The translations under genes and the position numbers were made by a program. A stretch of DNA of 64,000 nucleotides, from NCBI GenBank assembly GCA_963701385.1, contig CAVOZW010000027.1, forward strand, positions 132,602 through 196,601, given 5' to 3'. This DNA comes from an uncultured delta proteobacterium. GTDB lineage: Bacteria; Desulfobacterota; Desulfobacteria; Desulfobacterales; B30-G6. Of this stretch, positions 1 to 64,000 are shown piece by piece (the first letter of the stretch is position 1; each line of letters begins with the position of its first letter). Below the pieces are notes generated by a model. That model worked only from the letters and a program-made list of their open reading frames with translations, was not told the DNA's origin and did not search any database.

Positions 1-1209
1 ACGCCCGCCATCTTCCCCAGAGAAGTTTCGGACGGTATGACCGAGGCCGTTGTCGAGGCGCTGGAGTCGGGTGATGACATGCGTGAGTTTCAGAGCCGAT
101 ATCAGCACCTGGACGCTGAAGTTACGGTCATTGTCCCTTTCCAGAGACTGATGGCAATCGGCGGCCATATCAAAGGGATCTCCGTTCGACCGAATGCACT
201 CGAATCGAACCAGGAGACTGCCCAAATGCTGGTGGACCGTTTCGGTCTATCGCTGTTCAGTGGGGAAACGTCGGGCACCTACCTGTATCATGCCAGTGAC
301 ACCATGAGCTACAGCGGCGTTCCCAATATTATCGTTCCCATCCTGATTTCGATATTCATCGTGTTGAATACCATGATCAGCAGTGTGTATGAACGCAAAC
401 GTGAAATCGGAATTTACACATCCGTCGGGCTCGCACCCTCTCACGTTTCCTTTCTATTTATAGCGGAGGCCATGGCCTTTGCCGTTCTCAGCGTTGTTTT
501 CGGTTATCTGGTGGCGCAGACGTCGGCAAAGTTTTTTGCTGGAACAGCCCTATGGTCCGGTATTACGGTCAATTATTCCTCCGCTGCCGGCATTGGTGCA
601 ATGGTCCTGGTCATCCTGGTAGTCCTGATATCGGTCATTTATCCATCCAAGATCGCCGGTGAAATCGCCATTCCCGACATCAACCGCTCATGGACCCTGC
701 CCGCGCCCAAAAAAAACAAACTCGAGATTGTCCTGCCGTTTCTCATGACGTACCAGGAACACCGCAGTGTTGGCGGCTTCATCTACGAGTACTTTGCCAG
801 TCACCAGGAAATCACCCACGGAAAGTTTTCTACCGGGAATATAGCATTCACCTTTGTCTGCGAAACACCCCCGGTCGGCGACAAAGACGGGGATGACTGT
901 CCTGAAGACCTGTGCGCTTATGAAGCGTGTCTTAATTTCACCTCGCAGGTCTGGCTGGCGCCTTTTGACTTCGGCATTCTCCAGCAGGTCACATTGACGT
1001 TCAAACCGGCTGAAGAGGAAAAAGGGTTCCTTGAAGTGCACATTTCTCTGACGCGTGAATCCGGAGAATCCAACGCCTGGTTGCGAATCAACAAGACCTT
1101 TTTACATGAAATTCGAAAACAACTGCTCTTGTGGCGTTCCTTTGATGACGATACCAAGGCACACTATGAGCGTCTTTTGGCTGAAGAAGCGAGAACACAG
1201 GTAACTTAG
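1..1209 (+). CDS. FtsX/MacB-type ABC permease, C-terminal part (5' end lies outside the window), with a ~190-aa soluble C-terminal extension
   Basis: The frame of ORF 37..1209 stays open back to nt 1. 'ISSVYERKREIGIYTSVGLAPSHVSFLFIAEAMAFAVLSVVFGYLVAQ' plus two further TM helices is the FtsX permease signature. The tail from 'PDINRSWTLPAP' onward is non-hydrophobic. Confidence 0.75.
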   Translation, partial: TPAIFPREVSDGMTEAVVEALESGDDMREFQSRYQHLDAEVTVIVPFQRLMAIGGHIKGISVRPNALESNQETAQMLVDRFGLSLFSGETSGTYLYHASDTMSYSGVPNIIVPILISIFIVLNTMISSVYERKREIGIYTSVGLAPSHVSFLFIAEAMAFAVLSVVFGYLVAQTSAKFFAGTALWSGITVNYSSAAGIGAMVLVILVVLISVIYPSKIAGEIAIPDINRSWTLPAPKKNKLEIVLPFLMTYQEHRSVGGFIYEYFASHQEITHGKFSTGNIAFTFVCETPPVGDKDGDDCPEDLCAYEACLNFTSQVWLAPFDFGILQQVTLTFKPAEEEKGFLEVHISLTRESGESNAWLRINKTFLHEIRKQLLLWRSFDDDTKAHYERLLAEEARTQVT

Positions 1210-1215
1210 GAAGAC

Positions 1216-3255
1216 ATGAACGAAACACCTGACAAAGCGACGGCTGGGAAACCAAAAAAATCAAGCCATGCCGATTCTCTCGCCAACAGGATTCGCTGGC
1301 GGGCTATTTTCATAGGATCTTTCCTGGCCCTGCTCATCTGTCTGATAACGCCCTTCAACAACGCATACAGACAGGGAACCCCACTGGGGGGCGGACACTT
1401 TCCCCTGGCACCGTTCTATTTTTTCGTCTGGATGGTCGTCATCACTGCTATCATCCGCTGGTTGTTCAAAGGTCGCAATCTTATCACCGGAAAAGAACTT
1501 CTGGTGGCATGGGCGCTCATGGTACTCCTTTCCGGTATTGCCTGGACAGGCCTCGCACGGACATTTTTTCTAAACTTAACGGCACCTTACCATTTTGCGA
1601 CAGTCGAGAATCGATGGGAAGAGGTTCTGCATCCCCTGCTGCCGTCAGGCTGGTACCCCCAAAGTCAGGAAGCCGTCACCGTCCTGTACAACGGCCTGCC
1701 CGGGGGACGCCAGATGAGCTGGATAGAAGTTGTCGGCAATATTCCATGGGAGGCCTGGGCAAGGCCCCTTTTGGGGTGGGCGGGATTTGTCCTGCTTTGC
1801 TATTTTGTCATGGCCTGCATGGTCAGTCTCTTGAGCAAACAAGGCATCTATCACGAACGGATTAATTTTCCCCTCCTGCGGGTTCCCTTGCTGATTCAGG
1901 AAGCCTTCGACAACAACGAACTGGGCCGCTTCTTTTGTAATCGGTTTCTCCTGGTGGGTCTGTCCATTCCGGTTCTGCTTCACCTACTCAACGGCCTGAG
2001 TTTTTACAATCCGTCCATACCCTCTATCCCCACCCTGATCATAGCAGGCAAATATTTTCCGAAATTGGGTCTCTTTTCAGGATTTTATAAACTGAAAATC
2101 TATATTTACCCGGCATTCATCGGGTTCGCTTTCCTGACATCGAAACAGATTTCGTTTTCCTTCTGGTTCTTTTACATTGCAGGCGCACTGTTGTTCGGTG
2201 CCCTGTCGTTTATGGGGGTCAACATCCCGGCCGGCGCTCTCGGTGTGACCTTCGGGCCGACCATCTCCAGGCCCGAAGAGATGCAAATGATCGGCGCCTA
2301 TGTCGTCTTCTTTGGTTTTATTGCATGGCTGGCCAGGTTCCATTTACTGGATATTCTTCGCATGGGATTCGGAAAAAAGAACGAGGCCCACCCGGAAAAT
2401 GAATGGCTCTCCACGCGCACGGCCTTCTGGGGCGTCGTTTCAGGTGGTCTCGGTATTGTTCTGTGGTGCCATTTTGCCGGTGTCCCTTTTTTGTTTTCCT
2501 TTGTGGTGGTCGGTTCACTATTCCTTTTCATGCTGGTGGCCACACGGGTGATCTGCCAGGGGGGAATCGCCTATTTTACCCTGACTGCTGCACCCATGGA
2601 TGGGCTCATGGCATTGTTCGGACCCAAGGCATTTACCCATATGGGTCTTGTCGTTTCGGCGGTTATTCAAAAGATGCTCTTTGTCGATCTACGCGAATCG
2701 CTCATGCCGTCTCTGCTTCACGCACGAAAAATTTCGGACGGCACCAACAGTAACCGACGCCTTTTTATTGCCATCATGCTTACACTCACCCTGGGCATTC
2801 TGGTTTCCTTTGCGGCCATGTTGGCCCTCTGCTATAAATTCGGTGTTCGGGAGCTCCAGTTCGACTGGGCCAGCCGCACCACACTGGCTGTTTACGACAA
2901 CCTCTTCAACCTGCTGGAAACGCCTGTCGAATCCGGCCAATGGGTCATGACCTTCATATGGGTGGGTGCGGCCTTGATGCTGGTTCTGGTGATCTGTTAT
3001 CACCGTTTTTACTGGTGGCCGATACATCCCATCGGCTATTTGACGGCCTACAGTTCCGCCATGTGGTATTTGTGGTTCTGTTTCTTTATTGGCTGGCTTT
3101 GCAATGCCCTTTGCATGCGCTACGGCGGCGTCATGCTCTACAAAAAGGTACGATATTTTTTCATCGGGCTCATTATCGGGGATTTCCTGATGGCAGGAAC
3201 CTGGGCCATCTACGGCCTCTTCAGCGACGCAAGCTTTAATGTGATGCCCATATAA
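1216..3255 (+). CDS. Large polytopic integral membrane protein, function unknown (679 aa)
   Basis: Long ORF starting 7 nt after the upstream stop. Hydrophobic segments occur throughout. I recognise no catalytic motif. Confidence 0.7.
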   Translation: MNETPDKATAGKPKKSSHADSLANRIRWRAIFIGSFLALLICLITPFNNAYRQGTPLGGGHFPLAPFYFFVWMVVITAIIRWLFKGRNLITGKELLVAWALMVLLSGIAWTGLARTFFLNLTAPYHFATVENRWEEVLHPLLPSGWYPQSQEAVTVLYNGLPGGRQMSWIEVVGNIPWEAWARPLLGWAGFVLLCYFVMACMVSLLSKQGIYHERINFPLLRVPLLIQEAFDNNELGRFFCNRFLLVGLSIPVLLHLLNGLSFYNPSIPSIPTLIIAGKYFPKLGLFSGFYKLKIYIYPAFIGFAFLTSKQISFSFWFFYIAGALLFGALSFMGVNIPAGALGVTFGPTISRPEEMQMIGAYVVFFGFIAWLARFHLLDILRMGFGKKNEAHPENEWLSTRTAFWGVVSGGLGIVLWCHFAGVPFLFSFVVVGSLFLFMLVATRVICQGGIAYFTLTAAPMDGLMALFGPKAFTHMGLVVSAVIQKMLFVDLRESLMPSLLHARKISDGTNSNRRLFIAIMLTLTLGILVSFAAMLALCYKFGVRELQFDWASRTTLAVYDNLFNLLETPVESGQWVMTFIWVGAALMLVLVICYHRFYWWPIHPIGYLTAYSSAMWYLWFCFFIGWLCNALCMRYGGVMLYKKVRYFFIGLIIGDFLMAGTWAIYGLFSDASFNVMPI

Positions 3256-3274
3256 AATCGTTTCACGATTTTAT
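3252..3274 (+). terminator. AT-rich 10-3-10 palindrome ATAAAATCGT-TTC-ACGATTTTAT overlapping the TAA stop at 3253-3255 (terminator-like hairpin or operator)
   Basis: Perfect 10-nt inverted arms read directly from the sequence. The same arms recur at 29542-29564 and a close variant at 3503-3525. Confidence 0.4.
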
Positions 3275-3347
3275 TGATCGCGGCATTGACACTCATGACC
3301 CGGCAAGGACATGTTTTAAAAAAAATATAAGCCGAGATACAAAAGCG

Positions 3348-3506
3348 TTGATATTATTTACTCAACTTTCGGAATTCAGCGAACGCGAAATGAACAATCC
3401 CCTGGCGCTTTGCGAACTCGCCGCAAGGGCTCCTAACATCAGCGCTGGCCAAGTTATTAAACAGGTAGCTGTTCAGTTAAAAAAGCGACACAGTCGCGTA
3501 AAATAA
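3348..3506 (+). CDS. Possible small ORF (52 aa, TTG start) that coincides with repeat element copy A
   Basis: Open frame '(L)ILFTQLSEFSEREMNNPLALCELAARAPNISAGQVIKQVAVQLKKRHSRVK*'. Its TAA sits inside palindrome 3503-3525, at the same position where real genes' stops sit in the sibling palindromes. The paralogous stretch at 63164+ begins with ATG. Substitutions between the copies are not biased toward synonymous changes, so coding is unproven. Confidence 0.25.
   Translation: MILFTQLSEFSEREMNNPLALCELAARAPNISAGQVIKQVAVQLKKRHSRVK
3361..3465 (+). repeat. ~105-nt dispersed repeat, copy A (partner at 63171-63275, same orientation)
   Basis: Manual gap-free alignment gives 80 of the first 90 positions identical. 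The core is 'TTGCGAACTCG..GCAAGGGCTCCTA(A/G)CATCAGCGC'. Confidence 0.85.
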
Positions 3507-3525
3507 AATTGTGGAACAATTTTAT
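3503..3525 (+). promoter_or_regulatory. AT-rich 10-3-10 palindrome ATAAAATTGT-GGA-ACAATTTTAT covering the start region of the next gene
   Basis: Perfect 10-nt arms. The right arm contains A and T of the ATG at 3524. The alternative TTG start at 3509 lies in the left arm. Confidence 0.4.
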
Positions 3526-5485
3526 GTATGAGGACAAAGAACTCCAGGAATATAGAGATCTTCTCAAGACACCGGATCATTTTGAGGAAGGATTCAGCTG
3601 GAAGACGGTAGTGGGCTCCATCTTCATCGGCTTCCTCATGATGCCAGGCAGCATGTACCTGCAACTGGTGATCGGTGCGGGTATCGGTCCGGCCGCTCGG
3701 TGGGTCACGATAATCCTGTTTGCCGAGCTGGCCAAGCGCTCTTACAGTGAGTTGAAACAGCAGGAAATTTTTCTGCTCTACTATATGGCAGGGGCCGCGC
3801 TGGCGACACCCTTCCAGGGTCTACTGTGGAGTCAGTACCTGGTACAATCGGATGCCGCCCGCATGCTGGGCCTGACCGAATTCATCCCTAGCTGGATAGC
3901 ACCAAGCGTCGATTCCGAATCTCTGCTGCAGCGCACCTTTTTCCATCGCGACTGGATGATTCCGATCTTGCTGCTCATGGGCACGCAGATCATTCAACGT
4001 ATCGACCAGTTCGGTCTGGGGTATGCCCTCTATCGCATCACCAGCGACGTGGAGAAACTTCCCTTTCCCATGGCACCGGTGGCTGCTCTAGGGACCATGG
4101 CCCTGGCCGAGTCTACGGAGGAAAAAAGGAAGAGCTGGAAGTGGCGTGTTTTTTCCATCGGTGGCGTGATTGGACTGCTGTTTGGGGCCATCTATGTGGT
4201 TCTCCCTACCCTCAGCGGCTTGATTCTGATGGAACCAATTCGTCTGATTCCGATTCCCTGGGTTGAGCTGACCGGGCATACCGAAAACTTCCTCCCTGCT
4301 GTGGCCACCGGTATTCAACTCGACCTGGGCCTTGTCTTTATCGGCATGGTACTGCCATTTTGGGCCGTCATCGGTGGTCTTGTGGGTCTGCTCATTACGA
4401 TAGCGGCCAACCCCGTCCTGTATCATTTCGGGATCCTTACACGTTGGCATCCGGGAATGGAAACCGTCGATACCGTATTTGCCAATAACTTCGACTTTTA
4501 CTTGAGCTTCAGTATCGGTCTGGGCCTTTCCATCGCCTTTATCGGTATCTGGCATGTGATACGTTCCTTTAGAAAAAGTTCAGCACAGCAGCGTGGGACA
4601 CTCAAGGACCTGTTTCATCCGCCTCCAGGTCGGGGTGATTTTAACTTCTGGATCTCCATTGGCATCTATGTGTTTTCCACCGCTTCCTACGTGCTGCTCT
4701 GTGTCTGGCTGGTGCCCAATTTCCCCTGGATATTTTTTCTCCTCTATGGCTTCGTCTACACACCCATCGTTTCCTACATCACCGCACGGATGGAAGGAAT
4801 TGCCGGGCAGTTTGTAAGTCTTCCCCTGGTTCGGGAAGCCAGTTTTATCATGGGCGCCAAATACTTCGGTTACCAGGGCATCGAAATATGGTATGCCCCC
4901 ATTCCAATCCATAATTACGGCGAGGCCACCGTAAATTTCCGCCAGATAGAACTGACCGGAACCAGCATCCGCGGTATCATCAAGTCGGAAATTGTGGTCT
5001 TTCCGGTGGTCATGACGGCCAGCCTGCTGTTTTCGCAATTCATCTGGCGCCTGGCCCCCATTCCTTCCAACGCCTACCCCTATGCCCAGGAGCTTTGGCA
5101 TCTTCAGGCTCTCAACTCGTTACTGATGCAGACATCCACTCTTGAAGGAAACTCCTTATTTTATCAAGCTCTTAATTGGCTATACGTGGTGGGTGGCATG
5201 GGTCTGGGTGTCGTCACCTATGCCATTCTGGTCATGATGGGGCTCCCCATCTTGCTGGTGTACGGGATGGTTCGGGGGCTGGGGCAGAGTACCCCCCACG
5301 GCCTGATTCTGGAGGTCATCGGTGCTCTGCTGGGGCGCTTCTATTTCTACAAGCGATACGGCAGCATGTGGCGGCAGTATGCACCGGTGCTGCTGGCGGG
5401 TTTTTCGTGCGGTATGGGGTTAACCGGCATGTTTGCCATGGGAATCACCCTCATCCTCAAGTCATTGGGACGACTGGCCTACTAA
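3509..5485 (+). CDS. Large polytopic integral membrane protein, function unknown (658 aa from TTG 3509; ATG alternative at 3524)
   Basis: Long hydrophobic ORF. It may be a distant paralogue of 1216..3255: both have an 'x-FP-x-x-x-P' segment mid-protein and an 'RYG' segment near the C-terminus. Confidence 0.7.
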   Translation: MWNNFMYEDKELQEYRDLLKTPDHFEEGFSWKTVVGSIFIGFLMMPGSMYLQLVIGAGIGPAARWVTIILFAELAKRSYSELKQQEIFLLYYMAGAALATPFQGLLWSQYLVQSDAARMLGLTEFIPSWIAPSVDSESLLQRTFFHRDWMIPILLLMGTQIIQRIDQFGLGYALYRITSDVEKLPFPMAPVAALGTMALAESTEEKRKSWKWRVFSIGGVIGLLFGAIYVVLPTLSGLILMEPIRLIPIPWVELTGHTENFLPAVATGIQLDLGLVFIGMVLPFWAVIGGLVGLLITIAANPVLYHFGILTRWHPGMETVDTVFANNFDFYLSFSIGLGLSIAFIGIWHVIRSFRKSSAQQRGTLKDLFHPPPGRGDFNFWISIGIYVFSTASYVLLCVWLVPNFPWIFFLLYGFVYTPIVSYITARMEGIAGQFVSLPLVREASFIMGAKYFGYQGIEIWYAPIPIHNYGEATVNFRQIELTGTSIRGIIKSEIVVFPVVMTASLLFSQFIWRLAPIPSNAYPYAQELWHLQALNSLLMQTSTLEGNSLFYQALNWLYVVGGMGLGVVTYAILVMMGLPILLVYGMVRGLGQSTPHGLILEVIGALLGRFYFYKRYGSMWRQYAPVLLAGFSCGMGLTGMFAMGITLILKSLGRLAY

Positions 5486-5517
5486 AAGCCCAAAAAGAGA
5501 CCTATTAAATTACTACC

Positions 5518-6735
5518 TCATTTGTTTGCCCCGATTGGGTTGCGAGCATCATAGGTGGGACTGCCGACTTCCGGAATAAAGTGAACCGGAATCAGGGAGA
5601 AAATGGGGATGCAAACCACTATCAAGAGAACGCTCTGGATAGAAAAAATATCGCCCAATTTACCAACCACGGGGGAAAGAATACCGCCGACGCCAAAGGC
5701 CAGCCCCATCATCAGGCTGGCCACCATTGAGCGGCCCTTGGGAGCGATTTTCTGGGCCATCACCACGCCGAGGGGCAGGGAAGCCATGTTAAAGCCGCCG
5801 GCCAATATCGTAGCCGGATAGATCCATTTGCCGGGAGCCAACAAAAATACCAGCAGGAAAGGCGTCATGAAGCCGTGGGTGATCCACAATAGGCGTTTGT
5901 ATCCCATACGGTCCGAAAGATGGCCGCACAAAACGCCGGCCACCGTTCCTGAAATGGTAAAGATGGAAAAGAGGACCCCGGCAGAGACGATGGTATGCCC
6001 CTTCTGCACCCACAGCACCGGCATAAACGTCATCAGCGACTGACCCACCACCGAACGCATAACCATGACGATCCAGATCAACAGGATCGGCTGCCAGACG
6101 CTGCCCAGGGTTTGCCGAAGGGTCTCCAAAAAGCCGTATTTGGCCATGTCGTCTCCCTGGGGCTTGGGAATGACCCGATAGAAAACCATCCAGATCAAAA
6201 GACCCATCAGCATGGTCATCGGCATAGCGCCGAGACCGAACCTGGCCACATAAAAGGTGATAAAAATGGGCCCCACCCCGAAAGCCAGGGTGCCGGCCGT
6301 ATTATAGACGGACATGGCCAGCCCAAGTTTACGGCCCGCATATAGGGGAACCATGCCCGTGACCGGCGGATGGAACAGGGAAGACCCCGTAGAGCCTATG
6401 ACGATGCAGAAAAGCAATCCGTAAAAACCGCTTGTCACACCTGTTAAAGGAATAAAAAGGATGGGCATGAGCAACCCGATCAAAATAAAACTGCGGCTAG
6501 GATGGCGATCGGCCCAATAGCCAGACATGGGCTGTACGATGAACATCAAAAAGCGGGAAATTCCCGCCAGGAAACCCACCTGAGCCAAACTCAGTCCCAT
6601 CTTGTCCATGAACACGGGAAACAGCGGGTTGATGAAAGAGCTGTAAAAATCCCCACTGAAGTGCACCAGGCTAAGGGCGATGAGAACTTTCCAATAGGTT
6701 TTGGAAGGTGAATTAGACATAGGGGCTTTTGGCAC
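5518..6735 (-). CDS. MFS transporter, Fsr (fosmidomycin-resistance)-like
   Basis: About 12 hydrophobic segments. The N-terminus 'HFSGDFYSSFINPLFPVFMDKMGLSLAQVGFLAGISRFLMFIVQPMSGYWADRH' matches the Fsr-type MFS pattern. Start is GTG 6735 or ATG 6720. Confidence 0.7.
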   Translation of the reverse strand: MPKAPMSNSPSKTYWKVLIALSLVHFSGDFYSSFINPLFPVFMDKMGLSLAQVGFLAGISRFLMFIVQPMSGYWADRHPSRSFILIGLLMPILFIPLTGVTSGFYGLLFCIVIGSTGSSLFHPPVTGMVPLYAGRKLGLAMSVYNTAGTLAFGVGPIFITFYVARFGLGAMPMTMLMGLLIWMVFYRVIPKPQGDDMAKYGFLETLRQTLGSVWQPILLIWIVMVMRSVVGQSLMTFMPVLWVQKGHTIVSAGVLFSIFTISGTVAGVLCGHLSDRMGYKRLLWITHGFMTPFLLVFLLAPGKWIYPATILAGGFNMASLPLGVVMAQKIAPKGRSMVASLMMGLAFGVGGILSPVVGKLGDIFSIQSVLLIVVCIPIFSLIPVHFIPEVGSPTYDARNPIGANK

Positions 6736-6892
6736 TTACCTAAATCAAAGTCAACTCAAAATGCGATGGTATGTCCTTTGAAAAATCCAAGTTCAAAATA
6801 GGGTCTTTCTGGCGCATTGAACATATTGCCGAAGCAGCCTCTCTTATGATATGGGCCTAGTAAGCATCCTTTGATACACGAAGGGAATTCTT

Positions 6893-7846
6893 GTGGATAT
6901 CCGTCTTTGCAATAAAATTATTGAAAACATATCTCGTGTGATTGTCGGCCGGACTCGACCCATTGAACTGCTGTTGGTAACCCTGATCGCAGAAGGTCAT
7001 GTGCTGCTGGAGGATGTACCCGGCGTCGCCAAAACCCTGCTGGCAAAATCCCTGGCAAAAAGTATCGGAGGCACCTTCAACCGGGTTCAGTTTACGCCGG
7101 ATCTCATGCCCACCGATATTACGGGCTTCAATGTCTATGACCAGCAGTCGGGCTGTTTTTCTTTTCGACCGGGTCCGGTCATCACTCATATTCTGCTTGC
7201 CGACGAAATCAATCGCACCATACCCAGGACCCAGTCCAGCCTGCTCGAATGCATGGAAGAACGCCAGGTGACGGTGGATGGGAAAACCCATCTGCTTCCC
7301 AGTCCCTTTTTTGTCATGGCCACCCAGAATCCCATTGAGCTGGAAGGCACCTTCCCCTTGCCCGAAGCGCAGTTGGACAGATTTCTGCTGAAAACCCAGC
7401 TGGGGTATCCTGACAAGCAAGAAGAAATTCGAATACTCGAACGCTTTCAGAAAACAGATCCGCTTCAGGGGCTTATGCCCGTGGCAACACCCGAAGATGT
7501 CAGCCAATTGCAGCGCGACAGGAGAGATGTCATCGTTTCAGGGCCCGTTCGAGAATATATCGCCGATATCGTGAGAGCCACCCGTGATCACAGCGCCATA
7601 CAATTTGGTGCCAGCCCCAGGGGTTCTCTCGGCTTGATGCGGTCTGGTCAGGCGCTGGCGGCACTTCGCGGCAGAAAATATGTTCTGCCTGACGATATCA
7701 AATCACTGGCGCTCCCGGTTCTCACGCATCGACTGATCCTAAAGGAGCAAGACCGGCTGCGGGGTGAAAACCCCGATCATATCCTGGAAAGCATTATCGA
7801 ACGGGTACCGGTTCCAGCCGCTGCAGGGTCGACGAATGACGACTGA
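6893..7846 (+). CDS. MoxR-family AAA+ ATPase
   Basis: 'LLEDVPGVAKTLLAKSLAKSIGGTFNRVQFTPDLMPTDITG' and 'LLADEINR' (Walker A/B context). GTG start with AAGGGA 6 nt upstream. Confidence 0.9.
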   Translation: MDIRLCNKIIENISRVIVGRTRPIELLLVTLIAEGHVLLEDVPGVAKTLLAKSLAKSIGGTFNRVQFTPDLMPTDITGFNVYDQQSGCFSFRPGPVITHILLADEINRTIPRTQSSLLECMEERQVTVDGKTHLLPSPFFVMATQNPIELEGTFPLPEAQLDRFLLKTQLGYPDKQEEIRILERFQKTDPLQGLMPVATPEDVSQLQRDRRDVIVSGPVREYIADIVRATRDHSAIQFGASPRGSLGLMRSGQALAALRGRKYVLPDDIKSLALPVLTHRLILKEQDRLRGENPDHILESIIERVPVPAAAGSTNDD

Positions 7847-9047
7847 ACAGCATCCAGTCAAGGAACCGACCATTTTCAATTCCCTGCTGATCTGCTTCTT
7901 TGTAAGCATTCTTCTTTTTATCGCCCTCCTGTTTCGCCAAAAAGACCTTTCGCTTCTGACAATTCTGATCTTGCTGGTCATGGGCGGAACAAAAGCCTGG
8001 AGCTCTCTGAATTTTTACCGCATCTCCTGCGGTTACCATGCAGATAAAAAACGGGTCTTTCCCGGAGAAACCGTCTGCATGACATCCAGCATAGAGAACA
8101 GAAAATTTCTTCCGGTTTGGATCCGCTTGGGCTGGCCAAAACAGGCCGCGTTTGAAGCCGTCAATGATCGGGAAGCGGTTTCCGATTACGGGACAGGCCT
8201 CTTGTGGCACCAACAAATGCAGGTTCAGCAAGAATTTACTGCCATGCGCAGAGGGGTTTACCACTTGGGGCCCCCGCACCTTGTATCGAGTGATTTCTTT
8301 GGTTTTTTTCAGAAGGAAAAACGTCTGGGGAAACCGATTCAGGTACTTGTCTACCCGCGCCTCGTTCCCATCAAGACCCTGTCCCTTCCTAAACAGGATT
8401 GGTTTGACACGCCTGGCACGAAAAGTCCCATCAAAGATCCCGTTTACATCCTGGGCACCCAGGATTACCAGCCGTCCAGGCCTTCCCGACATATTCACTG
8501 GAAAGCGAGTGCACGACGCCTTCGACTGCAGGAGAAAGTGTTTGAACCGTCTGAATTCGGCACGATTCTACTGTTCCTGGATGTGAGTTCGTTCAAAAAA
8601 GATCTGGCAGAGTATGCTTTCGAACATACCCTCGAAGTCATAGCGTCCTTGTCCATCAAGTTGAATGAAGCCGGCCATGCTGTGGGATTGGTGACCAACG
8701 GTGTCATGAAAGGCGGGGATGTTTCCACAGTAAGCCCGGCCCGCAGTGCTCGCCAGCTTCCCGCCATATTGGAAACGCTGGCCCGATTACAGATGCAGCA
8801 ACGCATGTCCATGATCGAGACCCTTCGAACAGCGTCTTTCAAGCAACGAGGTATCAGCTGCGTTTTCTTTTCATATGCTTACGATACAGAGGCCACCGAA
8901 TCCAAACGTATTCTACAAGAACGGCGTATCCCCGTATCTTTCTTTGTCTGTCGGTCTCCTTCCACCCCCGATTCGGTGCGACATCCGATCATGGATGGAC
9001 ACCATTCGATAGATGACATTAGAGCGCAGGAGGAATACCAGCCATGA
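7836..9047 (+). CDS. DUF58-family protein (MoxR partner)
   Basis: The ATG at 7836 overlaps the MoxR stop (ATGACGACTGA). Two N-terminal TM segments are followed by 'DYQPSRPSRHIHWKASAR', the typical DUF58 core. It sits in the canonical position after MoxR. Confidence 0.75.
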   Translation: MTTEQHPVKEPTIFNSLLICFFVSILLFIALLFRQKDLSLLTILILLVMGGTKAWSSLNFYRISCGYHADKKRVFPGETVCMTSSIENRKFLPVWIRLGWPKQAAFEAVNDREAVSDYGTGLLWHQQMQVQQEFTAMRRGVYHLGPPHLVSSDFFGFFQKEKRLGKPIQVLVYPRLVPIKTLSLPKQDWFDTPGTKSPIKDPVYILGTQDYQPSRPSRHIHWKASARRLRLQEKVFEPSEFGTILLFLDVSSFKKDLAEYAFEHTLEVIASLSIKLNEAGHAVGLVTNGVMKGGDVSTVSPARSARQLPAILETLARLQMQQRMSMIETLRTASFKQRGISCVFFSYAYDTEATESKRILQERRIPVSFFVCRSPSTPDSVRHPIMDGHHSIDDIRAQEEYQP

Positions 9048-10441
9048 CTCCCGGAAAAGAAGCCTTGTTGATATTGGCCCGTTCCGGAATGGAGTTGTCC
9101 TGGCGGTATGCCTGGGTCGGGTTTCTGATGTTGTCCATATACCAGCGGGTTTTCCCCCTTGCCGAAACAGCCGCTGCGTTTGCCATGGCCATAGGCTTGA
9201 ATCACCTGTCCGCAAATCGAAACTGGCGTTTATATCAGGGCCTGCTCCTTGAAGCAGCAGGCATTGTCTTTGTCACCCTGCTGTTCGTGTACCGGCTGTG
9301 GTTTGAAACGGTTTCTTTTTTCAGTTTCACCTGGGTAGGTGTTTTTTTCCGGGACCCCTGGAGCCTGTCCCAAACATTCATGTTGATATTGATGCTTTTC
9401 TGTTTGCTGGTGATATGGCGGGGGGGACGGGCACTGGTAACCCATCCCATGGATTATGATACGATATGCATTCAATTCGACAAGGGGCTCGGATTTTTTA
9501 TTCTCCTGCTACTGGTCAAATTTCTGATTCAGGAAAAAACCGGTACTCTCGTGCACGGTCTGGCCCTTGGATTTCTGGTGGGTGCCTTTTTTATTTTCAG
9601 CCTGCTCTCCATCTTCCTAGCCCGCAAACAAAACGACGTAGAAAAAGCCTTTATGACCGGCTATCACGGCATCGGTATCACCTTGAGCCTGACATCGATC
9701 ATGATCCTTTTAGGTTCAGGCGCGACCTTCTTTTTTTATCCCATCTTAACCCAAGTGGCGGATTCATCTCTTGTGCTTGTCAAGGGTATCACCGAACCCC
9801 TGATACCTGCACTGATTGCCATTCTCCTTTTCTTTTTTTCCCCGCGTAATATCCGGCTGGGCAGCGAAATCGAATCCAATACGCCCGAGTTGCCGGACGA
9901 TCTGGTCAATGCCCCTGTCAGCGACTGGGTCGTCTCCCTGTTGCATTCCGTTTCACTAGGAGTATCCGTGGTTATCGGTATTGTGGCCCTTATACTAGTG
10001 GGCCTCTTCATTCGTCATCTGATTCGTCTGCTGATGAGGAAAAATACCGCAAACAACGTCCCGGGCAGGTCCCTGTCCTGGATTGTAGACCTAATCAGGC
10101 GCCTGCTTTTACTGCCGATGCGCGTCTGGCAAGCCTTGTGCGCCCGGCTGAAAGGTGTTGAAAGCGCGACATGGATCTATATTGGATTGCTTCGATGGGG
10201 AAAACGAAGCGGACTTCGGCTAGGTCCTGGCGAAACACCTGCCGAGTATGGAAACCGATTGGTGCAGCACTTTCCTGCGCTTGGTGATGATATCACATCC
10301 ATTGTCGAGGCTTTCAACAGAGAAATATACGGGCAAATCACTATCGATCCTAAAACCATAGCTCGCCTGTTATCGGCACGCAGACACCTGAGACGTTTCA
10401 GACACTGGCCATCACGAATACAGAAAGGTTTCTTTCAATAA
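9044..10441 (+). CDS. Polytopic membrane protein with a DUF4129-like C-terminal domain (third member of the MoxR operon)
   Basis: ATGA overlap with the upstream gene. Multiple TM helices. The C-terminus 'PGETPAEYGNRLVQHFPALGDDITSIVEAFNREIYGQ' resembles DUF4129. Confidence 0.55.
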   Translation: MTPGKEALLILARSGMELSWRYAWVGFLMLSIYQRVFPLAETAAAFAMAIGLNHLSANRNWRLYQGLLLEAAGIVFVTLLFVYRLWFETVSFFSFTWVGVFFRDPWSLSQTFMLILMLFCLLVIWRGGRALVTHPMDYDTICIQFDKGLGFFILLLLVKFLIQEKTGTLVHGLALGFLVGAFFIFSLLSIFLARKQNDVEKAFMTGYHGIGITLSLTSIMILLGSGATFFFYPILTQVADSSLVLVKGITEPLIPALIAILLFFFSPRNIRLGSEIESNTPELPDDLVNAPVSDWVVSLLHSVSLGVSVVIGIVALILVGLFIRHLIRLLMRKNTANNVPGRSLSWIVDLIRRLLLLPMRVWQALCARLKGVESATWIYIGLLRWGKRSGLRLGPGETPAEYGNRLVQHFPALGDDITSIVEAFNREIYGQITIDPKTIARLLSARRHLRRFRHWPSRIQKGFFQ

Positions 10442-10457
10442 GAGCCCGATCGAATAG

Positions 10458-10593
10458 TAGGGGACGTCCTTGATTAATTTGACTTTTTTACATGCCGGGT
10501 CAGCTTTCGTATTATTATGCTATAAATCGTGCGACAGTACGACGCTTTGCTGACCATGAAAACGTAAGTCAAAATAGTCAAGGACGTCCCCTA
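10458..10593. repeat. 136-nt long inverted repeat (MITE-like element or structured RNA)
   Basis: The 26-nt arms TAGGGGACGTCCTTGATTAATTTGAC (10458-10483) and GTCAAAATAGTCAAGGACGTCCCCTA (10568-10593) are complementary at 24 of 26 positions. There is an inner second stem (CATG..GGTCAGC / GCTGACCATG). Confidence 0.8.
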
Positions 10594-10822
10594 AAAAAGT
10601 TTGCTTGACGATTGATAACATCTATATTAATGGTTCTTTGTAAATTCAGATTCGAATATGTATGTTTTTTGGCTGCCATCAAACTGAATTCCTTTTTCCT
10701 TATTACCGATCCGTATTCAGAATATTCGCTTTTTCGCTCAAGGTGACTGCGCAGACATGTAAGACCTTTTCATTGACACATTGAAATATGGGTCAAGATC
10801 TTTCCTAAAAAGGAAGCAAGCC

Positions 10823-11239
10823 ATGCAACGATATGGTTCCAGTTCCGAGAAGATGAGAGATATGAATGCGGATGATACCTTTTTGGGACGGGTCAAACTT
10901 CTCGTTGTCATGCTTAAAACGTTCTTGGGTGATTACCCTCTGGAAGGATATCGTCAAAAAGCGATTATTAAAAATGCTGATGCCGTTCAAAAAGTCTGTG
11001 AGGACTGGAATCGATATGTCATCCAGATACGATTGTCCTCTGAACGAAAAGAAGGTCTCGAGTTCGATCATATATTCCATCAGAGAATCAGTTTGCTTGC
11101 CACGATGGCCAAATCTTTTGTGGCCGCTGACCCAATGGGCTATCATCGAAAAAGGGTCATCAGAGCCAACATGGATTATGTATGTGAAGCGCTGCAGTTT
11201 AATCCGCAGGAAGATATGAAGCTATTAAAGGTCGCCTAG
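10823..11239 (+). CDS. Hypothetical protein with an internal two-fold repeat (138 aa)
   Basis: ATG with AGGAAG upstream. 'LGRVKLLVVMLKTFLGDYPLEGYRQKAIIKNADAVQKVCEDW' is echoed by 'HQRISLLATMAKSFVAADPMGYHRKRVIRANMDYVCEALQF'. Confidence 0.55.
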   Translation: MQRYGSSSEKMRDMNADDTFLGRVKLLVVMLKTFLGDYPLEGYRQKAIIKNADAVQKVCEDWNRYVIQIRLSSERKEGLEFDHIFHQRISLLATMAKSFVAADPMGYHRKRVIRANMDYVCEALQFNPQEDMKLLKVA

Positions 11240-11386
11240 TCTTCAATAATCCTTTCAACGCTGCAACCAATTCAGCGTCTCTGAAAAAATCTTTATCGAA
11301 CGGGCTGTGGCAAACATGATATCTGAAACAGGGTCGATCCGACACATTTTAACCTACCACCGACGAAGGGATGAAATAGCTTGTGA

Positions 11387-11959
11387 ATGAAGTTGAGTCA
11401 ATTTAACGACATCGTAAGTCGACGAAAGTTTTTAAAATCACTTTGCGTTACGGGAATTGTTACTGTTTTTCCCAGTTTTTCGTATGCCGCACTCATGCGG
11501 GAAGAACACCAGGCTCGACGTTTACATTTTTACCGCCCCAAAACCAAAGAAAGGTTGACATCCACCTATTGGATTGACGGTAAATACGTTGAGAGTGCGC
11601 TTTCTGATATAGACCACATCATGCGTGATCACCGCAAAGAGGTCGTGAGACAGATCGATACGACATTATTGGACCTTCTGCACCGCATCCAAATGGATCT
11701 TGGCGCATGTGAGCCATTCCACATATTGTCGGGCTATCGATGTCCCGAAACAAATGCCATGCTGAGAAAACAGGGCTGGGCTGTTTCTAACAAAAGTTTT
11801 CATGAAAAAGGTAAGGCAATTGATATTCGACTGCCTCAAACCCAGATTTCTTTGTTGAGGCGGGCGGCATACCGACAAAAAAAGGGTGGTGTTGGATATT
11901 ATCCAAAACTAAACTTTGTGCATATCGATGTGGGGTCCGTACGATATTGGACCAAGTAG
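11387..11959 (+). CDS. DUF882 / YcbK(MepK)-like peptidase M15 family protein, Tat-exported
   Basis: Twin-arginine signal 'SRRKFLKSL'. Motifs 'SGYRCPETN', 'SFHEKGKAIDIRLP' and 'GGVGYYPKLNFVHIDVG'. Confidence 0.8.
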   Translation: MKLSQFNDIVSRRKFLKSLCVTGIVTVFPSFSYAALMREEHQARRLHFYRPKTKERLTSTYWIDGKYVESALSDIDHIMRDHRKEVVRQIDTTLLDLLHRIQMDLGACEPFHILSGYRCPETNAMLRKQGWAVSNKSFHEKGKAIDIRLPQTQISLLRRAAYRQKKGGVGYYPKLNFVHIDVGSVRYWTK

Positions 11960-12147
11960 ACAATGAAAGATTTTTTGCATTAAAAGAACATCGCCCTGGG
12001 AAAAAAACTGAGGCCTGTTTCTAAAAAACCCTCTTAGAGGGCGGGCAGCGCTGACCGACAACCCAAAACATTTGCCTGCTAGTTTGGTCTTGATAAACAC
12101 CATTGCCAGTGCTAATGCAGAGGTCAAAATTCAAGCGGAGGATTAAG

Positions 12148-13299
12148 ATGAAGATCATAAAATGTACGTTGATAGGTATTCTTTTTGCTGGTCTGGTGTC
12201 TGTTTTCTATATTGCGTGCAGTAGCGGCGGCTCAGGCGGTGGTGACGACAATTCACCCACACAACCCACTTCTAAAGCAGAACTGGACCAGGAAACCGTA
12301 GACCAAACCATTGGTTTCGTGGATGACCTGCTACCATTTTGTTCTTTAGACAGCTCGATCTCCAGTTCTCTAAAGACCATGAATTCCGCCATCGAATTGG
12401 GAAAGGATTACAGCGACCAGCTGAAGCTGGCCCGGGCATCAAGCCGGCAATTTGAGACCCAGGCGGAAGACAGTGACGATACCGTCCTGGATGGCAATTG
12501 TGGCGGTACACTGACCCTCAGTTACACCGAAAATGAATCGACGGGTGTCATCACAGGTAGTGTGGTCTTGGACAATCTGTGTCTGGAGCTCGATGGTGAA
12601 ACCGAACCTACCCAATTCAACGCAAACGGCACACTTGCGATTTCGGGCAGCGTACAAGAGATCGATCCAGAAAACAATCGCACGGAACTCAATCTTTCAA
12701 CGTTGGCAGGCGGGATTACCTTTGGCGATGGTGAAACCGATTTTAGTATCGTCCTGGATGAAGCAGGCTTGATCATTACGGAAAGGGACGATGGTCTCGA
12801 TCTCAGCTTTACGCTGAGTCAATTGGTGATCGAAGAGGCAACCCAAAGTGGCACCAACACCTATACCCTGCAGGACGTATCCATCGGCCTTAGCATGACC
12901 GACCTGGGCAATGACGAAAACCGTGTCGAATTGACCGTCGACAGCCTGACCGTTCAAGAGGAAACCCAGGAAGGAACGAGAACCTATTCGCTGGAAGACG
13001 TCACCATCGTCATAACAGACGATGCATCGGGCAGCGAGCTGAGCATGAGCGGTACCTACATCGATAGCCAGGAAGGAGCCGTCACCGTTTCCACGCCGAC
13101 ACCCCTTGAAATCAATGAATCCGGAGAGGTCACAGCAGGTGCAGTCCTGATAGAAGGTGCCGGCGGAACCAGCGTGCTGCTGACTGTGACCGGAACCAAC
13201 AGCTTCGATATTCAGGCCGACACCGACGGTGATGGTGCCTACGATTATCAACCAGGTGATATGGATTGTTCTGATCTCGATCTAGGGTCACTGTTATAA
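12148..13299 (+). CDS. Acidic repeat-containing lipoprotein, unknown function
   Basis: GGAGG RBS. Signal peptide with lipobox '...VSVFYIAC'. The protein is D/E/T/S-rich and has an internal repeat ('LVIEEATQSGTNTYTLQDVSI' versus 'LTVQEETQEGTRTYSLEDVTI'). Confidence 0.65.
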   Translation: MKIIKCTLIGILFAGLVSVFYIACSSGGSGGGDDNSPTQPTSKAELDQETVDQTIGFVDDLLPFCSLDSSISSSLKTMNSAIELGKDYSDQLKLARASSRQFETQAEDSDDTVLDGNCGGTLTLSYTENESTGVITGSVVLDNLCLELDGETEPTQFNANGTLAISGSVQEIDPENNRTELNLSTLAGGITFGDGETDFSIVLDEAGLIITERDDGLDLSFTLSQLVIEEATQSGTNTYTLQDVSIGLSMTDLGNDENRVELTVDSLTVQEETQEGTRTYSLEDVTIVITDDASGSELSMSGTYIDSQEGAVTVSTPTPLEINESGEVTAGAVLIEGAGGTSVLLTVTGTNSFDIQADTDGDGAYDYQPGDMDCSDLDLGSLL

Positions 13300-13341
13300 G
13301 CATAGTCCAGGTAGTTCAACAAAGCCTTCACAGTATCATAC

Positions 13342-13377
13342 GAAAAGGGGCAACAACATTTGCTCGTTCCCCTTTTC
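13342..13377 (+). terminator. Candidate rho-independent terminator
   Basis: GAAAAGGGG-(18 nt)-CCCCTTTTC. The G4/C4 stem is followed by a T-run, 43 nt after the stop. Confidence 0.45.
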
Positions 13378-13514
13378 AAGATACACGCTCTGTTACCAAA
13401 TGACCGGGCTGGTCAACAACTGTAACCCATTTCAGGGGCCGATTGAACGTTTTATCGGCCCTGATGTTTTTGGGCGCCACCAGTCCCATCACCCTTTGAA
13501 GGAACAGATCGCTA

Positions 13515-14618
13515 ATGCTGTCTTTAAAAAACCTGTCCCGACATATCACCAGAACCTTGCTGACATTGATGGGGGTCGCTATCGGAATTGCCCTGTTTGT
13601 GGCCATTTCATCGTATGCAATGAACCTCAGGACCGAACTCGGTGCCCTGCTGACCAATAAATATGATCTCATCGTTCAGGGCCGAGACGCCACAAGTCCT
13701 TTTTCGTCAAGAGTAACCGAGGCTGAGTATCAAGAACTGACCGGGCTTGAAGGCGTGGATGACAGCCCGGCCATCATGCTCGATTCGATCAAGCTTCCCG
13801 AAAGCCCCTATTTTATCTTGGCTGGTACATCGTCGATCGAGCCTGTATTGAGCAGTATCAGCCTGATCGACGGCAGGCTTCCGGATTTGCGTGAGCCTGA
13901 AATCCTATTGGGCCGCAAAGCATCCATTAAATTACAACGCTCCATTGGTGATACGATTCAATTGCTCAACCCTGAACCGTATCGTGTTGTTGGAATCTAC
14001 GCCACCGGCAGTCGATTGTTCGATAACGGCATGATCATGAGCCTTAAAGATGCCAAGATAAATTTAAAGCGTAGTGCTGAAATCAATATCGTTCTGCTGC
14101 GACTCAAGGATGGGTATAGCCCTGAAAAGGTAATCCAAACCATTCAGCTGAAATTGAAAGATCTTTTGGTGACCGAAAGCCGGGATTTGCTGGGCCAGAT
14201 ACAAGTCGTCCAGGTTATCGACGCGATCTCAAAAGGCTTGTCTCTCGTGGCACTGGTAATTGCCGGTATTTTTGTCAGCAACACCATGTTAATGGTCATT
14301 AACGAGAGAACCCGCGAGATCGGCATCCTGATGGCCGTCGGATGGAGCCGTTTCATGATCTCAAGAACCATTTTTTTGGAAACAATGATCATCTGCTTCA
14401 TAGGCGGACTTGTTGGAAATCTGTTTGGCTATCTGATGCTGTGGGTCTCCAGCGAGAGCGGCGTGATTGGCCTGGACTGGGCAAGGGCCACGATTTCTAG
14501 TCTTATTTTTTATAAGTCCATGGGGTTGTCCCTGGTATTGGGCCTTTGTTGTTCACTGTACCCGGCCCTTATCGCCTCCCGGTTATCGCCCGTCCAAGCA
14601 TTGCGGTATGAAAGATGA
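13515..14618 (+). CDS. ABC transporter permease, FtsX/MacB/LolC type with a periplasmic domain
   Basis: N-terminal TM, about 200-aa loop, then 'MVINERTREIGILMAVGWSRFMISRTIFLETMIICFIGGLVG' and 'ASRLSPVQALRYE'. Confidence 0.85.
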   Translation: MLSLKNLSRHITRTLLTLMGVAIGIALFVAISSYAMNLRTELGALLTNKYDLIVQGRDATSPFSSRVTEAEYQELTGLEGVDDSPAIMLDSIKLPESPYFILAGTSSIEPVLSSISLIDGRLPDLREPEILLGRKASIKLQRSIGDTIQLLNPEPYRVVGIYATGSRLFDNGMIMSLKDAKINLKRSAEINIVLLRLKDGYSPEKVIQTIQLKLKDLLVTESRDLLGQIQVVQVIDAISKGLSLVALVIAGIFVSNTMLMVINERTREIGILMAVGWSRFMISRTIFLETMIICFIGGLVGNLFGYLMLWVSSESGVIGLDWARATISSLIFYKSMGLSLVLGLCCSLYPALIASRLSPVQALRYER

Positions 14619-15274
14619 AAATTTCAATAGCAAATGTCTCCAAAAGCTATGACCGCCGTCTGACCCAAGCGCTGAGCAACATTTCTCTATCGGTTGAGTC
14701 CGGTCAAATAATCGGGCTGATGGGGCCATCCGGATCAGGGAAAAGCACCCTGTTGAATATCGTCAGCACCATGGATCAACCGACCAGCGGCGACGTGAAA
14801 GTAAATGGCAGACATCTTCAGCAGATGAAGCCCTGGTCACTTTTTCGCGCCAGGCATATCGGATTTATCTTTCAGTTTCATTACCTGTTACCGCAACTGA
14901 CCCTTCAGGAGAACGTGGAAATCCCGATGGTTGTGATTGAGAAATCAAGAAAAGTCAGATCGTCAAAAGCCAAACACCTGCTGCAAAAGGTAGATCTATT
15001 CCATAAACGACACGCTTTTGCCAATCGAATATCTGGTGGGGAAAGGCAACGAACAGCCATCGCACGTTCACTGGCCAACAGTCCCAAGCTGATATTGGCC
15101 GACGAACCCACCGGCAATGTCGATACGGATACAGGCATGAAGATTATGACATTTGTGATCGAATATTGTCGTGAGCACGCCACAACCATGATCGTTGCGA
15201 CACACAACCATGAAATAGCGCAATTGACCGATCGTACCATTTATCTTAAGAATGGACAGATTGACAGCCCATGA
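14615..15274 (+). CDS. ABC transporter ATP-binding protein (LolD/MacB-type)
   Basis: ATGA overlap with the upstream gene. Walker A 'GPSGSGKST', signature 'ISGGERQR', Walker B 'LILADEPTGNVD'. Confidence 0.9.
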   Translation: MKISIANVSKSYDRRLTQALSNISLSVESGQIIGLMGPSGSGKSTLLNIVSTMDQPTSGDVKVNGRHLQQMKPWSLFRARHIGFIFQFHYLLPQLTLQENVEIPMVVIEKSRKVRSSKAKHLLQKVDLFHKRHAFANRISGGERQRTAIARSLANSPKLILADEPTGNVDTDTGMKIMTFVIEYCREHATTMIVATHNHEIAQLTDRTIYLKNGQIDSP

Positions 15275-16299
15275 CCATTCATTGCCCCAGACCTTCGTCC
15301 AGTTTACATCGCGTATGGCTCCCTCTTTGGGGGGTGTTCCTTTTATTGACATGCTTGTATGCCTGTGACGATTTTCCACATGGCAGTAGCGATGGAAACA
15401 CACAGAAGCCTCATGTGATGGGGGATGTTTGGGCCATGACCTATCCGACAACCATTGCCTTGCAAACGGTGGATCATACGTTCATTGAAGCGCTTGATGC
15501 CGAGGGCAACCCCTACCACTGGAAATGCTTTGGTTATAAAAACGATGGTGACGAGCTTGCCGAAACGCGGACGAACACTGCTGCCGATATCACAACCGTA
15601 GGTTTTATGGCTTCCGAGCTGCCCTGTAAATGGCCCGCAGAATACTATCTTCGCATCGGGGTTTGTCACCAGTGTGCCAACCGGGCCCTGTACTACACCG
15701 GACAAACCGTTTCACTTTCCCGGGGTTATAATTTTTTCGCCGTTTTTTACGGAACCTATGGGGATGAAGAAGAGGAATCCTATCAGGAATACAGTATGCA
15801 AGAATGTTTGGCCTCGGCACCGGAATGGCAAGGGGGACTTTTGGGTATCGAATCCAGCACAATAGCACCTGTCATCAACTCCCAAGCATCAGCCTTCGCC
15901 GAAATTGCATTATATGACACGTATCAGATGGCAAGGCAAAACGGTCGCTCCTTTTCAGGAAAGACCTATGGATTCAAAGATTATCTGAATGATCTCTTTC
16001 GCATGAAGATCAACGCCAAATTAGGGGATGATTTTCCTGAAAGGGTCACGGATACCCTGTTATCTGTCCGTAACACCTATCGAGATAAAAAAAAAGCACT
16101 CGACCGTTCCACTGAAAACCTTCAGCCAACGGATGACACAGTGCTCGACAAATACGCTACACTGCTCAACGAACTGGCCGAAACCTACAAGCGGTACCTG
16201 ACACCCGCCGAATACGCGTCGTTGTTCAACCTGAACTACTTCGAACCGCTAGGGCTTGATCCATCCGCGCTTGAAAAAAAATGGGCTGGTTCACGTTAA
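15271..16299 (+). CDS. Hypothetical (lipo)protein, unknown function
   Basis: ATGA overlap with the ATPase gene. Hydrophobic leader ending in 'LLLTCLYAC'. No recognisable domain. Confidence 0.5.
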   Translation: MTIHCPRPSSSLHRVWLPLWGVFLLLTCLYACDDFPHGSSDGNTQKPHVMGDVWAMTYPTTIALQTVDHTFIEALDAEGNPYHWKCFGYKNDGDELAETRTNTAADITTVGFMASELPCKWPAEYYLRIGVCHQCANRALYYTGQTVSLSRGYNFFAVFYGTYGDEEEESYQEYSMQECLASAPEWQGGLLGIESSTIAPVINSQASAFAEIALYDTYQMARQNGRSFSGKTYGFKDYLNDLFRMKINAKLGDDFPERVTDTLLSVRNTYRDKKKALDRSTENLQPTDDTVLDKYATLLNELAETYKRYLTPAEYASLFNLNYFEPLGLDPSALEKKWAGSR

Positions 16300-16560
16300 G
16301 TTTGATACCAACGCATTCCCATGTTCCTCCTATGACCCCTGCTCTGGGAAGTTGTAGGGCAATTTTACCCAGAAACTGAACCGGAATGTCCACACAGCGG
16401 GTGATTCCTTTTTAATTTTTACCACACCCATCCCCCGATGTGAAAGAAACAAGGCCCATCGTGTGGCAGATTGCCCTGCTTTTGTCTGACACAGGCAACC
16501 AATCCCAATTGTCCAAACCCGGCCTAGGTCAAGTTTTTTTGCTCGGCATGGGCAAAGGAA

Positions 16561-16589
16561 TTGACTTTTTGCCCCACCTCGGTTACATA
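16561..16589 (+). promoter_or_regulatory. Candidate sigma70-type promoter for the ACIII/cbb3 operon
   Basis: TTGACT, 17 nt, TACATA. It is followed by tandem TGTCAC TGTCAC at 16601-16612. Confidence 0.3.
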
Positions 16590-16732
16590 AACAACATAGT
16601 TGTCACTGTCACAATGTTACATGTAATCGGATTGTTGCAGAAGATCACCCCATGGTCTATTAAATCTCTTCCGGACACCATGGCCCTGTCGAATCCAAAA
16701 ATGCATACAACGTCGTCGGAGTGCTTCTTGAC

Positions 16733-19672
16733 ATGGATCGTCGGACCTTTCTGAAAATAGCCGGTATGGGAAGCCTGGCCTTTGCGTCTTCTTGTAGCCC
16801 AGAAGGAGACAAGAAACTCTTCTCCCTGGTACGGGCTCCCGAGGACATGGTTACGGGAAACGCCAGTTGGTATGCTTCCACGTGTCGGGAATGCCCGGCC
16901 GGATGTGGTATCCTTGCCAAAAATCGTGAAGGTCGGATCATCAAACTGGAAGGGAACCCGCTACATCCCATCAACCAGGGCAAGCTCTGTATGCGTGGGC
17001 AGGCCGCTCTGCAGGGAATCTATCATTCGAGCCGACTCAAGGTGCCTCTGTTAAAAAGGGATGGCCGGTTTCAGGCCCTTTCATTTTCTGAAGCAGCATC
17101 TCTTTTGAGAGCGCGGACGACGGCTGCCGGAAGTGGATCGAATCGTGTGCGCATGCTGACGGAAACCACCGGCCTCAACCTCATGCAATTGCTCACCGAT
17201 GCATTGCAACACCTGAACAGCCCGCCACCGCTTGTGTTCGAACCCTATGCCTATGAATCTTTGAAAACCGCCAACGCGCTGGTATTCGGCGTCGATGGCC
17301 TGGCATCTTACCACATGCAACAGGCAGATCTTGTGGTTTCTTTTGGCGCCGATTTTCTGGAAACCTGGCTGTCACCGGTGGAATACGCCTGGAAATTCAA
17401 AGCCATGCACGCCCACCGGACCGACACCAAAAACACCTTTTTCCACGTCAGCTCTTTTCAGTCTTTGACCGGTGCCAACGCTGACCACTGGATTGCCTGC
17501 AATCCCGGAAGCGAAAGCCTCTTGAGCCTCGGTCTGGTCAAGGCTGCTCTGGCTGCCGGTAAGGGTCAAGCATTGTCCAGCGCATTTACGCAGACCCTAA
17601 CCGCGGCCCTGGCACCCTTTACACGGGATCGACTTCTGCAGCAGTCCGGGATATCGCCCTCGGCGTTTGACACGCTTGCAGACCGAATCATGCGCGCACA
17701 ACGACCGCTCGTTCTCGGAGCAGATACCGGCGCCGCCGACACCCATGGATTAATGACCCAGATAGGTGCCAATCTGCTCAATCTACTGTTGGACCCCGAA
17801 CTTCATCTGCTCGACTTTAGCCAACGCCACCGGGTGGAAATGGCAGCCAGGCGCTCGGATGTCATGAAATTTTTCGACACATTTGACGACGACAACGTTG
17901 AACTGCTGCTGATCAATAATGCCAACCCTATCTTTGGCATGTCATCCGACGGTACCGTGAAAAAAGCCCTTGAAAGGAGCGACCGCTTTGTGGTCTGCTT
18001 CAGCAATTTTCTCGACGAAACCACTGCCTCAGCGGACCTGATTTTTCCGGTGCGGATGCCCCTCGAGGCCTGGGACGAATACGGCGGCAAAAGCGGCATG
18101 ACATCGACCCAGCAGCCGGCCATGGGCAAGCTGACCCAAGCCCCGCATCTGGGGGATGTGATGCTGAAAACCTGCTTCGCACCAGGATATCCATTCCAGA
18201 CATACAAGGATCACCTGGTTTCCATGCTGGCCGACACCTTTGAGATATCGAATGAATACACCTGGGCCAAAACCCTTCAGCGGGGGGGCCACTTTGACCC
18301 GCCCAATTCGCCCATTGACCTGCGGCAACCGCCCAGGAAAGACAGCATTGCGCGTCTGCTTGCACAACACGTTGATTTGAAACCAGCGGAGCTGACATTT
18401 ACGGCCACGCCCTCCATCCGTTTTTTTGACGGGCGGGGTGCCAACAAACCCTGGCTCTGCGAAATACCGGATCCGTTGTACCGTATCGCGTGGCAGACGC
18501 CCGTGGTCATGCATCCTGAAACCGCGCGTGCCAACGATATCGAACACGAAGATGTCATCGGCATTGAATCTACCTTCGGCAGCCTGGACGCACCCGTGGT
18601 TCTTTCCGAGCTGGTGATGCCGGGGCTTTTGCTCATGAACATCGGGCAGGGCCACCAGGCCTTGGGCAAGGAAATGGCATCCGCGGGCTTGAACCCCCTG
18701 CAATTACTTTCTCCCGCGGCTCACAAGCATTCCGGCGGTGCAGACTTCAATGCAAGAGATATCAAGATTCGCAAAACAGGCCGTTCCATGAAACTGGCCA
18801 GCACCTCCGGCAGTCTGACGCAGCACGGGCGGACCCTGGCCCTTTCCGTTACGCTGGCGGAATTGCAAGACGGAAAACCGCCGGCCAAATCCGGCCTCAC
18901 CATGAATGATTTTCCCCTCACCCTCCCGTTGCCCGAAGGTTATGATCCCAAACGGGATGTATACCCAGCGCATGACCACGACACCTATCGCTGGGGCATG
19001 GTGGTGGACCTCGACAAATGCATCGGTTGCGGCGCATGTACTGCAGCCTGCTACGCCGAAAACAATATCGGGATCGTGGGAGAAAAGCGCATCCTGGAAG
19101 GCCGCGAGATGGCATGGATAAGTGTCGAACGCTACCATGCCTCCGACCGAATGGAAAAGGTGACCTTTCTGCCCATGATGTGCCAGCATTGCGACAACGC
19201 CCCGTGTGAGTCGGTCTGCCCGGTGTATGCCCCACACCATTCCAAGGAAGGCTTGAACAATCAGATTTATAACCGTTGCATCGGCACCCGCTACTGCGTG
19301 CAGAACTGCCCTTACAAGGTACGCCGCTTCAACTGGTTTACCTGGGAATGGCCCAAACCCATGAACCTTCAGCTCAACCCGGATGTCACCGTGCGCAGCA
19401 AAGGCGTCATGGAAAAATGTTCCTTCTGTATCCAACGCATCAAAACAGCCCATAACATTGCCAAGAATGAAAGCCGATTGATCCGGGATGGTGAAGTGGC
19501 ACCGGCCTGTGTACAGACCTGCCCCACCAATGCCCTCGTATTCGGCAACCTGATGGACAAAACCAGCCGCGTTCGGAAATTGACCGAAAATCCCCGTGCT
19601 TACCAGGCCTTGGGGTACCTCAATACCAAACCGGCCGTAATTTATTTGAAAAAGGTGATCCAGGAGATATGA
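16733..19672 (+). CDS. actB: Alternative Complex III subunit ActB (fused molybdopterin-like and 4Fe-4S ferredoxin modules), Tat-exported
   Basis: 'MDRRTFLKIAGMG' Tat signal. 'CRECPAGCGILAKNREGRIIKLEGNPLHPINQGKLCMRG' cluster motif. C-terminal 'CIGCGACTAAC', 'CQHCDNAPCESVCP', 'CIGTRYCVQNCP' and 'CSFCIQR...CVQTCP' motifs. Confidence 0.85.
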   Translation: MDRRTFLKIAGMGSLAFASSCSPEGDKKLFSLVRAPEDMVTGNASWYASTCRECPAGCGILAKNREGRIIKLEGNPLHPINQGKLCMRGQAALQGIYHSSRLKVPLLKRDGRFQALSFSEAASLLRARTTAAGSGSNRVRMLTETTGLNLMQLLTDALQHLNSPPPLVFEPYAYESLKTANALVFGVDGLASYHMQQADLVVSFGADFLETWLSPVEYAWKFKAMHAHRTDTKNTFFHVSSFQSLTGANADHWIACNPGSESLLSLGLVKAALAAGKGQALSSAFTQTLTAALAPFTRDRLLQQSGISPSAFDTLADRIMRAQRPLVLGADTGAADTHGLMTQIGANLLNLLLDPELHLLDFSQRHRVEMAARRSDVMKFFDTFDDDNVELLLINNANPIFGMSSDGTVKKALERSDRFVVCFSNFLDETTASADLIFPVRMPLEAWDEYGGKSGMTSTQQPAMGKLTQAPHLGDVMLKTCFAPGYPFQTYKDHLVSMLADTFEISNEYTWAKTLQRGGHFDPPNSPIDLRQPPRKDSIARLLAQHVDLKPAELTFTATPSIRFFDGRGANKPWLCEIPDPLYRIAWQTPVVMHPETARANDIEHEDVIGIESTFGSLDAPVVLSELVMPGLLLMNIGQGHQALGKEMASAGLNPLQLLSPAAHKHSGGADFNARDIKIRKTGRSMKLASTSGSLTQHGRTLALSVTLAELQDGKPPAKSGLTMNDFPLTLPLPEGYDPKRDVYPAHDHDTYRWGMVVDLDKCIGCGACTAACYAENNIGIVGEKRILEGREMAWISVERYHASDRMEKVTFLPMMCQHCDNAPCESVCPVYAPHHSKEGLNNQIYNRCIGTRYCVQNCPYKVRRFNWFTWEWPKPMNLQLNPDVTVRSKGVMEKCSFCIQRIKTAHNIAKNESRLIRDGEVAPACVQTCPTNALVFGNLMDKTSRVRKLTENPRAYQALGYLNTKPAVIYLKKVIQEI

Positions 19673-20985
19673 ACCAGCTCAGCTACGCAACAATCGATCA
19701 AACCATTCTGGACACGCTCACACCCCCGAAACGGATCTACTGGGTCATTCTGCTCTTGCTTCTCGCGGGTGTTCTGGTAGGAGCCGCCTGCTGGACGTAC
19801 CAGATTTTTGTGGGCATCGGGGTGGGAGGTCAAAACAATCCGGTGGCCTGGGGAACCTATCTGATCAACTTTGTATTCTGGGTCGGTATCGCCCACTCGG
19901 GCACCTTGATCTCTGCCATTCTACATCTCTTCAGGGCCGGGTGGCGTAATCCCATAGCAAGGGCAGCGGAAACCATGACCGTTTTTGCGGTCTGCGTCGC
20001 AGGCTTGTTTCCATTCATCCATCTGGGACGTGCATGGCAGGTGTATTACATGCTCCCGATACCGAATCAGAGGCTTCTGTGGCCCAATTTCCTCTCACCG
20101 CTCATGTTCGACGTGATTGCCATCAGCACATATCTCACCGTGAGTTCCCTGTTCTGGTACACAGGCATGTTGCCGGACCTGGCAGCCGTGCGGGACCGGT
20201 CCACGGGAACCCGCCACAAGATATTTTCCTTTCTCTCCTTTGGCTGGTCAGGTGCGCACGAACAGTGGCGCCATTTCACCCGCGGGTATCTCTTCTTTGC
20301 GGCGCTGGCAACCCCGCTGGTTATCTCCGTCCACAGCGTCGTGTCCTGGGATTTTGCCCTGGGAATCGTTCCCGGATGGCACACCACGATCTTTGCACCC
20401 TACTTTGTGGCCGGCGCTATCCATTCCGGCCTGGCCATGGTCCTGACCCTGATGATCCCCTTGCGCCGGCTGTTCAAATACGAGGACATCATTACCATGG
20501 AAGTCCTGCAGAATGTGGCCAAGACCATCGTTTTAACCGGCTTGATTGTCGGCCTGGCCTACGGAACCGAATATTTTATCGCCTGGTACAGCCACAACAG
20601 TATTGAGATGGAACAATTTCGCTGGCGGGCTCTGGGCGATTACCGCTGGGGATTCTACTTCATGGTTCTCTGCAATACGCTGGTGCCACTCCTCTTTTTG
20701 TTTAAAAAGGTCCGCACCACCATTGCATCACTTTTTATCATATCACTCATCGTAAATTTCGGCATGTGGTGGGAACGTTTCGTCATTATCGTGGGCGGGG
20801 TTGCCCACGGGTTTGCACCGCATGCATGGGGACTCTACCGGCCCACGATGATCGAGTTCGGTATCATGCTCGGTGCGTTCTGCCTCTTTTTCTTTTTGTT
20901 TCTGTTGTTTGCAAAACACTTGCCATCCGTTTCCATGACCGAGATGAAAGAGACCCTCGAAGGAGGCCACGACCATGTCGCTTGA
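19669..20985 (+). CDS. actC: ACIII subunit ActC (NrfD/PsrC-like quinol-interacting membrane subunit)
   Basis: ATGA overlap with actB. About 10 TM segments. NrfD-like 'WGTYLINFVFWVGIAHSGTLISAIL'. Confidence 0.8.
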   Translation: MNQLSYATIDQTILDTLTPPKRIYWVILLLLLAGVLVGAACWTYQIFVGIGVGGQNNPVAWGTYLINFVFWVGIAHSGTLISAILHLFRAGWRNPIARAAETMTVFAVCVAGLFPFIHLGRAWQVYYMLPIPNQRLLWPNFLSPLMFDVIAISTYLTVSSLFWYTGMLPDLAAVRDRSTGTRHKIFSFLSFGWSGAHEQWRHFTRGYLFFAALATPLVISVHSVVSWDFALGIVPGWHTTIFAPYFVAGAIHSGLAMVLTLMIPLRRLFKYEDIITMEVLQNVAKTIVLTGLIVGLAYGTEYFIAWYSHNSIEMEQFRWRALGDYRWGFYFMVLCNTLVPLLFLFKKVRTTIASLFIISLIVNFGMWWERFVIIVGGVAHGFAPHAWGLYRPTMIEFGIMLGAFCLFFFLFLLFAKHLPSVSMTEMKETLEGGHDHVA

Positions 20986-21496
20986 ACGACATATCATGGG
21001 ACTTTTTAAAAATGAAGATCACGTGGTTTCGACGGTAGCGGCGTTGGAAACATCCCCGTATGAATTCATACGCGTCAACACCCCCATCCCGAGCCATAAG
21101 ATCATGCAGGCCCTGAATTTGAAGAAGAGCAAGGTGGGCTGGTTTACCCTCTGCGGCGGAATTATAGGATTTCTGAGCGGGTTTGGCCTGGCCGCTTTCA
21201 CCGCCACGCGCTGGGACCTGATTGTCAGCGGCAAACCCATCATGGCCATTATTCCCTTCGTGGTGGTGGGATTTGAAGCCACCATTCTTTTTGCCGTGTT
21301 CGGAAACGTGATCGGTCTTCTGACCCAGATGCGAATGCCGAACAACAAATGGCTGCAGTATTATGATCCGCGTTGTTCCGGGGAACACTTTGGTGTTCTG
21401 GCTGCCTGTAAAGCCCATCAGGAAAACGACCTGGAAGATTTCTTTAGACAACGGGGTGCGGAAGTAAAAACATTCAATCAGTTCAACACGGAATAG
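20975..21496 (+). CDS. actD: ACIII subunit ActD (DUF3341)
   Basis: 11-nt overlap with actC. 'GLFKNEDHVVSTVAALE', then two TM helices ('WFTLCGGIIGFLSGFGLAAF'). Confidence 0.75.
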   Translation: MSLERHIMGLFKNEDHVVSTVAALETSPYEFIRVNTPIPSHKIMQALNLKKSKVGWFTLCGGIIGFLSGFGLAAFTATRWDLIVSGKPIMAIIPFVVVGFEATILFAVFGNVIGLLTQMRMPNNKWLQYYDPRCSGEHFGVLAACKAHQENDLEDFFRQRGAEVKTFNQFNTE

Positions 21497-21502
21497 ACCC
21501 AC

Positions 21503-22720
21503 ATGATGGATGTCGACATAAGCCAACCCAGCGCCCTCAAAAAGACCCCTGCATTCTGGGTGTTCGTTGCCCTGTTCATTGTGGGAGCAGTGACCTTTCT
21601 GTGGGGCTTGACCAGCCATCATCCTCAAAATGCCTGGCAGGCTTATCTGATCAATTTTCTGCTCTGGTCGGCCATCGCCCAGGGGGCGTTGTTGTTCTCG
21701 GCGGTCATGCACATGACCAAAGCGCGCTGGAGTGGTCCGCTTTCGGGTCTCTCGGAATCCTTTGCGTCATTTTTCCCGATTTCCTTTGTGCTCTTTCTGA
21801 TTCTCTTTATGGGGAAAAATCACATTTTCCCCTGGATCCACGAGGATTTGCACGGCAAGGAAATCTGGCTCAATATTCCCTTTCTCTTTGCCCGGGACGG
21901 TATGGGCCTCCTCATTCTGTATCTTCTGGGTTTCGGGTTTCTGTTTCAAACCTTACAGCTCAAACTGGGCGGCCATGAGCCCAAGGGCAGGATTCGTCAG
22001 GCAATTTATAAACTTTGGCAAAAAAAGAACCTTCCGCCGGAAAAGATCCGTCAGAAAATGACCGTCTGGGGGGGGCTCTATATTCTGGCATTTGCCCTTG
22101 TTTTAAGCCTCATGGGGTTCGATCTCGTCATGAGCATGGATCCGCATTGGGTCTCCACCCTCTTTGGCGCATACCATTTTGTCAAAGCCTTTTTTGTAGG
22201 ACTTGGAGGGTTGATCATTCTTGCGGCGATCGTACACACCCGCAATGGTGACAGCTCCCCCTTGACTTCCGCCCACTTCCATGACATCGGCAAGCTCTTT
22301 TTCGGCTTCTGCCTGTTGTGGGCCGATTTCTTCTATGTCCAGCTGCTGGTCATCTACTACGGCAATATCCCAGAAGAGACCTATTATGTGATTACCCGTA
22401 CCATGCTGGCACCCTGGAACAAGCTGGCATGGATGGTTTTTTTGGTTTGTTTTATCGGTCCATTCTTTGTGCTGCTGAACAAACACGTGAAAACACGACC
22501 CGTATTCATGGCCACGATATGTGCCATTGTCATCACCGGGATCTGGTTCGAGCATTTGCTCCTGCTGGGGCCGGCATTGAACCACGGCGCATCATCCATT
22601 TCCCTGGGTCTATCAGACGGATTGATATCCCTGGGTTTTTTTGGACTCATGGCTTTGGCCATCCAATTTTTTTTGGGGGTCTTTCCGGAACTGTCCGGAA
22701 ATGAGAGGGCTGAACGTTGA
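21503..22720 (+). CDS. actF: ACIII subunit ActF-like membrane protein
   Basis: Polytopic. 'AWQAYLINFLLWSAIAQGALLFSAVMHMTKARW' parallels the ActC motif. It sits in the expected position after actD. Confidence 0.65.
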   Translation: MMDVDISQPSALKKTPAFWVFVALFIVGAVTFLWGLTSHHPQNAWQAYLINFLLWSAIAQGALLFSAVMHMTKARWSGPLSGLSESFASFFPISFVLFLILFMGKNHIFPWIHEDLHGKEIWLNIPFLFARDGMGLLILYLLGFGFLFQTLQLKLGGHEPKGRIRQAIYKLWQKKNLPPEKIRQKMTVWGGLYILAFALVLSLMGFDLVMSMDPHWVSTLFGAYHFVKAFFVGLGGLIILAAIVHTRNGDSSPLTSAHFHDIGKLFFGFCLLWADFFYVQLLVIYYGNIPEETYYVITRTMLAPWNKLAWMVFLVCFIGPFFVLLNKHVKTRPVFMATICAIVITGIWFEHLLLLGPALNHGASSISLGLSDGLISLGFFGLMALAIQFFLGVFPELSGNERAER

Positions 22721-23229
22721 ATAAAAACAAAACAGCCATTCTTTTAATCGTGTTGACGCTGATTTTTACGGGCGGCTTCCTGTTTCTATTCTATGACGCA
22801 TCGTCCGATGCCATGGGGCCGGAACAACCCATACCCTTCAGCCACAATGTTCACAGCGGTATTAAGCAGATACAGTGTCAGTACTGCCACCCCTATGTGG
22901 CCTACTCCAATTTTCCGGGTATACCGCCGGTGGAAAAGTGCCTGCACTGCCACAACTACATCATTGCCAAACATCCGTGGATACAGGAGGAACACCGCTA
23001 TTTCAATACCGGAAGCCCGACGCCATGGGAAAAGGTCAACTATGTGGCCGAGCACGTTCTATTCAACCACCAGCGGCACATCAACAAAAAAATTGCCTGT
23101 CAGGAGTGCCATGGTCAGGTGCAGAACCAGCAGCGTCTGCCCGCCAAAATCTGGCGTATGGGCGTGTGCGTCGAATGCCATCAGAAAAAGGGTGCCAATC
23201 TGGACTGCTGGTTGGCGTGTCACAGCTAA
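22717..23229 (+). CDS. actA: Membrane-anchored multihaem cytochrome c (ActA-like)
   Basis: TTG start overlapping the actF stop (TTGA). N-terminal TM segment. Haem motifs CQYCH, CLHCH, CQECH and CVECH, plus a terminal CWLACH. Confidence 0.7.
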   Translation: MNKNKTAILLIVLTLIFTGGFLFLFYDASSDAMGPEQPIPFSHNVHSGIKQIQCQYCHPYVAYSNFPGIPPVEKCLHCHNYIIAKHPWIQEEHRYFNTGSPTPWEKVNYVAEHVLFNHQRHINKKIACQECHGQVQNQQRLPAKIWRMGVCVECHQKKGANLDCWLACHS

Positions 23230-23243
23230 ACCAAGGAGTGACT

Positions 23244-24617
23244 TTGTCTAGCGAGGAAACTGAAAAAAAAGTTTACCAAAATCAGACCGCCAGAGCCTTT
23301 ATCTTGACGTCTGCCTCCTGGTTCGCCGTGGCCACCACGTTCGGGCTTATGGCCGCAGGATACCTGATGGCGCCCGACTTCATGGCCAATATCGAATTTA
23401 TTCACTTCGGACGCCTGCGCCCCATGCATGTCAACGCTGTGCTGTTCGGATTTGTGACCCCCGGCCTGCTGGCAGTTGCCTTTTATTACTTGCCCAGACT
23501 GCTGCGCACTGAACTCTATAGCCACAAGCTGGGTGTCCTGACTGCCATTTACTGGAACATAACCTTGACGGTGGGCATGGTCGGTGTTTCCCTGGGGCAC
23601 ACCCAGGGCCGGGAGTATGCAGAACTGCCGTGGATCGTGGACATCATGGTGGTCATCGCCTTCTCTTTGGTGGTCATCAACCTGCTCATGACCATCGCCA
23701 AGCGCAAAGAGCCCATCCTGTATGTTTCCATCTGGTATGCCATGTCGGCGGTCATCCTCACGGCCTGTACCTATTGTCTCGGAAATGTTATCTGGAAACC
23801 GGATACCGGTGCGCTGGTGGGTATCCCCGATGCAATTCTGTTGTGGTTTTATGGCCACAACATCTTCGGTCTCCTGTTATCCCCCATGGCACTGGGTGTG
23901 GCCTATTATGTTCTGCCCATCGCCACCCGCAGACCGCTTTACAGTCACACCATGTCTCTGGTGGGGTTCTGGTCGCTCATCATTGTCTATACCCATGTGG
24001 GAACCCATCACCTGCTCCAGGTACCGGTACCCACCTGGTTGAAAACCATCTCCATTGTGGACAGCGTGGCCATGGTTATTCCGGTTATGATTGTATTGAT
24101 CAATCTCTGGTACACGGTCAAAGGCAAGTTGGGGGATATTCACGCAGACGTAGGCGCCAAGTTCGTATTCACCGGAACCATCTATTATTTCTTCGTCAAC
24201 ATGCAAGGATCCATGATGGCCCTGCCGCATGTCCAGCGCATCACCCACTTTAATAACTGGGTTGTGGGGCATGCACATATCGGTGTACTCGGATTTGCCG
24301 GTATCACAGCCCTGGGCGGTATCTATTTCATTCTACCCAGAATGACCGGCAAACCGCTTTACAGCAGATTCCTCGCGGACTTGCAATACTGGCTGGTCCT
24401 GATCGGGATCACCGGCTTTGCTGTGGTTCTCACCACCGTGGGTCTGATTCAGGGGAATGCCTGGTATAACGGTGAAACGCTCTACCGGACACTGCCTGAA
24501 ATTCAGCCCTACTATATATTAAGGGCTTCTTTGGGCACCTTGATCATGCTAGGCGCTTATCTTGGATTGTACAACGTGGTTCGATCCCTGTATTTCAATC
24601 GTGGAGCTTCAACATGA
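23244..24617 (+). CDS. ccoN: cbb3-type cytochrome c oxidase subunit I (CcoN)
   Basis: TTG start with AAGGAG 7 nt upstream. The listed ORF start at 22875 overlaps actA and is an artefact. 'FGRLRPMHVNAVLFGFV' and 'NWVVGHAHIGVLGFAG' are CcoN-type motifs. About 12 TM segments. Confidence 0.85.
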   Translation: MSSEETEKKVYQNQTARAFILTSASWFAVATTFGLMAAGYLMAPDFMANIEFIHFGRLRPMHVNAVLFGFVTPGLLAVAFYYLPRLLRTELYSHKLGVLTAIYWNITLTVGMVGVSLGHTQGREYAELPWIVDIMVVIAFSLVVINLLMTIAKRKEPILYVSIWYAMSAVILTACTYCLGNVIWKPDTGALVGIPDAILLWFYGHNIFGLLLSPMALGVAYYVLPIATRRPLYSHTMSLVGFWSLIIVYTHVGTHHLLQVPVPTWLKTISIVDSVAMVIPVMIVLINLWYTVKGKLGDIHADVGAKFVFTGTIYYFFVNMQGSMMALPHVQRITHFNNWVVGHAHIGVLGFAGITALGGIYFILPRMTGKPLYSRFLADLQYWLVLIGITGFAVVLTTVGLIQGNAWYNGETLYRTLPEIQPYYILRASLGTLIMLGAYLGLYNVVRSLYFNRGAST

Positions 24618-25546
24618 AGATGACGCCAACCGTCATCATTGTCGGTATTCTGTCGCTGCTGACGGCCATTACCCTGACCATTGTCTATTGGCCGTATGCG
24701 ACACGTATTACGGAGCCTTCTGAAATTTTCCGCCAACGGATGCCAATGGAGATCGCCGGACGCAAAATCTACCTGGAAAACGGCTGCGTTTATTGTCACA
24801 GCCAGTCCATTCGTTCCATCGACTGGGGCCACGGTGCAGATCGAATTGCCCAGCCCGGTGACTATATTGCCGATGAACCCATTGCACTGGGGTCTCAGCG
24901 TACCGGTGTCGACCTCTCCCAGGAAGGCGGCGAACACCCGGACGATTGGCATATAGCCCATTTTATCAACCCGCGCTACACCCGCCCGGCTTCCATCATG
25001 CCACCTTTTGAGTGGCTGGGCACGGCGCGCATCCAGACCTTGACCCAATACGTGCAGAGCCTGGGATTCAAGAATGCGGACAAACGCATGCAGCGGCAGC
25101 GCTACTGGAAAAAAGAATCCATTTCAGCCTACGAAGCCGGACCCGATGTCAATGCCCAATGGCTGTCCGATATCACGCCCCAGGGTTGGCGAAACATCCC
25201 CAACCCATACCCAACCTCCACCGCTAGTCTGCAGCGTGGTCGAAAAATATATCAGTATTTCTGTATCGGCTGTCATGGGCCCATTGGTGACGGTATGGGG
25301 CCGGCACAGCCCTGGATCTATCCACCGCCCTTGAATTTTACCGTGCTAAAGGGAAGAAACATATCAGGCGGCATTCTTTACTACCAGATTATGAACGGCA
25401 TCACCGGAACGGCCATGCCCTATTTTAAGCGTGATCTGGAATCACAGAAAATTTGGGAAGTGGGCGACTATGTCGCGGTCTATTTTATCAATCAAAGCGA
25501 TGCCAACGCAGAACCGCGGGGTATCGATTCGGCGTGGGAACCCTAA
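24614..25546 (+). CDS. ccoO: Fused cbb3 oxidase cytochrome c subunits (CcoO domain plus a C-terminal CcoP-like monohaem domain)
   Basis: ATGA overlap with ccoN. 'GRKIYLENGCVYCHSQ' and 'WHIAHFINPRYTRPASIMPPF' are CcoO-type. The second haem site is 'GRKIYQYFCIGCHG...GTAMPYF'. Confidence 0.8.
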   Translation: MKMTPTVIIVGILSLLTAITLTIVYWPYATRITEPSEIFRQRMPMEIAGRKIYLENGCVYCHSQSIRSIDWGHGADRIAQPGDYIADEPIALGSQRTGVDLSQEGGEHPDDWHIAHFINPRYTRPASIMPPFEWLGTARIQTLTQYVQSLGFKNADKRMQRQRYWKKESISAYEAGPDVNAQWLSDITPQGWRNIPNPYPTSTASLQRGRKIYQYFCIGCHGPIGDGMGPAQPWIYPPPLNFTVLKGRNISGGILYYQIMNGITGTAMPYFKRDLESQKIWEVGDYVAVYFINQSDANAEPRGIDSAWEP

Positions 25547-25676
25547 GGGCAGGGTCCAAGGGTGATACAAGGGTTGCAGGGTAAGCCCTAAGGCTGTGAG
25601 CTAAAAACAACCCAACAAACTCAATGAACTAAAGATCTCTCGAATCCTTTAAATAAAATAAGACAGGAAAACGGTC

Positions 25677-25937
25677 ATGTACTTCCCCTATTACATCGCC
25701 TACATGACGGCCGGATTTGTCATCACCCTGGTGGTGTTCTTCTGGGCCTTGAACCAGGGTCAATTCAAGGACCAGGATCGCGCACGCTTTTTGCCGCTGG
25801 AGGCCGATGGCAATAGCAAGTCTTTAAAGGCTTCACGCTTTGCCCGTATGGAAACCATCGCGCTGTTTGCCCTGGTGGGTGTCGGCTTGGCAGCATCGGC
25901 GGCAGTTGTTACCTTTGCACTCTACAAGGCCTTATAA
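25677..25937 (+). CDS. ccoS: CcoS/FixS-like cbb3 oxidase maturation protein with an extra C-terminal TM helix
   Basis: 'YMTAGFVITLVVFFWALNQGQFKDQDRARFLPL' matches the CcoS pattern. At 86 aa it is longer than the usual 50-70 aa. Confidence 0.7.
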   Translation: MYFPYYIAYMTAGFVITLVVFFWALNQGQFKDQDRARFLPLEADGNSKSLKASRFARMETIALFALVGVGLAASAAVVTFALYKAL

Positions 25938-25947
25938 GGATAAGACG

Positions 25948-26223
25948 ATGAGATATTTCGAACTTCTGGGGGTTCAGCATTATATCATGTATCTGTTCCC
26001 CGCTATTGTGTTCGCACTGCTGTTTGCCATCGGCCTCGGATTTTATCACTTCCGAACCAAGGATGCTGCGGATCGCGAAAATCGCATCATCGAAGAATTT
26101 CCCGACGGCATCCAAGGTCGCAACGCCCCGTTTCCGGCCATCGCCTACGTGACCATTGCAGGAACCCTCGTCTGGGTGTTGGCGTATATACTGACGATAG
26201 GTTTAATGGAGATGAACATTTGA
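25948..26223 (+). CDS. Small two-TM membrane protein, unknown function (91 aa)
   Basis: ATG 10 nt after the ccoS stop. There are hydrophobic helices at both ends. Confidence 0.5.
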   Translation: MRYFELLGVQHYIMYLFPAIVFALLFAIGLGFYHFRTKDAADRENRIIEEFPDGIQGRNAPFPAIAYVTIAGTLVWVLAYILTIGLMEMNI

Positions 26224-26507
26224 TGCCACAGACAGGACACCATACCTCGGCAATAAAAACCTGGTCCATCGTTGTTCTGATGGTGGGATGGGTGTTTTTC
26301 AAAGGCTGGCTGGCATATCATGTTGTCGGTGATCTTGGGCAGCCGGACTGGGATTACCGGCCCATAAATGACGTCCCGGCGGAATCCGCGTATGCCGTCA
26401 ACAAACCATACCATCCGCTGCCATTTGCTCAGCACGTGCGAGGTCAACAGGGAAATGAGGAAAACCCATCACACTTATCCGTTGTGAGGGTTCAAGGTGT
26501 GCCATAA
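26223..26507 (+). CDS. Small single-TM protein, unknown function (94 aa)
   Basis: Its ATG overlaps the upstream TGA (TGATG). One TM helix ('WSIVVLMVGWVFFKGWLAY'). Confidence 0.45.
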   Translation: MPQTGHHTSAIKTWSIVVLMVGWVFFKGWLAYHVVGDLGQPDWDYRPINDVPAESAYAVNKPYHPLPFAQHVRGQQGNEENPSHLSVVRVQGVP

Positions 26508-27020
26508 ATGAAAAAACTGGGTGGACTCTTCATCGCCGTTACCATCATCGCCCTGATAGCCTATCAGGCCCTGATGTACTACGATAACAATTTCCGCTAC
26601 GGTCGGATGCGGGAAACCCCGGGGGTAAAACCCCACGAGGATCCCCTGTTGATTCTGGAAACGGGTATTGTCCCGATCCATGGGGGAGATGCCGCCTATC
26701 GTTTGATGCCGACGACCGAACTCGTTTCACCGCTGAACATGAAAGCATCCACCACCATTGCCAGAGGTCAAGCGTTGTACCGGGTATACTGTGCACAGTG
26801 TCACGGCATCAACTACGACGGCAACGGTACCGTTGGACAGAGTTTTCAACCGCTACCGGCCAACCTCCTAAGCGCCGGGGTTCAGTCAAAATCGGAAGCT
26901 GAATTGTTCAAATCCATCAGCTTCGGTATTCCAAACGGTCGTCAGCCGGCCCTCGATACAACCATCACACAAGATGACCGCTGGTATATCATCGCCTTTG
27001 TCCAGTCCCTGGGTTCATGA
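26508..27020 (+). CDS. actE: Membrane-anchored monohaem cytochrome c (ActE-like)
   Basis: ATG directly after the upstream TAA. N-terminal TM segment. 'RGQALYRVYCAQCHG' and 'DDRWYIIAFVQSL'. Confidence 0.65.
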   Translation: MKKLGGLFIAVTIIALIAYQALMYYDNNFRYGRMRETPGVKPHEDPLLILETGIVPIHGGDAAYRLMPTTELVSPLNMKASTTIARGQALYRVYCAQCHGINYDGNGTVGQSFQPLPANLLSAGVQSKSEAELFKSISFGIPNGRQPALDTTITQDDRWYIIAFVQSLGS

Positions 27021-29545
27021 ATAAAACAACTTGTGATCTATGCGGCTTATCTCTCCGTCATGGTGCCGTTAGGGCAGTCATTTCCGAAAAATCACTGCAA
27101 TTTTGCTGCTTCGGCTGCAAACAGGTCTATGAAATGCTGTTGGCAGCATCAGGCGACCTGGATCCGGAGTCCTTCAGAAAGACAGACGTTTTCAAGCGCT
27201 GTGTGGCGGCCGGCATCATTCCGGAATCCATGGAGGACCTCGAAAAAAAGAGACCGGTTGTCACATCGGGAAAAGATCCCGGCCAGATCCCGGAACCCGG
27301 AATCGTCGACACCGAGCCCGTGTCTGAATCGGATAAGGGGTTGTGGCTCGATCTGAATGTCAGGGGCATGTGGTGTCCGGCCTGCGCCTGGGTAATTGAA
27401 GAGACCTTGCTCAAAGAACCCGGTGTCAAACACGCCAGATGTCAGTTCACCACGGATCGCATCAAGATCAATTACAAACCGGTTCTCACCTCTCCCCGAG
27501 TCTTGATGGATGCCATCGGAAAGCTTGGATACCATGGCAGCCCTGCCGAGGATGGACAACCAACATCCGATTCCAGAAGCGCATTTGTCCGTCTGGGTAT
27601 TTCAGCCTTTCTGACCATGAACGTGATGATGCTGTCCTTTGCCCTGTATACGGGCTTTTTCACCCAACTCTCGGCCGATGCCATCCATCACCTCACCTGG
27701 CCCATCGTAAGCATGGGATCGGTTGTTTTTTTCTACGCAGGCGCCCCGATTCACCGCAAAGCCCTGTCCGGGCTGACCTCAGCCTCCCCCGGCATGGAAA
27801 CGCTCATCAGTATTGGTGCCGGGAGCGCTTTTATGCTCAGTTTTTACAACTGGCTAACAGGGAGCATCCACCTCTATTTTGACACCGCATCCATGTTGAT
27901 TACCCTGGTACTGCTGGGCAAAACCATCGAACAGTCTGCCAAAAACAAAATCAGCGCTCAGATCAGCAGGTTTTTTGAACTTCAGCCTTCCAAAGTCCGA
28001 GTATGCACGGCTCAATTTCCCCAGGGCAGGTATGTGAACGCCAAACAGCTGTTGCCCAAAGATGTCTTCAGGGTCGAAGCAGGGGAAATCGTCCCGGCGG
28101 ACGGAAAAATTAAGCGGGGAAGCGCACGCGTCGATGAAAGCACCTTGACCGGCGAAGCAAGACCGATCCATAAACAAAAGGGAGACATCCTGAACAGCGG
28201 TACAACGATCCTCTCCGGTTCTCTCCAGGTAACGGCTCACGCCGTGGGTGAGGACTCCCTGGTTGGTCAGTTGATATCCGTGATGGAAGCTTCCCTCGAT
28301 CAGAAGTCCGATATGGAGGACATTACCGACAAGGTTCTTAAATACTTCGTTCCCGCCATTATGCTGCTCGCCTTGGGAACGGCCGTCGTCTGCCTGGGGC
28401 TCGGTTTCAGTTTGCAGCATGCCATCCTTCGTGCCGTCACCGTCATGGTGATCTCCTGCCCCTGCGCCTTGGGCGTTGCCATTCCACTGGCAAGGGTGGC
28501 CGGTATCTCTTTGGCAGGCAAACACGGCATCCTGGTTCACCACTTCTCGGCCTTCGAAAAGATCGGAAAAGTCAATGCCTTTGTTTTCGACAAAACCGGC
28601 ACCCTCACCAGGGGCGAATGGAATTTGATTGAAACGGAGGCCTTGAACGACTGGCCGGTAAACAAGATTCTTGCCCTTGCCGCAGGCTTGGAGATCCATT
28701 CGCGCCATTATGCCGGAGAGGCCATCGCTCATGCTGCCAAGGAAAAAAATATTGCCCCGGCAACAGCCACACACGTAACGGAAACGGACAATGGTATTTC
28801 CGGCTATGTCGATAACCGTCTGGTCAAAATCGGATCTGCTGCTTTCTTGTCCGCTGAAGCCGACAGCGACCGGCAATATCATGGCCATGGAAAAACGGAA
28901 ACGGCACCCGTCATTTCGACCGTACACATGCATGTTGATGAAAAGCCCTGTGCCCTGTTTCATTTTGGCGATGCACTTCGTGAATCAAGCAAAACCGTCA
29001 TTCAAGGCTTGAAAGACCGCGCTATGCAGCTGGCTCTGATATCGGGAGACGATCAACGAACAACCCGTATGATCGGCGATCTTGTCGGTATCTCGGAATG
29101 CCACGGCAGTATGCTGCCAGAAAATAAATCTGAATTTGTTAACACCTTACGGGACCAGGGCTATTGTGTCGCCATGGTCGGCGACGGCGTCAATGATGTG
29201 CCGGCGCTGGCTTCCGCCGACCTGGGAATCGCCGTTCATTCCGGGCATCGCATCGGCATGGAAGCCTCCGGTATTACCTTGATGGGCAATGACCCCGCAC
29301 AGATACTCAGCTTCTCTGCACTCGCCTCACAAGTCTCGCGCACGATTCAACAGAATCTCGTCTTCACCTTTCTTTACAACATCATCAGTATCCCCATCGC
29401 CATGAGCGGCCTGCTGAATCCGCTGGTTGCGGTTTGCGCCATGCTCATGAGCAGTCTGAGCGTTACGGGGAATACCCTTTACCTCACCCGGCGGGTATCT
29501 AAATTTATAACGAGCACAAAAGTGCGACAATGCCGCATCCAATAA
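27017..29545 (+). CDS. ccoI: Copper-translocating P1B-type ATPase, CcoI/FixI type
   Basis: ATGA overlap with the upstream gene. N-terminal 'CDLCGL...FCCFGCKQVYEML' domain. HMA 'MWCPACAWVIE'. TM motif 'SCPCALG', then 'FDKTGTLT' and 'GDGVNDVPAL'. Confidence 0.85.
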   Translation: MNKTTCDLCGLSLRHGAVRAVISEKSLQFCCFGCKQVYEMLLAASGDLDPESFRKTDVFKRCVAAGIIPESMEDLEKKRPVVTSGKDPGQIPEPGIVDTEPVSESDKGLWLDLNVRGMWCPACAWVIEETLLKEPGVKHARCQFTTDRIKINYKPVLTSPRVLMDAIGKLGYHGSPAEDGQPTSDSRSAFVRLGISAFLTMNVMMLSFALYTGFFTQLSADAIHHLTWPIVSMGSVVFFYAGAPIHRKALSGLTSASPGMETLISIGAGSAFMLSFYNWLTGSIHLYFDTASMLITLVLLGKTIEQSAKNKISAQISRFFELQPSKVRVCTAQFPQGRYVNAKQLLPKDVFRVEAGEIVPADGKIKRGSARVDESTLTGEARPIHKQKGDILNSGTTILSGSLQVTAHAVGEDSLVGQLISVMEASLDQKSDMEDITDKVLKYFVPAIMLLALGTAVVCLGLGFSLQHAILRAVTVMVISCPCALGVAIPLARVAGISLAGKHGILVHHFSAFEKIGKVNAFVFDKTGTLTRGEWNLIETEALNDWPVNKILALAAGLEIHSRHYAGEAIAHAAKEKNIAPATATHVTETDNGISGYVDNRLVKIGSAAFLSAEADSDRQYHGHGKTETAPVISTVHMHVDEKPCALFHFGDALRESSKTVIQGLKDRAMQLALISGDDQRTTRMIGDLVGISECHGSMLPENKSEFVNTLRDQGYCVAMVGDGVNDVPALASADLGIAVHSGHRIGMEASGITLMGNDPAQILSFSALASQVSRTIQQNLVFTFLYNIISIPIAMSGLLNPLVAVCAMLMSSLSVTGNTLYLTRRVSKFITSTKVRQCRIQ

Positions 29546-29564
29546 AATCGTGTGACGATTTTAT
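29542..29564 (+). terminator. AT-rich 10-3-10 palindrome ATAAAATCGT-GTG-ACGATTTTAT overlapping the ccoI TAA stop, followed by TTTT
   Basis: The arms are identical to those at 3252-3274. The stop codon sits at the same position in the left arm. Confidence 0.45.
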
Positions 29565-29569
29565 TTTGG

Positions 29570-29597
29570 TTGACAAATCAGGCGATTAAGTTAAATT
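29570..29597 (+). promoter_or_regulatory. Candidate sigma70 promoter for the ubiG operon
   Basis: TTGACA, 16 nt, TAAATT, about 75 nt upstream of the ubiG ATG. Confidence 0.4.
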
Positions 29598-29671
29598 TGA
29601 ACCGCCCGTCTGCGACAGGGTGGTCACGTTTCTCTTGCCAGGGGTAAAACACGCATGTTCCCGAACAGTTG

Positions 29672-30379
29672 ATGAACGAATCCAACGAAAATATCGATCT
29701 TAGCGAAATTCTGCATTTTGATCGTCATGCTGTGGAATGGTGGGATCTCAAGGGCCCCCTGAAAGCGCTGCATGACATCAATCCGTTACGCCTGCAGTAT
29801 ATTGAAAAACACGCCGGTATTGCGGGTAAAACGTTTCTGGATGTCGGTTGCGGTGGTGGGATCCTGTCGGAATCGCTGTCCTCGTCCGGTGGACATGTGA
29901 CCGGAATAGATATGACCGACTCTGCCTTGCGTGCGGCCAGGGGGCATTTGAAAAAGACAAACAAGCTGGTTCAATACCGCCGCACAACGGTGGAAACGCT
30001 TTCAAAAAAAACCCAAAACCGTTACGATAGCATTACCTGCATGGAATTGTTGGAGCATGTTCCCCAGCCATCATCGGTGCTCAGTGCCTGTGCCCAACTT
30101 CTTAAACCAGGCGGCGATATGTTTATCGCCACCATCAACCGTACCTGGATTGCATATGCTTTGGTGATTCTGACAGCTGAGTATCTCTTGCGAATTGTGC
30201 GCAAGGGAACCCATACATATCAACAGTTTATTCAGCCCCAGGAAATTGACCATTGGGCAACGGATAGCGGCTTGAAAACAATGGATCTTTGCGGATTTTT
30301 ATACAACCCCTTTACAGGAAAAACACGTTTTTCATCTTTCACCAAAATGAATTACTTGATGCATTTGAGAAAACGATGA
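29672..30379 (+). CDS. ubiG: Ubiquinone biosynthesis O-methyltransferase UbiG
   Basis: Collinear with E. coli UbiG as I remember it: 'WWDLKGPLKALHDINPLRLQYI', 'LDVGCGGGILSES', 'CMELLEHVPQPSSVLSACAQLLKPGG', 'AEYLLRIVRKGTHTYQQFIQPQE', 'NYLMH'. Confidence 0.9.
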   Translation: MNESNENIDLSEILHFDRHAVEWWDLKGPLKALHDINPLRLQYIEKHAGIAGKTFLDVGCGGGILSESLSSSGGHVTGIDMTDSALRAARGHLKKTNKLVQYRRTTVETLSKKTQNRYDSITCMELLEHVPQPSSVLSACAQLLKPGGDMFIATINRTWIAYALVILTAEYLLRIVRKGTHTYQQFIQPQEIDHWATDSGLKTMDLCGFLYNPFTGKTRFSSFTKMNYLMHLRKR

Positions 30380-31236
30380 ACAAACCGATAAAAAACAAAC
30401 CCAGCGACTGGAAACCGCCGGCCTGGCTTGATAAAAAGGAACGCCAGAAGATGTTCGATGCCCATGTGGACTCATCAGACACGGCCTACTTTGGGTTCAG
30501 GCCGCATCGGACCGCTGAAAAGGTAAAAACCGTTTTATCGCATTTCAACCGCGTGGCCCCCAAGTATGATTTTATGAACACCGTCCTCAGTTTCGGGATT
30601 CATTACGCCTGGAAAAGAACCGCCATCCGTATGCTCAATTTAAAACCGGGTGATCAACTCCTGGATGTCTGTGGCGGTACCGGGGACCTGGCGGTCATGT
30701 CCGTTCCACGCATCGGGGCTGCTGGTCGTGTCTTTATCTATGATATCAATCGCGCCATGATGATGACCGGAAGAGACCGACCTGAAAACCAGGAAAATCG
30801 CACATGTATTCACTATATCGAAGGAGATGCGGAACAGATCGCCTGCCGGGAGAATCGATTTGATGCGGCCATTGTCGGGTTTGGCATCCGGAACCTGACC
30901 CATCTTGAAAAAGGGTTCCGGGAAATGTACCGGGTCTTGAAACCGGGTGGAAAGGTCATGTGTCTGGAGTTCTCAAAGCCCACCAATCCCCTGTTCCGCT
31001 GGTTGTATGATTTTTATTCCTTCAATATAATGCCTTTTGCCGGTTCTGTCCTTGCCGGTTCGTGGCAGTCTTATGCCTGCCTATCCCAAACCATCCGTAT
31101 GTTTGCATCTCCCGATGAATTAAAGGGGATTCTCGAAGACATCGGATTTGAAACTGTTTCCTACAAGCGCCTGACCAACGGTATCGCCGTGATCCATTTG
31201 GGGCACAAACCTCTTACCCGTCCTTCGATGCCTTAA
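30376..31236 (+). CDS. ubiE: C-methyltransferase UbiE/MenG
   Basis: ATGA overlap with ubiG. 'YFGFR', 'FNRVAPKYDFMNTVLSFGIHYAWKR', 'LDVCGGTGDLA', 'GFGIRNLTHLEKGFREMYRVLKPGG'. Confidence 0.88.
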   Translation: MNKPIKNKPSDWKPPAWLDKKERQKMFDAHVDSSDTAYFGFRPHRTAEKVKTVLSHFNRVAPKYDFMNTVLSFGIHYAWKRTAIRMLNLKPGDQLLDVCGGTGDLAVMSVPRIGAAGRVFIYDINRAMMMTGRDRPENQENRTCIHYIEGDAEQIACRENRFDAAIVGFGIRNLTHLEKGFREMYRVLKPGGKVMCLEFSKPTNPLFRWLYDFYSFNIMPFAGSVLAGSWQSYACLSQTIRMFASPDELKGILEDIGFETVSYKRLTNGIAVIHLGHKPLTRPSMP

Positions 31237-31269
31237 GTCGTTTGTCGATATCCAAAAAGGATTCAGAGA

Positions 31270-32427
31270 ATGTTTGACTACAACCGGAAAACCGATTTTG
31301 ATCGTGGGAAAATCGTCCAGATTGACAACGTTCTGGATGCATCATCTCCCATCTTCTTCGGATATGATATCGAAGCGCAATTCGCCAATGCTCTCGAACG
31401 GTCGACCCACGATATGCCTGCCGACAGGCTTTTCTTGCTGACGGACCGCACGATCTTCGATCTTTTCGGTGAATCGTTTTTAGGCAGGCTCAGTGAAAGG
31501 TTTCCAGACACGGAACTGTACTTCCTGCCCGAGGGAGAACAGTGCAAAAATTTTGAGGTTCTTCAGAAACTTTGCAATCACCTCGTAGAGAAAGGGGTAA
31601 GCAAACAATCCCTGCTGATTGCATTCGGAGGCGGTTCCATCGGAAATATTTCCGGTCTGGCCGCCGGCCTGATATTTAGGGGCATTCGATTCATCGAAGT
31701 CCCCACCACGCTTTCCCACCAGACCGATGGCATGCTCAGCAACAAGCAGGCTGTGAACGGAAAGTTCGGTAAAAACCACTTCGGACTCTACCATACCCCT
31801 TTGTTTTCATGGACGGACACGCGATATCCTGAAACAGAACCCTTGCGGTTCAAAAAATCCGGCATCGTCGAAGGAATCAAAAACGGGTTGATCGATCAGC
31901 TAGAATTTATCCCCTATCTGGAAAAAGCCATCCAAAAGAATGGCGATTATTCTGCACAGCAACTCGCCGACCTCTGCTTCAAACTGATTATTTCAAAGCT
32001 CGAAATTCTCAAAAAGGACCCGACGGAAAAGCACTACGGAATTATCCTTGAATACGGACATACCTTTGCCCACGCCATCGAATGGCTTTCGAAAGGGACC
32101 CTGGCACACGGAGAAGCCGTTTCCATTGGCATGAAAATCGCGGCGGAACTTTCTGCTGAATTGGGATATATTGACAGTGACACACGCCTCCTGCATTACC
32201 GCTTAATCGATGACTTGTTGGCAATGAAACCCAGATTCCCCGAGAATCTTGAACCGGCGACCATTTTCAAAACCATGGTTGTCGATAATAAAAAAACGGG
32301 TCGGGATGTGAGATATGTCCTTCTAAAAAAAATCGGACAATGCCTAAAAGGGAGTGGCGACTATCTCATCAGCGTGGATAAGGAGATCGTTCAGTCTGTG
32401 ATGGGTAAGTTTATTAAAAAGTATTAG
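31270..32427 (+). CDS. 3-dehydroquinate-synthase-like sugar-phosphate cyclase family protein
   Basis: 'LLIAFGGGSIGNISGLAAG', 'IEVPTTLSHQTDGMLSNKQAVN', 'LEYGHTFAHAIE' and 'HGEAVSIGM' are variants of DHQS superfamily motifs. It starts 33 nt after ubiE. Confidence 0.75.
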   Translation: MFDYNRKTDFDRGKIVQIDNVLDASSPIFFGYDIEAQFANALERSTHDMPADRLFLLTDRTIFDLFGESFLGRLSERFPDTELYFLPEGEQCKNFEVLQKLCNHLVEKGVSKQSLLIAFGGGSIGNISGLAAGLIFRGIRFIEVPTTLSHQTDGMLSNKQAVNGKFGKNHFGLYHTPLFSWTDTRYPETEPLRFKKSGIVEGIKNGLIDQLEFIPYLEKAIQKNGDYSAQQLADLCFKLIISKLEILKKDPTEKHYGIILEYGHTFAHAIEWLSKGTLAHGEAVSIGMKIAAELSAELGYIDSDTRLLHYRLIDDLLAMKPRFPENLEPATIFKTMVVDNKKTGRDVRYVLLKKIGQCLKGSGDYLISVDKEIVQSVMGKFIKKY

Positions 32428-32678
32428 AAGCCGTCTCAAAAAAAAATTTGGCCCATTTTATGTGTTCGTCCCTAACTTCAACGCCTCGGAATACTTCAGT
32501 ATGCACCCCAAGGGTACTTCCTGCGGGCGCCTGCGGGTTGAAGATCGGGCCCGCCTTTAACTTGAACCAAAACCCTTTTTTTGAGATGATTGTTATTTAT
32601 GGATCATCTCCAAAAGAGTTGATCTAAATAAAGGATTCGAGGGGTCCAGGGGTCCAGGATTCGAGTGATAGGCTTAAA

Positions 32679-32883
32679 AATTATAAAGAGTTAAACGTTT
32701 GGTAAATATCGTATACACTTTGCTTGCAATCTATAAAGTTTGGAAACCCAAATCATGATATCAGGTGACTTGGGTTATGTGGAAAAAGAGAGGCTTGATA
32801 AATTAAGAGGGGAGATAGGGGATGTTGAGAGAATGCTGAATGCGTTGATAAAATCTCTGGAAAGCAAACACTTGGATCCTTGA
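32679..32883 (+). pseudogene. Remnant of a four-helix-bundle ('23S rRNA intervening sequence') protein gene with an internal deletion
   Basis: An N-terminal piece '..NYKELNVW*' and, in another frame, the C-terminal piece 'MISGDLGYVEKERLDKLRGEIGDVERMLNALIKSLESKHLDP*' (32755-32883). It is flanked by GGATTCGAG/GGGTCCAG and CTTGGATCC repeat blocks. Confidence 0.55.
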
Positions 32884-32904
32884 ATCCTTGGATCCTGGAA
32901 CCCT

Positions 32905-32941
32905 TTCTCCCAACTGATTGGGAGAAGAGCCTTTTTTTTTT
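32905..32941 (+). terminator. Rho-independent terminator
   Basis: TTCTCCCA-ACTGAT-TGGGAGAA stem-loop, then a run of 10 T. Confidence 0.7.
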
Positions 32942-32960
32942 CCTATAAAGAGCGGCCGAA

Positions 32961-33926
32961 ATGGAGAATAGTGCGTTGAAAACATCGACCGGGGTTTCAT
33001 TGCCCGTGACCGCCCCACCTCGTCGGAGCCGATGGGTCCGCACATTGAATGTGACCGATGCGCCGGCCCATACCGACGACCCCCATTGCGGATCCATCGG
33101 TCACGTTCTAGCGTTTCCCGAGAGTTGCCGTTTGGCTGAAAAATTTGAATATGATGCCGTCAATGCGGATCGTTCGTTTTTAAAAGAACACGGCCCCGCT
33201 CAGGTGGTTAGCCTGTTGAAACAACACAAGCTAGAGCCGGGGGCATTTGCTTTTTCGGCGGCATTCAATGCGTGCCATTCCGACCCGGATTTCGAGCAAA
33301 GTCTTGAGGGTTTCGAGCAGGATTTAGCCTTGTGCAGGGAGGCGGGTTTCAAATGTTGCGTGGGATATGTGCAGCCATCGTCCGATAGGCTGGACTATTA
33401 TGATCACTTCTCGCTTTTGCTTGGGCGCTTGAAACGCATCAAACCCCGGCTAGAGGCATATGATGTGCGCCTCGGGTTGGAATTTATCGGTCCGACCACC
33501 ATGCGGGTACGTCGAAAATTTGACTTCATCCACACCATGGACGGCATCAGGAGCCTCATCGCCGCAGCAAACGCACAAAACCGCGTGGGTTTAAAACTGG
33601 ATACCATTCATTGGTATACCAGCGGTGCCGGATTATTGGATATTGAAAAGCTTGCCCCCGATGAGGTTGTTTATGTGGAGATCAACGACGGTCTCAAGGG
33701 GGATTACGACCGCTTCACATTACCCGAGTTTCAACGCGAACTGCCGGGAGCCGTTGGAACCGTCGATGTCGCCGGAATGCTCGGAAAACTGGATACCCTA
33801 GGCTTCGATGGGCCGGTGGTTGTGGAACCATGGAACGAGCAGCTTCGTGAAATGAGCCCTGTGGATGCCATAGAGAAAACAAAGCTTGCCTTGGATCTCA
33901 GTCTGAAAAAGGCCGGGATTCACTAA
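32961..33926 (+). CDS. Xylose-isomerase-like TIM-barrel protein (sugar-phosphate isomerase/epimerase/dehydratase family); 5' end uncertain
   Basis: 'LEFIGPTTMRVRR', 'LKLDTIHWYTSG' and 'VVYVEINDG...GPVVVEPWNE' fit the family. The first ~45 aa look non-native, so TTG 33045 or GTG 33051 are alternative starts. Confidence 0.6.
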   Translation: MENSALKTSTGVSLPVTAPPRRSRWVRTLNVTDAPAHTDDPHCGSIGHVLAFPESCRLAEKFEYDAVNADRSFLKEHGPAQVVSLLKQHKLEPGAFAFSAAFNACHSDPDFEQSLEGFEQDLALCREAGFKCCVGYVQPSSDRLDYYDHFSLLLGRLKRIKPRLEAYDVRLGLEFIGPTTMRVRRKFDFIHTMDGIRSLIAAANAQNRVGLKLDTIHWYTSGAGLLDIEKLAPDEVVYVEINDGLKGDYDRFTLPEFQRELPGAVGTVDVAGMLGKLDTLGFDGPVVVEPWNEQLREMSPVDAIEKTKLALDLSLKKAGIH

Positions 33927-34047
33927 CGCCCGTCTCCATCATAACAAAACCATTCGCATGCTTGCGTCTCCGGATGAATTTTCATGCCCAAACGCGCACA
34001 ACGAAGCATGAAACGGTCTCTTTCATAAACAAAGGGTTCGACGATAG

Positions 34048-35821
34048 ATGATCGATTCCGATAAAATCATCAACACCCTGATCCTTCTAGGATCTGATCC
34101 GATGATAGTAGCGTTGGCCATTATTGTGGCCACTTTTATTTTGGAGGATGCCGCAACAATCGCAGCCGCCATGCTGGCTTCAGATGGTGTGCTGCCGGTA
34201 TATCTGGCGATAATAGCGTTGATAACGGGTATTGTACTGGGAGATGTGGGACTTTACGGTCTCGGCCGTTTGTCCACAAAGAGTCCCTGGGTTCGTCGTT
34301 TGCTTCAGCGACGGAGGGCCATTGATGTGCGCAACTGGATGGTGCCTCGTATTTTTCCCATGGTATTCGCTGCACGCTTCATACCGGGTTCACGGTTGCC
34401 CTCTTACACGGCTTCAGGACTGTTCGGTCTTCCTTTTGGGCGCTTTGCCATGGCAGCCTTTCTGGCGGTGACCCTGCAGACATCGCTGCTCTTTACATTG
34501 ATGATTTACTTCGGTATCTATTTTCGGGATCGGCTGGGAGGGTGGCGCTGGGTTCTGGCAGGGGGGGTCGTATTGGTTATCATCGGTATTTCACGACGCT
34601 ATCGACGCGCTCTTCCGTCATCAAGCCATTTGAAGGGCAGCAGATCCAACTCCAGAAAAACACAGTGGCCGACAAAGCACCAGAGAACAACAAACAAAGA
34701 ACTGAATGGACCAAAAATAGTGGCCGGTATTCCAGGAATGCCGCCCATCGATCTCAATCAACCACCGCTATCCTTTTACGAATTCTGGCCGACCTGGTTG
34801 TTTTACATTCCCATTGCCCTGACATGGGGAGTGCTCGCACTTCGCTACCGCTCCATTACCCTGCCGACAGTGGCAAATCCCTTGTTTCCGGAGGGAGATT
34901 TAACAGGTGAGTCCAAGTCAAAGATATTGGACCTCGTCCTGCCTGAGGGGAAAAAATGGTTCGCCCGGCATGTCACCTTGAATCGATCTCATCCATCCGG
35001 GGCCGTTGTGGCAGACATACAACGTACAATGACACGATTATCTGAAGCAGGGATTTCTTTTCCCGTGGTTTCCAAACCTGACATAGGGTGCCGTGGCGTA
35101 GGTGTAAGACTGTCCAAAAATGAAAAAGAATTGGCCGATTACATGGCCAACTTCCCCCCCGGTCAAACGATTTTATTTCAGGAATACATTCCCTACGAAC
35201 CGGAAGCGGGTATATTTTATATTTGCCTTCCTGGTGAGTCAAAAGGGTTTATTTTTTCGATCACTCTAAAGTATTTTCCCCGTGTCATCGGTGACGGACG
35301 ATCGACACTGAGAGAATTGATCGAAAAGGATCCACGGGCAGGCCAGAATCAAGCAGGTCTATTTACCAAGACATGCCAGCCAGTTGGAAAGGGTGCTTCC
35401 TGCGGATGAAACTTTCAGACTCAATTTTGCCGGCAGCCACAGTCGCGGGACAATTTTCCGTAACGGTAATGCCTACATTACGCAGACCCTATGTGACACC
35501 TTCGATAAAGTGGCCAAAACGGTCCCTGGGTTCTATTTTGGGCGATTCGATGTTCGCTTTCCCGATTTTAAAGCACTGCAGAGGGGAGAAGATTTTAAAA
35601 TAGTCGAAATCAACGGTGCCGGCGGGGAGGCCACCAGCATTTGGGACAGCGCCACCTCGCTAGGGGACGCGTATCGAACCCTCATCCGTCAGTGGTCCCT
35701 GCTCTTCAGAATAGGGGACTTAAACCGTGCCAGAGGCTTTCGGCCCGTTAGCCTGGCAACCCTTTTCCGAAACTATCGCCTGGAAAAAAAATTATCGAAG
35801 AAGTATCCATTGACCGAATAA
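34048..35821 (+). pseudogene. DedA/VTT-domain membrane module fused to an ATP-grasp ligase domain, interrupted by a 1-nt frameshift near 35340
   Basis: The N-terminus 'ILEDAATIAAAMLASDGVLP...GDVGLYGLGRL...ARFIPGSRLPSY' is DedA-like. The ATP-grasp region runs 'FPVVSKPDIGCRGVGVRL...LFQEYIPYEPEAGIFY...DPRAG', then continues in the next frame as 'ARIKQVYLPRHASQLERVLPADETFRLNFAGSHSRG...FYFGRFDVRF...IVEINGAGGE'. Confidence 0.6.
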
Positions 35822-35959
35822 ATGTGCACCAAGGGTTTTTTAAAGCCTTGTGATAAATAGAGTAGCCCCTTTTGAGCGCAGGCGGAACCTTAGGTTGACA
35901 AATGCCGCCTAGCTGCCGATGGAATGGCTCAATCATAAGATCCCAAACAGGAGCCAAGC

Positions 35960-37810
35960 ATGCCGAAGTTCATTGATTTGCAGAATACCGTCGATCATCC
36001 AGCGGCTCGGATGCTCATTAAAGTATTCCAAAAACCCTTGGAGCGTATACTGGCCCTGGATCGATTGAATGAGTTGTATGCCATTCTCCAGGAAAGATTG
36101 GAAAAGGGTCTTCAGGAGACTTCCGTATTTGATACGATTCTGGACGTGTTGGATGTTCAATATGATACAAAAAAACATGCCCTTGAAGAGATTTCCAACC
36201 AGGGTCCGCTTGTGCTCGTATCGAATCACCCTTTTGGTGCCATCGAGGGAGTTATTGCGGGTTCCCTGTTATTAAAAGCCAGACCCAACGGTCGTATCCT
36301 CGGCAATTATCTGCTGAATCGTGTTGCCGGTCTTCGCGAATACATCATCGCGGTGGATCCTTTTGAGAACCCTGGTATATCAACAACCAACCTGAAAGGA
36401 TTGAAGCAGTGTCTCCACTGGTTGAGGCAGGGAAATGCACTGGTCACATTTCCGGCTGGAGAGGTTGCCAGCTATCGACTCACCAAAGGACGCGTGGTTG
36501 AACCGGCCTGGGCGTCACATATCGGCGCACTTGTCAGACTTTCCAAGGCGACGGTGCTACCCCTGTATTTCCCTGGGAGAAACAGCGTTTTCTTCATGCT
36601 GGTGGGACTGCTACACCCCCGTTTTCGAACGGCCATGTTGGTCCGGGAGTTGATCAAAAAAACCGGAAAACGCCTGACCGTCCACATCGGAAGACCGGTT
36701 TCATGGCAATATCTTCGTCGTTTTTCCACAGATGAAGCGCTTACGGGGTGCCTGCGACTGAAGATGGAAATCCTTAAGATTCGGGATCAAAAGCACCCGT
36801 TCGTTAGCCAACGTTTACATGTTCGTCATAAAGCAGAGCCGTCCTTGCAACCATTGATCGATCCCATCCCCATATCTCTTTTGAAAAAGGAAATAGGACA
36901 TCTTCCCAAAGGTCAGCTACTGTTTGAGAGAGGCGATTTTAGAGTATTTATCGCAAACAGCACCCAGATACCCCATCTGATGAATGAGATCGGCCGCTTG
37001 AGGGAATTAACCTACCGCGATGTTGGAGAAGGGACCGGTCGTTCCCTGGATCTGGATCGCTTTGATGCTTATTATCTGCATCTCTTTTTATGGAACCAGA
37101 CGACATCAGAATTGATCGGTGCTTATCGAATGGGACTGGTAGACCAAATCATAAGCACCAAGGGCCAAAAGGGTTTATATACCAACGCCCTTTTCCGTTT
37201 TGCGCCGGGGTTTATGGATTATTTGGATGGCGCCATCGAGGTCGGACGTTCTTTTGTAAGGCCCGAATACCAGAGAAAATTCAACAGTCTTATATTGATC
37301 TGGCGAGGGATCGGTGAATTTATCAGGCGAAATCCACGCTATCGAATTTTGTTCGGGCCTGTCAGTATCAGCAGCGATTATCATGCGGTTTCTAGAACGC
37401 TGCTGGTAAAATTTCTTAAAGAGAATAAATTCAATAATGAACTGTCAACTTTTGTGTCTGCCCGGTGCCCATTTCGATCTCCATGGACCGATCACCTGGA
37501 TGAAACCTTGATGCAGGCCAACATACGCGATGTTGAAGACATTTCGTTTATCATTTCAGAAATTGAAAATGACGGTAAAGGGATTCCCGTTCTATTGAAG
37601 CATTATCTCAAGTTGAACGGAAAATTACTCAGTTTCAATGTGGACAAGACGTTTTCCGGTGTGCTTGACGGATTGCTGTATGTGGATCTGCGTGAAACCG
37701 ATCCCAAGATATTGAACCGGTTTATCGGAACCAAACACCCGGCGAACATTGCCCCTAGAAAGTGCTATGAAGCAGGAAAGGTTTGCTGGCATCACTCTCT
37801 CAAGCCATAA
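35960..37810 (+). CDS. Bifunctional acyltransferase, OlsF-like (N-terminal PlsC-type O-acyltransferase plus C-terminal OlsB-type N-acyltransferase)
   Basis: 'VLVSNHPFGAIEGV' and 'FPAGEV' are PlsC blocks. 'IGRLRELTYRDVGEGTGRSLDLDRFDAYYLHLFLWN...LIGAYRM' is an OlsB/hemolysin-like GNAT sequence. Confidence 0.6.
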   Translation: MPKFIDLQNTVDHPAARMLIKVFQKPLERILALDRLNELYAILQERLEKGLQETSVFDTILDVLDVQYDTKKHALEEISNQGPLVLVSNHPFGAIEGVIAGSLLLKARPNGRILGNYLLNRVAGLREYIIAVDPFENPGISTTNLKGLKQCLHWLRQGNALVTFPAGEVASYRLTKGRVVEPAWASHIGALVRLSKATVLPLYFPGRNSVFFMLVGLLHPRFRTAMLVRELIKKTGKRLTVHIGRPVSWQYLRRFSTDEALTGCLRLKMEILKIRDQKHPFVSQRLHVRHKAEPSLQPLIDPIPISLLKKEIGHLPKGQLLFERGDFRVFIANSTQIPHLMNEIGRLRELTYRDVGEGTGRSLDLDRFDAYYLHLFLWNQTTSELIGAYRMGLVDQIISTKGQKGLYTNALFRFAPGFMDYLDGAIEVGRSFVRPEYQRKFNSLILIWRGIGEFIRRNPRYRILFGPVSISSDYHAVSRTLLVKFLKENKFNNELSTFVSARCPFRSPWTDHLDETLMQANIRDVEDISFIISEIENDGKGIPVLLKHYLKLNGKLLSFNVDKTFSGVLDGLLYVDLRETDPKILNRFIGTKHPANIAPRKCYEAGKVCWHHSLKP

Positions 37811-37849
37811 TGAAACATTTCGTAGGATGTATTGCCACCCAGCAGGGCA

Positions 37850-38089
37850 TCAATGTTGCCTTGAATCTTCTGCCGTTTCCTTGTTCTTAAGCCAATTTTC
37901 CCAGTCATCGGCAGATGCCCAGGTGCTGATAACCAGATAAACATCAGGTCTGTCACTACTTTTCATGGTTTCACCTGAAATATACCCACTTTGAGCTGTC
38001 GCCAATGATCTCATCTCCATAAACAAATTTAACATTTTTCTGGATTTTTCCTGGGGAACGGTTCTTTTGATTAAGACTTTAATACTCAT
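37850..38089 (-). CDS. Antibiotic-biosynthesis-monooxygenase (ABM) domain protein
   Basis: 79 aa. 'VLIKRTV...F..M...A..QSGYISGETM...DRPDVYLVISTWASADDWENW' is the ABM fold pattern. AGGAGG RBS. Confidence 0.6.
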   Translation of the reverse strand: MSIKVLIKRTVPQEKSRKMLNLFMEMRSLATAQSGYISGETMKSSDRPDVYLVISTWASADDWENWLKNKETAEDSRQH

Positions 38090-38156
38090 ACCTTCCTCCT
38101 ATATTCAGTGAGTTTCAATAATAACGCATCCCATCAATCATCGAACAGGCCAGAAT

Positions 38157-39026
38157 TTATAATGCCGTGACAATGATACCGGCAATAGCTGTTAGCATTC
38201 CAAGCCCCTGCAGTTTCGTGATTCTGTCTTTCAAAAAAACAATGGCCAGGGTTATGGTCACTATCGATAAGGCAGAGGCTATCGGCGTAATCAATATGGC
38301 ATCTCCGATCGTTAATCCGTAATTGACGACCGCGACCGCACCAGCTTCAATAATTCCCATGAATGCGACCATACATTTTGTCTTGGTGGTCACATTTGTT
38401 AACGCAAGCTCTCTATTTATGAAAAAGGAGAACAGCAGCAAGAAAATAATAATCCCGAGTTTCACAAAGAGGGTCGTTACTAGCCATCCAATTTCTTCGG
38501 ATATAATCTCGCTAATGTTCCAAAAGACACCAAAGAAAAAAGCCCCTAGAACGGTTTCTTTGACACCTGATGAAAGTTGAAACCTTTGATTTTTAATATC
38601 GTTCCAATTTAAGGATGCCAGCGTAACGCCAGAAATAATCATCAAGACGCCCAAGGACTGTAGGGAAGAAAGCCGCTGGCCCATAAAGACAAAAGCAAAC
38701 AGCATTGTAAATACAGCCCATAGATTCATGGTTGCGGCAACAATCGACACATTGCCTATCTCAAATCCTTTGAAAAAAAACAGGTACCCGGCAGAATAGA
38801 CAATTGCAGCGATTGGGATCAAAATGACGACCAGAATGGGGAACTTGAGATCAAATGCAAAAAAGAATATCAGCACCAGGACAGAAACTGAACCAGCCAG
38901 CTGTGACCAAAAGATAGCTTTAAAAGGTCCTATCTGTTTGGCATAAACACCTCCTAAAAAGTCGTATATTCCCCATCCTAACATACCTACCATTCCGATC
39001 AATATGCTTAAGATGGCCGTACTCAT
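38157..39026 (-). CDS. EamA/DMT-family transporter
   Basis: 10 hydrophobic segments arranged as a two-fold 5+5 repeat. It is AT-rich relative to its neighbours. Confidence 0.7.
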   Translation of the reverse strand: MSTAILSILIGMVGMLGWGIYDFLGGVYAKQIGPFKAIFWSQLAGSVSVLVLIFFFAFDLKFPILVVILIPIAAIVYSAGYLFFFKGFEIGNVSIVAATMNLWAVFTMLFAFVFMGQRLSSLQSLGVLMIISGVTLASLNWNDIKNQRFQLSSGVKETVLGAFFFGVFWNISEIISEEIGWLVTTLFVKLGIIIFLLLFSFFINRELALTNVTTKTKCMVAFMGIIEAGAVAVVNYGLTIGDAILITPIASALSIVTITLAIVFLKDRITKLQGLGMLTAIAGIIVTAL

Positions 39027-39147
39027 GCGTGTCGTGGACCTTTGATTGATTCATTTGTTTGCGAAGTCTAATCGTGGTTGCCAGCCCTGGGCGGTCAAGG
39101 CTTCTTTTCAGCTTGCTGCAAAGACGCTTCAACAATACTGGCGGCCG

Positions 39148-39471
39148 CTATTTGTTCTTCGTCGATGGGTTCTCTATTTTTATTGGTAGCGAATCGGGAT
39201 TGTATCGTGATCGCATCAAGCGCCACTGTTCAATTCTAGTTTTTCTTAATTTGATAGGATCTTTCCAGCCATTGGATTGCACACCATAGCCATTTCTCAA
39301 TTTCATGCTCAAATTTTTGTCTCTATCCGAAACCGTTTGCTCATAGGTTGATTTGTCAACGGCATTGCCATCAAAATCATAAAAAATAGTATTGCCAAAT
39401 ACAAATGCGGCTGGATAAATCAAAACAAAAAAAAGGATACTGAAAAAAATGATCAACCGTGTGTTTTTCAT
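39148..39471 (-). CDS. Small secreted or membrane-anchored hypothetical protein
   Basis: ATG with GAGGTG upstream. N-terminal hydrophobic leader 'LIIFFSILFFVLIYPAAFVFG'. Confidence 0.45.
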   Translation of the reverse strand: MKNTRLIIFFSILFFVLIYPAAFVFGNTIFYDFDGNAVDKSTYEQTVSDRDKNLSMKLRNGYGVQSNGWKDPIKLRKTRIEQWRLMRSRYNPDSLPIKIENPSTKNK

Positions 39472-39642
39472 GCTTGTCACCTCGATGTCTTGATGAATAG
39501 TTTAGATTCAGTGTTACAGCCCCTTTTCTAAACGACAGCTGTGATGATACTATCTGAAGCTTATCATAGAAGCTACCCGTTTTTCAAGATTTGGTCGCTT
39601 GTGATCAGATATCATCTTTGATCGTTCCCTTATCCCGACACC

Positions 39643-40338
39643 CTAATAGCGCAGTCCCTTCCAGATAAAATAGAGCCCCACCACCATCATCAGCAGCGCG
39701 CCGAGCTGGTAGACCTTTTCCCGATGCCGCAGCCAACGCAGATCCGTGAGTCTCGATACGAGAAAAAGTGCGGGTATGGTGCCGAGGCCAAAACTGGTCA
39801 TGAGACCCGCCCCGGAAAGCACGCCGCCCAGGGTGTTGTCTGCCTCCATTCCGGAACGGGCGGCAGCAAGCAGGGCCGTGTAAACCGGTCCGCAGGGCAG
39901 CAGCCCCAGAAGCAGTCCGAGAGGCAGGTACATCAGCGAGCGTTTCTTTTTGTGCAGCAGCTTCGTAAAGATCTTGGTGATGAACGTGCCGATAGGCGGC
40001 GCGGCGCGAAAAATGACACTGCTGCGGATCCAGCCGGTCATTGCCAGACCCATCAGCGTGATGATGACACCAGCAGCCACCATGACCCCTTTCTGCAGGC
40101 CGTCGATGCTTTCCGCAAAGCGTGTAAAAGAGGCCATACCACCGACGACCGCACCCAGGAGTCCATAGGTCAATGTTCGGCCGACATTGTAAAACAGGTG
40201 CGGCCAGACCGACGGGCCGCCTTTCAATTGCAGCGAGAGCGATATGACGATGGGCCCGCACATGCCGATACAGTGCCCGAAACCGACAGTCACACCGGTT
40301 GTAAAAAACAGAATATAGATGGAATTAGTAGACAACAT
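39643..40338 (-). CDS. TauE/SafE- or DsbD_2-type membrane protein (commonly associated with cbb3 assembly genes)
   Basis: The 'GFGHCIGMCGPI' motif and about 6 TM segments. The ATG at 40338 overlaps the upstream FixH-like stop by 14 nt. The listed start at 40419 lies inside that gene. Confidence 0.65.
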   Translation of the reverse strand: MLSTNSIYILFFTTGVTVGFGHCIGMCGPIVISLSLQLKGGPSVWPHLFYNVGRTLTYGLLGAVVGGMASFTRFAESIDGLQKGVMVAAGVIITLMGLAMTGWIRSSVIFRAAPPIGTFITKIFTKLLHKKKRSLMYLPLGLLLGLLPCGPVYTALLAAARSGMEADNTLGGVLSGAGLMTSFGLGTIPALFLVSRLTDLRWLRHREKVYQLGALLMMVVGLYFIWKGLRY

Positions 40339-40771
40339 TGAAGGTGAACACGACCGTGCCGATATCCGGCAGGTTGACCATGGCCTGCCAGATGGTCTTT
40401 CCACTGGGGCAGCGGACAATCACACCCTGGCCTTCGTAGGTGGCGGCACCATTTTGCTTGAGGATTACCCGATTCGGCCCCATTTTCATGCCGGGCATGC
40501 CCAAATCGATGAAAGGCGTCTGGGAGAGCGGTTCACCACTGATTTTCACCTGGAAGGTCAGGTCCTTCATCGCTTCCACCGGTTTGGGCAGAATTTCCAG
40601 TTGGACGGTTCTGCCCTTGATCTGCTTCTGACAGCTGCCTGACTGGATGTCGCAGTCCAATTTGATTTCCCCTGCCAGGGCTGAGCCTGGAAAGACTAGC
40701 GAAAAAAGAACAAGATCGATAAACAGGATCCCGGCCCAGATCAATTTAGGTTTGATATTGCTTAGGTTCAT
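40325..40771 (-). CDS. FixH/YtkA-like domain protein
   Basis: N-terminal TM segment, then a beta-rich domain: 'VQLEILPKPVEAMKDLTFQVKISGEPL...DLGMPGMKMGPNRVILK...YEGQGVIVRCPSGKTIW'. Confidence 0.6.
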   Translation of the reverse strand: MNLSNIKPKLIWAGILFIDLVLFSLVFPGSALAGEIKLDCDIQSGSCQKQIKGRTVQLEILPKPVEAMKDLTFQVKISGEPLSQTPFIDLGMPGMKMGPNRVILKQNGAATYEGQGVIVRCPSGKTIWQAMVNLPDIGTVVFTFNVVY

Positions 40772-40843
40772 AGGTCGCTCCTAGTTTCACCCCACCAGTT
40801 TTCGAGCAATTAGCATTCGTTGCACCTTGGCGCCGTCAAGCGA

Positions 40844-41023
40844 CTACTTGGCTGTCAAGCGGATGACGCCGTCTATCCGGATGGTTTCCCCGTTCAGCAT
40901 CGCATTTTCGACGCAGCAGAAGCTGTATTGATCACCACTCCCTTTGCGCCATCCTGGTTGGGCGTATTTAAAACCATTTTGGCCCACGGGACCAGACATG
41001 GTTTTTTCATTTCTGGCTTTGTT
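40844..41023 (-). pseudogene. Remnant of a short-chain dehydrogenase (3-hydroxyacyl-CoA dehydrogenase type-2-like)
   Basis: One frame reads '..PWAKMVLNTPNQDGAKGVVINTASAAS'. A second frame reads '..QYSFCCVENAMLNGETIRIDGVIRLTAK*'. These are the mid and C-terminal SDR segments, with roughly 100 aa missing between them and no N-terminal half. Confidence 0.55.
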
Positions 41024-41818
41024 CTAACCTAGCCATCGCTTGCGACGCTTGTAATGTTTGACATTACGATAACTTCTCCGACCGCCGGACAGATTCAGGC
41101 CAAGATAGAATTCCTTGATGTCTTCATTTTGAAGCAGTTCCTGGGCTGTTCCGTCCAGAACAATGCGCCCGTTTTCCAAAATGTAGGCATGTTGAGCGAT
41201 GGAAAGTGCTATCTTGACATTCTGTTCCACCAACAGGAGGGTTATTTTTTGCTTTTCATTGAGATCTTTCAGTACCTGAAATATTTCCTTGACCAGTCGT
41301 GGGGAAAGCCCCAGGGAAGGTTCATCGAGAATCATCAACTTTGGTCGGGCCATAAAAGCCCGACCCACCACAAGCATTTGCTGTTCACCACCGGAAAGGT
41401 ACCCGGAAGTGTTGTTGCGCAGTTTCTCCAAAATCGGGAAGTAGTCGTAGACCAGATCGATATCCTTCCTGACTGCCTCGATATCATTACGCAAATGGGA
41501 GCCCACCAGCAGATTTTGCTCCACAGAGAGATGCTCCAGCACCTTTCGGCCTTCAACAACCTGCACAATACCAAGCCTTACGATCTCTGTGGGATCCAGC
41601 TGTTCGATCCGGCGTCCCTGGAAGAGGATCTGACCCCGGGTGACTTCCCCCTCTTCAGAATGTTCAAGGCCGGAAATACATTTCAGGGTGGATGTCTTTC
41701 CGGCACCATTGGCCCCGAGGAGGGCCACGATGCCCCCCTCGGGAACCTGCAAGGATACGCCTTTCAATACCAGGATGACTTTATTGTAAATCATTTCGAC
41801 ATTGTTCAGCTCCAACAT
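41024..41818 (-). CDS. ABC transporter ATP-binding protein, LivF-like, with a basic C-terminal tail
   Basis: AGGAGG RBS. 'GANGAGKTSTL', 'LSGGEQQML', 'LMILDEPSLGL'. Tail 'RRSYRNVKHYKRRKRWLG'. Confidence 0.85.
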   Translation of the reverse strand: MLELNNVEMIYNKVILVLKGVSLQVPEGGIVALLGANGAGKTSTLKCISGLEHSEEGEVTRGQILFQGRRIEQLDPTEIVRLGIVQVVEGRKVLEHLSVEQNLLVGSHLRNDIEAVRKDIDLVYDYFPILEKLRNNTSGYLSGGEQQMLVVGRAFMARPKLMILDEPSLGLSPRLVKEIFQVLKDLNEKQKITLLLVEQNVKIALSIAQHAYILENGRIVLDGTAQELLQNEDIKEFYLGLNLSGGRRSYRNVKHYKRRKRWLG

Positions 41819-41924
41819 CGATGACCTCCTATAATGGTAAGCGACGAAATCACTGATTTTCAGAAAGGTTTCCTTGCCATAGGCTTGTTTATTTGCGTTC
41901 AAAGATTGATTTTTCTACCAGGCG

Positions 41925-43163
41925 TTAATCTTTTTTTACCCAGCTGGGGATATCCGGTACTTGTATCCAGTCATTGCTGACGAGAATTTGCTTGCCGTCT
42001 TTTACGGTCGTGGCTTTTACTCTGAGATCTTTTGTGGAAAAAGGCGCCTCTTTGGTAAAGGTCAGGGTTGGCACCAGTCCAAGCAGATCCTCCTCCGTAA
42101 AGGGCTTGACATACATGGCATTATACATGGCTTCACCGGTAATGTTCTCCGGGCCCACCATTTCCGCCGCCCGCTCAACCGCCCGCAATGTCAGCACCTC
42201 CATGATGGCCGCCTGAACCGCGACAATGCTCCACTTGTTGTCCAGACCGAGTTTCTTGCAATACTCGGCGTAAATCTTGGCTCCCGGCACACTCAGGTCA
42301 ACGGCCGGATCCACGCTCCCGGAATCATAATGCCCTTCGAGAAGATTGATGTCCTTGGATGCCATGGTCGACATCTGGATGCCGTCATGGGTAGCGCCGA
42401 CAACGGGTATGTGAATCCCCAACTCTTTTTGAGCCTTGATGGCCCCGATCACATGGGTGGTGTTGGTGGAAATCCAGATGAAATCCGGATTTTTTCGCGA
42501 CAAGCGCCGGACTTCACTCATAAGGGAGACCGGTTTCATCTGTACCCATTCGACACCCACCAATTCAGCCCAGGGTGTAACCTTGCAGAACGATTCCAGG
42601 CCATCGATCATATCCACATATGCGGGTGACACCTTGGAATTGATGGCCCCGATTTTGATGGGTCGGTCTTTTATCTGGTTTTGATGAACCCAGTTAAAAA
42701 AACCTGCGGCTTCATGGGCGTATGTCGGCCGTGGTTGAAACACCCACATATTCGGCAACCAGATGAATCCATAGGTTGCCGTCGACATGATTAGCGGCAC
42801 CTTATCATTGGGCAGGCGTTTCATCAGGGCGGCCACATCCGGCCCGCCGAGCCCCATGTGAGCGATGGGTTTGTCACCGGTCAGGATGCCGGGCCAGGTA
42901 CTGGCGACAACGCTGGGATCATAACGCATATCGTAGGCCTTGCTTTTCAAGGTAATACCAAGTTCCTTGCCCTTGGTTTCGTTCCACCAGGTGAAAAAGG
43001 CCTGACGGGACGTTTCGAAGGGCGGCATGATAACTGCGTAAGGACCGGTGTAATCCACCGAGCAGGTCACGGTATACTCGGCAGCCGTTACCGACGAGGT
43101 CACCAAAACCATTGCCAGCACAATCCCTAACAGAATCGTAATTACGCTGTTTTTTGTACCCAT
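41925..43163 (-). CDS. Periplasmic substrate-binding protein (LivK/type I PBP-like)
   Basis: Signal peptide 'ILLGIVLAMVLVTSSVTA'. Size and position within the Liv-type cluster. GGAGAG RBS. Confidence 0.7.
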   Translation of the reverse strand: MGTKNSVITILLGIVLAMVLVTSSVTAAEYTVTCSVDYTGPYAVIMPPFETSRQAFFTWWNETKGKELGITLKSKAYDMRYDPSVVASTWPGILTGDKPIAHMGLGGPDVAALMKRLPNDKVPLIMSTATYGFIWLPNMWVFQPRPTYAHEAAGFFNWVHQNQIKDRPIKIGAINSKVSPAYVDMIDGLESFCKVTPWAELVGVEWVQMKPVSLMSEVRRLSRKNPDFIWISTNTTHVIGAIKAQKELGIHIPVVGATHDGIQMSTMASKDINLLEGHYDSGSVDPAVDLSVPGAKIYAEYCKKLGLDNKWSIVAVQAAIMEVLTLRAVERAAEMVGPENITGEAMYNAMYVKPFTEEDLLGLVPTLTFTKEAPFSTKDLRVKATTVKDGKQILVSNDWIQVPDIPSWVKKD

Positions 43164-43315
43164 GATTCTCTCCTTTCTTTTTGTTATTGAGGTTTTGCTA
43201 GGTTTGAATAAAAATTCCCAGCTGATTGACAAAGATCCCGACGTACCGCGGTAGCGTCGTATGAACTCAATGAATGGATCAAGATCTTTCATTGGCGAAT
43301 GGCGTGTTCCGACCG

Positions 43316-44377
43316 CTACATATGTGGAAACGGCCAGATGCGAAATGCCGCTTTACCGATTCGCCAGCGATGATAGAGCCCTCGCGGCTCGTAAATCAGA
43401 AAAACAATGATGACCCCGCCCAGAAGGATGTTCATTCCGGCGAACCAGATACCGCCGCCGACGCCGGGGAAGTATTCCACGAGCAGGGGTGCCAGATAGG
43501 TGATGATTTCCAACAATGCGCGAATAAAAACCACTCCCATGATGGCGCCCAGGATGTTTCCCAGCCCGCCGACGATGAGCATCCCCATGTACCAGACCGA
43601 GAAATAGAGCGTGAACTGGTCTGCACCCACAAATCTGAGATAATATGCCCACAGACCGCCGGCCACACCGGCATACATGGCACCGATGGCAAAGGCCAGG
43701 GTTTTGTAGAAAAAGAGATTGACCCCCATGATCTCAGCTGCGATGTCGTTGTCGCGTATGGCCACAAATGCCCGCCCGGTGCGTCCGCGGACGATGTTGA
43801 AAGCGAAGAAAATCATGACGACGGCCGTGACCATGATCAGGTAATAAAGGTTCGTGTCACTGTTGAAAGTGATCCCCCATAGTTCTGCCGGCTCAAGGTT
43901 CAGCCCGATTGCGCCGCCGAACCAGTCGTCCGGCATGTGCATGATAATCAGGGGGAATATCACCTGAGCCGCAATGGTTGTCATGGCCAGGTAAAAACCC
44001 TTTATTCTAAGGGCGGGAATGCCGAAAACAGCACCCAATAAGGCTCCGCCCAGTCCGCCGGCGGGTATGGTGATCCAGAACGGCAGGTCGAAATTGACCA
44101 CCAGGGAACCGCACACAAACGCTCCCATGCCCATGAATGCGGACTGGCCCAGGTTGATCAGACCGGCATATCCTGTGGTAATTTGAAGACCCACCACCGC
44201 GATACAGATCATGGTCGCTATGTTGATCATGGCGATAAAACGGACGCTGAGAATATGCGGCAGCAGCATGAGCAATGCCAAAAATAGAATGAAGCATACC
44301 CATTGGGCACGGGTATGTATATAGGCCATATCCCGCTCATAACTTTCAAAGTGAACACCGCATGGAAGTAGCGCCAT
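43316..44377 (-). CDS. Branched-chain-amino-acid-type ABC permease (LivM-like)
   Basis: Polytopic. 'GYAGLINLGQSAFMGMGAF' is a LivM hallmark. Confidence 0.8.
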   Translation of the reverse strand: MALLPCGVHFESYERDMAYIHTRAQWVCFILFLALLMLLPHILSVRFIAMINIATMICIAVVGLQITTGYAGLINLGQSAFMGMGAFVCGSLVVNFDLPFWITIPAGGLGGALLGAVFGIPALRIKGFYLAMTTIAAQVIFPLIIMHMPDDWFGGAIGLNLEPAELWGITFNSDTNLYYLIMVTAVVMIFFAFNIVRGRTGRAFVAIRDNDIAAEIMGVNLFFYKTLAFAIGAMYAGVAGGLWAYYLRFVGADQFTLYFSVWYMGMLIVGGLGNILGAIMGVVFIRALLEIITYLAPLLVEYFPGVGGGIWFAGMNILLGGVIIVFLIYEPRGLYHRWRIGKAAFRIWPFPHM

Positions 44378-44380
44378 CGA

Positions 44381-45277
44381 TCAAACCCTTTCGATAATTT
44401 TCCACCCGAACAGGCCCTGGGGCCGGATGAGTAAAACAATCAGCATGAGAACATAAGGAAATGCCTGGGACATGGCACCTTCGGTATACGGATCCAGATA
44501 TGCGCCCGCCCAGGATTCACCGACCCCGACGATGACGCCGGCCACCACCGCGCCGGATATCGACTCCAGGCCTGCCAGCAGCACAACAGGCAGAGCATGC
44601 AGACCAATGGCGGCTGCCGCAAACGTCAGGGTCTGCCCGTTTAAAAAGACAATGGCCGCAAACGACGAAAGCGCACAGGCAATCACCCAGGCAACTGCGA
44701 TGGATTTCTTGACCGATATCCCCATGGCCTGAGCCACCTGATGTTCTTCGGCAACCGCCGTCAGTTTCAGCCCCCAGCGCGTACGGTTGAACACAAACGT
44801 CAGCCCAGCGACGATTCCAAGAGAAATGATACCGCCCCAGAAAATGGAACTTGTAAAAATCAAGTCCCCGATCCTGACCGGTGCTTCGGGGAATATCTGT
44901 GGGAAAGGCCGTTCAATTCCCCCCCAGCTGACCTGGACAATGCCCTGGATCAGAATCATGAGTCCGATGCTGACCATGATGATGGCCCAGATCGGCTGCC
45001 CAATCAATGGTCGGAAAATAAAACGCTCGATGACCAGCCCCAACACAATGGCAGTGCAGAGAGATAACAGCAAGGCGACCCATAAAGGGAATATTGCCAA
45101 CGAACAGAAGGTCCAGATAACGTAGGCCATGAATATCAGGATTTCCCCCTGGGCCAGGTTGAGGATACGGCCCGAGCGGTAGACGACGATAAATGCGATG
45201 GCGACGATGGCATAAAGCAGTCCCTTGAGAACCCCTTCAAACGTGTACTGGGCCAAATCGATAAAAAAATACTCCAT
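44381..45277 (-). CDS. Branched-chain-amino-acid-type ABC permease (LivH-like)
   Basis: Polytopic. 'YRSGRILNLAQGEILIFMAY' is a LivH hallmark. Confidence 0.8.
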   Translation of the reverse strand: MEYFFIDLAQYTFEGVLKGLLYAIVAIAFIVVYRSGRILNLAQGEILIFMAYVIWTFCSLAIFPLWVALLLSLCTAIVLGLVIERFIFRPLIGQPIWAIIMVSIGLMILIQGIVQVSWGGIERPFPQIFPEAPVRIGDLIFTSSIFWGGIISLGIVAGLTFVFNRTRWGLKLTAVAEEHQVAQAMGISVKKSIAVAWVIACALSSFAAIVFLNGQTLTFAAAAIGLHALPVVLLAGLESISGAVVAGVIVGVGESWAGAYLDPYTEGAMSQAFPYVLMLIVLLIRPQGLFGWKIIERV

Positions 45278-45291
45278 TCATTTTCTCCAAG

Positions 45292-47277
45292 TCAGATAGC
45301 GGTGTTGATGCAGGTCAGCGTTTTGACCACACCGGTGCGCCCGTCGCGGTACTTGACCGGCACTTCGGTTTCAAATGTCTTATTACCGTCGTAAATGGCC
45401 TTGATGAGACTGGCATAGCGTTTTTCCAGCAATCCACGTCTCAATTTCCGCGTCCGGGTCAGTTCGGCTTCATCCGGGTCCAGTTCCTTGGGCAGGTTCA
45501 CGAAGCGCTTGACCTGTGACTGTGGGTCAAGAACCCTGTTGACCCTGTCGACTTCCTTTTGGATCAAGACACATACCGCCGGTTTCTGAGAAAGATCCGG
45601 GAAAGACGTATAGGCGAGACCTTCCCTTTCCGCCCACTGCCCAACAGTCTCTCCATCGATATTGATGAAGGCTGCCACGAAATCCTTGTGCTTGTCTCCC
45701 AAAATCATGGCATCTTTTATATAAGGGCTGAAACGCAAACGTGTTTCGATAAACTGCGGTGGGAACAGGTGCCCGGAAGACAGCTTCTTTAAATCTTTCA
45801 CCCGATCCAGAAAAACGATCTCACCGTTATCCTGCATGTTTATGGCATCACCGGTGATAAACCAGCCATCCTTGAGAGCGGCATCGGTTGCGGCAGTGTC
45901 CTTGTAATAGCCCCCAAAAGGCGTTCCGCCCCTGATCAGCATGCCACCGTCTTCGTCAATTTTCCATTCCAGCGCAGGCCCCAGATCCGGATGTGACCGG
46001 TACCACTGACCCAGGGTGGCCGGATCGAACCGCTGGCCCATGTGCTGGGTGTACAACCCCATTTCCGTACTGCCATAGACATTACGCAGTTTAAGACCCA
46101 GGGCATGAAAAAGATTGAATATCTCCGGTGCGGCAGGTGCGCCCCCGGTGAGTGCAAAATAGGTCTTGCGCAACCCCAGGTTGTCGCGAATGGGCCCCAA
46201 AACCAGCAGATCGGCAACCGGATACAGCAGTCGCCAAAAAATGCCGGCCCGAGTCCCTCCCGTGCGTTCGATGGCCAATTTCATTCCGATATGAACGCCG
46301 GCTTTATAGCACAACCGACGAACGGGACCTGCATCGTTCATTTTGACTTGGACCGTTGAGGCCAGACTCTCCCATTGCCGGGGACCGAACACCAGGCATT
46401 CGGCACCCAGTTCACGGATATTGGCCAAGACTGTCTCCGGCTCTTCGGGAAAATTGTAGACAAAGGGTAACAACAATCCCATGGTCACAAAAAAATGCTC
46501 CGTGATCCAGGCCGGTGAAAGATAAGACAGATACTGGGAAAAAGGCTTAAATTCATTGGCCATGACGACACGATAGGCATTGTCGATCAGAAAATTGTGG
46601 GTCAAAACGACGCCTTTGGGGATGCCGGTCGTTCCGGATGTGTAGCTAAGCATGGCGACATCGTCGGCTTTGCCGCTGTCTACCGTCATTTCAAACAGGT
46701 CTGGATTCAAGGAATGGTATTTGCGGCCCAGTTCAAGGACATCCTCAAACGCCATCAGGATGTCGTCGTGGTATTGCCACATACCACGCACATCCCAGTA
46801 TATGACCTTGCGGATTTCAGGCAGCTGATGTCGAATTTCGAGATATTTGTCCACCTGTTCCTGATCTTCCGCCACCAGAAATACAGCCTCGGAGTGCTTT
46901 AGTATGTAAAGCATCTCCGCCGGCGTCATATCCGGATAAAGACAAACCATTTTAGCCCTGGCAGAAAGCGTAGCGAAATCCGCCCAAAATAGCTCAGGTG
47001 TATTTTCACCAATGATCCCAACCGTCTGCCCCTGCTGAAGCCCAATTCGAATGAGACCCAGGCAGAATGCGCGAACTTTTTCATATACATTGTTCCAAGA
47101 ATAGCCCTGCCAGATGCCCAGATCTTTCTGGCGCATGTACACCTGATCGCCCCATCGTTGTACCCCCCGTCGCAAAATTTTTGGAAGGGTTCCGGCGGAA
47201 ATTTTCGGCATATCGCTGCTTGATTCTTGCACAACGGCTCCTTTGTTCTGTCCCACCCCCGAACGATTCGGAATCAT
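45292..47277 (-). CDS. AMP-dependent acyl-CoA synthetase/ligase (long-chain-fatty-acid-CoA-ligase-like)
   Basis: 'LSYTSGTTGIPKGVVLTH' AMP-binding motif and 'GWFITGD'. ATGA overlap with the LivG-like gene. An alternative ATG lies at 47211. Confidence 0.8.
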   Translation of the reverse strand: MIPNRSGVGQNKGAVVQESSSDMPKISAGTLPKILRRGVQRWGDQVYMRQKDLGIWQGYSWNNVYEKVRAFCLGLIRIGLQQGQTVGIIGENTPELFWADFATLSARAKMVCLYPDMTPAEMLYILKHSEAVFLVAEDQEQVDKYLEIRHQLPEIRKVIYWDVRGMWQYHDDILMAFEDVLELGRKYHSLNPDLFEMTVDSGKADDVAMLSYTSGTTGIPKGVVLTHNFLIDNAYRVVMANEFKPFSQYLSYLSPAWITEHFFVTMGLLLPFVYNFPEEPETVLANIRELGAECLVFGPRQWESLASTVQVKMNDAGPVRRLCYKAGVHIGMKLAIERTGGTRAGIFWRLLYPVADLLVLGPIRDNLGLRKTYFALTGGAPAAPEIFNLFHALGLKLRNVYGSTEMGLYTQHMGQRFDPATLGQWYRSHPDLGPALEWKIDEDGGMLIRGGTPFGGYYKDTAATDAALKDGWFITGDAINMQDNGEIVFLDRVKDLKKLSSGHLFPPQFIETRLRFSPYIKDAMILGDKHKDFVAAFINIDGETVGQWAEREGLAYTSFPDLSQKPAVCVLIQKEVDRVNRVLDPQSQVKRFVNLPKELDPDEAELTRTRKLRRGLLEKRYASLIKAIYDGNKTFETEVPVKYRDGRTGVVKTLTCINTAI

Positions 47278-48026
47278 TCTTCTCCGAGATAAGCGTTGAT
47301 AACTTTAGGGTCGGTACGGATGTTCGCGGGAGGACCTTCCGCAATCATGTTGCCCCATTCGAGCACCGCCACACGGTTGGATATATCCATGACGACTTCC
47401 ATGTCGTGTTCCACCAGGATAACCGGAATTTTGCGGTATTCCTGGATATCGATGATAAAACGGGCCATATCCTCTTTTTCTTCAACATTCATGCCGGCCA
47501 TGGGCTCGTCCATGATGAGAATCTCCGGCTCCAGCGCCAGGGCCCGGCCCAGGTCGACACGTTTGCGGAGACCGTATCCCAGTTCACCGACAATGCCGTC
47601 ACGGATGAATTCCATTTCCAGAAAATCGATGATTTCCTCCACCACCCTGCGGTGGGCGACTTCTTCGCGTCGCACCCAGGGCCAGTGGATAAAAGACTGC
47701 AGAAAATTGGTTTTCATGCGCACGTGCCGGCCGGCCAGGATGTTGTCCAGAACGGTCATGTGGGGAAAAAGCTGGATCCCCTGGAATGTGCGACCGATGC
47801 CCAGACGTGCCCGGTGATGAATCGGCATGTGGGTGATGTCCTGACCGTGAAATTCGATTCGGCCCTCCTGCGGCTTGTAAAAACCGGAGAGACAGTTCAT
47901 CAGGCTTGTTTTTCCAGCACCGTTAGGCCCGATGATAGATAGGATTTCATCCTGCTTAATGTGAAAGGAAACATTATTCAGGACCTGTATGCGCCCGAAG
48001 GATAATTGGATGTTGCCGGCCGCCAT
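47274..48026 (-). CDS. ABC transporter ATP-binding protein, LivG-like
   Basis: 'GPNGAGKTSLMN' and 'LIMDEPMAGMN'. ATG at 48026; the listed start at 48059 is TTG. Confidence 0.85.
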   Translation of the reverse strand: MAAGNIQLSFGRIQVLNNVSFHIKQDEILSIIGPNGAGKTSLMNCLSGFYKPQEGRIEFHGQDITHMPIHHRARLGIGRTFQGIQLFPHMTVLDNILAGRHVRMKTNFLQSFIHWPWVRREEVAHRRVVEEIIDFLEMEFIRDGIVGELGYGLRKRVDLGRALALEPEILIMDEPMAGMNVEEKEDMARFIIDIQEYRKIPVILVEHDMEVVMDISNRVAVLEWGNMIAEGPPANIRTDPKVINAYLGEE

Positions 48027-48203
48027 GGAAATAGACCTATCTTCTGCTGTAGGCTTCAAAAAAGCATCTCCTCTGCATGTGGCTAAGCGAGTTTTTCATG
48101 GTCGCGTCGGAATGACCCCTCGGCGTTGGTGCTGACCTTGTTTTGGGTTATGGTTCCGTTTTTTTAAAAAGGCCTTGTGGAAACACTTCACGAAACCCCT
48201 GCG

Positions 48204-49172
48204 TCATGCAGCATGCAGCAACCCTATCAATCCCAGCACCACGCCTAGCAGCGTAAGCGGGAAATAGCTCGCCCGGTTGAAGAGTGCCATGGCTTGCTCT
48301 CTGTCGCGTGTCAGGAACAGTTTAACGGCCGGAATCAAGAGCAGATAGATGCCGGCGCTAAGGGCTGAAAGGACAGCAATCCATTTCCCTACTGGAAAAT
48401 TCTGCCAAAAAAGAATGACGATCAAAAGAACCGATAAGATCAGTGCCATCAGTGCCAGTAAGGCCGATTTCTGCGTACCCAACTGCACGGGTATGGTTTT
48501 GGCCCTGAATTGACGATCCAGTTCGATATCGGACCAATCGGCCGGGATGTTCTGGCCCCCGATTTCCCAGAAAAAAAGACCCAGGAAAAGGATGACCGTA
48601 TACAACGGGGAAGGATGGGGATCAACAGCGAACAGGGCAGCAACAGGTCCCGAGTTCTTGACGAATCCGCTCACCGCAGACCGCCAGGGACTTACCTGCC
48701 ATAAAAAACAATAGACGATTTCCAGAGCAGACCCCAATAAAAAAATGACCACACACATGGGGTTCAAAATATAGGCGCCCACCAGGGCAACCAGGGACCA
48801 ACCCGTCGCCCACAAGAGACCCTCCCGGTAAGTCAGAAGCCCCTGGGCCAAGGGATGCCTGACCATCAGAGAATCGAGATAGTTCTCGGCTGTAAGAGCG
48901 CTTTTATGCCCTTTTGCCATGTCGGTTCGAAAATCGACGATGTCGTTGAGTGCATACACGGCGGTATAGCCCGCAAAGGCCGTCAGCAGGCCAATCACCA
49001 CCACATGCAGGGGGGGAAACCCGCCGAGGTAGAGCAGTACGCTGAATGCCGGTGCTGCCATGTCCAGCAGACCGTGGGGAGTGCGCGAAAGGGCAAGCAA
49101 GCGTTTGAACTGCACCAGCCGGCCCTGCGTTTTGAATGTTGAATTTTCATTGGTAGGCATGAATTTTATCAT
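48204..49172 (-). CDS. UbiA-superfamily prenyltransferase (subfamily unresolved)
   Basis: First Asp-rich motif 'NDIVDFRTD', second 'DWSDIELD', about 8-9 TM segments. A ~25-aa polar insert ('MAKGHKSALTAENYLDSLMVRHPLAQG') follows motif 1. Confidence 0.75.
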   Translation of the reverse strand: MIKFMPTNENSTFKTQGRLVQFKRLLALSRTPHGLLDMAAPAFSVLLYLGGFPPLHVVVIGLLTAFAGYTAVYALNDIVDFRTDMAKGHKSALTAENYLDSLMVRHPLAQGLLTYREGLLWATGWSLVALVGAYILNPMCVVIFLLGSALEIVYCFLWQVSPWRSAVSGFVKNSGPVAALFAVDPHPSPLYTVILFLGLFFWEIGGQNIPADWSDIELDRQFRAKTIPVQLGTQKSALLALMALILSVLLIVILFWQNFPVGKWIAVLSALSAGIYLLLIPAVKLFLTRDREQAMALFNRASYFPLTLLGVVLGLIGLLHAA

Positions 49173-49243
49173 TACCTCAGATTAAACCATAGAGCAAGTA
49201 ATTGATCGCTGCGAACCACATCGGCATGTGCCTGGCACCTGTC

Positions 49244-49471
49244 TTACCTGAAACCTAAACCTAACTCGAAAATTTCACGCCCCTGACTTGTCTCGGCGTA
49301 GCTCATAGAGCGAAGACGGACCTGTCTCGGCGTAGTTCGCAGAACGAAGACGGACCTGTCTCGGCGTAGTTCGCAGAACGAAGACGGAAGGCTGAAACGA
49401 GACGCGTTAAACAGCTCGTTAGTGCCCATCCACAAATGGTCTTTTTCCGCGATATCGGCGTTGGACGCCAT
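49244..49471 (-). CDS. Doubtful small ORF whose C-terminal half is encoded by the tandem repeat
   Basis: GAGGA RBS 9 nt upstream of the ATG. However, residues 'RDRSVFVLRTTPRQVRLRSMSYAETSQG' come from the 34-nt repeats. Confidence 0.2.
   Translation of the reverse strand: MASNADIAEKDHLWMGTNELFNASRFSLPSSFCELRRDRSVFVLRTTPRQVRLRSMSYAETSQGREIFELGLGFR
49285..49386. repeat. Tandem repeat, 3 x 34 nt (GACCTGTCTCGGCGTAGTTCGCAGAACGAAGACG)
   Basis: Units 2 and 3 are identical. Unit 1 differs at 5 of 34 positions by manual count. Confidence 0.9.
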
Positions 49472-49674
49472 GATTTAATTCCTCAAAATAATCTTTTGAT
49501 ATATAAGGATAAATGAAATATTTCTGCTCAAGTTTCATGAAATGTTCGGGCTAAAACCGATATATCTTGCAAGCACTAGTTTTTCTTTGACACACACTTC
49601 CTATTGGGTCATATTGGTCGAACCATGCACCCTAAAATGCCGGACAATAACACCCGTATACCAAGGAGGTCATC

Positions 49675-49920
49675 GTGAAAAACGGTACTTGCCCCAAATG
49701 TGGCTCCGAATCAATCTACTGTGGCGATAAGATTCCTTTGAAAAATGGTCCATTCGGTAGCAACTCCATTCCGGTCAACATTATTACCATCGCAGCTCTG
49801 GACAACTACGTATGCACCGACTGCGGCTATCTTGAAAGCTACATTGCTGAAAAAGACAAACTCAAAGACATTGGTGAGAGCTGGCGGAGCCTGCAGGCAA
49901 CAGAACCTGTCGGGAAATAA
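49675..49920 (+). CDS. Small zinc-ribbon protein
   Basis: GTG start with GGAGG upstream. 'CPKCGS' and 'CTDCGY' form the cysteine pairs. Confidence 0.55.
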   Translation: MKNGTCPKCGSESIYCGDKIPLKNGPFGSNSIPVNIITIAALDNYVCTDCGYLESYIAEKDKLKDIGESWRSLQATEPVGK

Positions 49921-50256
49921 GAATCGCGCTTTATACCCGTTGTCAAAAATATGTTTCGCTGGCCCTTCTAAAAAAAACGCCGGCAGGTGACGGCAAACAA
50001 ACGCTCGCCTGTTTGAAGCGCCTTAGCGATCGTTGAAAACGCCCGATGTTGGAATTGGGTTGCTAGCAACAGACGCTGGTAGCTTGCCTAAACCTATTTT
50101 AAATGTTTGGCATGAGTGTGCCTTACGAACGCTTGGTCGCAAGTTCGAGTGCTTGGTTGACGTTATTTTCCGGAGCGGTTATGGAACATTATCCTGACAA
50201 CACCGATAACACCCATCGAAACGTTATGATGACAATCACTATAAAAGGCTGATGAT

Positions 50257-51969
50257 ATGACGTTTGTAGATAGAATTCGACGCATGCGCGGCATTCGAAG
50301 ACTGGGACATATCTCCCGCATCATGGTGAAGCATGGGTTCGGTGATTTCATAGACCGGCTGTTCAGGCAGGGATCAAACGGCATGAAAGCCGATGACAGC
50401 ACCGCGTATCCTCTAAAATCAGGATTTCCATCGCCTGTCAGAATTCGAAGGGTACTCGAAGAACTGGGCCCCAGTTTTGTCAAACTGGGTCAGTTGATGA
50501 GCACCCGGGCAGATATTTTTCCACCCGAATACATTCAGGAATTCATCAAACTCCAGGATAGTGTACCACCGGTACCCTTTGAAGAAATTCGAGCAGTGAT
50601 CGAAGGGGACTTCGAACAGGATCTGGATGACATTTTTGAGTCTTTCAACCCTGAATCCATGGCAGCGGCTTCTGTGGCGCAGGTCCATATGGCAAAATTG
50701 CATACGGGCGAGAAAGTAGCCGTGAAAATTATTCGGCCCGGAATCGGGAAAAAAATCAGGCAAGACATCGAACTCATGCGCATGCTGGCCGAAAAACTGG
50801 AGCACCGATTCGATGTTGGTCGAAAAATAGGATTTATCAATCTAACGCGCGAATTTGAACGAACGATTTTCAAAGAACTCGACATGCTGACCGAAGCAGG
50901 TCACATGGAACGCTTCTCCAGCTATTTCCGGGAAAGCCATGAATTGGTTATCCCCAAGGTCCATTGGGCGTATACATCCAAGTCGGTTCTGGTCATGGAG
51001 CATATCGACGGTATCAAAATGGATCAGGTTGAAGCCATGCAGGCGCATGGTATCGATCCCAGGGAAATAGCCATGGTCGGGCTGCGAAGCTTCTCCAGAC
51101 AGCTGATGGAATTTGGGCTTTTTCATGCAGACCCCCACCCCGGGAACACCATTGTGTTGTATGACGGCCGAGTGGCTCTGGTGGATTTTGGGATCACGGG
51201 GTATCTGGACGAAGCGTCCATGATGCAAATTGCCAATATCTTCCTTGGATATGCCGAGCACGATTACGACATGATCGTTGAAGCATTTGCAGACGCCGGA
51301 CTCATCGATCCGGATCGTATGGACATGGATGCATTTCGTATTGATCTCAAAGACATCAGCGAACCCTTTTATGGAAGATCGTTGAAGACCATCTCTGCCA
51401 GAGATGTGTACGATCAAGTGATGCAGGTCGTGTTGAAACATCAGATCCGCCTGCCCAGGAACTACCTGCTGCTGCTGAAAACCTTCATCCAGACCGAAGC
51501 CCTCGGAAAAATCCTCGACAGTGACGCCAATCTGTTGGAGGTCACCAGACCCTATGCCAAAGCACTCCTGGAACGTGGGTACGATGCACAGAAAATACTC
51601 AGTAATATAGGGCGGGATGCACGATATTTCAGCAGTACCATGCGCCTGGTGCCGAAATTCCTGCATGATATTCTGAAAATGACAGCCCTGGGCAAGCACC
51701 GCTTCGAAATACGACACACCGGCATACAGGGAATGGATGAAAAATTTGAAAAAGGCCTCAACCGGCTTGTTCTGGGTATCGTGATATCCGCTTCTTTGAT
51801 CGCCGCGGCACTGGTGCTCAACGCCGCCCAGGGCCTGATGGAATTCAACATAACCCTGTTGGGTCACACCCTCTCTATGACAACCTTGCTCGGCCTCATG
51901 GGCTATTGTCTGGCCACCTTTCTGGGTCTGTGGCTGGTGTTATCGATATTCCGCTCTGGAAAGCTTTGA
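50257..51969 (+). CDS. ubiB: UbiB/ABC1-family atypical kinase (ubiquinone biosynthesis)
   Basis: 'LEELGPSFVKLGQLMSTRADIFPPEYIQEFIKLQDSVPP', 'AAASVAQVH', 'HADPHPGN', 'VALVDFG', plus two C-terminal TM helices. Confidence 0.88.
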   Translation: MTFVDRIRRMRGIRRLGHISRIMVKHGFGDFIDRLFRQGSNGMKADDSTAYPLKSGFPSPVRIRRVLEELGPSFVKLGQLMSTRADIFPPEYIQEFIKLQDSVPPVPFEEIRAVIEGDFEQDLDDIFESFNPESMAAASVAQVHMAKLHTGEKVAVKIIRPGIGKKIRQDIELMRMLAEKLEHRFDVGRKIGFINLTREFERTIFKELDMLTEAGHMERFSSYFRESHELVIPKVHWAYTSKSVLVMEHIDGIKMDQVEAMQAHGIDPREIAMVGLRSFSRQLMEFGLFHADPHPGNTIVLYDGRVALVDFGITGYLDEASMMQIANIFLGYAEHDYDMIVEAFADAGLIDPDRMDMDAFRIDLKDISEPFYGRSLKTISARDVYDQVMQVVLKHQIRLPRNYLLLLKTFIQTEALGKILDSDANLLEVTRPYAKALLERGYDAQKILSNIGRDARYFSSTMRLVPKFLHDILKMTALGKHRFEIRHTGIQGMDEKFEKGLNRLVLGIVISASLIAAALVLNAAQGLMEFNITLLGHTLSMTTLLGLMGYCLATFLGLWLVLSIFRSGKL

Positions 51970-52133
51970 GCCCTGAGCGGTCAGCGCTAAGCGCTCGTCC
52001 GTTCCCGAGCGCAAGACTTATCGCTTATGGCGTGGAAACCAAAGCTGCCGTTTGATATTTACAAACAGGAAGAATGCCCTATGTTAAAGATGTTATTGAA
52101 TAAAATCACCAATCAATAGACAGGAAGACGCTC

Positions 52134-52754
52134 ATGAAAAAATACAGCACCGTCTGGGTAACCGTCATCATCCTGGCAATTTCCGGAACAAGTATTGCGC
52201 AAACAGCCCAACAGTTGGGCCCATTTATCCTGGGCCATGATATCGCCGAATTTGCCGATTTTGTCCTAATGGATACGTCTCTTCCCATACGACACATGGA
52301 AAGTATTCGGGAGGTGGAAACAAAGCCCATAAAAGGGTTCAAAACCGGTCTCATCGCATACTGTACCTGTAGCGCGCCAAACCGCGTTGTTCGAATAAAG
52401 TTCAAATACAGCGACAACAGCAAGTCTTTTTACGACAATCTGAAAAAGCGAATCGAAAAACGATTCGGAAAAAGCGACGAATATCGTGGAGACCCCTTTC
52501 ACATCGTCATCGGGTGGAAGTGGTCATTTGTGGACAAGGACAACAATTTAATCAGCCTGATCCTGCAACACAATATCAAGGATGAGGAAGAAAAAATGGG
52601 CAATTCCATCAAGCTCACCATGACCAATCTGCTAGAGGCGGACTGGGAATGCTACGAAAAAAAGAAACAGATGGAAAAAGCCAGCGGCAAGGGGTCCGAA
52701 GCCCAGGAGCTTGAACTCGAACAGACCGGATGGGATCTTTTTGTGCCCAGATAA
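52134..52754 (+). CDS. Secreted hypothetical protein
   Basis: Signal peptide 'VWVTVIILAISGTSIAQTA'. No recognisable domain. Confidence 0.5.
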   Translation: MKKYSTVWVTVIILAISGTSIAQTAQQLGPFILGHDIAEFADFVLMDTSLPIRHMESIREVETKPIKGFKTGLIAYCTCSAPNRVVRIKFKYSDNSKSFYDNLKKRIEKRFGKSDEYRGDPFHIVIGWKWSFVDKDNNLISLILQHNIKDEEEKMGNSIKLTMTNLLEADWECYEKKKQMEKASGKGSEAQELELEQTGWDLFVPR

Positions 52755-52766
52755 ACCGGCAAATCA

Positions 52767-53657
52767 ATGGCTGGAATGCTGAAAACTATCGCCTGGAATG
52801 GCATTTGCTTGTGCGTGCCTTGCGCATGGGATCTTGTCCGGATTGACACACGGCACCTGTTTTTCGACAATCATGCCCGTCCTGCCATGGAAATCAAATG
52901 GAGGCCCGTAAAGGGTCGTTTCTCCCATCGCTCACATCTAAAAAAACTCATCGCTCAGCAAAAACACTATCCGGACCGGCATGTTGAAGCATGGCATCTG
53001 CCGTCCACCTGGGAAAAGGCCCTTTCAAACTTTATCGCCAAGGGATTTTCTTGGCAGTCTGGAACTGAAAATGGACGGGGTGCCATTCTGTTCTGTTCTG
53101 GCTGCAAGACAGCCATCATTTTCCAGATTTTCAATATGGCCGATCATTTGACCGATGAAACAACTCTCGAGATGCTGAAAAGCCTTCAAGATCACCGCAG
53201 CGACCACCAAACAGACTGGACTGTTTTCGACATCCACGCCCGCTTGCCCAAAACCTTTCAACTGGTCGACTATTTATTTAAACCTGGGAATTACAAACTT
53301 GCTTTGTCAGATGGATATCAAGCGCTCAAGCTCTTTCGATGGGCACCGGCATCTGCCTTTCTGTCACAAAGCAACCTGGCACAGTTTGCAGCAAGCTCGC
53401 TGGCATTTGAACAGCAGAACCTGGTCTCGACCCGCTTTCTTGATCACCCCGCTGTGGAATGGCGATCAAACACAACTGCCCGCTGGCACAATTGGCTGGG
53501 CCGGTTCAAACGAAAACCGGTCTTCCACTGGGTGCGTGTTTGGCATTTGGCAGAAAAAAATCGGATCCTGGGAATTCGATTCGACAGCAAAAGGCCTATT
53601 GACATGGATCTGATGACAACTATCAGTGCCAATTATAGTGTCAGAATCAAATTTTGA
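52767..53657 (+). CDS. Hypothetical protein (296 aa), unknown function
   Basis: ORF starting 12 nt after the upstream stop. I recognise no motif. Confidence 0.5.
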   Translation: MAGMLKTIAWNGICLCVPCAWDLVRIDTRHLFFDNHARPAMEIKWRPVKGRFSHRSHLKKLIAQQKHYPDRHVEAWHLPSTWEKALSNFIAKGFSWQSGTENGRGAILFCSGCKTAIIFQIFNMADHLTDETTLEMLKSLQDHRSDHQTDWTVFDIHARLPKTFQLVDYLFKPGNYKLALSDGYQALKLFRWAPASAFLSQSNLAQFAASSLAFEQQNLVSTRFLDHPAVEWRSNTTARWHNWLGRFKRKPVFHWVRVWHLAEKNRILGIRFDSKRPIDMDLMTTISANYSVRIKF

Positions 53658-53670
53658 AACATCACCGAAT

Positions 53671-54057
53671 ATGAAATTTTCGAAAAAAAAATCCAATCGC
53701 TCACAGCTAACAAAAAGTCAGGCCCTGACGCTGGTACCTGTCAAGAGCATTGAAATCTCCGAAATAACCCTAAAATCCGGGCATACCGTTATCCGTTACC
53801 CCGTCACCATGCGGCCCTGGATGGCGAAGTGGATCCAGAAATTCAAGGGCTCTGCCCTGCAGGTTGGATCAAGGAAGCTGCAGTTAGACAATCTGGGAAC
53901 CGACGTCTGGAAAATGATCGATGGGAAACGAACGGTTAGGAATATTGCCGACGCATTTGCCGAGTCTCATCAACTGGGGTATCGGGAAGCCGAGATGGCT
54001 GTCACCCAGTTTCTCAGGGATCTGGGCAAGCGTGGGCTGATTGGCATGCAAGAATAA
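53671..54057 (+). CDS. PqqD-family (RiPP-recognition-element-like) protein
   Basis: 'LQLDNLGTDVWKMIDGKRTVRNIADAFAESHQLGYREAEMAVTQFLRDLGKRGLI' is the PqqD pattern. I chose the ATG at 53671, which lies 13 nt past the upstream stop; the listed ORF start at 53626 would overlap the upstream gene. Confidence 0.7.
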   Translation: MKFSKKKSNRSQLTKSQALTLVPVKSIEISEITLKSGHTVIRYPVTMRPWMAKWIQKFKGSALQVGSRKLQLDNLGTDVWKMIDGKRTVRNIADAFAESHQLGYREAEMAVTQFLRDLGKRGLIGMQE

Positions 54058-54076
54058 ATTCGTGGGGCGAATTTAT
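54054..54076. terminator. AT-rich palindrome ATAAATTCG-TGGGG-CGAATTTAT overlapping the TAA stop, between convergent genes
   Basis: 9-nt perfect arms. It resembles the ATAAAATCGT family, and its stop codon sits at the same relative position. Confidence 0.4.
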
Positions 54077-54118
54077 GAAACTCGATGATGTCGCTTTTTT
54101 TAAACTGCCACAAGATCG

Positions 54119-54457
54119 CTAGAAGGACTTGAGCGCTTCATCCATTGTCCCCACGATCGGCAGAAAGGTATCAAAGCCTGCGATTTCAAAGACTTCCTTT
54201 ACATAATCCTGCATGGAACAAAGCATGATCTGGCCTTTCTCGCGGTGCAGTGCCTTGGTAGCTTTCAAAATGACGCGCAGGCCTGCACTGGAAATGTAAT
54301 CGATATTCTTGAAATCGATCACCATCTGTATCGATCCATCCGATATCGCACCAAAGATCTTTTCTTCGAAGTCCTGGGACGTGTTGGAATCAAGTCGGCC
54401 GTTGAGTTTGAAAACACAGATAGTTTCTTGTATTTCTTCAATTATTTCCATAAACAT
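54119..54457 (-). CDS. STAS-domain anti-anti-sigma-like protein (RsbV/SpoIIAA family)
   Basis: 112 aa. 'VFKLNGRLDSNTSQDFEEK' and 'IDYISSAGLRVIL' (conserved phosphorylatable Ser context). Confidence 0.85.
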   Translation of the reverse strand: MFMEIIEEIQETICVFKLNGRLDSNTSQDFEEKIFGAISDGSIQMVIDFKNIDYISSAGLRVILKATKALHREKGQIMLCSMQDYVKEVFEIAGFDTFLPIVGTMDEALKSF

Positions 54458-54472
54458 ACCTCCAAAACTAGC

Positions 54473-54901
54473 TTAGTCCTGTTTTTGAATTTTACGTTTA
54501 AGAACAAGAATGTTTTTATCCGCGAGCCGTTGATATTGAACATCGTCCATCAGTTTTCTGATGAGATGAATGCCTAAACCGCCGATCTTACACTCCTCGA
54601 TACCACACTGAAAATCAGGCGTCTTTGACGCCAGTGGGTTAAAAGGAAGACCATCATCTTCTATGCACATGTGCAGCAGATCTCCCTCGATGGTGATGAC
54701 AATTTTGATGGTATGTTCCTGCTGGTCCTGGAAGCCATACGAGATAATATTGGTGAACAGTTCATCGAGAGCCAGATTCATTTCAAAGATGGACTTGTCC
54801 GAAATACCGATGCTTCGGCCGATCTCTTCACAGGTCTGGCATAAATGATCCAGTTCGGACAAATTATTTTTCAGCTCAAGATGATATACTTTCTTGGGCA
54901 T
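54473..54901 (-). CDS. RsbW/SpoIIAB-like serine kinase (HATPase_c anti-sigma-type)
   Basis: 'LALDELFTNIISYG', 'IEDDGLPFNP', 'GGLGIHLIRKLMDDV'. An alternative start lies at 54952. Confidence 0.8.
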   Translation of the reverse strand: MPKKVYHLELKNNLSELDHLCQTCEEIGRSIGISDKSIFEMNLALDELFTNIISYGFQDQQEHTIKIVITIEGDLLHMCIEDDGLPFNPLASKTPDFQCGIEECKIGGLGIHLIRKLMDDVQYQRLADKNILVLKRKIQKQD

Positions 54902-55026
54902 CTGCCTTAACCTTTCCAAGGGATTGTCTTTAAACGAACAATAACACATCAACCGTCTCGCATCAACAACGAGGGTTGTTAAGGTCTATTGAAAACAAGA
55001 CCATTCGCCCATGATCGATGAACCAG

Positions 55027-55551
55027 CTATAGCAAACTGACGCCGAGCTCCTTCATACAGTCAGTGCATTGATCTGTGCGGTTTGACAGGAAACTTTTTT
55101 CCCATCCATCGACACCGGCCACAAGCGCTTTGATCAGACTGGGCATGAGGTCCTGAAACTGGGACAGGGTGCGCGTAAATTTTTCCCTGGCAATGACAAG
55201 ACAGTTCGTTTCCGATACCGCCTTCAGGGAAAACAGTCGCTGCATCGGGCCCATCAGAGAAAACCCACCAAAAAATTCGCCTTCCCGGCATTGACGAATC
55301 TCCCTGATGAGACCTTCTTTTTCCCTTTCCAGCACGGCATGGCCACTGATAATATAAAAAGCCTGCCCGTCGTCCTCGCCCTGACGAAAGAGATACTCTC
55401 CTTCCTGGAATTTTTCTCTGCCGCAAATATAGGCGAACACCTTCAAAGTCTCCAGGGGAACTGCCGAAAAGAGATAGGTCTGTCTCAATAGTTCGAGATT
55501 CTGATCCAACTCACAACCTGGGGCCAGTTTATCATTTTCCAACGAGCTCAT
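55027..55551 (-). CDS. Stand-alone cyclic-nucleotide-binding domain protein
   Basis: 'FQEGEYLFRQGEDDGQAFYIISGHAVL' and 'FGGFSLMGPMQRLFSLKAVSETNCLVI'. The ATG at 55551 overlaps the ABC gene's end by 20 nt. Confidence 0.75.
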   Translation of the reverse strand: MSSLENDKLAPGCELDQNLELLRQTYLFSAVPLETLKVFAYICGREKFQEGEYLFRQGEDDGQAFYIISGHAVLEREKEGLIREIRQCREGEFFGGFSLMGPMQRLFSLKAVSETNCLVIAREKFTRTLSQFQDLMPSLIKALVAGVDGWEKSFLSNRTDQCTDCMKELGVSLL

Positions 55552-58042
55552 ATAGCGTTCCTTTCCGATCCATGAGGTTGTTGTAGGTATCCATTTCAAG
55601 GATTTTTCCAGCCTTCATTACCGCCACTTTATCAAAGTTTTGAATCGTATCCAGACGATGCACCACGGAAATCAAGGTGCTTTTTTTCTTCCAGCGCGTC
55701 TCCAGAAGATTGAGTATTCGTGCCTGAGACGTATTATCAAGGGCTGATGTCGCCTCGTCCATGATTAAAATTCTGGGATTCTTCAGAAAAGCCCTTGCAA
55801 TGGCCAGTTTCTGCCTTTGCCCGCCCGAAAGATTGTCACCCTTGCTACCCACATCATAATGCATTCCGATTTCAATTATCCGTTCTAGAAGATCCTCTTC
55901 AACCAGAAGCTGGATAATGCTCTGATCGATGCGTTCCTGCGCAGCTAAATGGGTCGTGGTGGTCTTGCCGAAAAAGATATTGCTGAGAATCGTTTGAGAA
56001 AAAATGTATTTGGACATATGATAAAAAGTGTAAGTACCGGGATCGTCCTCGGTAATTTTCTTACGAAACAGTGCCCGTCCTTCCAGGATGAGACTTTCCA
56101 GCATCTGGGGCATGGACACCATTTTGTGGATGCCTGGTGCAAAACGAAGCACAACGTCCAGAAGTTTTTGGCGCTCCATATCGGAAAAATCGTGCAGCCG
56201 TTTCTTTTTCAGGGTATCCACCAAGATTATGAGATCATCCAGCTCTGCCGGCACGACGGGGCTTTGATTGAAGAAAATGGCGTCCTTTGGTAATTTGCTC
56301 AGAATATCGACCGATTGTTTCACCAGTTCGATTCCGAGACTCAGCAATGGTCGGGTTAAATCCGCTTCATCTAAAAATCGAAGAAAATAAGGACTGCGAC
56401 AGAGATTCGCATCGGAAAAAGAGGACTGGTTCGGTGTACCAAAGGTCAAATTTTCAGCGATACTGGAATAGTGAAGGTATTGATCCTGGTCGAAAAACTC
56501 CACATAATCGGCCAGCGTTTCACCGAATGTCTGTTGGAAGTTGTTGCGCACGCGAATGAGGGTGTCCATCAGATCCTGGTTGTGATCACGCACCAAGACC
56601 GTATTTAATCCAAAGCGCAGCACATCCACAAAAATGCCTGTCTGATGCAGTATCGCAATGATATCGTCCAACGACGGCAAAAGGTTTCTGACGTCTTTCC
56701 CACGTCGTCCCAATCTGGCCTCACAGGAATACAGAAGATTCTCCTCGATGGTCCCATCGAAAATATACGGATTTTGGGCAACCAGACCGATGTTGTTCAC
56801 GATATCCATTTTGGAAAGATCGTCAATGTCCTGGCCTCCGATATGGATTTTGCCGCTGGTATGTTTGTAGAGCTGGCCGATACATGCCGCCAGTGTACTT
56901 TTGCCGCTGCCGGAAAATCCAACCAGTGCCATGTGTTCGCCGGGTGCCAGTGAGAAGTTGATGTCTTCAATCAAAGAGATACCGCTCTCGGTAACAAAAG
57001 ACAGCTGCTTGGCCTCGATGCTGCCCTCCAGCTTCAGTGCTTCCCGATCCATAGATTTTAGAAGAAACTCAGGTTCAGCATCGAAATACTCCATGGTCCG
57101 CTGGTAGGTTACAGAACCATCTTGAAATACCTGATAAAACTCCACGAGTTCTTTCCAGGGGTCAAACAGCTTCTCCTGGGCGGATACGAAAGCCATCAAT
57201 GCACCCAGCTCCAACTGTCCTTTGATAGCCAGCCAGCCCCCCAGAATAAATACCAGAAAGGGACCCAGGCTAGTAAAAAAGCCATTCATCGACTTGACCC
57301 CAAATCGGTACAAACTCCAACCGATTCTTATTTTCTGAAGCTTGTCGACCATTCTGCCATATTTACTGTTTTCGATGGCATGAGCACCGTTGCCCTGAAT
57401 TTCATGGATACCGGATACCGTTTCGGCGATGCGCGACGAAAAGATTCTGGAAGCATCCACGCGCTTCTTGTTTGCTTGGTTCACCCTTCGTTGCAGCATG
57501 GGCAGCAAAAGAATGGCAAGAGGATAGATGCTGAGCGACACCAATGCCAAGAGCCAGTTCAGCCAGAAGAGATACCCGGCAAATGCCATCAGGGTCAGAA
57601 AATTGGTCACAGGCGCCGCAATGGATAACCCCACGAAGTTTCCCGGCAGCGTCAACTCGGCAGACAGGGAATTCACCACCATACCGGCCTGTGTCTTTCG
57701 AAAAAAACCCAATGGCAGGGTCAAGATATGGGCGTAGAGGTCTTTTCTCATGCGGGCGGTGGTTCGCTCGGAAATCAGGGTCTGAATCACGTTGGTCAGA
57801 AATTTGAGGCCACTGGCTAAAACGACGGCAATCAAATAGACGCCGCAGTAGATGACCAGCAAATCGACATTTCTCAGATTGATGGCTTCGTTCACCACAC
57901 GTTTCTGCATCTCCAAGGGCAATACCCTGGCAAATACCATCACCACAATAATCAGCAGCAGCAGCAGCTGCAATTTGAGATTGCCGGGCAATATCCATGA
58001 AAACAAGGGTCTCTTGACGACAGGAATGTCAGCCTTGGGCAT
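55532..58042 (-). CDS. Fused TMD-NBD ABC exporter with a ~270-aa insertion inside the nucleotide-binding domain
   Basis: Six-helix TMD (aa 20-300). Walker A 'GFSGSGKST' at about aa 375-383, Q-loop 'VAQNP', and the signature 'LSGGQRQK' only at aa 738-745. Walker B is 'LIMDEATSALD'. Confidence 0.85.
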   Translation of the reverse strand: MPKADIPVVKRPLFSWILPGNLKLQLLLLLIIVVMVFARVLPLEMQKRVVNEAINLRNVDLLVIYCGVYLIAVVLASGLKFLTNVIQTLISERTTARMRKDLYAHILTLPLGFFRKTQAGMVVNSLSAELTLPGNFVGLSIAAPVTNFLTLMAFAGYLFWLNWLLALVSLSIYPLAILLLPMLQRRVNQANKKRVDASRIFSSRIAETVSGIHEIQGNGAHAIENSKYGRMVDKLQKIRIGWSLYRFGVKSMNGFFTSLGPFLVFILGGWLAIKGQLELGALMAFVSAQEKLFDPWKELVEFYQVFQDGSVTYQRTMEYFDAEPEFLLKSMDREALKLEGSIEAKQLSFVTESGISLIEDINFSLAPGEHMALVGFSGSGKSTLAACIGQLYKHTSGKIHIGGQDIDDLSKMDIVNNIGLVAQNPYIFDGTIEENLLYSCEARLGRRGKDVRNLLPSLDDIIAILHQTGIFVDVLRFGLNTVLVRDHNQDLMDTLIRVRNNFQQTFGETLADYVEFFDQDQYLHYSSIAENLTFGTPNQSSFSDANLCRSPYFLRFLDEADLTRPLLSLGIELVKQSVDILSKLPKDAIFFNQSPVVPAELDDLIILVDTLKKKRLHDFSDMERQKLLDVVLRFAPGIHKMVSMPQMLESLILEGRALFRKKITEDDPGTYTFYHMSKYIFSQTILSNIFFGKTTTTHLAAQERIDQSIIQLLVEEDLLERIIEIGMHYDVGSKGDNLSGGQRQKLAIARAFLKNPRILIMDEATSALDNTSQARILNLLETRWKKKSTLISVVHRLDTIQNFDKVAVMKAGKILEMDTYNNLMDRKGTLYELVGK

Positions 58043-58105
58043 AACATGCTCCTTCTGGCATTGTTTTTTGTCTTTCGTATGCTAGATGCAAAATGCGCTT
58101 GCTTC

Positions 58106-59566
58106 TCATAAGAGTTTGATAACCACCAGTGTCACATCATCTTCCTGCGGGACGTCGCCCCTGAATGCTTGCAGCGCATCGATGACGGCGTTTTGAATCG
58201 CTTCTGCAGGCTCCCGGCTATGTTTACGGATGATTTCGCGCAATCGTGTTTGCCCGAACATGGCATCTTCCCGGTTCCGGCTTTCAGGAATACCATCCGT
58301 ACCGACAACGAGAACACTGCCGGGTTCCCATCCTTGCCGCTCGAACATCTGGTACGGATAATCGCCCACAACACCCAGGGCCATGCCCTTTCCCGACAGT
58401 TCTTCAAATTTGTCGCTTTTCGGCGCAAACAGGATGGCCGGTTCATGCCCGGCGCGAACCCAGCGGAGTTTCTGTGACTGCACGTCGATTTCAAGGAAGA
58501 ACATGCTCAGAAAACGGCTTGTGGCTTCGCTGTCACGTGTTACGTACCGGTTGACTTCCTCCAAAAGGAGAGCCGGCCCCTGATATTCGCTCACGCTGAG
58601 GTGCAGAAACGCACGGGCGGCAGTCATGTGCATGGCAGCGCTGATGCCGTGCCCTGAGGCATCTGCCACCACGACTCCGAGCTTATGGTCAGGCAACTTA
58701 AGAAAATCGTAATAGTCGCCTCCAATTTCATCACAGTATAGGCTGGTCCCTGAAATGTCCAGATGTGGGTAGCTTGGCGACTTTTTTGGTAAAAGATTCT
58801 GTTGAATTTCCTCAGCAAGTTTGAGTTCGTTGACCAGTCGCATCCGGTGCCGTAACCCGTCAATCATGTTGTTCGTATGTCCTGCGATGATACCGAATTC
58901 ATCGTTGGTGGCGATGGGCACTTTCCCTGTGAGATCCCCCTTGCTAACCCGCTCCAGAATGCCGGTTTCGTTTGAAAACAGGAGCTTAAGATTTTTCGAA
59001 TAGGACACGATCAGGTTAATGACCAGGACGAGCATGACCACCATGATAAAAAAGATTTCGTAAGTAATCGACAACTGTGCGTCCGTTAGGGAGGTGGCAG
59101 CCGGATCCAGGTTTGTCAGCCATACGATGTCACGCGTAATTACCAGCACGAGAATCATCGAGAAAAACAATACCGATGTCAAGGCCGCCAGTAAAAACTT
59201 GCGCGTCATGGAATAGAGATTCTTGGGTGGCTCCTGAGGCTTGTTCGACGCTAGGGTTCTGAAAATAATTTTGCGTTCCCTTTCCAGCGCGGTGTCCAAA
59301 GCCAGAAAAAAGCCAGCCATCAGGCATCCGATCAACAGGGACAGGGTGCTCGTAATGGGAATCCCTATCACCAGCATATTATAAATGCTGGCTATAATAC
59401 CGGCCAACAGGCTCAAGGAAAGGTCCAGAAAAAATTGGCGACTGGGTTGCGACGAATCCACCACCGGCAACACAACCATTTTCAGCAGCGGTTTTCTTGC
59501 AATCAGAACTGCTGCATATGCAAAAAAAAGTATTGCCCCCAGCTCCACGGGGGGCATGGCAGCCAT
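58106..59566 (-). CDS. Membrane-bound PP2C phosphatase, RsbU/SpoIIE family, with a multi-TM sensor and a HAMP-like linker
   Basis: N-terminal TM helices. 'ERVSKGDLTGKVPIATNDEFGIIAGHTNNMIDGL' is HAMP-like. 'GGDYYDF', 'VVVADASGHGISAA' and 'LVVGTDGIPE' are PPM motifs. Confidence 0.85.
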   Translation of the reverse strand: MAAMPPVELGAILFFAYAAVLIARKPLLKMVVLPVVDSSQPSRQFFLDLSLSLLAGIIASIYNMLVIGIPITSTLSLLIGCLMAGFFLALDTALERERKIIFRTLASNKPQEPPKNLYSMTRKFLLAALTSVLFFSMILVLVITRDIVWLTNLDPAATSLTDAQLSITYEIFFIMVVMLVLVINLIVSYSKNLKLLFSNETGILERVSKGDLTGKVPIATNDEFGIIAGHTNNMIDGLRHRMRLVNELKLAEEIQQNLLPKKSPSYPHLDISGTSLYCDEIGGDYYDFLKLPDHKLGVVVADASGHGISAAMHMTAARAFLHLSVSEYQGPALLLEEVNRYVTRDSEATSRFLSMFFLEIDVQSQKLRWVRAGHEPAILFAPKSDKFEELSGKGMALGVVGDYPYQMFERQGWEPGSVLVVGTDGIPESRNREDAMFGQTRLREIIRKHSREPAEAIQNAVIDALQAFRGDVPQEDDVTLVVIKLL

Positions 59567-59736
59567 GAACGGTCAGACCTGTCCACCATATATGGTCAAG
59601 GCAATGACTCCAAACGCATAGTGGGCAATGATACGCATGAGAGGGTCCTTTATTAAATCGCAGGGCGATGTTCGTTATTGCGACGATGTCGCTCTAATAC
59701 CAAGTCAAGGTAACGATATGTGGCTTGGGTGTCAAG

Positions 59737-62340
59737 CTAGGGCAGTTTTGGCGATTTGCCTTTTAAATCATCTGAAGGGCTTTCCTCTTGTAACAGTTCA
59801 TCCGGCAGTTTTGCCCCGTTGTCGGCTGCCTCCTGCGCCGCCTGCCGGACCTTGGCCTCCGCCTTGGCGGCCTTTTTAGCGGCCGATTCGGCCGCAGCCT
59901 CGGCATCGAAAACTGCGCTACGCACCGTTTGAACCCTGGCAGATGCCGCTTTAAGTTTTTCCACCTCTGAAAGCTGGGCCAGTTTTTCATCCAGGGCCAG
60001 GGAGGCCATTTCAGCTTCCTTTTCCGCTTTTTGCGCTTTTTTTTCTGCATCTGCCAGCTGATCCAGAACAGATGCCATGTCTGCGGCCTTTCCCTCTTCC
60101 GGCTCGGCCTCGAGATCGATGTCTTCAGCCGCCAGAACCATTGCCACGGAAGGAAGGCGCTCGATAATATTTTCAACCGGCTCACCGAAAGGACCCACGG
60201 AACGATCCCCTTTAAGTTGAAAAGGCATCATTACCAGGGATGCATCACCAGACTGTTGGGCAACCGTCAGTGAATCCACCGTTTCGAGCGCCACCGGCTC
60301 TGCCTCAATCCGGACATCTTCCAGAAAGGCCTTCAGGTTCTCGACGGATTCCCCTGCACCGGTCTTCTTTTTGCCACTCAAAATCCGGATCCTGGCCTCG
60401 TTCCAGTCCCTGGACCGCGTAATCAGGTGTGCCAGCAACAACATCAGACGGCCGGTTGCATCATCCCACCACCATACGTCGATACGGCGCTCGGCCTCGG
60501 GTATCGATAACATCTCCTGCCATTGCCCTGGCTTGGCATCCAGAACGATGATATTGCGCCCCTGCTTAAAAATCCGTTTCAGTCGATTGTTGTAAACGTT
60601 CTTGCGAATATGCGGCTTTTGGCTGGTTTCCTCGGACAGCCATCCGAACAGGATGGTGTTGGCTTGCAGCGGCCCAATGCCCGAGGCCTGGACCAACATG
60701 TCGACCCCCTGTTCAAAGTTCGGGGCCGATACCACCAGCGGGAATATGCCCAGATCATAGGCGGCAATTTCTTTTCCCAGTGTCTTTTCAGCTTCTTTCT
60801 GCAGTTTGAAGGCCCTTGCCCCGCGTTCTTCGATGATCTGAACCACCGTAATCATGCCCGTGTTTCCCGCAATCCAGCCGGCCAGTGTCAGAAGTGGGGC
60901 TCTTCTTTCGGGGCTGTCGGAGAACAAAAGCATCATAGGCCGCCAGTCTCTGGGGTGCTCGGGTTCTGCGGCAGCCGCCAGCAGGTGGTCCCGTACCCGC
61001 TGCAGGTGGTAGGATCGTTTCCCATCCGCCCATCTCGCTGGGCCGGACTTGCGCCGCAGGTACTGGTAGATGGAAAAAAGCACGGCCACGGAAATCAATC
61101 CTGCCGAAACATCGATGGCCAGCATCACACCCAAACATGACAAAGCACCCAAAAGGCTGAGGCGACCATCATACCATTTGAATCTGGGTCTAAAAAAAGG
61201 ACTGGCAGCGCGGGTTTCGAAATACGTTGCATAATTGAGTAGCCCGTAGGATATCAGGAAAAACATTGAAACAATCGGTGCAATGACGTTCAGGTTACCC
61301 AGTGCAATGGTGACAATGGCAATGCCCCCTGCCAGCAGCACCCCCCGCCTGGGATTGTTGGTGGCACCTTCACCCCTGGCAAAGGGAAGCAGAAAAGGGA
61401 AAATCCGATCCGAGGCCAATGACTGTAAAATTCTTGGTGCCCCAAGAAAGGACGCCATGGCAGAAGAAAGGGTTGCCGCAATCACACCGGCCGTAATCAG
61501 AAAGCCGAATATCGCCACCCTGCTCATGGCCGCATAGTCGCTCGTGAGAACCGACTGCGGCAGGGATGCCGAAAAGATAAGGGCCGATAGAAAATAGACC
61601 ACGATGGAAATACCCACCGCCAGGAACGTGCCCAGGGGAAGGCTTTTCCCTGCATCTTTCAGATCGCCGGACATGCTGATACCCTGGGTAAATCCTGTTA
61701 CCGCGGGAAAAAATATTGCAAAAAGAATCCAGAAGCCTGGCCCATTTAATGGTCCTCGCCAATTCTGCGCCAGATTTGCGGACTCCCATTTCATGATACC
61801 GCCCCCAAAGAAAGAGATCAGCGCCAACACCAGAATTCCCATGACCAGATACTGAAAGCGGGTGGCCCAGTCGGCACCCAGCCAGGCCAGCACAAAAAGG
61901 CAGACAACCGCACCGCCCGCGATCATTTGCGGCCCATAAGAACCAAAGGCCGGCAGCGGCAATATCTGGGCCAGAACCTCTCCAAAGCCGATACAGTAGA
62001 AACCGATGGAGACCGACTGGGCCAGGAAAAGAACGATTCCCAGCGCACCTCCGAATTCAGGGCCAAGGGTCCTTGAAATCAGATAATAATCGCCACCGCC
62101 CTTGACCTTGATGTTGGTGGCAATAGCCGAAAGAGAGATGCTGGTTAAAATAGATATCCCGTTGGCCAGAGCCAGAATCATCAGCGCGCGTCCCAAGCCG
62201 GCGTTTCCCACGACATAACCGAGTCGCAAGAAGAGAATAATGCCCAGGATCGTGAGGATGCTGGGTGTGAAAACACCGGAAAAAGTCCCCAGCGTCCCCT
62301 GCTGATTTGGAGGTGTTTTTGTTTGGGCATGTTTTATCAT
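59737..62340 (-). CDS. APC-superfamily cation-chloride-cotransporter-like (SLC12-type) transporter with a large cytoplasmic domain and an Ala/Lys/Glu-rich tail
   Basis: 'GTLGTFSGVFTPSILTILGIILFLRLGYVVG' is the SLC12-like N-terminal TM1 pattern. About 12 TM segments, then roughly 400 cytoplasmic residues. Confidence 0.7.
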   Translation of the reverse strand: MIKHAQTKTPPNQQGTLGTFSGVFTPSILTILGIILFLRLGYVVGNAGLGRALMILALANGISILTSISLSAIATNIKVKGGGDYYLISRTLGPEFGGALGIVLFLAQSVSIGFYCIGFGEVLAQILPLPAFGSYGPQMIAGGAVVCLFVLAWLGADWATRFQYLVMGILVLALISFFGGGIMKWESANLAQNWRGPLNGPGFWILFAIFFPAVTGFTQGISMSGDLKDAGKSLPLGTFLAVGISIVVYFLSALIFSASLPQSVLTSDYAAMSRVAIFGFLITAGVIAATLSSAMASFLGAPRILQSLASDRIFPFLLPFARGEGATNNPRRGVLLAGGIAIVTIALGNLNVIAPIVSMFFLISYGLLNYATYFETRAASPFFRPRFKWYDGRLSLLGALSCLGVMLAIDVSAGLISVAVLFSIYQYLRRKSGPARWADGKRSYHLQRVRDHLLAAAAEPEHPRDWRPMMLLFSDSPERRAPLLTLAGWIAGNTGMITVVQIIEERGARAFKLQKEAEKTLGKEIAAYDLGIFPLVVSAPNFEQGVDMLVQASGIGPLQANTILFGWLSEETSQKPHIRKNVYNNRLKRIFKQGRNIIVLDAKPGQWQEMLSIPEAERRIDVWWWDDATGRLMLLLAHLITRSRDWNEARIRILSGKKKTGAGESVENLKAFLEDVRIEAEPVALETVDSLTVAQQSGDASLVMMPFQLKGDRSVGPFGEPVENIIERLPSVAMVLAAEDIDLEAEPEEGKAADMASVLDQLADAEKKAQKAEKEAEMASLALDEKLAQLSEVEKLKAASARVQTVRSAVFDAEAAAESAAKKAAKAEAKVRQAAQEAADNGAKLPDELLQEESPSDDLKGKSPKLP

Positions 62341-62383
62341 GATCTGTTTGAAATAGTTTATTCCGCATGTTAAATCAAGTGAT

Positions 62384-63415
62384 ATGGACCAAATCGACGA
62401 TTACAGCAGCAAGGAAAACATTCTACGCGAATCCTATGCCATTCGATCCTACGAGGTAAATGCCGGCGGCCGATTGTCCATACCTTCCATCTTTAATCTG
62501 CTGCAGGATGCTGCCAGCAGCCATGCATTGAAACTCGGTGTTTCCGTGCCCCAGTTACTGAACAGCAACTTTACCTGGGTGCTTTCTAGAATATATCTCA
62601 AAATGAATCAATATCCGGGATGGGGGGATGAAATCCAGGTTCACACATGGCCCTCGGGAATTCAACAGATTTTTGCGTTGAGGGATTTTGACATTCGTAA
62701 GAACGACAGCACCATAGGGTCTTGTGTCAGCGCCTGGATCATTATCGATACAGCCAACCGACGCCCGGTCCGGCCCGCGTCCTTTGCGCGGCAGCTAAAC
62801 CCCGTGGACAGGCGACAAATACCGGATCACCCCCTCGGCAAGTTGCCCGTATTGACCACGCCCCAGGTTGAAAAACGGTTCGACGTCAGGTACCGGGATC
62901 TCGACATCAATCAGCATGTAAACAATGTCAGCTATATTGAATGGCTCTTGGAATGCATTCCCGGCATCGTTGAAAGCGACCGTTGTCTAGCGGAACTGGA
63001 AGTCAATTTTTTGGGAGAGGCGTTTTACAGAGATAGACTCCTGGCCAGGTGTCGTAATCTGAATGAACAAGGAACGCTGATTGCCCACGACATGGTGCGT
63101 GAAGCAGATGGCCGGGAACTGCTCAGGGCCAGAACGGCATGGACCCTAGGCAGGGGGACTAGGATGATTGCTCAACTTTCGAAATTCAGCGAAAGCGAAA
63201 TGAATCATCCCCTATCGCATTGCGAACTCGCAGCAAGGGCTCCTAGCATCAGCGCCGGCCATCGTGTCAAACAGGCATGGCTGCCAAAAAAAGATTGTTT
63301 TCATATTGGATTTTCATTAGCATGCGCTGATGTAAGGTGCCCTAAGCGGCTCAAACAGCGCAAATCGCCATTGGATCACCCATTTCGCTCTAGCGAGGGT
63401 GAAACCCGAAGTTGA
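62384..63415 (+). CDS. Acyl-ACP thioesterase with an anomalous ~95-aa C-terminal extension that reads through repeat copy B
   Basis: 'YAIRSYEVNAGGRLSIPSIFNLLQDAASSHA', 'WGDEIQVHTWPSG' and 'YRDLDINQHVNNVSYIEW' are double-hotdog thioesterase motifs. The domain seems complete by about aa 246 ('ARTAWTL'). Confidence 0.75.
   Translation: MDQIDDYSSKENILRESYAIRSYEVNAGGRLSIPSIFNLLQDAASSHALKLGVSVPQLLNSNFTWVLSRIYLKMNQYPGWGDEIQVHTWPSGIQQIFALRDFDIRKNDSTIGSCVSAWIIIDTANRRPVRPASFARQLNPVDRRQIPDHPLGKLPVLTTPQVEKRFDVRYRDLDINQHVNNVSYIEWLLECIPGIVESDRCLAELEVNFLGEAFYRDRLLARCRNLNEQGTLIAHDMVREADGRELLRARTAWTLGRGTRMIAQLSKFSESEMNHPLSHCELAARAPSISAGHRVKQAWLPKKDCFHIGFSLACADVRCPKRLKQRKSPLDHPFRSSEGETRS
63171..63275 (+). repeat. 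~105-nt dispersed repeat, copy B (partner at 3361-3465)
   Basis: See copy A. It lies inside the 3' extension of the thioesterase ORF. Confidence 0.85.
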
Positions 63416-63447
63416 TCTGACAGGCAATAGATAAACCGGAGAATTTA

Positions 63448-64000
63448 TTGAACCCAACATACAGTCATATCATTCAATCCGTCCAGGTAAACATCCCCTT
63501 CACCCTGTTGGTGGACACCTATCTGGAAAAATTTCTCTCTTACCGCTTGAATCCGGAAATCGGTCTGGATGCCGCTGCGCTGGATCGGTTTTCGCGATCT
63601 GATTTTCAACAGATTGCAGCGGCGCTCGCGCGATACCACCCCACCATCACCATCCATGCCCCATTTATGGATCTTTCTCCTGGTTCCAGCGACCCCGAAG
63701 TGAGAAAAGTCACCCGTTATCGTCTGCAGCAGACGCTGGATCTGGTTCCCTTGTTCAATCCCTTGAGCGTGGTTTGTCATGCCGGCTACGATGCAAAACG
63801 ATACGGATATAACCGTGAAAAATGGGTTCAAGTCGCAATGGAAACCTGGTCCTGGTTTGCCGATGAACTGCAGGCGCTCGGTTCGCAACTCATGCTGGAA
63901 AACGTCTACGAACACCATCCCCGGGAAATCAGGATGCTGTTGGAAAACCTGGACCGGAAAAGCGTGGGTTTCTGCCTTGACACGGGTCATGCCACGGTGT
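63448..64000 (+). CDS. Xylose-isomerase-like TIM-barrel protein (sugar-phosphate isomerase/epimerase family), 3' end outside the window
   Basis: Absent from the ORF track because it has no stop in the window. TTG start with GGAG 6 nt upstream. It translates to '..IQSVQVNIPFTLL...ITIHAPFMDLSPGSSDPEVRK...VVCHAGYD...LMLENVYEHHP...FCLDTGHA'. The listed minus-strand ORF 63445..63990 is its shadow. Confidence 0.7.
   Translation, partial: MNPTYSHIIQSVQVNIPFTLLVDTYLEKFLSYRLNPEIGLDAAALDRFSRSDFQQIAAALARYHPTITIHAPFMDLSPGSSDPEVRKVTRYRLQQTLDLVPLFNPLSVVCHAGYDAKRYGYNREKWVQVAMETWSWFADELQALGSQLMLENVYEHHPREIRMLLENLDRKSVGFCLDTGHATV

Follow-up and report, generated by a model that had tools for sequence, protein, structure and literature searches.

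Within the 64,000-nucleotide stretch of DNA analyzed here (the window), genes of the UbiG and UbiE families, whose products act on prenylated rings, are followed by genes for a cyclase of the dehydroquinate synthase (DHQS) superfamily and a xylose-isomerase-like TIM-barrel enzyme. This arrangement raises the question of whether the cyclase and the TIM barrel supply the ring of a quinone that the two methyltransferases modify, or serve an unrelated purpose. The relevant features are:

29570..29597, plus strand: sigma-70-like promoter candidate, TTGACA-16 nt-TAAATT (consensus scan, 10/12 matches)
29669..30379, plus strand: ubiG-family O-methyltransferase (TIGR01983, 260 bits versus a cutoff of 102.95)
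30376..31236, plus strand: ubiE/menG-family C-methyltransferase (PF01209, 244.5 bits)
31270..32427, plus strand: sugar-phosphate cyclase of the DHQS superfamily, assigned to the DOIS type (PF01761, PF24621)
32428..32960, unstranded: inserted spacer of 533 nt, missing from relatives
32631-32665 and 32878-32904: imperfect terminal inverted repeats of a MITE-like element in the spacer
32825-32854: promoter-like site in the spacer
32904-32927: terminator-like hairpin in the spacer
32961..33926, plus strand: xylose-isomerase-like TIM-barrel enzyme (PF01261, E 4e-24)
48204..49172, minus strand: divergent UbiA-family prenyltransferase (PF01040, 96 bits)
50257..51969, plus strand: ABC1/UbiB-family atypical kinase (PF03109, 256 bits)

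A promoter-like TTGACA/TAAATT sequence ahead of ubiG and an ATGA overlap between ubiG and ubiE, both described in the initial annotation, are present, the latter being read directly in the sequence. Promoter sites are not more numerous in our scan than expected by chance (8 found versus 6.1 +/- 2.8 expected); the motif is kept, between varying flanks, in the ccoI-ubiG intergenic DNA of three related loci (L005, L006, L007) and partly in a fourth (L003), and it may drive ubiG. The ubiG ORF opens with TTG at 29669, the ATG at 29672 being the likelier true start, and its homologues in Desulfobacterales share 50-97% identity. A 2026 survey predicted the ubiquinone pathway within Desulfobacterota in class GWC2-55-46 only (PMC13386864); because Desulfobacterales fall outside these predicted ubiquinone makers, the presence of ubiG in this order is otherwise unexplained. 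The ubiE product exceeds the cutoffs of TIGR01934 (230.9 bits, cutoff 158) and NF001244 (222 bits, cutoff 216) and falls under that of the MpqE model (252 bits, cutoff 335). It could be a plain menaquinone methyltransferase, which counts against a role of the cluster in making a quinone ring.

The DHQS-superfamily gene reported 33 nt past the ubiE stop is indeed there, preceded by an AAGGA ribosome-binding site, and the variant motifs GGGSIGN, PTTLSHQTDGMLSNKQAVN and EYGHTFAHAIE all occur in its translation. Public annotations name this protein 3-dehydroquinate synthase, and it matches the DHQ_synthase Pfam domains and has in common with AroB its superfamily fold along with the residues that bind NAD, metal and phosphate. 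That it is a housekeeping AroB of the shikimate pathway in an incidental position is nonetheless scarcely credible, being contradicted by the sequence: the cyclase scores 223.6 bits against the aroB HMM, under the equivalog cutoff of 305, and carries Gly257 and Glu261 at the positions of AroB Arg264, which binds the DAHP carboxylate, and Asn268. Gly and Glu at these two positions are the signature of 2-deoxy-scyllo-inosose synthases (DOIS), and the Glu, together with a small residue at the Arg264 site, is invariant in 28 of 28 sampled family members and in all DOIS references. The nearest solved structure is a DOIS, BtrC (PDB 2d2x; E 5e-48), whose catalytic Glu243, Lys141 and metal ligands are identical in the cyclase and which resembles it in having Gly or Ala at the DHQS Arg264 position. 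When tested for clustering with bona fide AroB, the family formed a clade of its own (99% bootstrap), separate from AroB and sister to the aminoglycoside DOIS enzymes. Its gene context also differs from that of AroB: in about 70 of 79 genome loci the cyclase has an AP_endonuc_2 TIM-barrel gene of one of three subfamilies in its vicinity, a count that is not fully independent since several loci possibly come from closely related populations, and aro genes never partner it. On this sequence evidence, AroB is excluded and the cyclase is of the DOIS class, with a presumed substrate and product. It differs from the DOIS of aminoglycoside pathways (BtrC) in that identity is only about 35-37% and in that loci of its family never adjoin aminotransferase, glycosyltransferase or radical-SAM genes.

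The TIM-barrel gene was placed after a decayed spacer by the initial annotation; the gene lies there, whereas the spacer proved to be an insertion with a MITE-like element that relatives lack, the cyclase-to-TIM distance being about 0-20 nt in L003-L008. Its terminator-like hairpin splits the two genes in the window, which counts against a joint pathway. The TIM-barrel gene is intact, because its product aligns over its full length with the orthologues of L003 (80% identity) and L004 (75% identity), and orthologues of this type adjoin the cyclase in 28 loci. Compared with structures, the family profile matches 3u0h, of unknown function (E 3.7e-23), and, as the closest characterised structure, IolI (PDB name 'IOLI PROTEIN'; E 4.7e-15), which we take to be an inosose isomerase. 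Five residues invariant across the family (E174, D214, H217, E240 and E289) presumably bind a metal. IolI, IolE (myo-inosose-2 dehydratase) and AsbF/QuiC (3-dehydroshikimate dehydratase) belong to the same Pfam family and all use cyclohexanone polyols; scores here are far under their equivalog cutoffs, and sequence distinguishes neither the substrate nor isomerase from dehydratase. We propose that the TIM barrel is an inosose dehydratase or isomerase acting as partner of the cyclase. The second TIM barrel noted at 63448 is an AP_endonuc_2 ORF starting at that position, CbiR-like and unrelated to the set.

The genes directly 5′ of ubiG, identified by Pfam matches, and one further gene of interest downstream are:

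16721..29545, plus strand: ACIII/cbb3/CcoI respiratory block, comprising the ORFs from ActB to CcoI/FixI below
16721-19672, plus strand: ActB, alternative complex III (ACIII)
19669-20985, plus strand: ActC, ACIII
20975-21496, plus strand: ActD, ACIII
21503-22720, plus strand: ActF-like ORF, ACIII
22717-23229, plus strand: multihaem cytochrome c, ACIII
22875-24617, plus strand: CcoN ORF, cbb3-type oxidase
24614-25546, plus strand: CcoO/P, cbb3-type oxidase
26508-27020, plus strand: cytochrome c
27017-29545, plus strand: CcoI/FixI-type P-type ATPase, the last gene before ubiG
39643..40419, minus strand: DsbD_2 membrane protein (Pfam match)

The host is a sulfate-reducer-type bacterium, and the gene set adjoins its oxygen-respiration genes. 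We found the order ccoN-ccoO-cytochrome c-ccoI-ubiG-ubiE-cyclase-TIM in six close Desulfobacterales loci (L003, L005-L008, L091), and the linkage of ubiG-ubiE to the cyclase is thus kept in the closest relatives. The respiratory order ahead of ubiG-ubiE is shared by these six and by L101, L102, L104, L105, L111, L171 and L177, and synteny extends to DsbD_2 homologues, which adjoin the module in L004, L009, L010, L049, L114 and L177. Other loci count against a quinone pathway. In the Desulfosarcina clade, cyclase-TIM lies near ACIII with ubiG-ubiE not within 8 kb; L101, L102, L105, L111, L170 and L171 have ubiG-ubiE in neighborhoods that lack both cyclitol genes and UbiA; and in cyanobacteria, Burkholderiales, Oligoflexia and Firmicutes cyclase-TIM occurs with MFS, SDR or ADH genes and without ubi genes, so the module is not quinone-specific. 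These same observations (the pair apart from ubiG-ubiE, the cyclitol module missing at many ubiG-ubiE loci, and the company of MFS exporters, SDRs and ADHs) favor an account in which cyclase and TIM barrel make a cyclitol-derived small molecule, protective, redox-active or exported, that is unrelated to quinones and shares an oxygen-responsive island with ubiG-ubiE, the latter and the UbiA-like enzyme modifying a conventional ring or menaquinone. We regard this account as somewhat unlikely. It does not account for the UbiG orthologue of lineages that are not predicted to have a ubiquinone pathway, and is further opposed by the following observations on the synthase and the prenyltransferase.

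In other Desulfobacterales (L088, L096, L114, L115, L177), a cyclitol synthase of the myo-inositol-phosphate synthase (MIPS) type, non-homologous to the DOIS-type cyclase, lies with a TIM barrel of a different subfamily directly 5′ of ubiG-ubiE, the four genes coming after cbb3/ccoI in L088 and L177 and being tightly spaced or overlapping in L177 and L096. The linkage of a cyclitol synthase and a TIM barrel to ubiG-ubiE is therefore re-created, having arisen independently twice with non-homologous synthases, on either side of the methyltransferase genes, which argues against a small molecule unconnected with them. No significant BLAST similarity was found between the window-type and MIPS-linked TIM subfamilies, and neither reaches a dehydratase equivalog cutoff, the MIPS-linked type giving weak matches to AsbF and IolE. 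This latter type shares 31% identity with a Desulfosporosinus (L075) TIM barrel that partners a DOIS-type cyclase and belongs to a subfamily also present in other Firmicutes and in Holophaga. On the opposite side, MIPS-TIM pairs stand alone in L176 and L178, which counts against the quinone pathway, and rubrerythrin genes beside cyclase-TIM or MIPS-TIM pairs in L001, L004 and L178 are in keeping with a small-molecule product. For a MIPS route, a phosphatase and an oxidation would also be necessary, neither of which is seen in the operon.

The UbiA-family gene mentioned in the initial annotation belongs to the set, since its orthologues adjoin ubiG-ubiE elsewhere: a convergent UbiA-family gene lies just past ubiE in six loci (L087, L096, L097, L099, L169, L177), and the window protein shares 64.6% identity with the UbiA next to MIPS-TIM-ubiG-ubiE in L096 and 53% with its counterpart next to ubiG-ubiE in L087. 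Both Asp-rich motifs (NDIVDFRTD, DIELD) are visible in its translation. It reaches no NCBIfam equivalog for UbiA, MenA or MqnP (ubiA_proteo 46.8 versus a cutoff of 275), which fits an unusual aromatic substrate; a UbiA outside all known quinone prenyltransferase equivalogs is left unexplained if the cyclitol product has nothing to do with quinones. We propose that it is the ring-prenylating enzyme of the pathway. The ABC1/UbiB-like kinase scores 425 bits against TIGR01982, short of the 487.6 set as cutoff for UbiB, and is a possible accessory factor. In the window, as in its nearest relatives, the contiguous genes are just four (ubiG, ubiE, cyclase and TIM barrel), with the UbiA-like gene 15 kb off, and cyanobacterial versions of the module include class I methyltransferases and exporters. 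UbiG and UbiE might accordingly methylate an unprenylated polyhydroxybenzene to a soluble methoxy-methyl-hydroquinone serving as an antioxidant or electron shuttle, with no membrane quinone involved. Such a product is distinctly unlikely given the direct adjacency of the UbiA orthologue in the six loci and the established prenylated substrates of both methyltransferase families.

The set resembles canonical ubiquinone pathways, whether O2-dependent (UbiI/H/F) or O2-independent (UbiT/U/V, as in GWC2-55-46), in its UbiG orthologue above cutoff and its UbiE-subfamily methyltransferase, and the window also holds UbiA- and ABC1/UbiB-family genes. It differs in that its UbiA is far under the 4-hydroxybenzoate prenyltransferase cutoffs, in having a cyclitol synthase and a TIM barrel in the operon, and in what is missing. 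As first reported, the ORFs of the window include no FAD-monooxygenase and no U32 protein (UbiU/V), and within the window and the fetched loci, which defined the search, no UbiC, UbiD, UbiX, hydroxylase or decarboxylase gene was found.

A comparison with ebo clusters, made at the outset, holds as an analogy. Here as there, a DHQS-like C6 cyclitol synthase, a xylose-isomerase-like TIM barrel and a UbiA-family prenyltransferase occur together; the ebo aromatic skeleton originates from a cyclitol, with hydroxylated quinoline intermediates subsequently prenylated, and some ebo lineages swap the cyclase for an inositol-phosphate synthase with isomerases/dehydratases. These likenesses of enzyme class and of logic, in which a cyclitol becomes an aromatic ring that a UbiA enzyme prenylates, might suggest a reduced, thallusin-like ebo cluster with EboD-like, EboE-like and EboC-like members. 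This is very improbable: EboA, EboB (TatD-like) and EboF (PF01663) are missing from the window and all 79 cyclase loci, EboC is likewise missing, the NCBIfam EboE model gives no match to the TIM barrel of the window (and 30 bits, versus a cutoff of 250, to the L096-type one), and ubiG and ubiE are foreign to ebo clusters. Judged by gene content and the EboE model, the set is not an ebo cluster; its partners are quinone methyltransferases and a respiratory oxidase cluster, and aspartate-derived quinoline chemistry is not implied.

Based on genomic context, the most likely reading, to which we give a probability of roughly 0.45, is that the four genes and the UbiA-like gene form a Desulfobacterales set, attached to ACIII-cbb3-CcoI, that makes a methoxylated, methylated prenyl-benzoquinone with a ring from a sugar-derived cyclitol and not from chorismate. 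The original suggestion of a non-chorismate ring for a quinone-like product is thus strengthened by the exclusion of AroB, by a linkage both kept and re-created and by the inclusion of UbiA, and weakened by the patchiness of that linkage and by cyclase-TIM pairs elsewhere without ubi genes. In the proposed pathway, the DOIS-type cyclase would convert a hexose 6-phosphate to a deoxy-inosose, which the TIM barrel may turn into a polyhydroxybenzene by isomerisation and dehydration; if 2-deoxy-scyllo-inosose lost two waters, 1,2,4-trihydroxybenzene would result. Acid-catalysed dehydration of myo-inosose to 1,2,3,4-tetrahydroxybenzene provides a chemical precedent (PMC11467972). The divergent UbiA-type enzyme would then prenylate the ring, and O-methylation by UbiG and C-methylation by UbiE, whose families are clear and whose substrates are presumed, would yield a demethoxyubiquinone- or ubiquinone-like quinone that could serve the adjoining quinol-oxidising ACIII and the cbb3 oxidase. 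Such a route would dispense with ring hydroxylase, decarboxylase and O2, since the sugar would supply the oxygens of the ring. If this reading, which is drawn from gene neighborhoods, is true, these bacteria would possess a new, hydroxylase-free route to a respiratory quinone, with a ring built from sugar and not from the usual aromatic precursor.

The genes of the window that bear on the link between ubiG-ubiE and the cyclase are the following.

Genes of the window, with position, strand where assigned, and family assignment
16721-29545, directly upstream of the cassette: alternative complex III (ACIII; ActB, ActC, ActD and further genes), cbb3 oxidase (CcoN, CcoO/P), cytochrome c and a CcoI-type ATPase
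29669-30379, + strand: ubiG, full-length match to TIGR01983 (260 bits, cutoff 102.95)
30376-31236, + strand: ubiE, PF01209 (244.5 bits)
31270-32427, + strand: cyclase of the DOIS type (2-deoxy-scyllo-inosose synthase), PF01761 and PF24621 (89 and 87 bits)
32961-33926, + strand: TIM barrel, PF01261 (86.1 bits, gathering threshold 31.1, E 4e-24)
48204-49172, − strand: UbiA-family gene with both Asp-rich prenyltransferase motifs
50257-51969, + strand: ABC1/UbiB-like gene
63448-64000, cut at the window end: second AP_endonuc_2 ORF, best match CbiR

The nearest relatives of the window proteins belong to Desulfobacterales or "delta proteobacterium" MAGs and to Desulfosarcina. This kinship, together with the ACIII, cbb3 and CcoI genes upstream, identifies the cassette as the terminal part of an island for oxygen respiration, in a lineage of the sulfate-reducer type. 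The ACIII, cbb3 and CcoI island looks complete, and in the many related MAGs that have it too, ubiG-ubiE invariably comes next. The first gene of the cassette passes the equivalog cutoff and is a predicted member of the UbiG family; its orthologue at L096, a related locus, scores 232 bits with the same model. The ubiE product is a predicted UbiE/MenG C-methyltransferase, as it passes the TIGR01934 subfamily cutoff (230.9 bits against 158) and that of one equivalog, NF001244 (222 against 216). Its best-scoring model is MpqE, at 252 bits and below the cutoff of 335, and the other UbiE models also stay below their cutoffs; menaquinone could be what ubiE serves. Direct reading of the sequence confirmed the ATGA overlap of ubiG and ubiE and the 33-nt gap between ubiE and the cyclase gene described in the initial annotation, this gap containing an AAGGA ribosome-binding site. 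The promoter-like TTGACA-N16-TAAATT reported ahead of ubiG is likewise present, at 29570, and four relatives keep it in the corresponding intergenic stretch (L003 only in part); as a pattern count in a consensus scan it has no significance. It is followed at 29598-29640 by CCGTTTGCGACAAGG, conserved at the same position in four related loci (L003, L005-L007), which may be an operator or leader element. An Rfam scan of 29000-34500 returned no structured RNA. The G+C content of the window is about 50%.

The cyclase belongs, as predicted from its domains and its retained metal and phosphate ligands, to the 3-dehydroquinate synthase (DHQS)/sugar-phosphate cyclase superfamily, with E201, H264 and H280 (the metal-binding Glu/His/His), K159, N169 and K243 all conserved. 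The initial annotation had recognized that clustering with bona fide AroB, in a genome lacking another aroB, would reduce the gene to shikimate-pathway housekeeping. The cyclase is 33% identical to AroB, and this explanation is ruled out by its score of 223.6 bits with the aroB equivalog TIGR01357 (cutoff 305), by its separate clade and by missing active-site residues. Aligned with AroB and DOIS references, the cyclase has Gly257 at the position of Arg264, the residue by which AroB holds the carboxylate of DAHP, and Glu261 at that of Asn268 (A. nidulans numbering); the AroB proteins of E. coli and Listeria carry Arg and Asn there. The closest solved structure is the DOIS BtrC (E 5e-48, 35% identity), narrowly above DHQS structures, and Glu261 aligns at a constant offset of 18 with BtrC Glu243, which we take from the literature to be a DOIS-specific catalytic residue. 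The combination of a catalytic-type Glu with a small residue at the Arg264 position is invariant in the 28 family members sampled (28/28) and is also found in DOIS genes from aminoglycoside-like plasmid clusters.

The cyclase shares this signature with aminoglycoside DOIS (35-37% identity), yet it branches outside their clade. A neighbour-joining tree with AroB as outgroup (261 columns, 200 bootstraps) places the cyclase family in a clade of its own (99% bootstrap), whose sister is the clade of aminoglycoside DOIS (94%). Searching a plasmid collection with the cyclase recovered only aminoglycoside-type DOIS and AroB genes (30-34% identity), which served as landmarks in the tree. The phylogenetic placement called for in the initial annotation separates the cyclase from AroB and from the aminoglycoside DOIS; it is incomplete with respect to EEVS, DDGS, EVS, aminoDHQS and EboD, which are not in the tree. 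Within these bounds, the cyclase is a predicted enzyme of the hexose-phosphate to deoxy-inosose type, in a clade without a characterised member.

The TIM-barrel ORF expected downstream of the cyclase is present, and it is intact given that its full length aligns with orthologues, at 75-80% identity. Five acidic or His residues (E174, D214, H217, E240 and E289) are invariant in the family and constitute a putative metal-binding set. Xylose-isomerase-like TIM barrels include inosose dehydratases and dehydroshikimate dehydratases. A profile of the window-type family retrieved only two convincing solved structures, 3u0h (E 3.7e-23), annotated with unknown function, and IolI (E 4.7e-15), the B. subtilis inosose isomerase. 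Neither this subfamily nor the one found at L096 reaches the cutoff of the IolE, QuiC or AsbF dehydratase equivalog models; the window protein scores 22.9 bits with QuiC (cutoff 1200) and the L096 protein 48.4 bits with IolE (cutoff 290). A single-sequence structure model of the window TIM barrel was unusable (mean pLDDT 41.9).

The 533-nt spacer between the cyclase and TIM-barrel genes (32428-32960) is an insertion that relatives do not have. It contains a MITE-like element, whose inverted repeats are imperfect and some 35 nt long (32631-32665 and 32878-32904), along with tandem 8-nt CTTGGATC/CTTGAATC units. Also present are a promoter-like site at 32825-32854 and, at 32904-32927, a hairpin resembling a terminator, and fragments recur in intergenic DNA of five other loci (L003, L008, L090, L091 and L097). 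Downstream of the cassette, two ORFs overlapping in different frames, 34048-35409 (VTT/DedA and RimK-like ATP-grasp) and 35384-35821, seem to be a single gene that a frameshift has split in two, through a sequencing error or in a pseudogene. They are followed at 35960-37810 by an OlsF-like gene for a bifunctional ornithine-lipid synthase (377 bits, cutoff 620), which relatives do not conserve beside the cassette. Elsewhere in the window, a large DUF6785/DUF6784 protein gene adjoining FtsX-like permeases (1216-3255) and a MoxR-DUF58-DUF4129 trio (6893-10441) are unrelated to the finding.

The UbiA-family and ABC1/UbiB-like genes lie where the initial annotation had placed them. The UbiA-like protein stays below the equivalog cutoffs for UbiA, MenA and MqnP, scoring 46.8 bits with the 4-hydroxybenzoate polyprenyltransferase model TIGR01474 (cutoff 275) and 71.7 bits with its best hit, ubiA_other (cutoff 180.8). 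It is 64.6% identical to the UbiA of L096 and 53% identical to that of L087, another related locus, and is therefore considered part of the set although it lies 15 kb away. As first noticed, no ring hydroxylase is visible in the 64 kb; UbiI/H/F/L/M/Coq7, UbiU/V/T and UbiD/X were all absent from the window ORFs and the fetched loci. The second TIM-barrel ORF reported at 63448 exists, preceded by an acyl-ACP thioesterase gene (62384-63415), but it is unrelated to the set: it resembles the cobamide-remodelling phosphodiesterase CbiR (49 bits, cutoff 105), and a BLAST comparison with the TIM barrel of the cassette shows no similarity.

We next consider the distribution of the cyclase family, found at 79 loci in a scan of one genome per species, with neighbours clustered by local BLAST and representatives checked against Pfam. 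An orthologue of the window-type TIM barrel adjoins the cyclase gene in 28 loci, from Desulfobacterota, some cyanobacteria, Janthinobacterium, Noviherbaspirillum and Oligoflexia. In 34 further loci, mostly cyanobacterial, the cyclase gene is accompanied, in this order, by genes for an MFS transporter, a second AP_endonuc_2 subfamily and an SDR, and in 8 loci of Firmicutes, Holophaga and Desulfobacter by a third AP_endonuc_2 subfamily, several of these with a zinc-ADH gene. This pairing of a DOIS-type cyclase with a TIM barrel is nearly universal and is the ancient module. The organization of cyclase, MFS, TIM barrel of the other subfamily and SDR is conserved in cyanobacterial loci among L013-L073 (for example at 8001-13363 of L030); in two of these clusters (L034 and L070) there is a class I methyltransferase gene as well, another (L053) adds a vanadium-haloperoxidase-like gene that hints at a phenolic product, and two Okeania loci (L026 and L028) carry tandem cyclase copies.

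The ebo cluster is the closest system in its working logic, which is here grafted onto the end steps of ubiquinone synthesis. Thallusin biosynthesis by ebo provides a precedent both for converting a cyclitol into an aromatic ring that is then prenylated by UbiA, and for replacing a DHQS-like cyclase by an inositol-phosphate synthase with isomerases or dehydratases. Membership of the ebo cluster itself is ruled out on gene content and on the EboE model. No co-located eboA, eboB (TatD-like), eboC (UbiA) or eboF (PF01663) was found, either in the window or in the conserved neighbourhood of the 79 cyclase loci, and the window TIM barrel has no match to the EboE model NF035939 at E ≤ 0.001, the L096-type protein scoring 30.3 bits (cutoff 250).

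The proposed linkage of ubiG-ubiE to the cyclase holds in the closest relatives but not throughout the group. All six closest loci (L003, L005-L008 and L091; cyclases 82-89% identical) keep the order ccoN-ccoO-cytochrome c-ccoI-ubiG-ubiE-cyclase-TIM, with the TIM-barrel gene abutting the cyclase gene. In the Desulfosarcina clade (cyclases 68-71% identical), the cyclase-TIM pair lies near ACIII with no ubiG-ubiE within 8 kb, and several ubiG-ubiE loci (L101, L102, L105, L111, L170 and L171) have no cyclase or TIM-barrel linkage. A UbiG homologue search with inspection of neighbourhoods showed ubiG always followed by ubiE in Desulfobacterales (29 loci, window included). Some of the loci in these comparisons probably stem from related populations and nearly duplicate one another. 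The pair follows ccoI in 14/29 loci, directly or with only a cyclitol module between, and a UbiA-family gene is convergent immediately after ubiE in six of the 29.

Most telling, in five loci (L088, L096, L114, L115 and L177) the genes immediately upstream of ubiG-ubiE encode a TIM barrel and a synthase of the myo-inositol-phosphate synthase (MIPS) family (PF01658 and PF07994), whose closest named structures are myo-inositol-1-phosphate synthases such as 1u1i. L177 has the full set: cbb3, ccoI, MIPS, TIM barrel, ubiG and ubiE, then DsbD_2, a 139-residue ORF and UbiA on the opposite strand. At L088 (5277-10001), on a 1.1-Mb contig, the ccoI, MIPS-like and TIM-barrel genes are each broken into overlapping frames, most likely through assembly indel errors rather than pseudogenisation. 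MIPS-TIM and cyclase-TIM pairs are both found beside ubiG-ubiE; two unrelated enzymes that turn a hexose phosphate into a C6 cyclitol, each with its TIM barrel, have therefore joined one and the same methyltransferase pair within a shared respiratory setting. The TIM barrel linked to MIPS has no significant BLAST similarity to the window-type subfamily; it is 31% identical to the TIM partner of a DOIS-type cyclase in Desulfosporosinus (L075), which ties the two module types together, and its subfamily also occurs in other Firmicutes and Holophaga. Both pairs occur without ubi genes too. A rubrerythrin gene adjoins the MIPS-TIM pair at L178 (7341-10174) and the cyclase-TIM pair at L004 (10001-12839) and L001, so that cyclitol modules reside in similar neighbourhoods even where ubiG-ubiE is absent. 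Taken as gene order, these observations suggest that the cyclitol module is probably linked in function to the ubiG, ubiE and UbiA genes.

A tentative model, to which we assign a probability of roughly 0.45 on the basis of gene order, is that the set makes a cyclitol-derived respiratory benzoquinone. The cyclase would convert hexose 6-phosphate into deoxy-inosose, the TIM barrel would isomerise and dehydrate it to an aromatic polyol, the UbiA-like enzyme would prenylate the ring, and UbiG and UbiE would O-methylate and C-methylate it. 2-Deoxy-scyllo-inosose minus two waters corresponds to a trihydroxybenzene, and work by Frost and Kakinuma reportedly achieved its chemical dehydration to 1,2,4-trihydroxybenzene. 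Once prenylated, the latter would be 2-polyprenyl-6-hydroxy-1,4-benzoquinol, which, judging from known UbiG and UbiE reactions, one UbiG step and then a UbiE step would turn into demethoxyubiquinol; a tetrahydroxybenzene route could yield ubiquinol itself. Dehydration of myo-inosose gives 1,2,3,4-tetrahydroxybenzene, whose oxygens are arranged as in the ubiquinone ring (PMC11467972). The MIPS route would call for a phosphatase and an oxidase, neither of which is visible in the operon. A cyclitol-derived ring would explain why no hydroxylase or decarboxylase lies beside these genes.

As far as the window and the fetched loci show, the set is not a canonical ubiquinone pathway, from which it differs in that its UbiA falls below the 4-hydroxybenzoate cutoff and its operon contains a cyclitol synthase and a TIM barrel. 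The set is outside AroB, the aminoglycoside DOIS clade, ebo and canonical ubiquinone synthesis. According to a 2026 survey, the only class of Desulfobacterota predicted to have a ubiquinone pathway is GWC2-55-46, and menaquinone is predicted elsewhere (PMC13386864); this leaves the ubiG genes of Desulfobacterales unexplained. The most far-reaching reading, which we regard as less likely than not, is that Desulfobacterales make a high-potential benzoquinone, either ubiquinone or demethoxyubiquinone, de novo from hexose phosphate for ACIII-cbb3 by a shikimate-independent, hydroxylase-free and O2-independent route. A DOIS- or MIPS-type synthase and a TIM dehydratase would then supply tri- or tetrahydroxybenzene to a dedicated UbiA, followed by UbiG and UbiE. 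A literature search on cyclitol-derived respiratory quinones, deoxy-inosose dehydratases and the quinones of sulfate reducers with ACIII or cbb3 found no description of this gene set.

The new element would be a head-group source for quinone or meroterpenoid biosynthesis. To our knowledge, every respiratory quinone described so far builds its ring on a precursor derived from chorismate (4-hydroxybenzoate, DHNA or futalosine, homogentisate), and in ubiquinone it is hydroxylases that introduce the oxygens of the ring. If the model is true, a sugar cyclitol would supply the ring with its oxygens already in place. This would be a new way of making quinones, and engineers of coenzyme-Q-like molecules would gain a short route of five enzymes that works without oxygen. 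It would explain the orphan ubiG genes of "menaquinone-only" sulfate reducers, and would inform two wider questions: how oxygen-reducing chains are furnished in anaerobes, and how high-potential quinones evolved.
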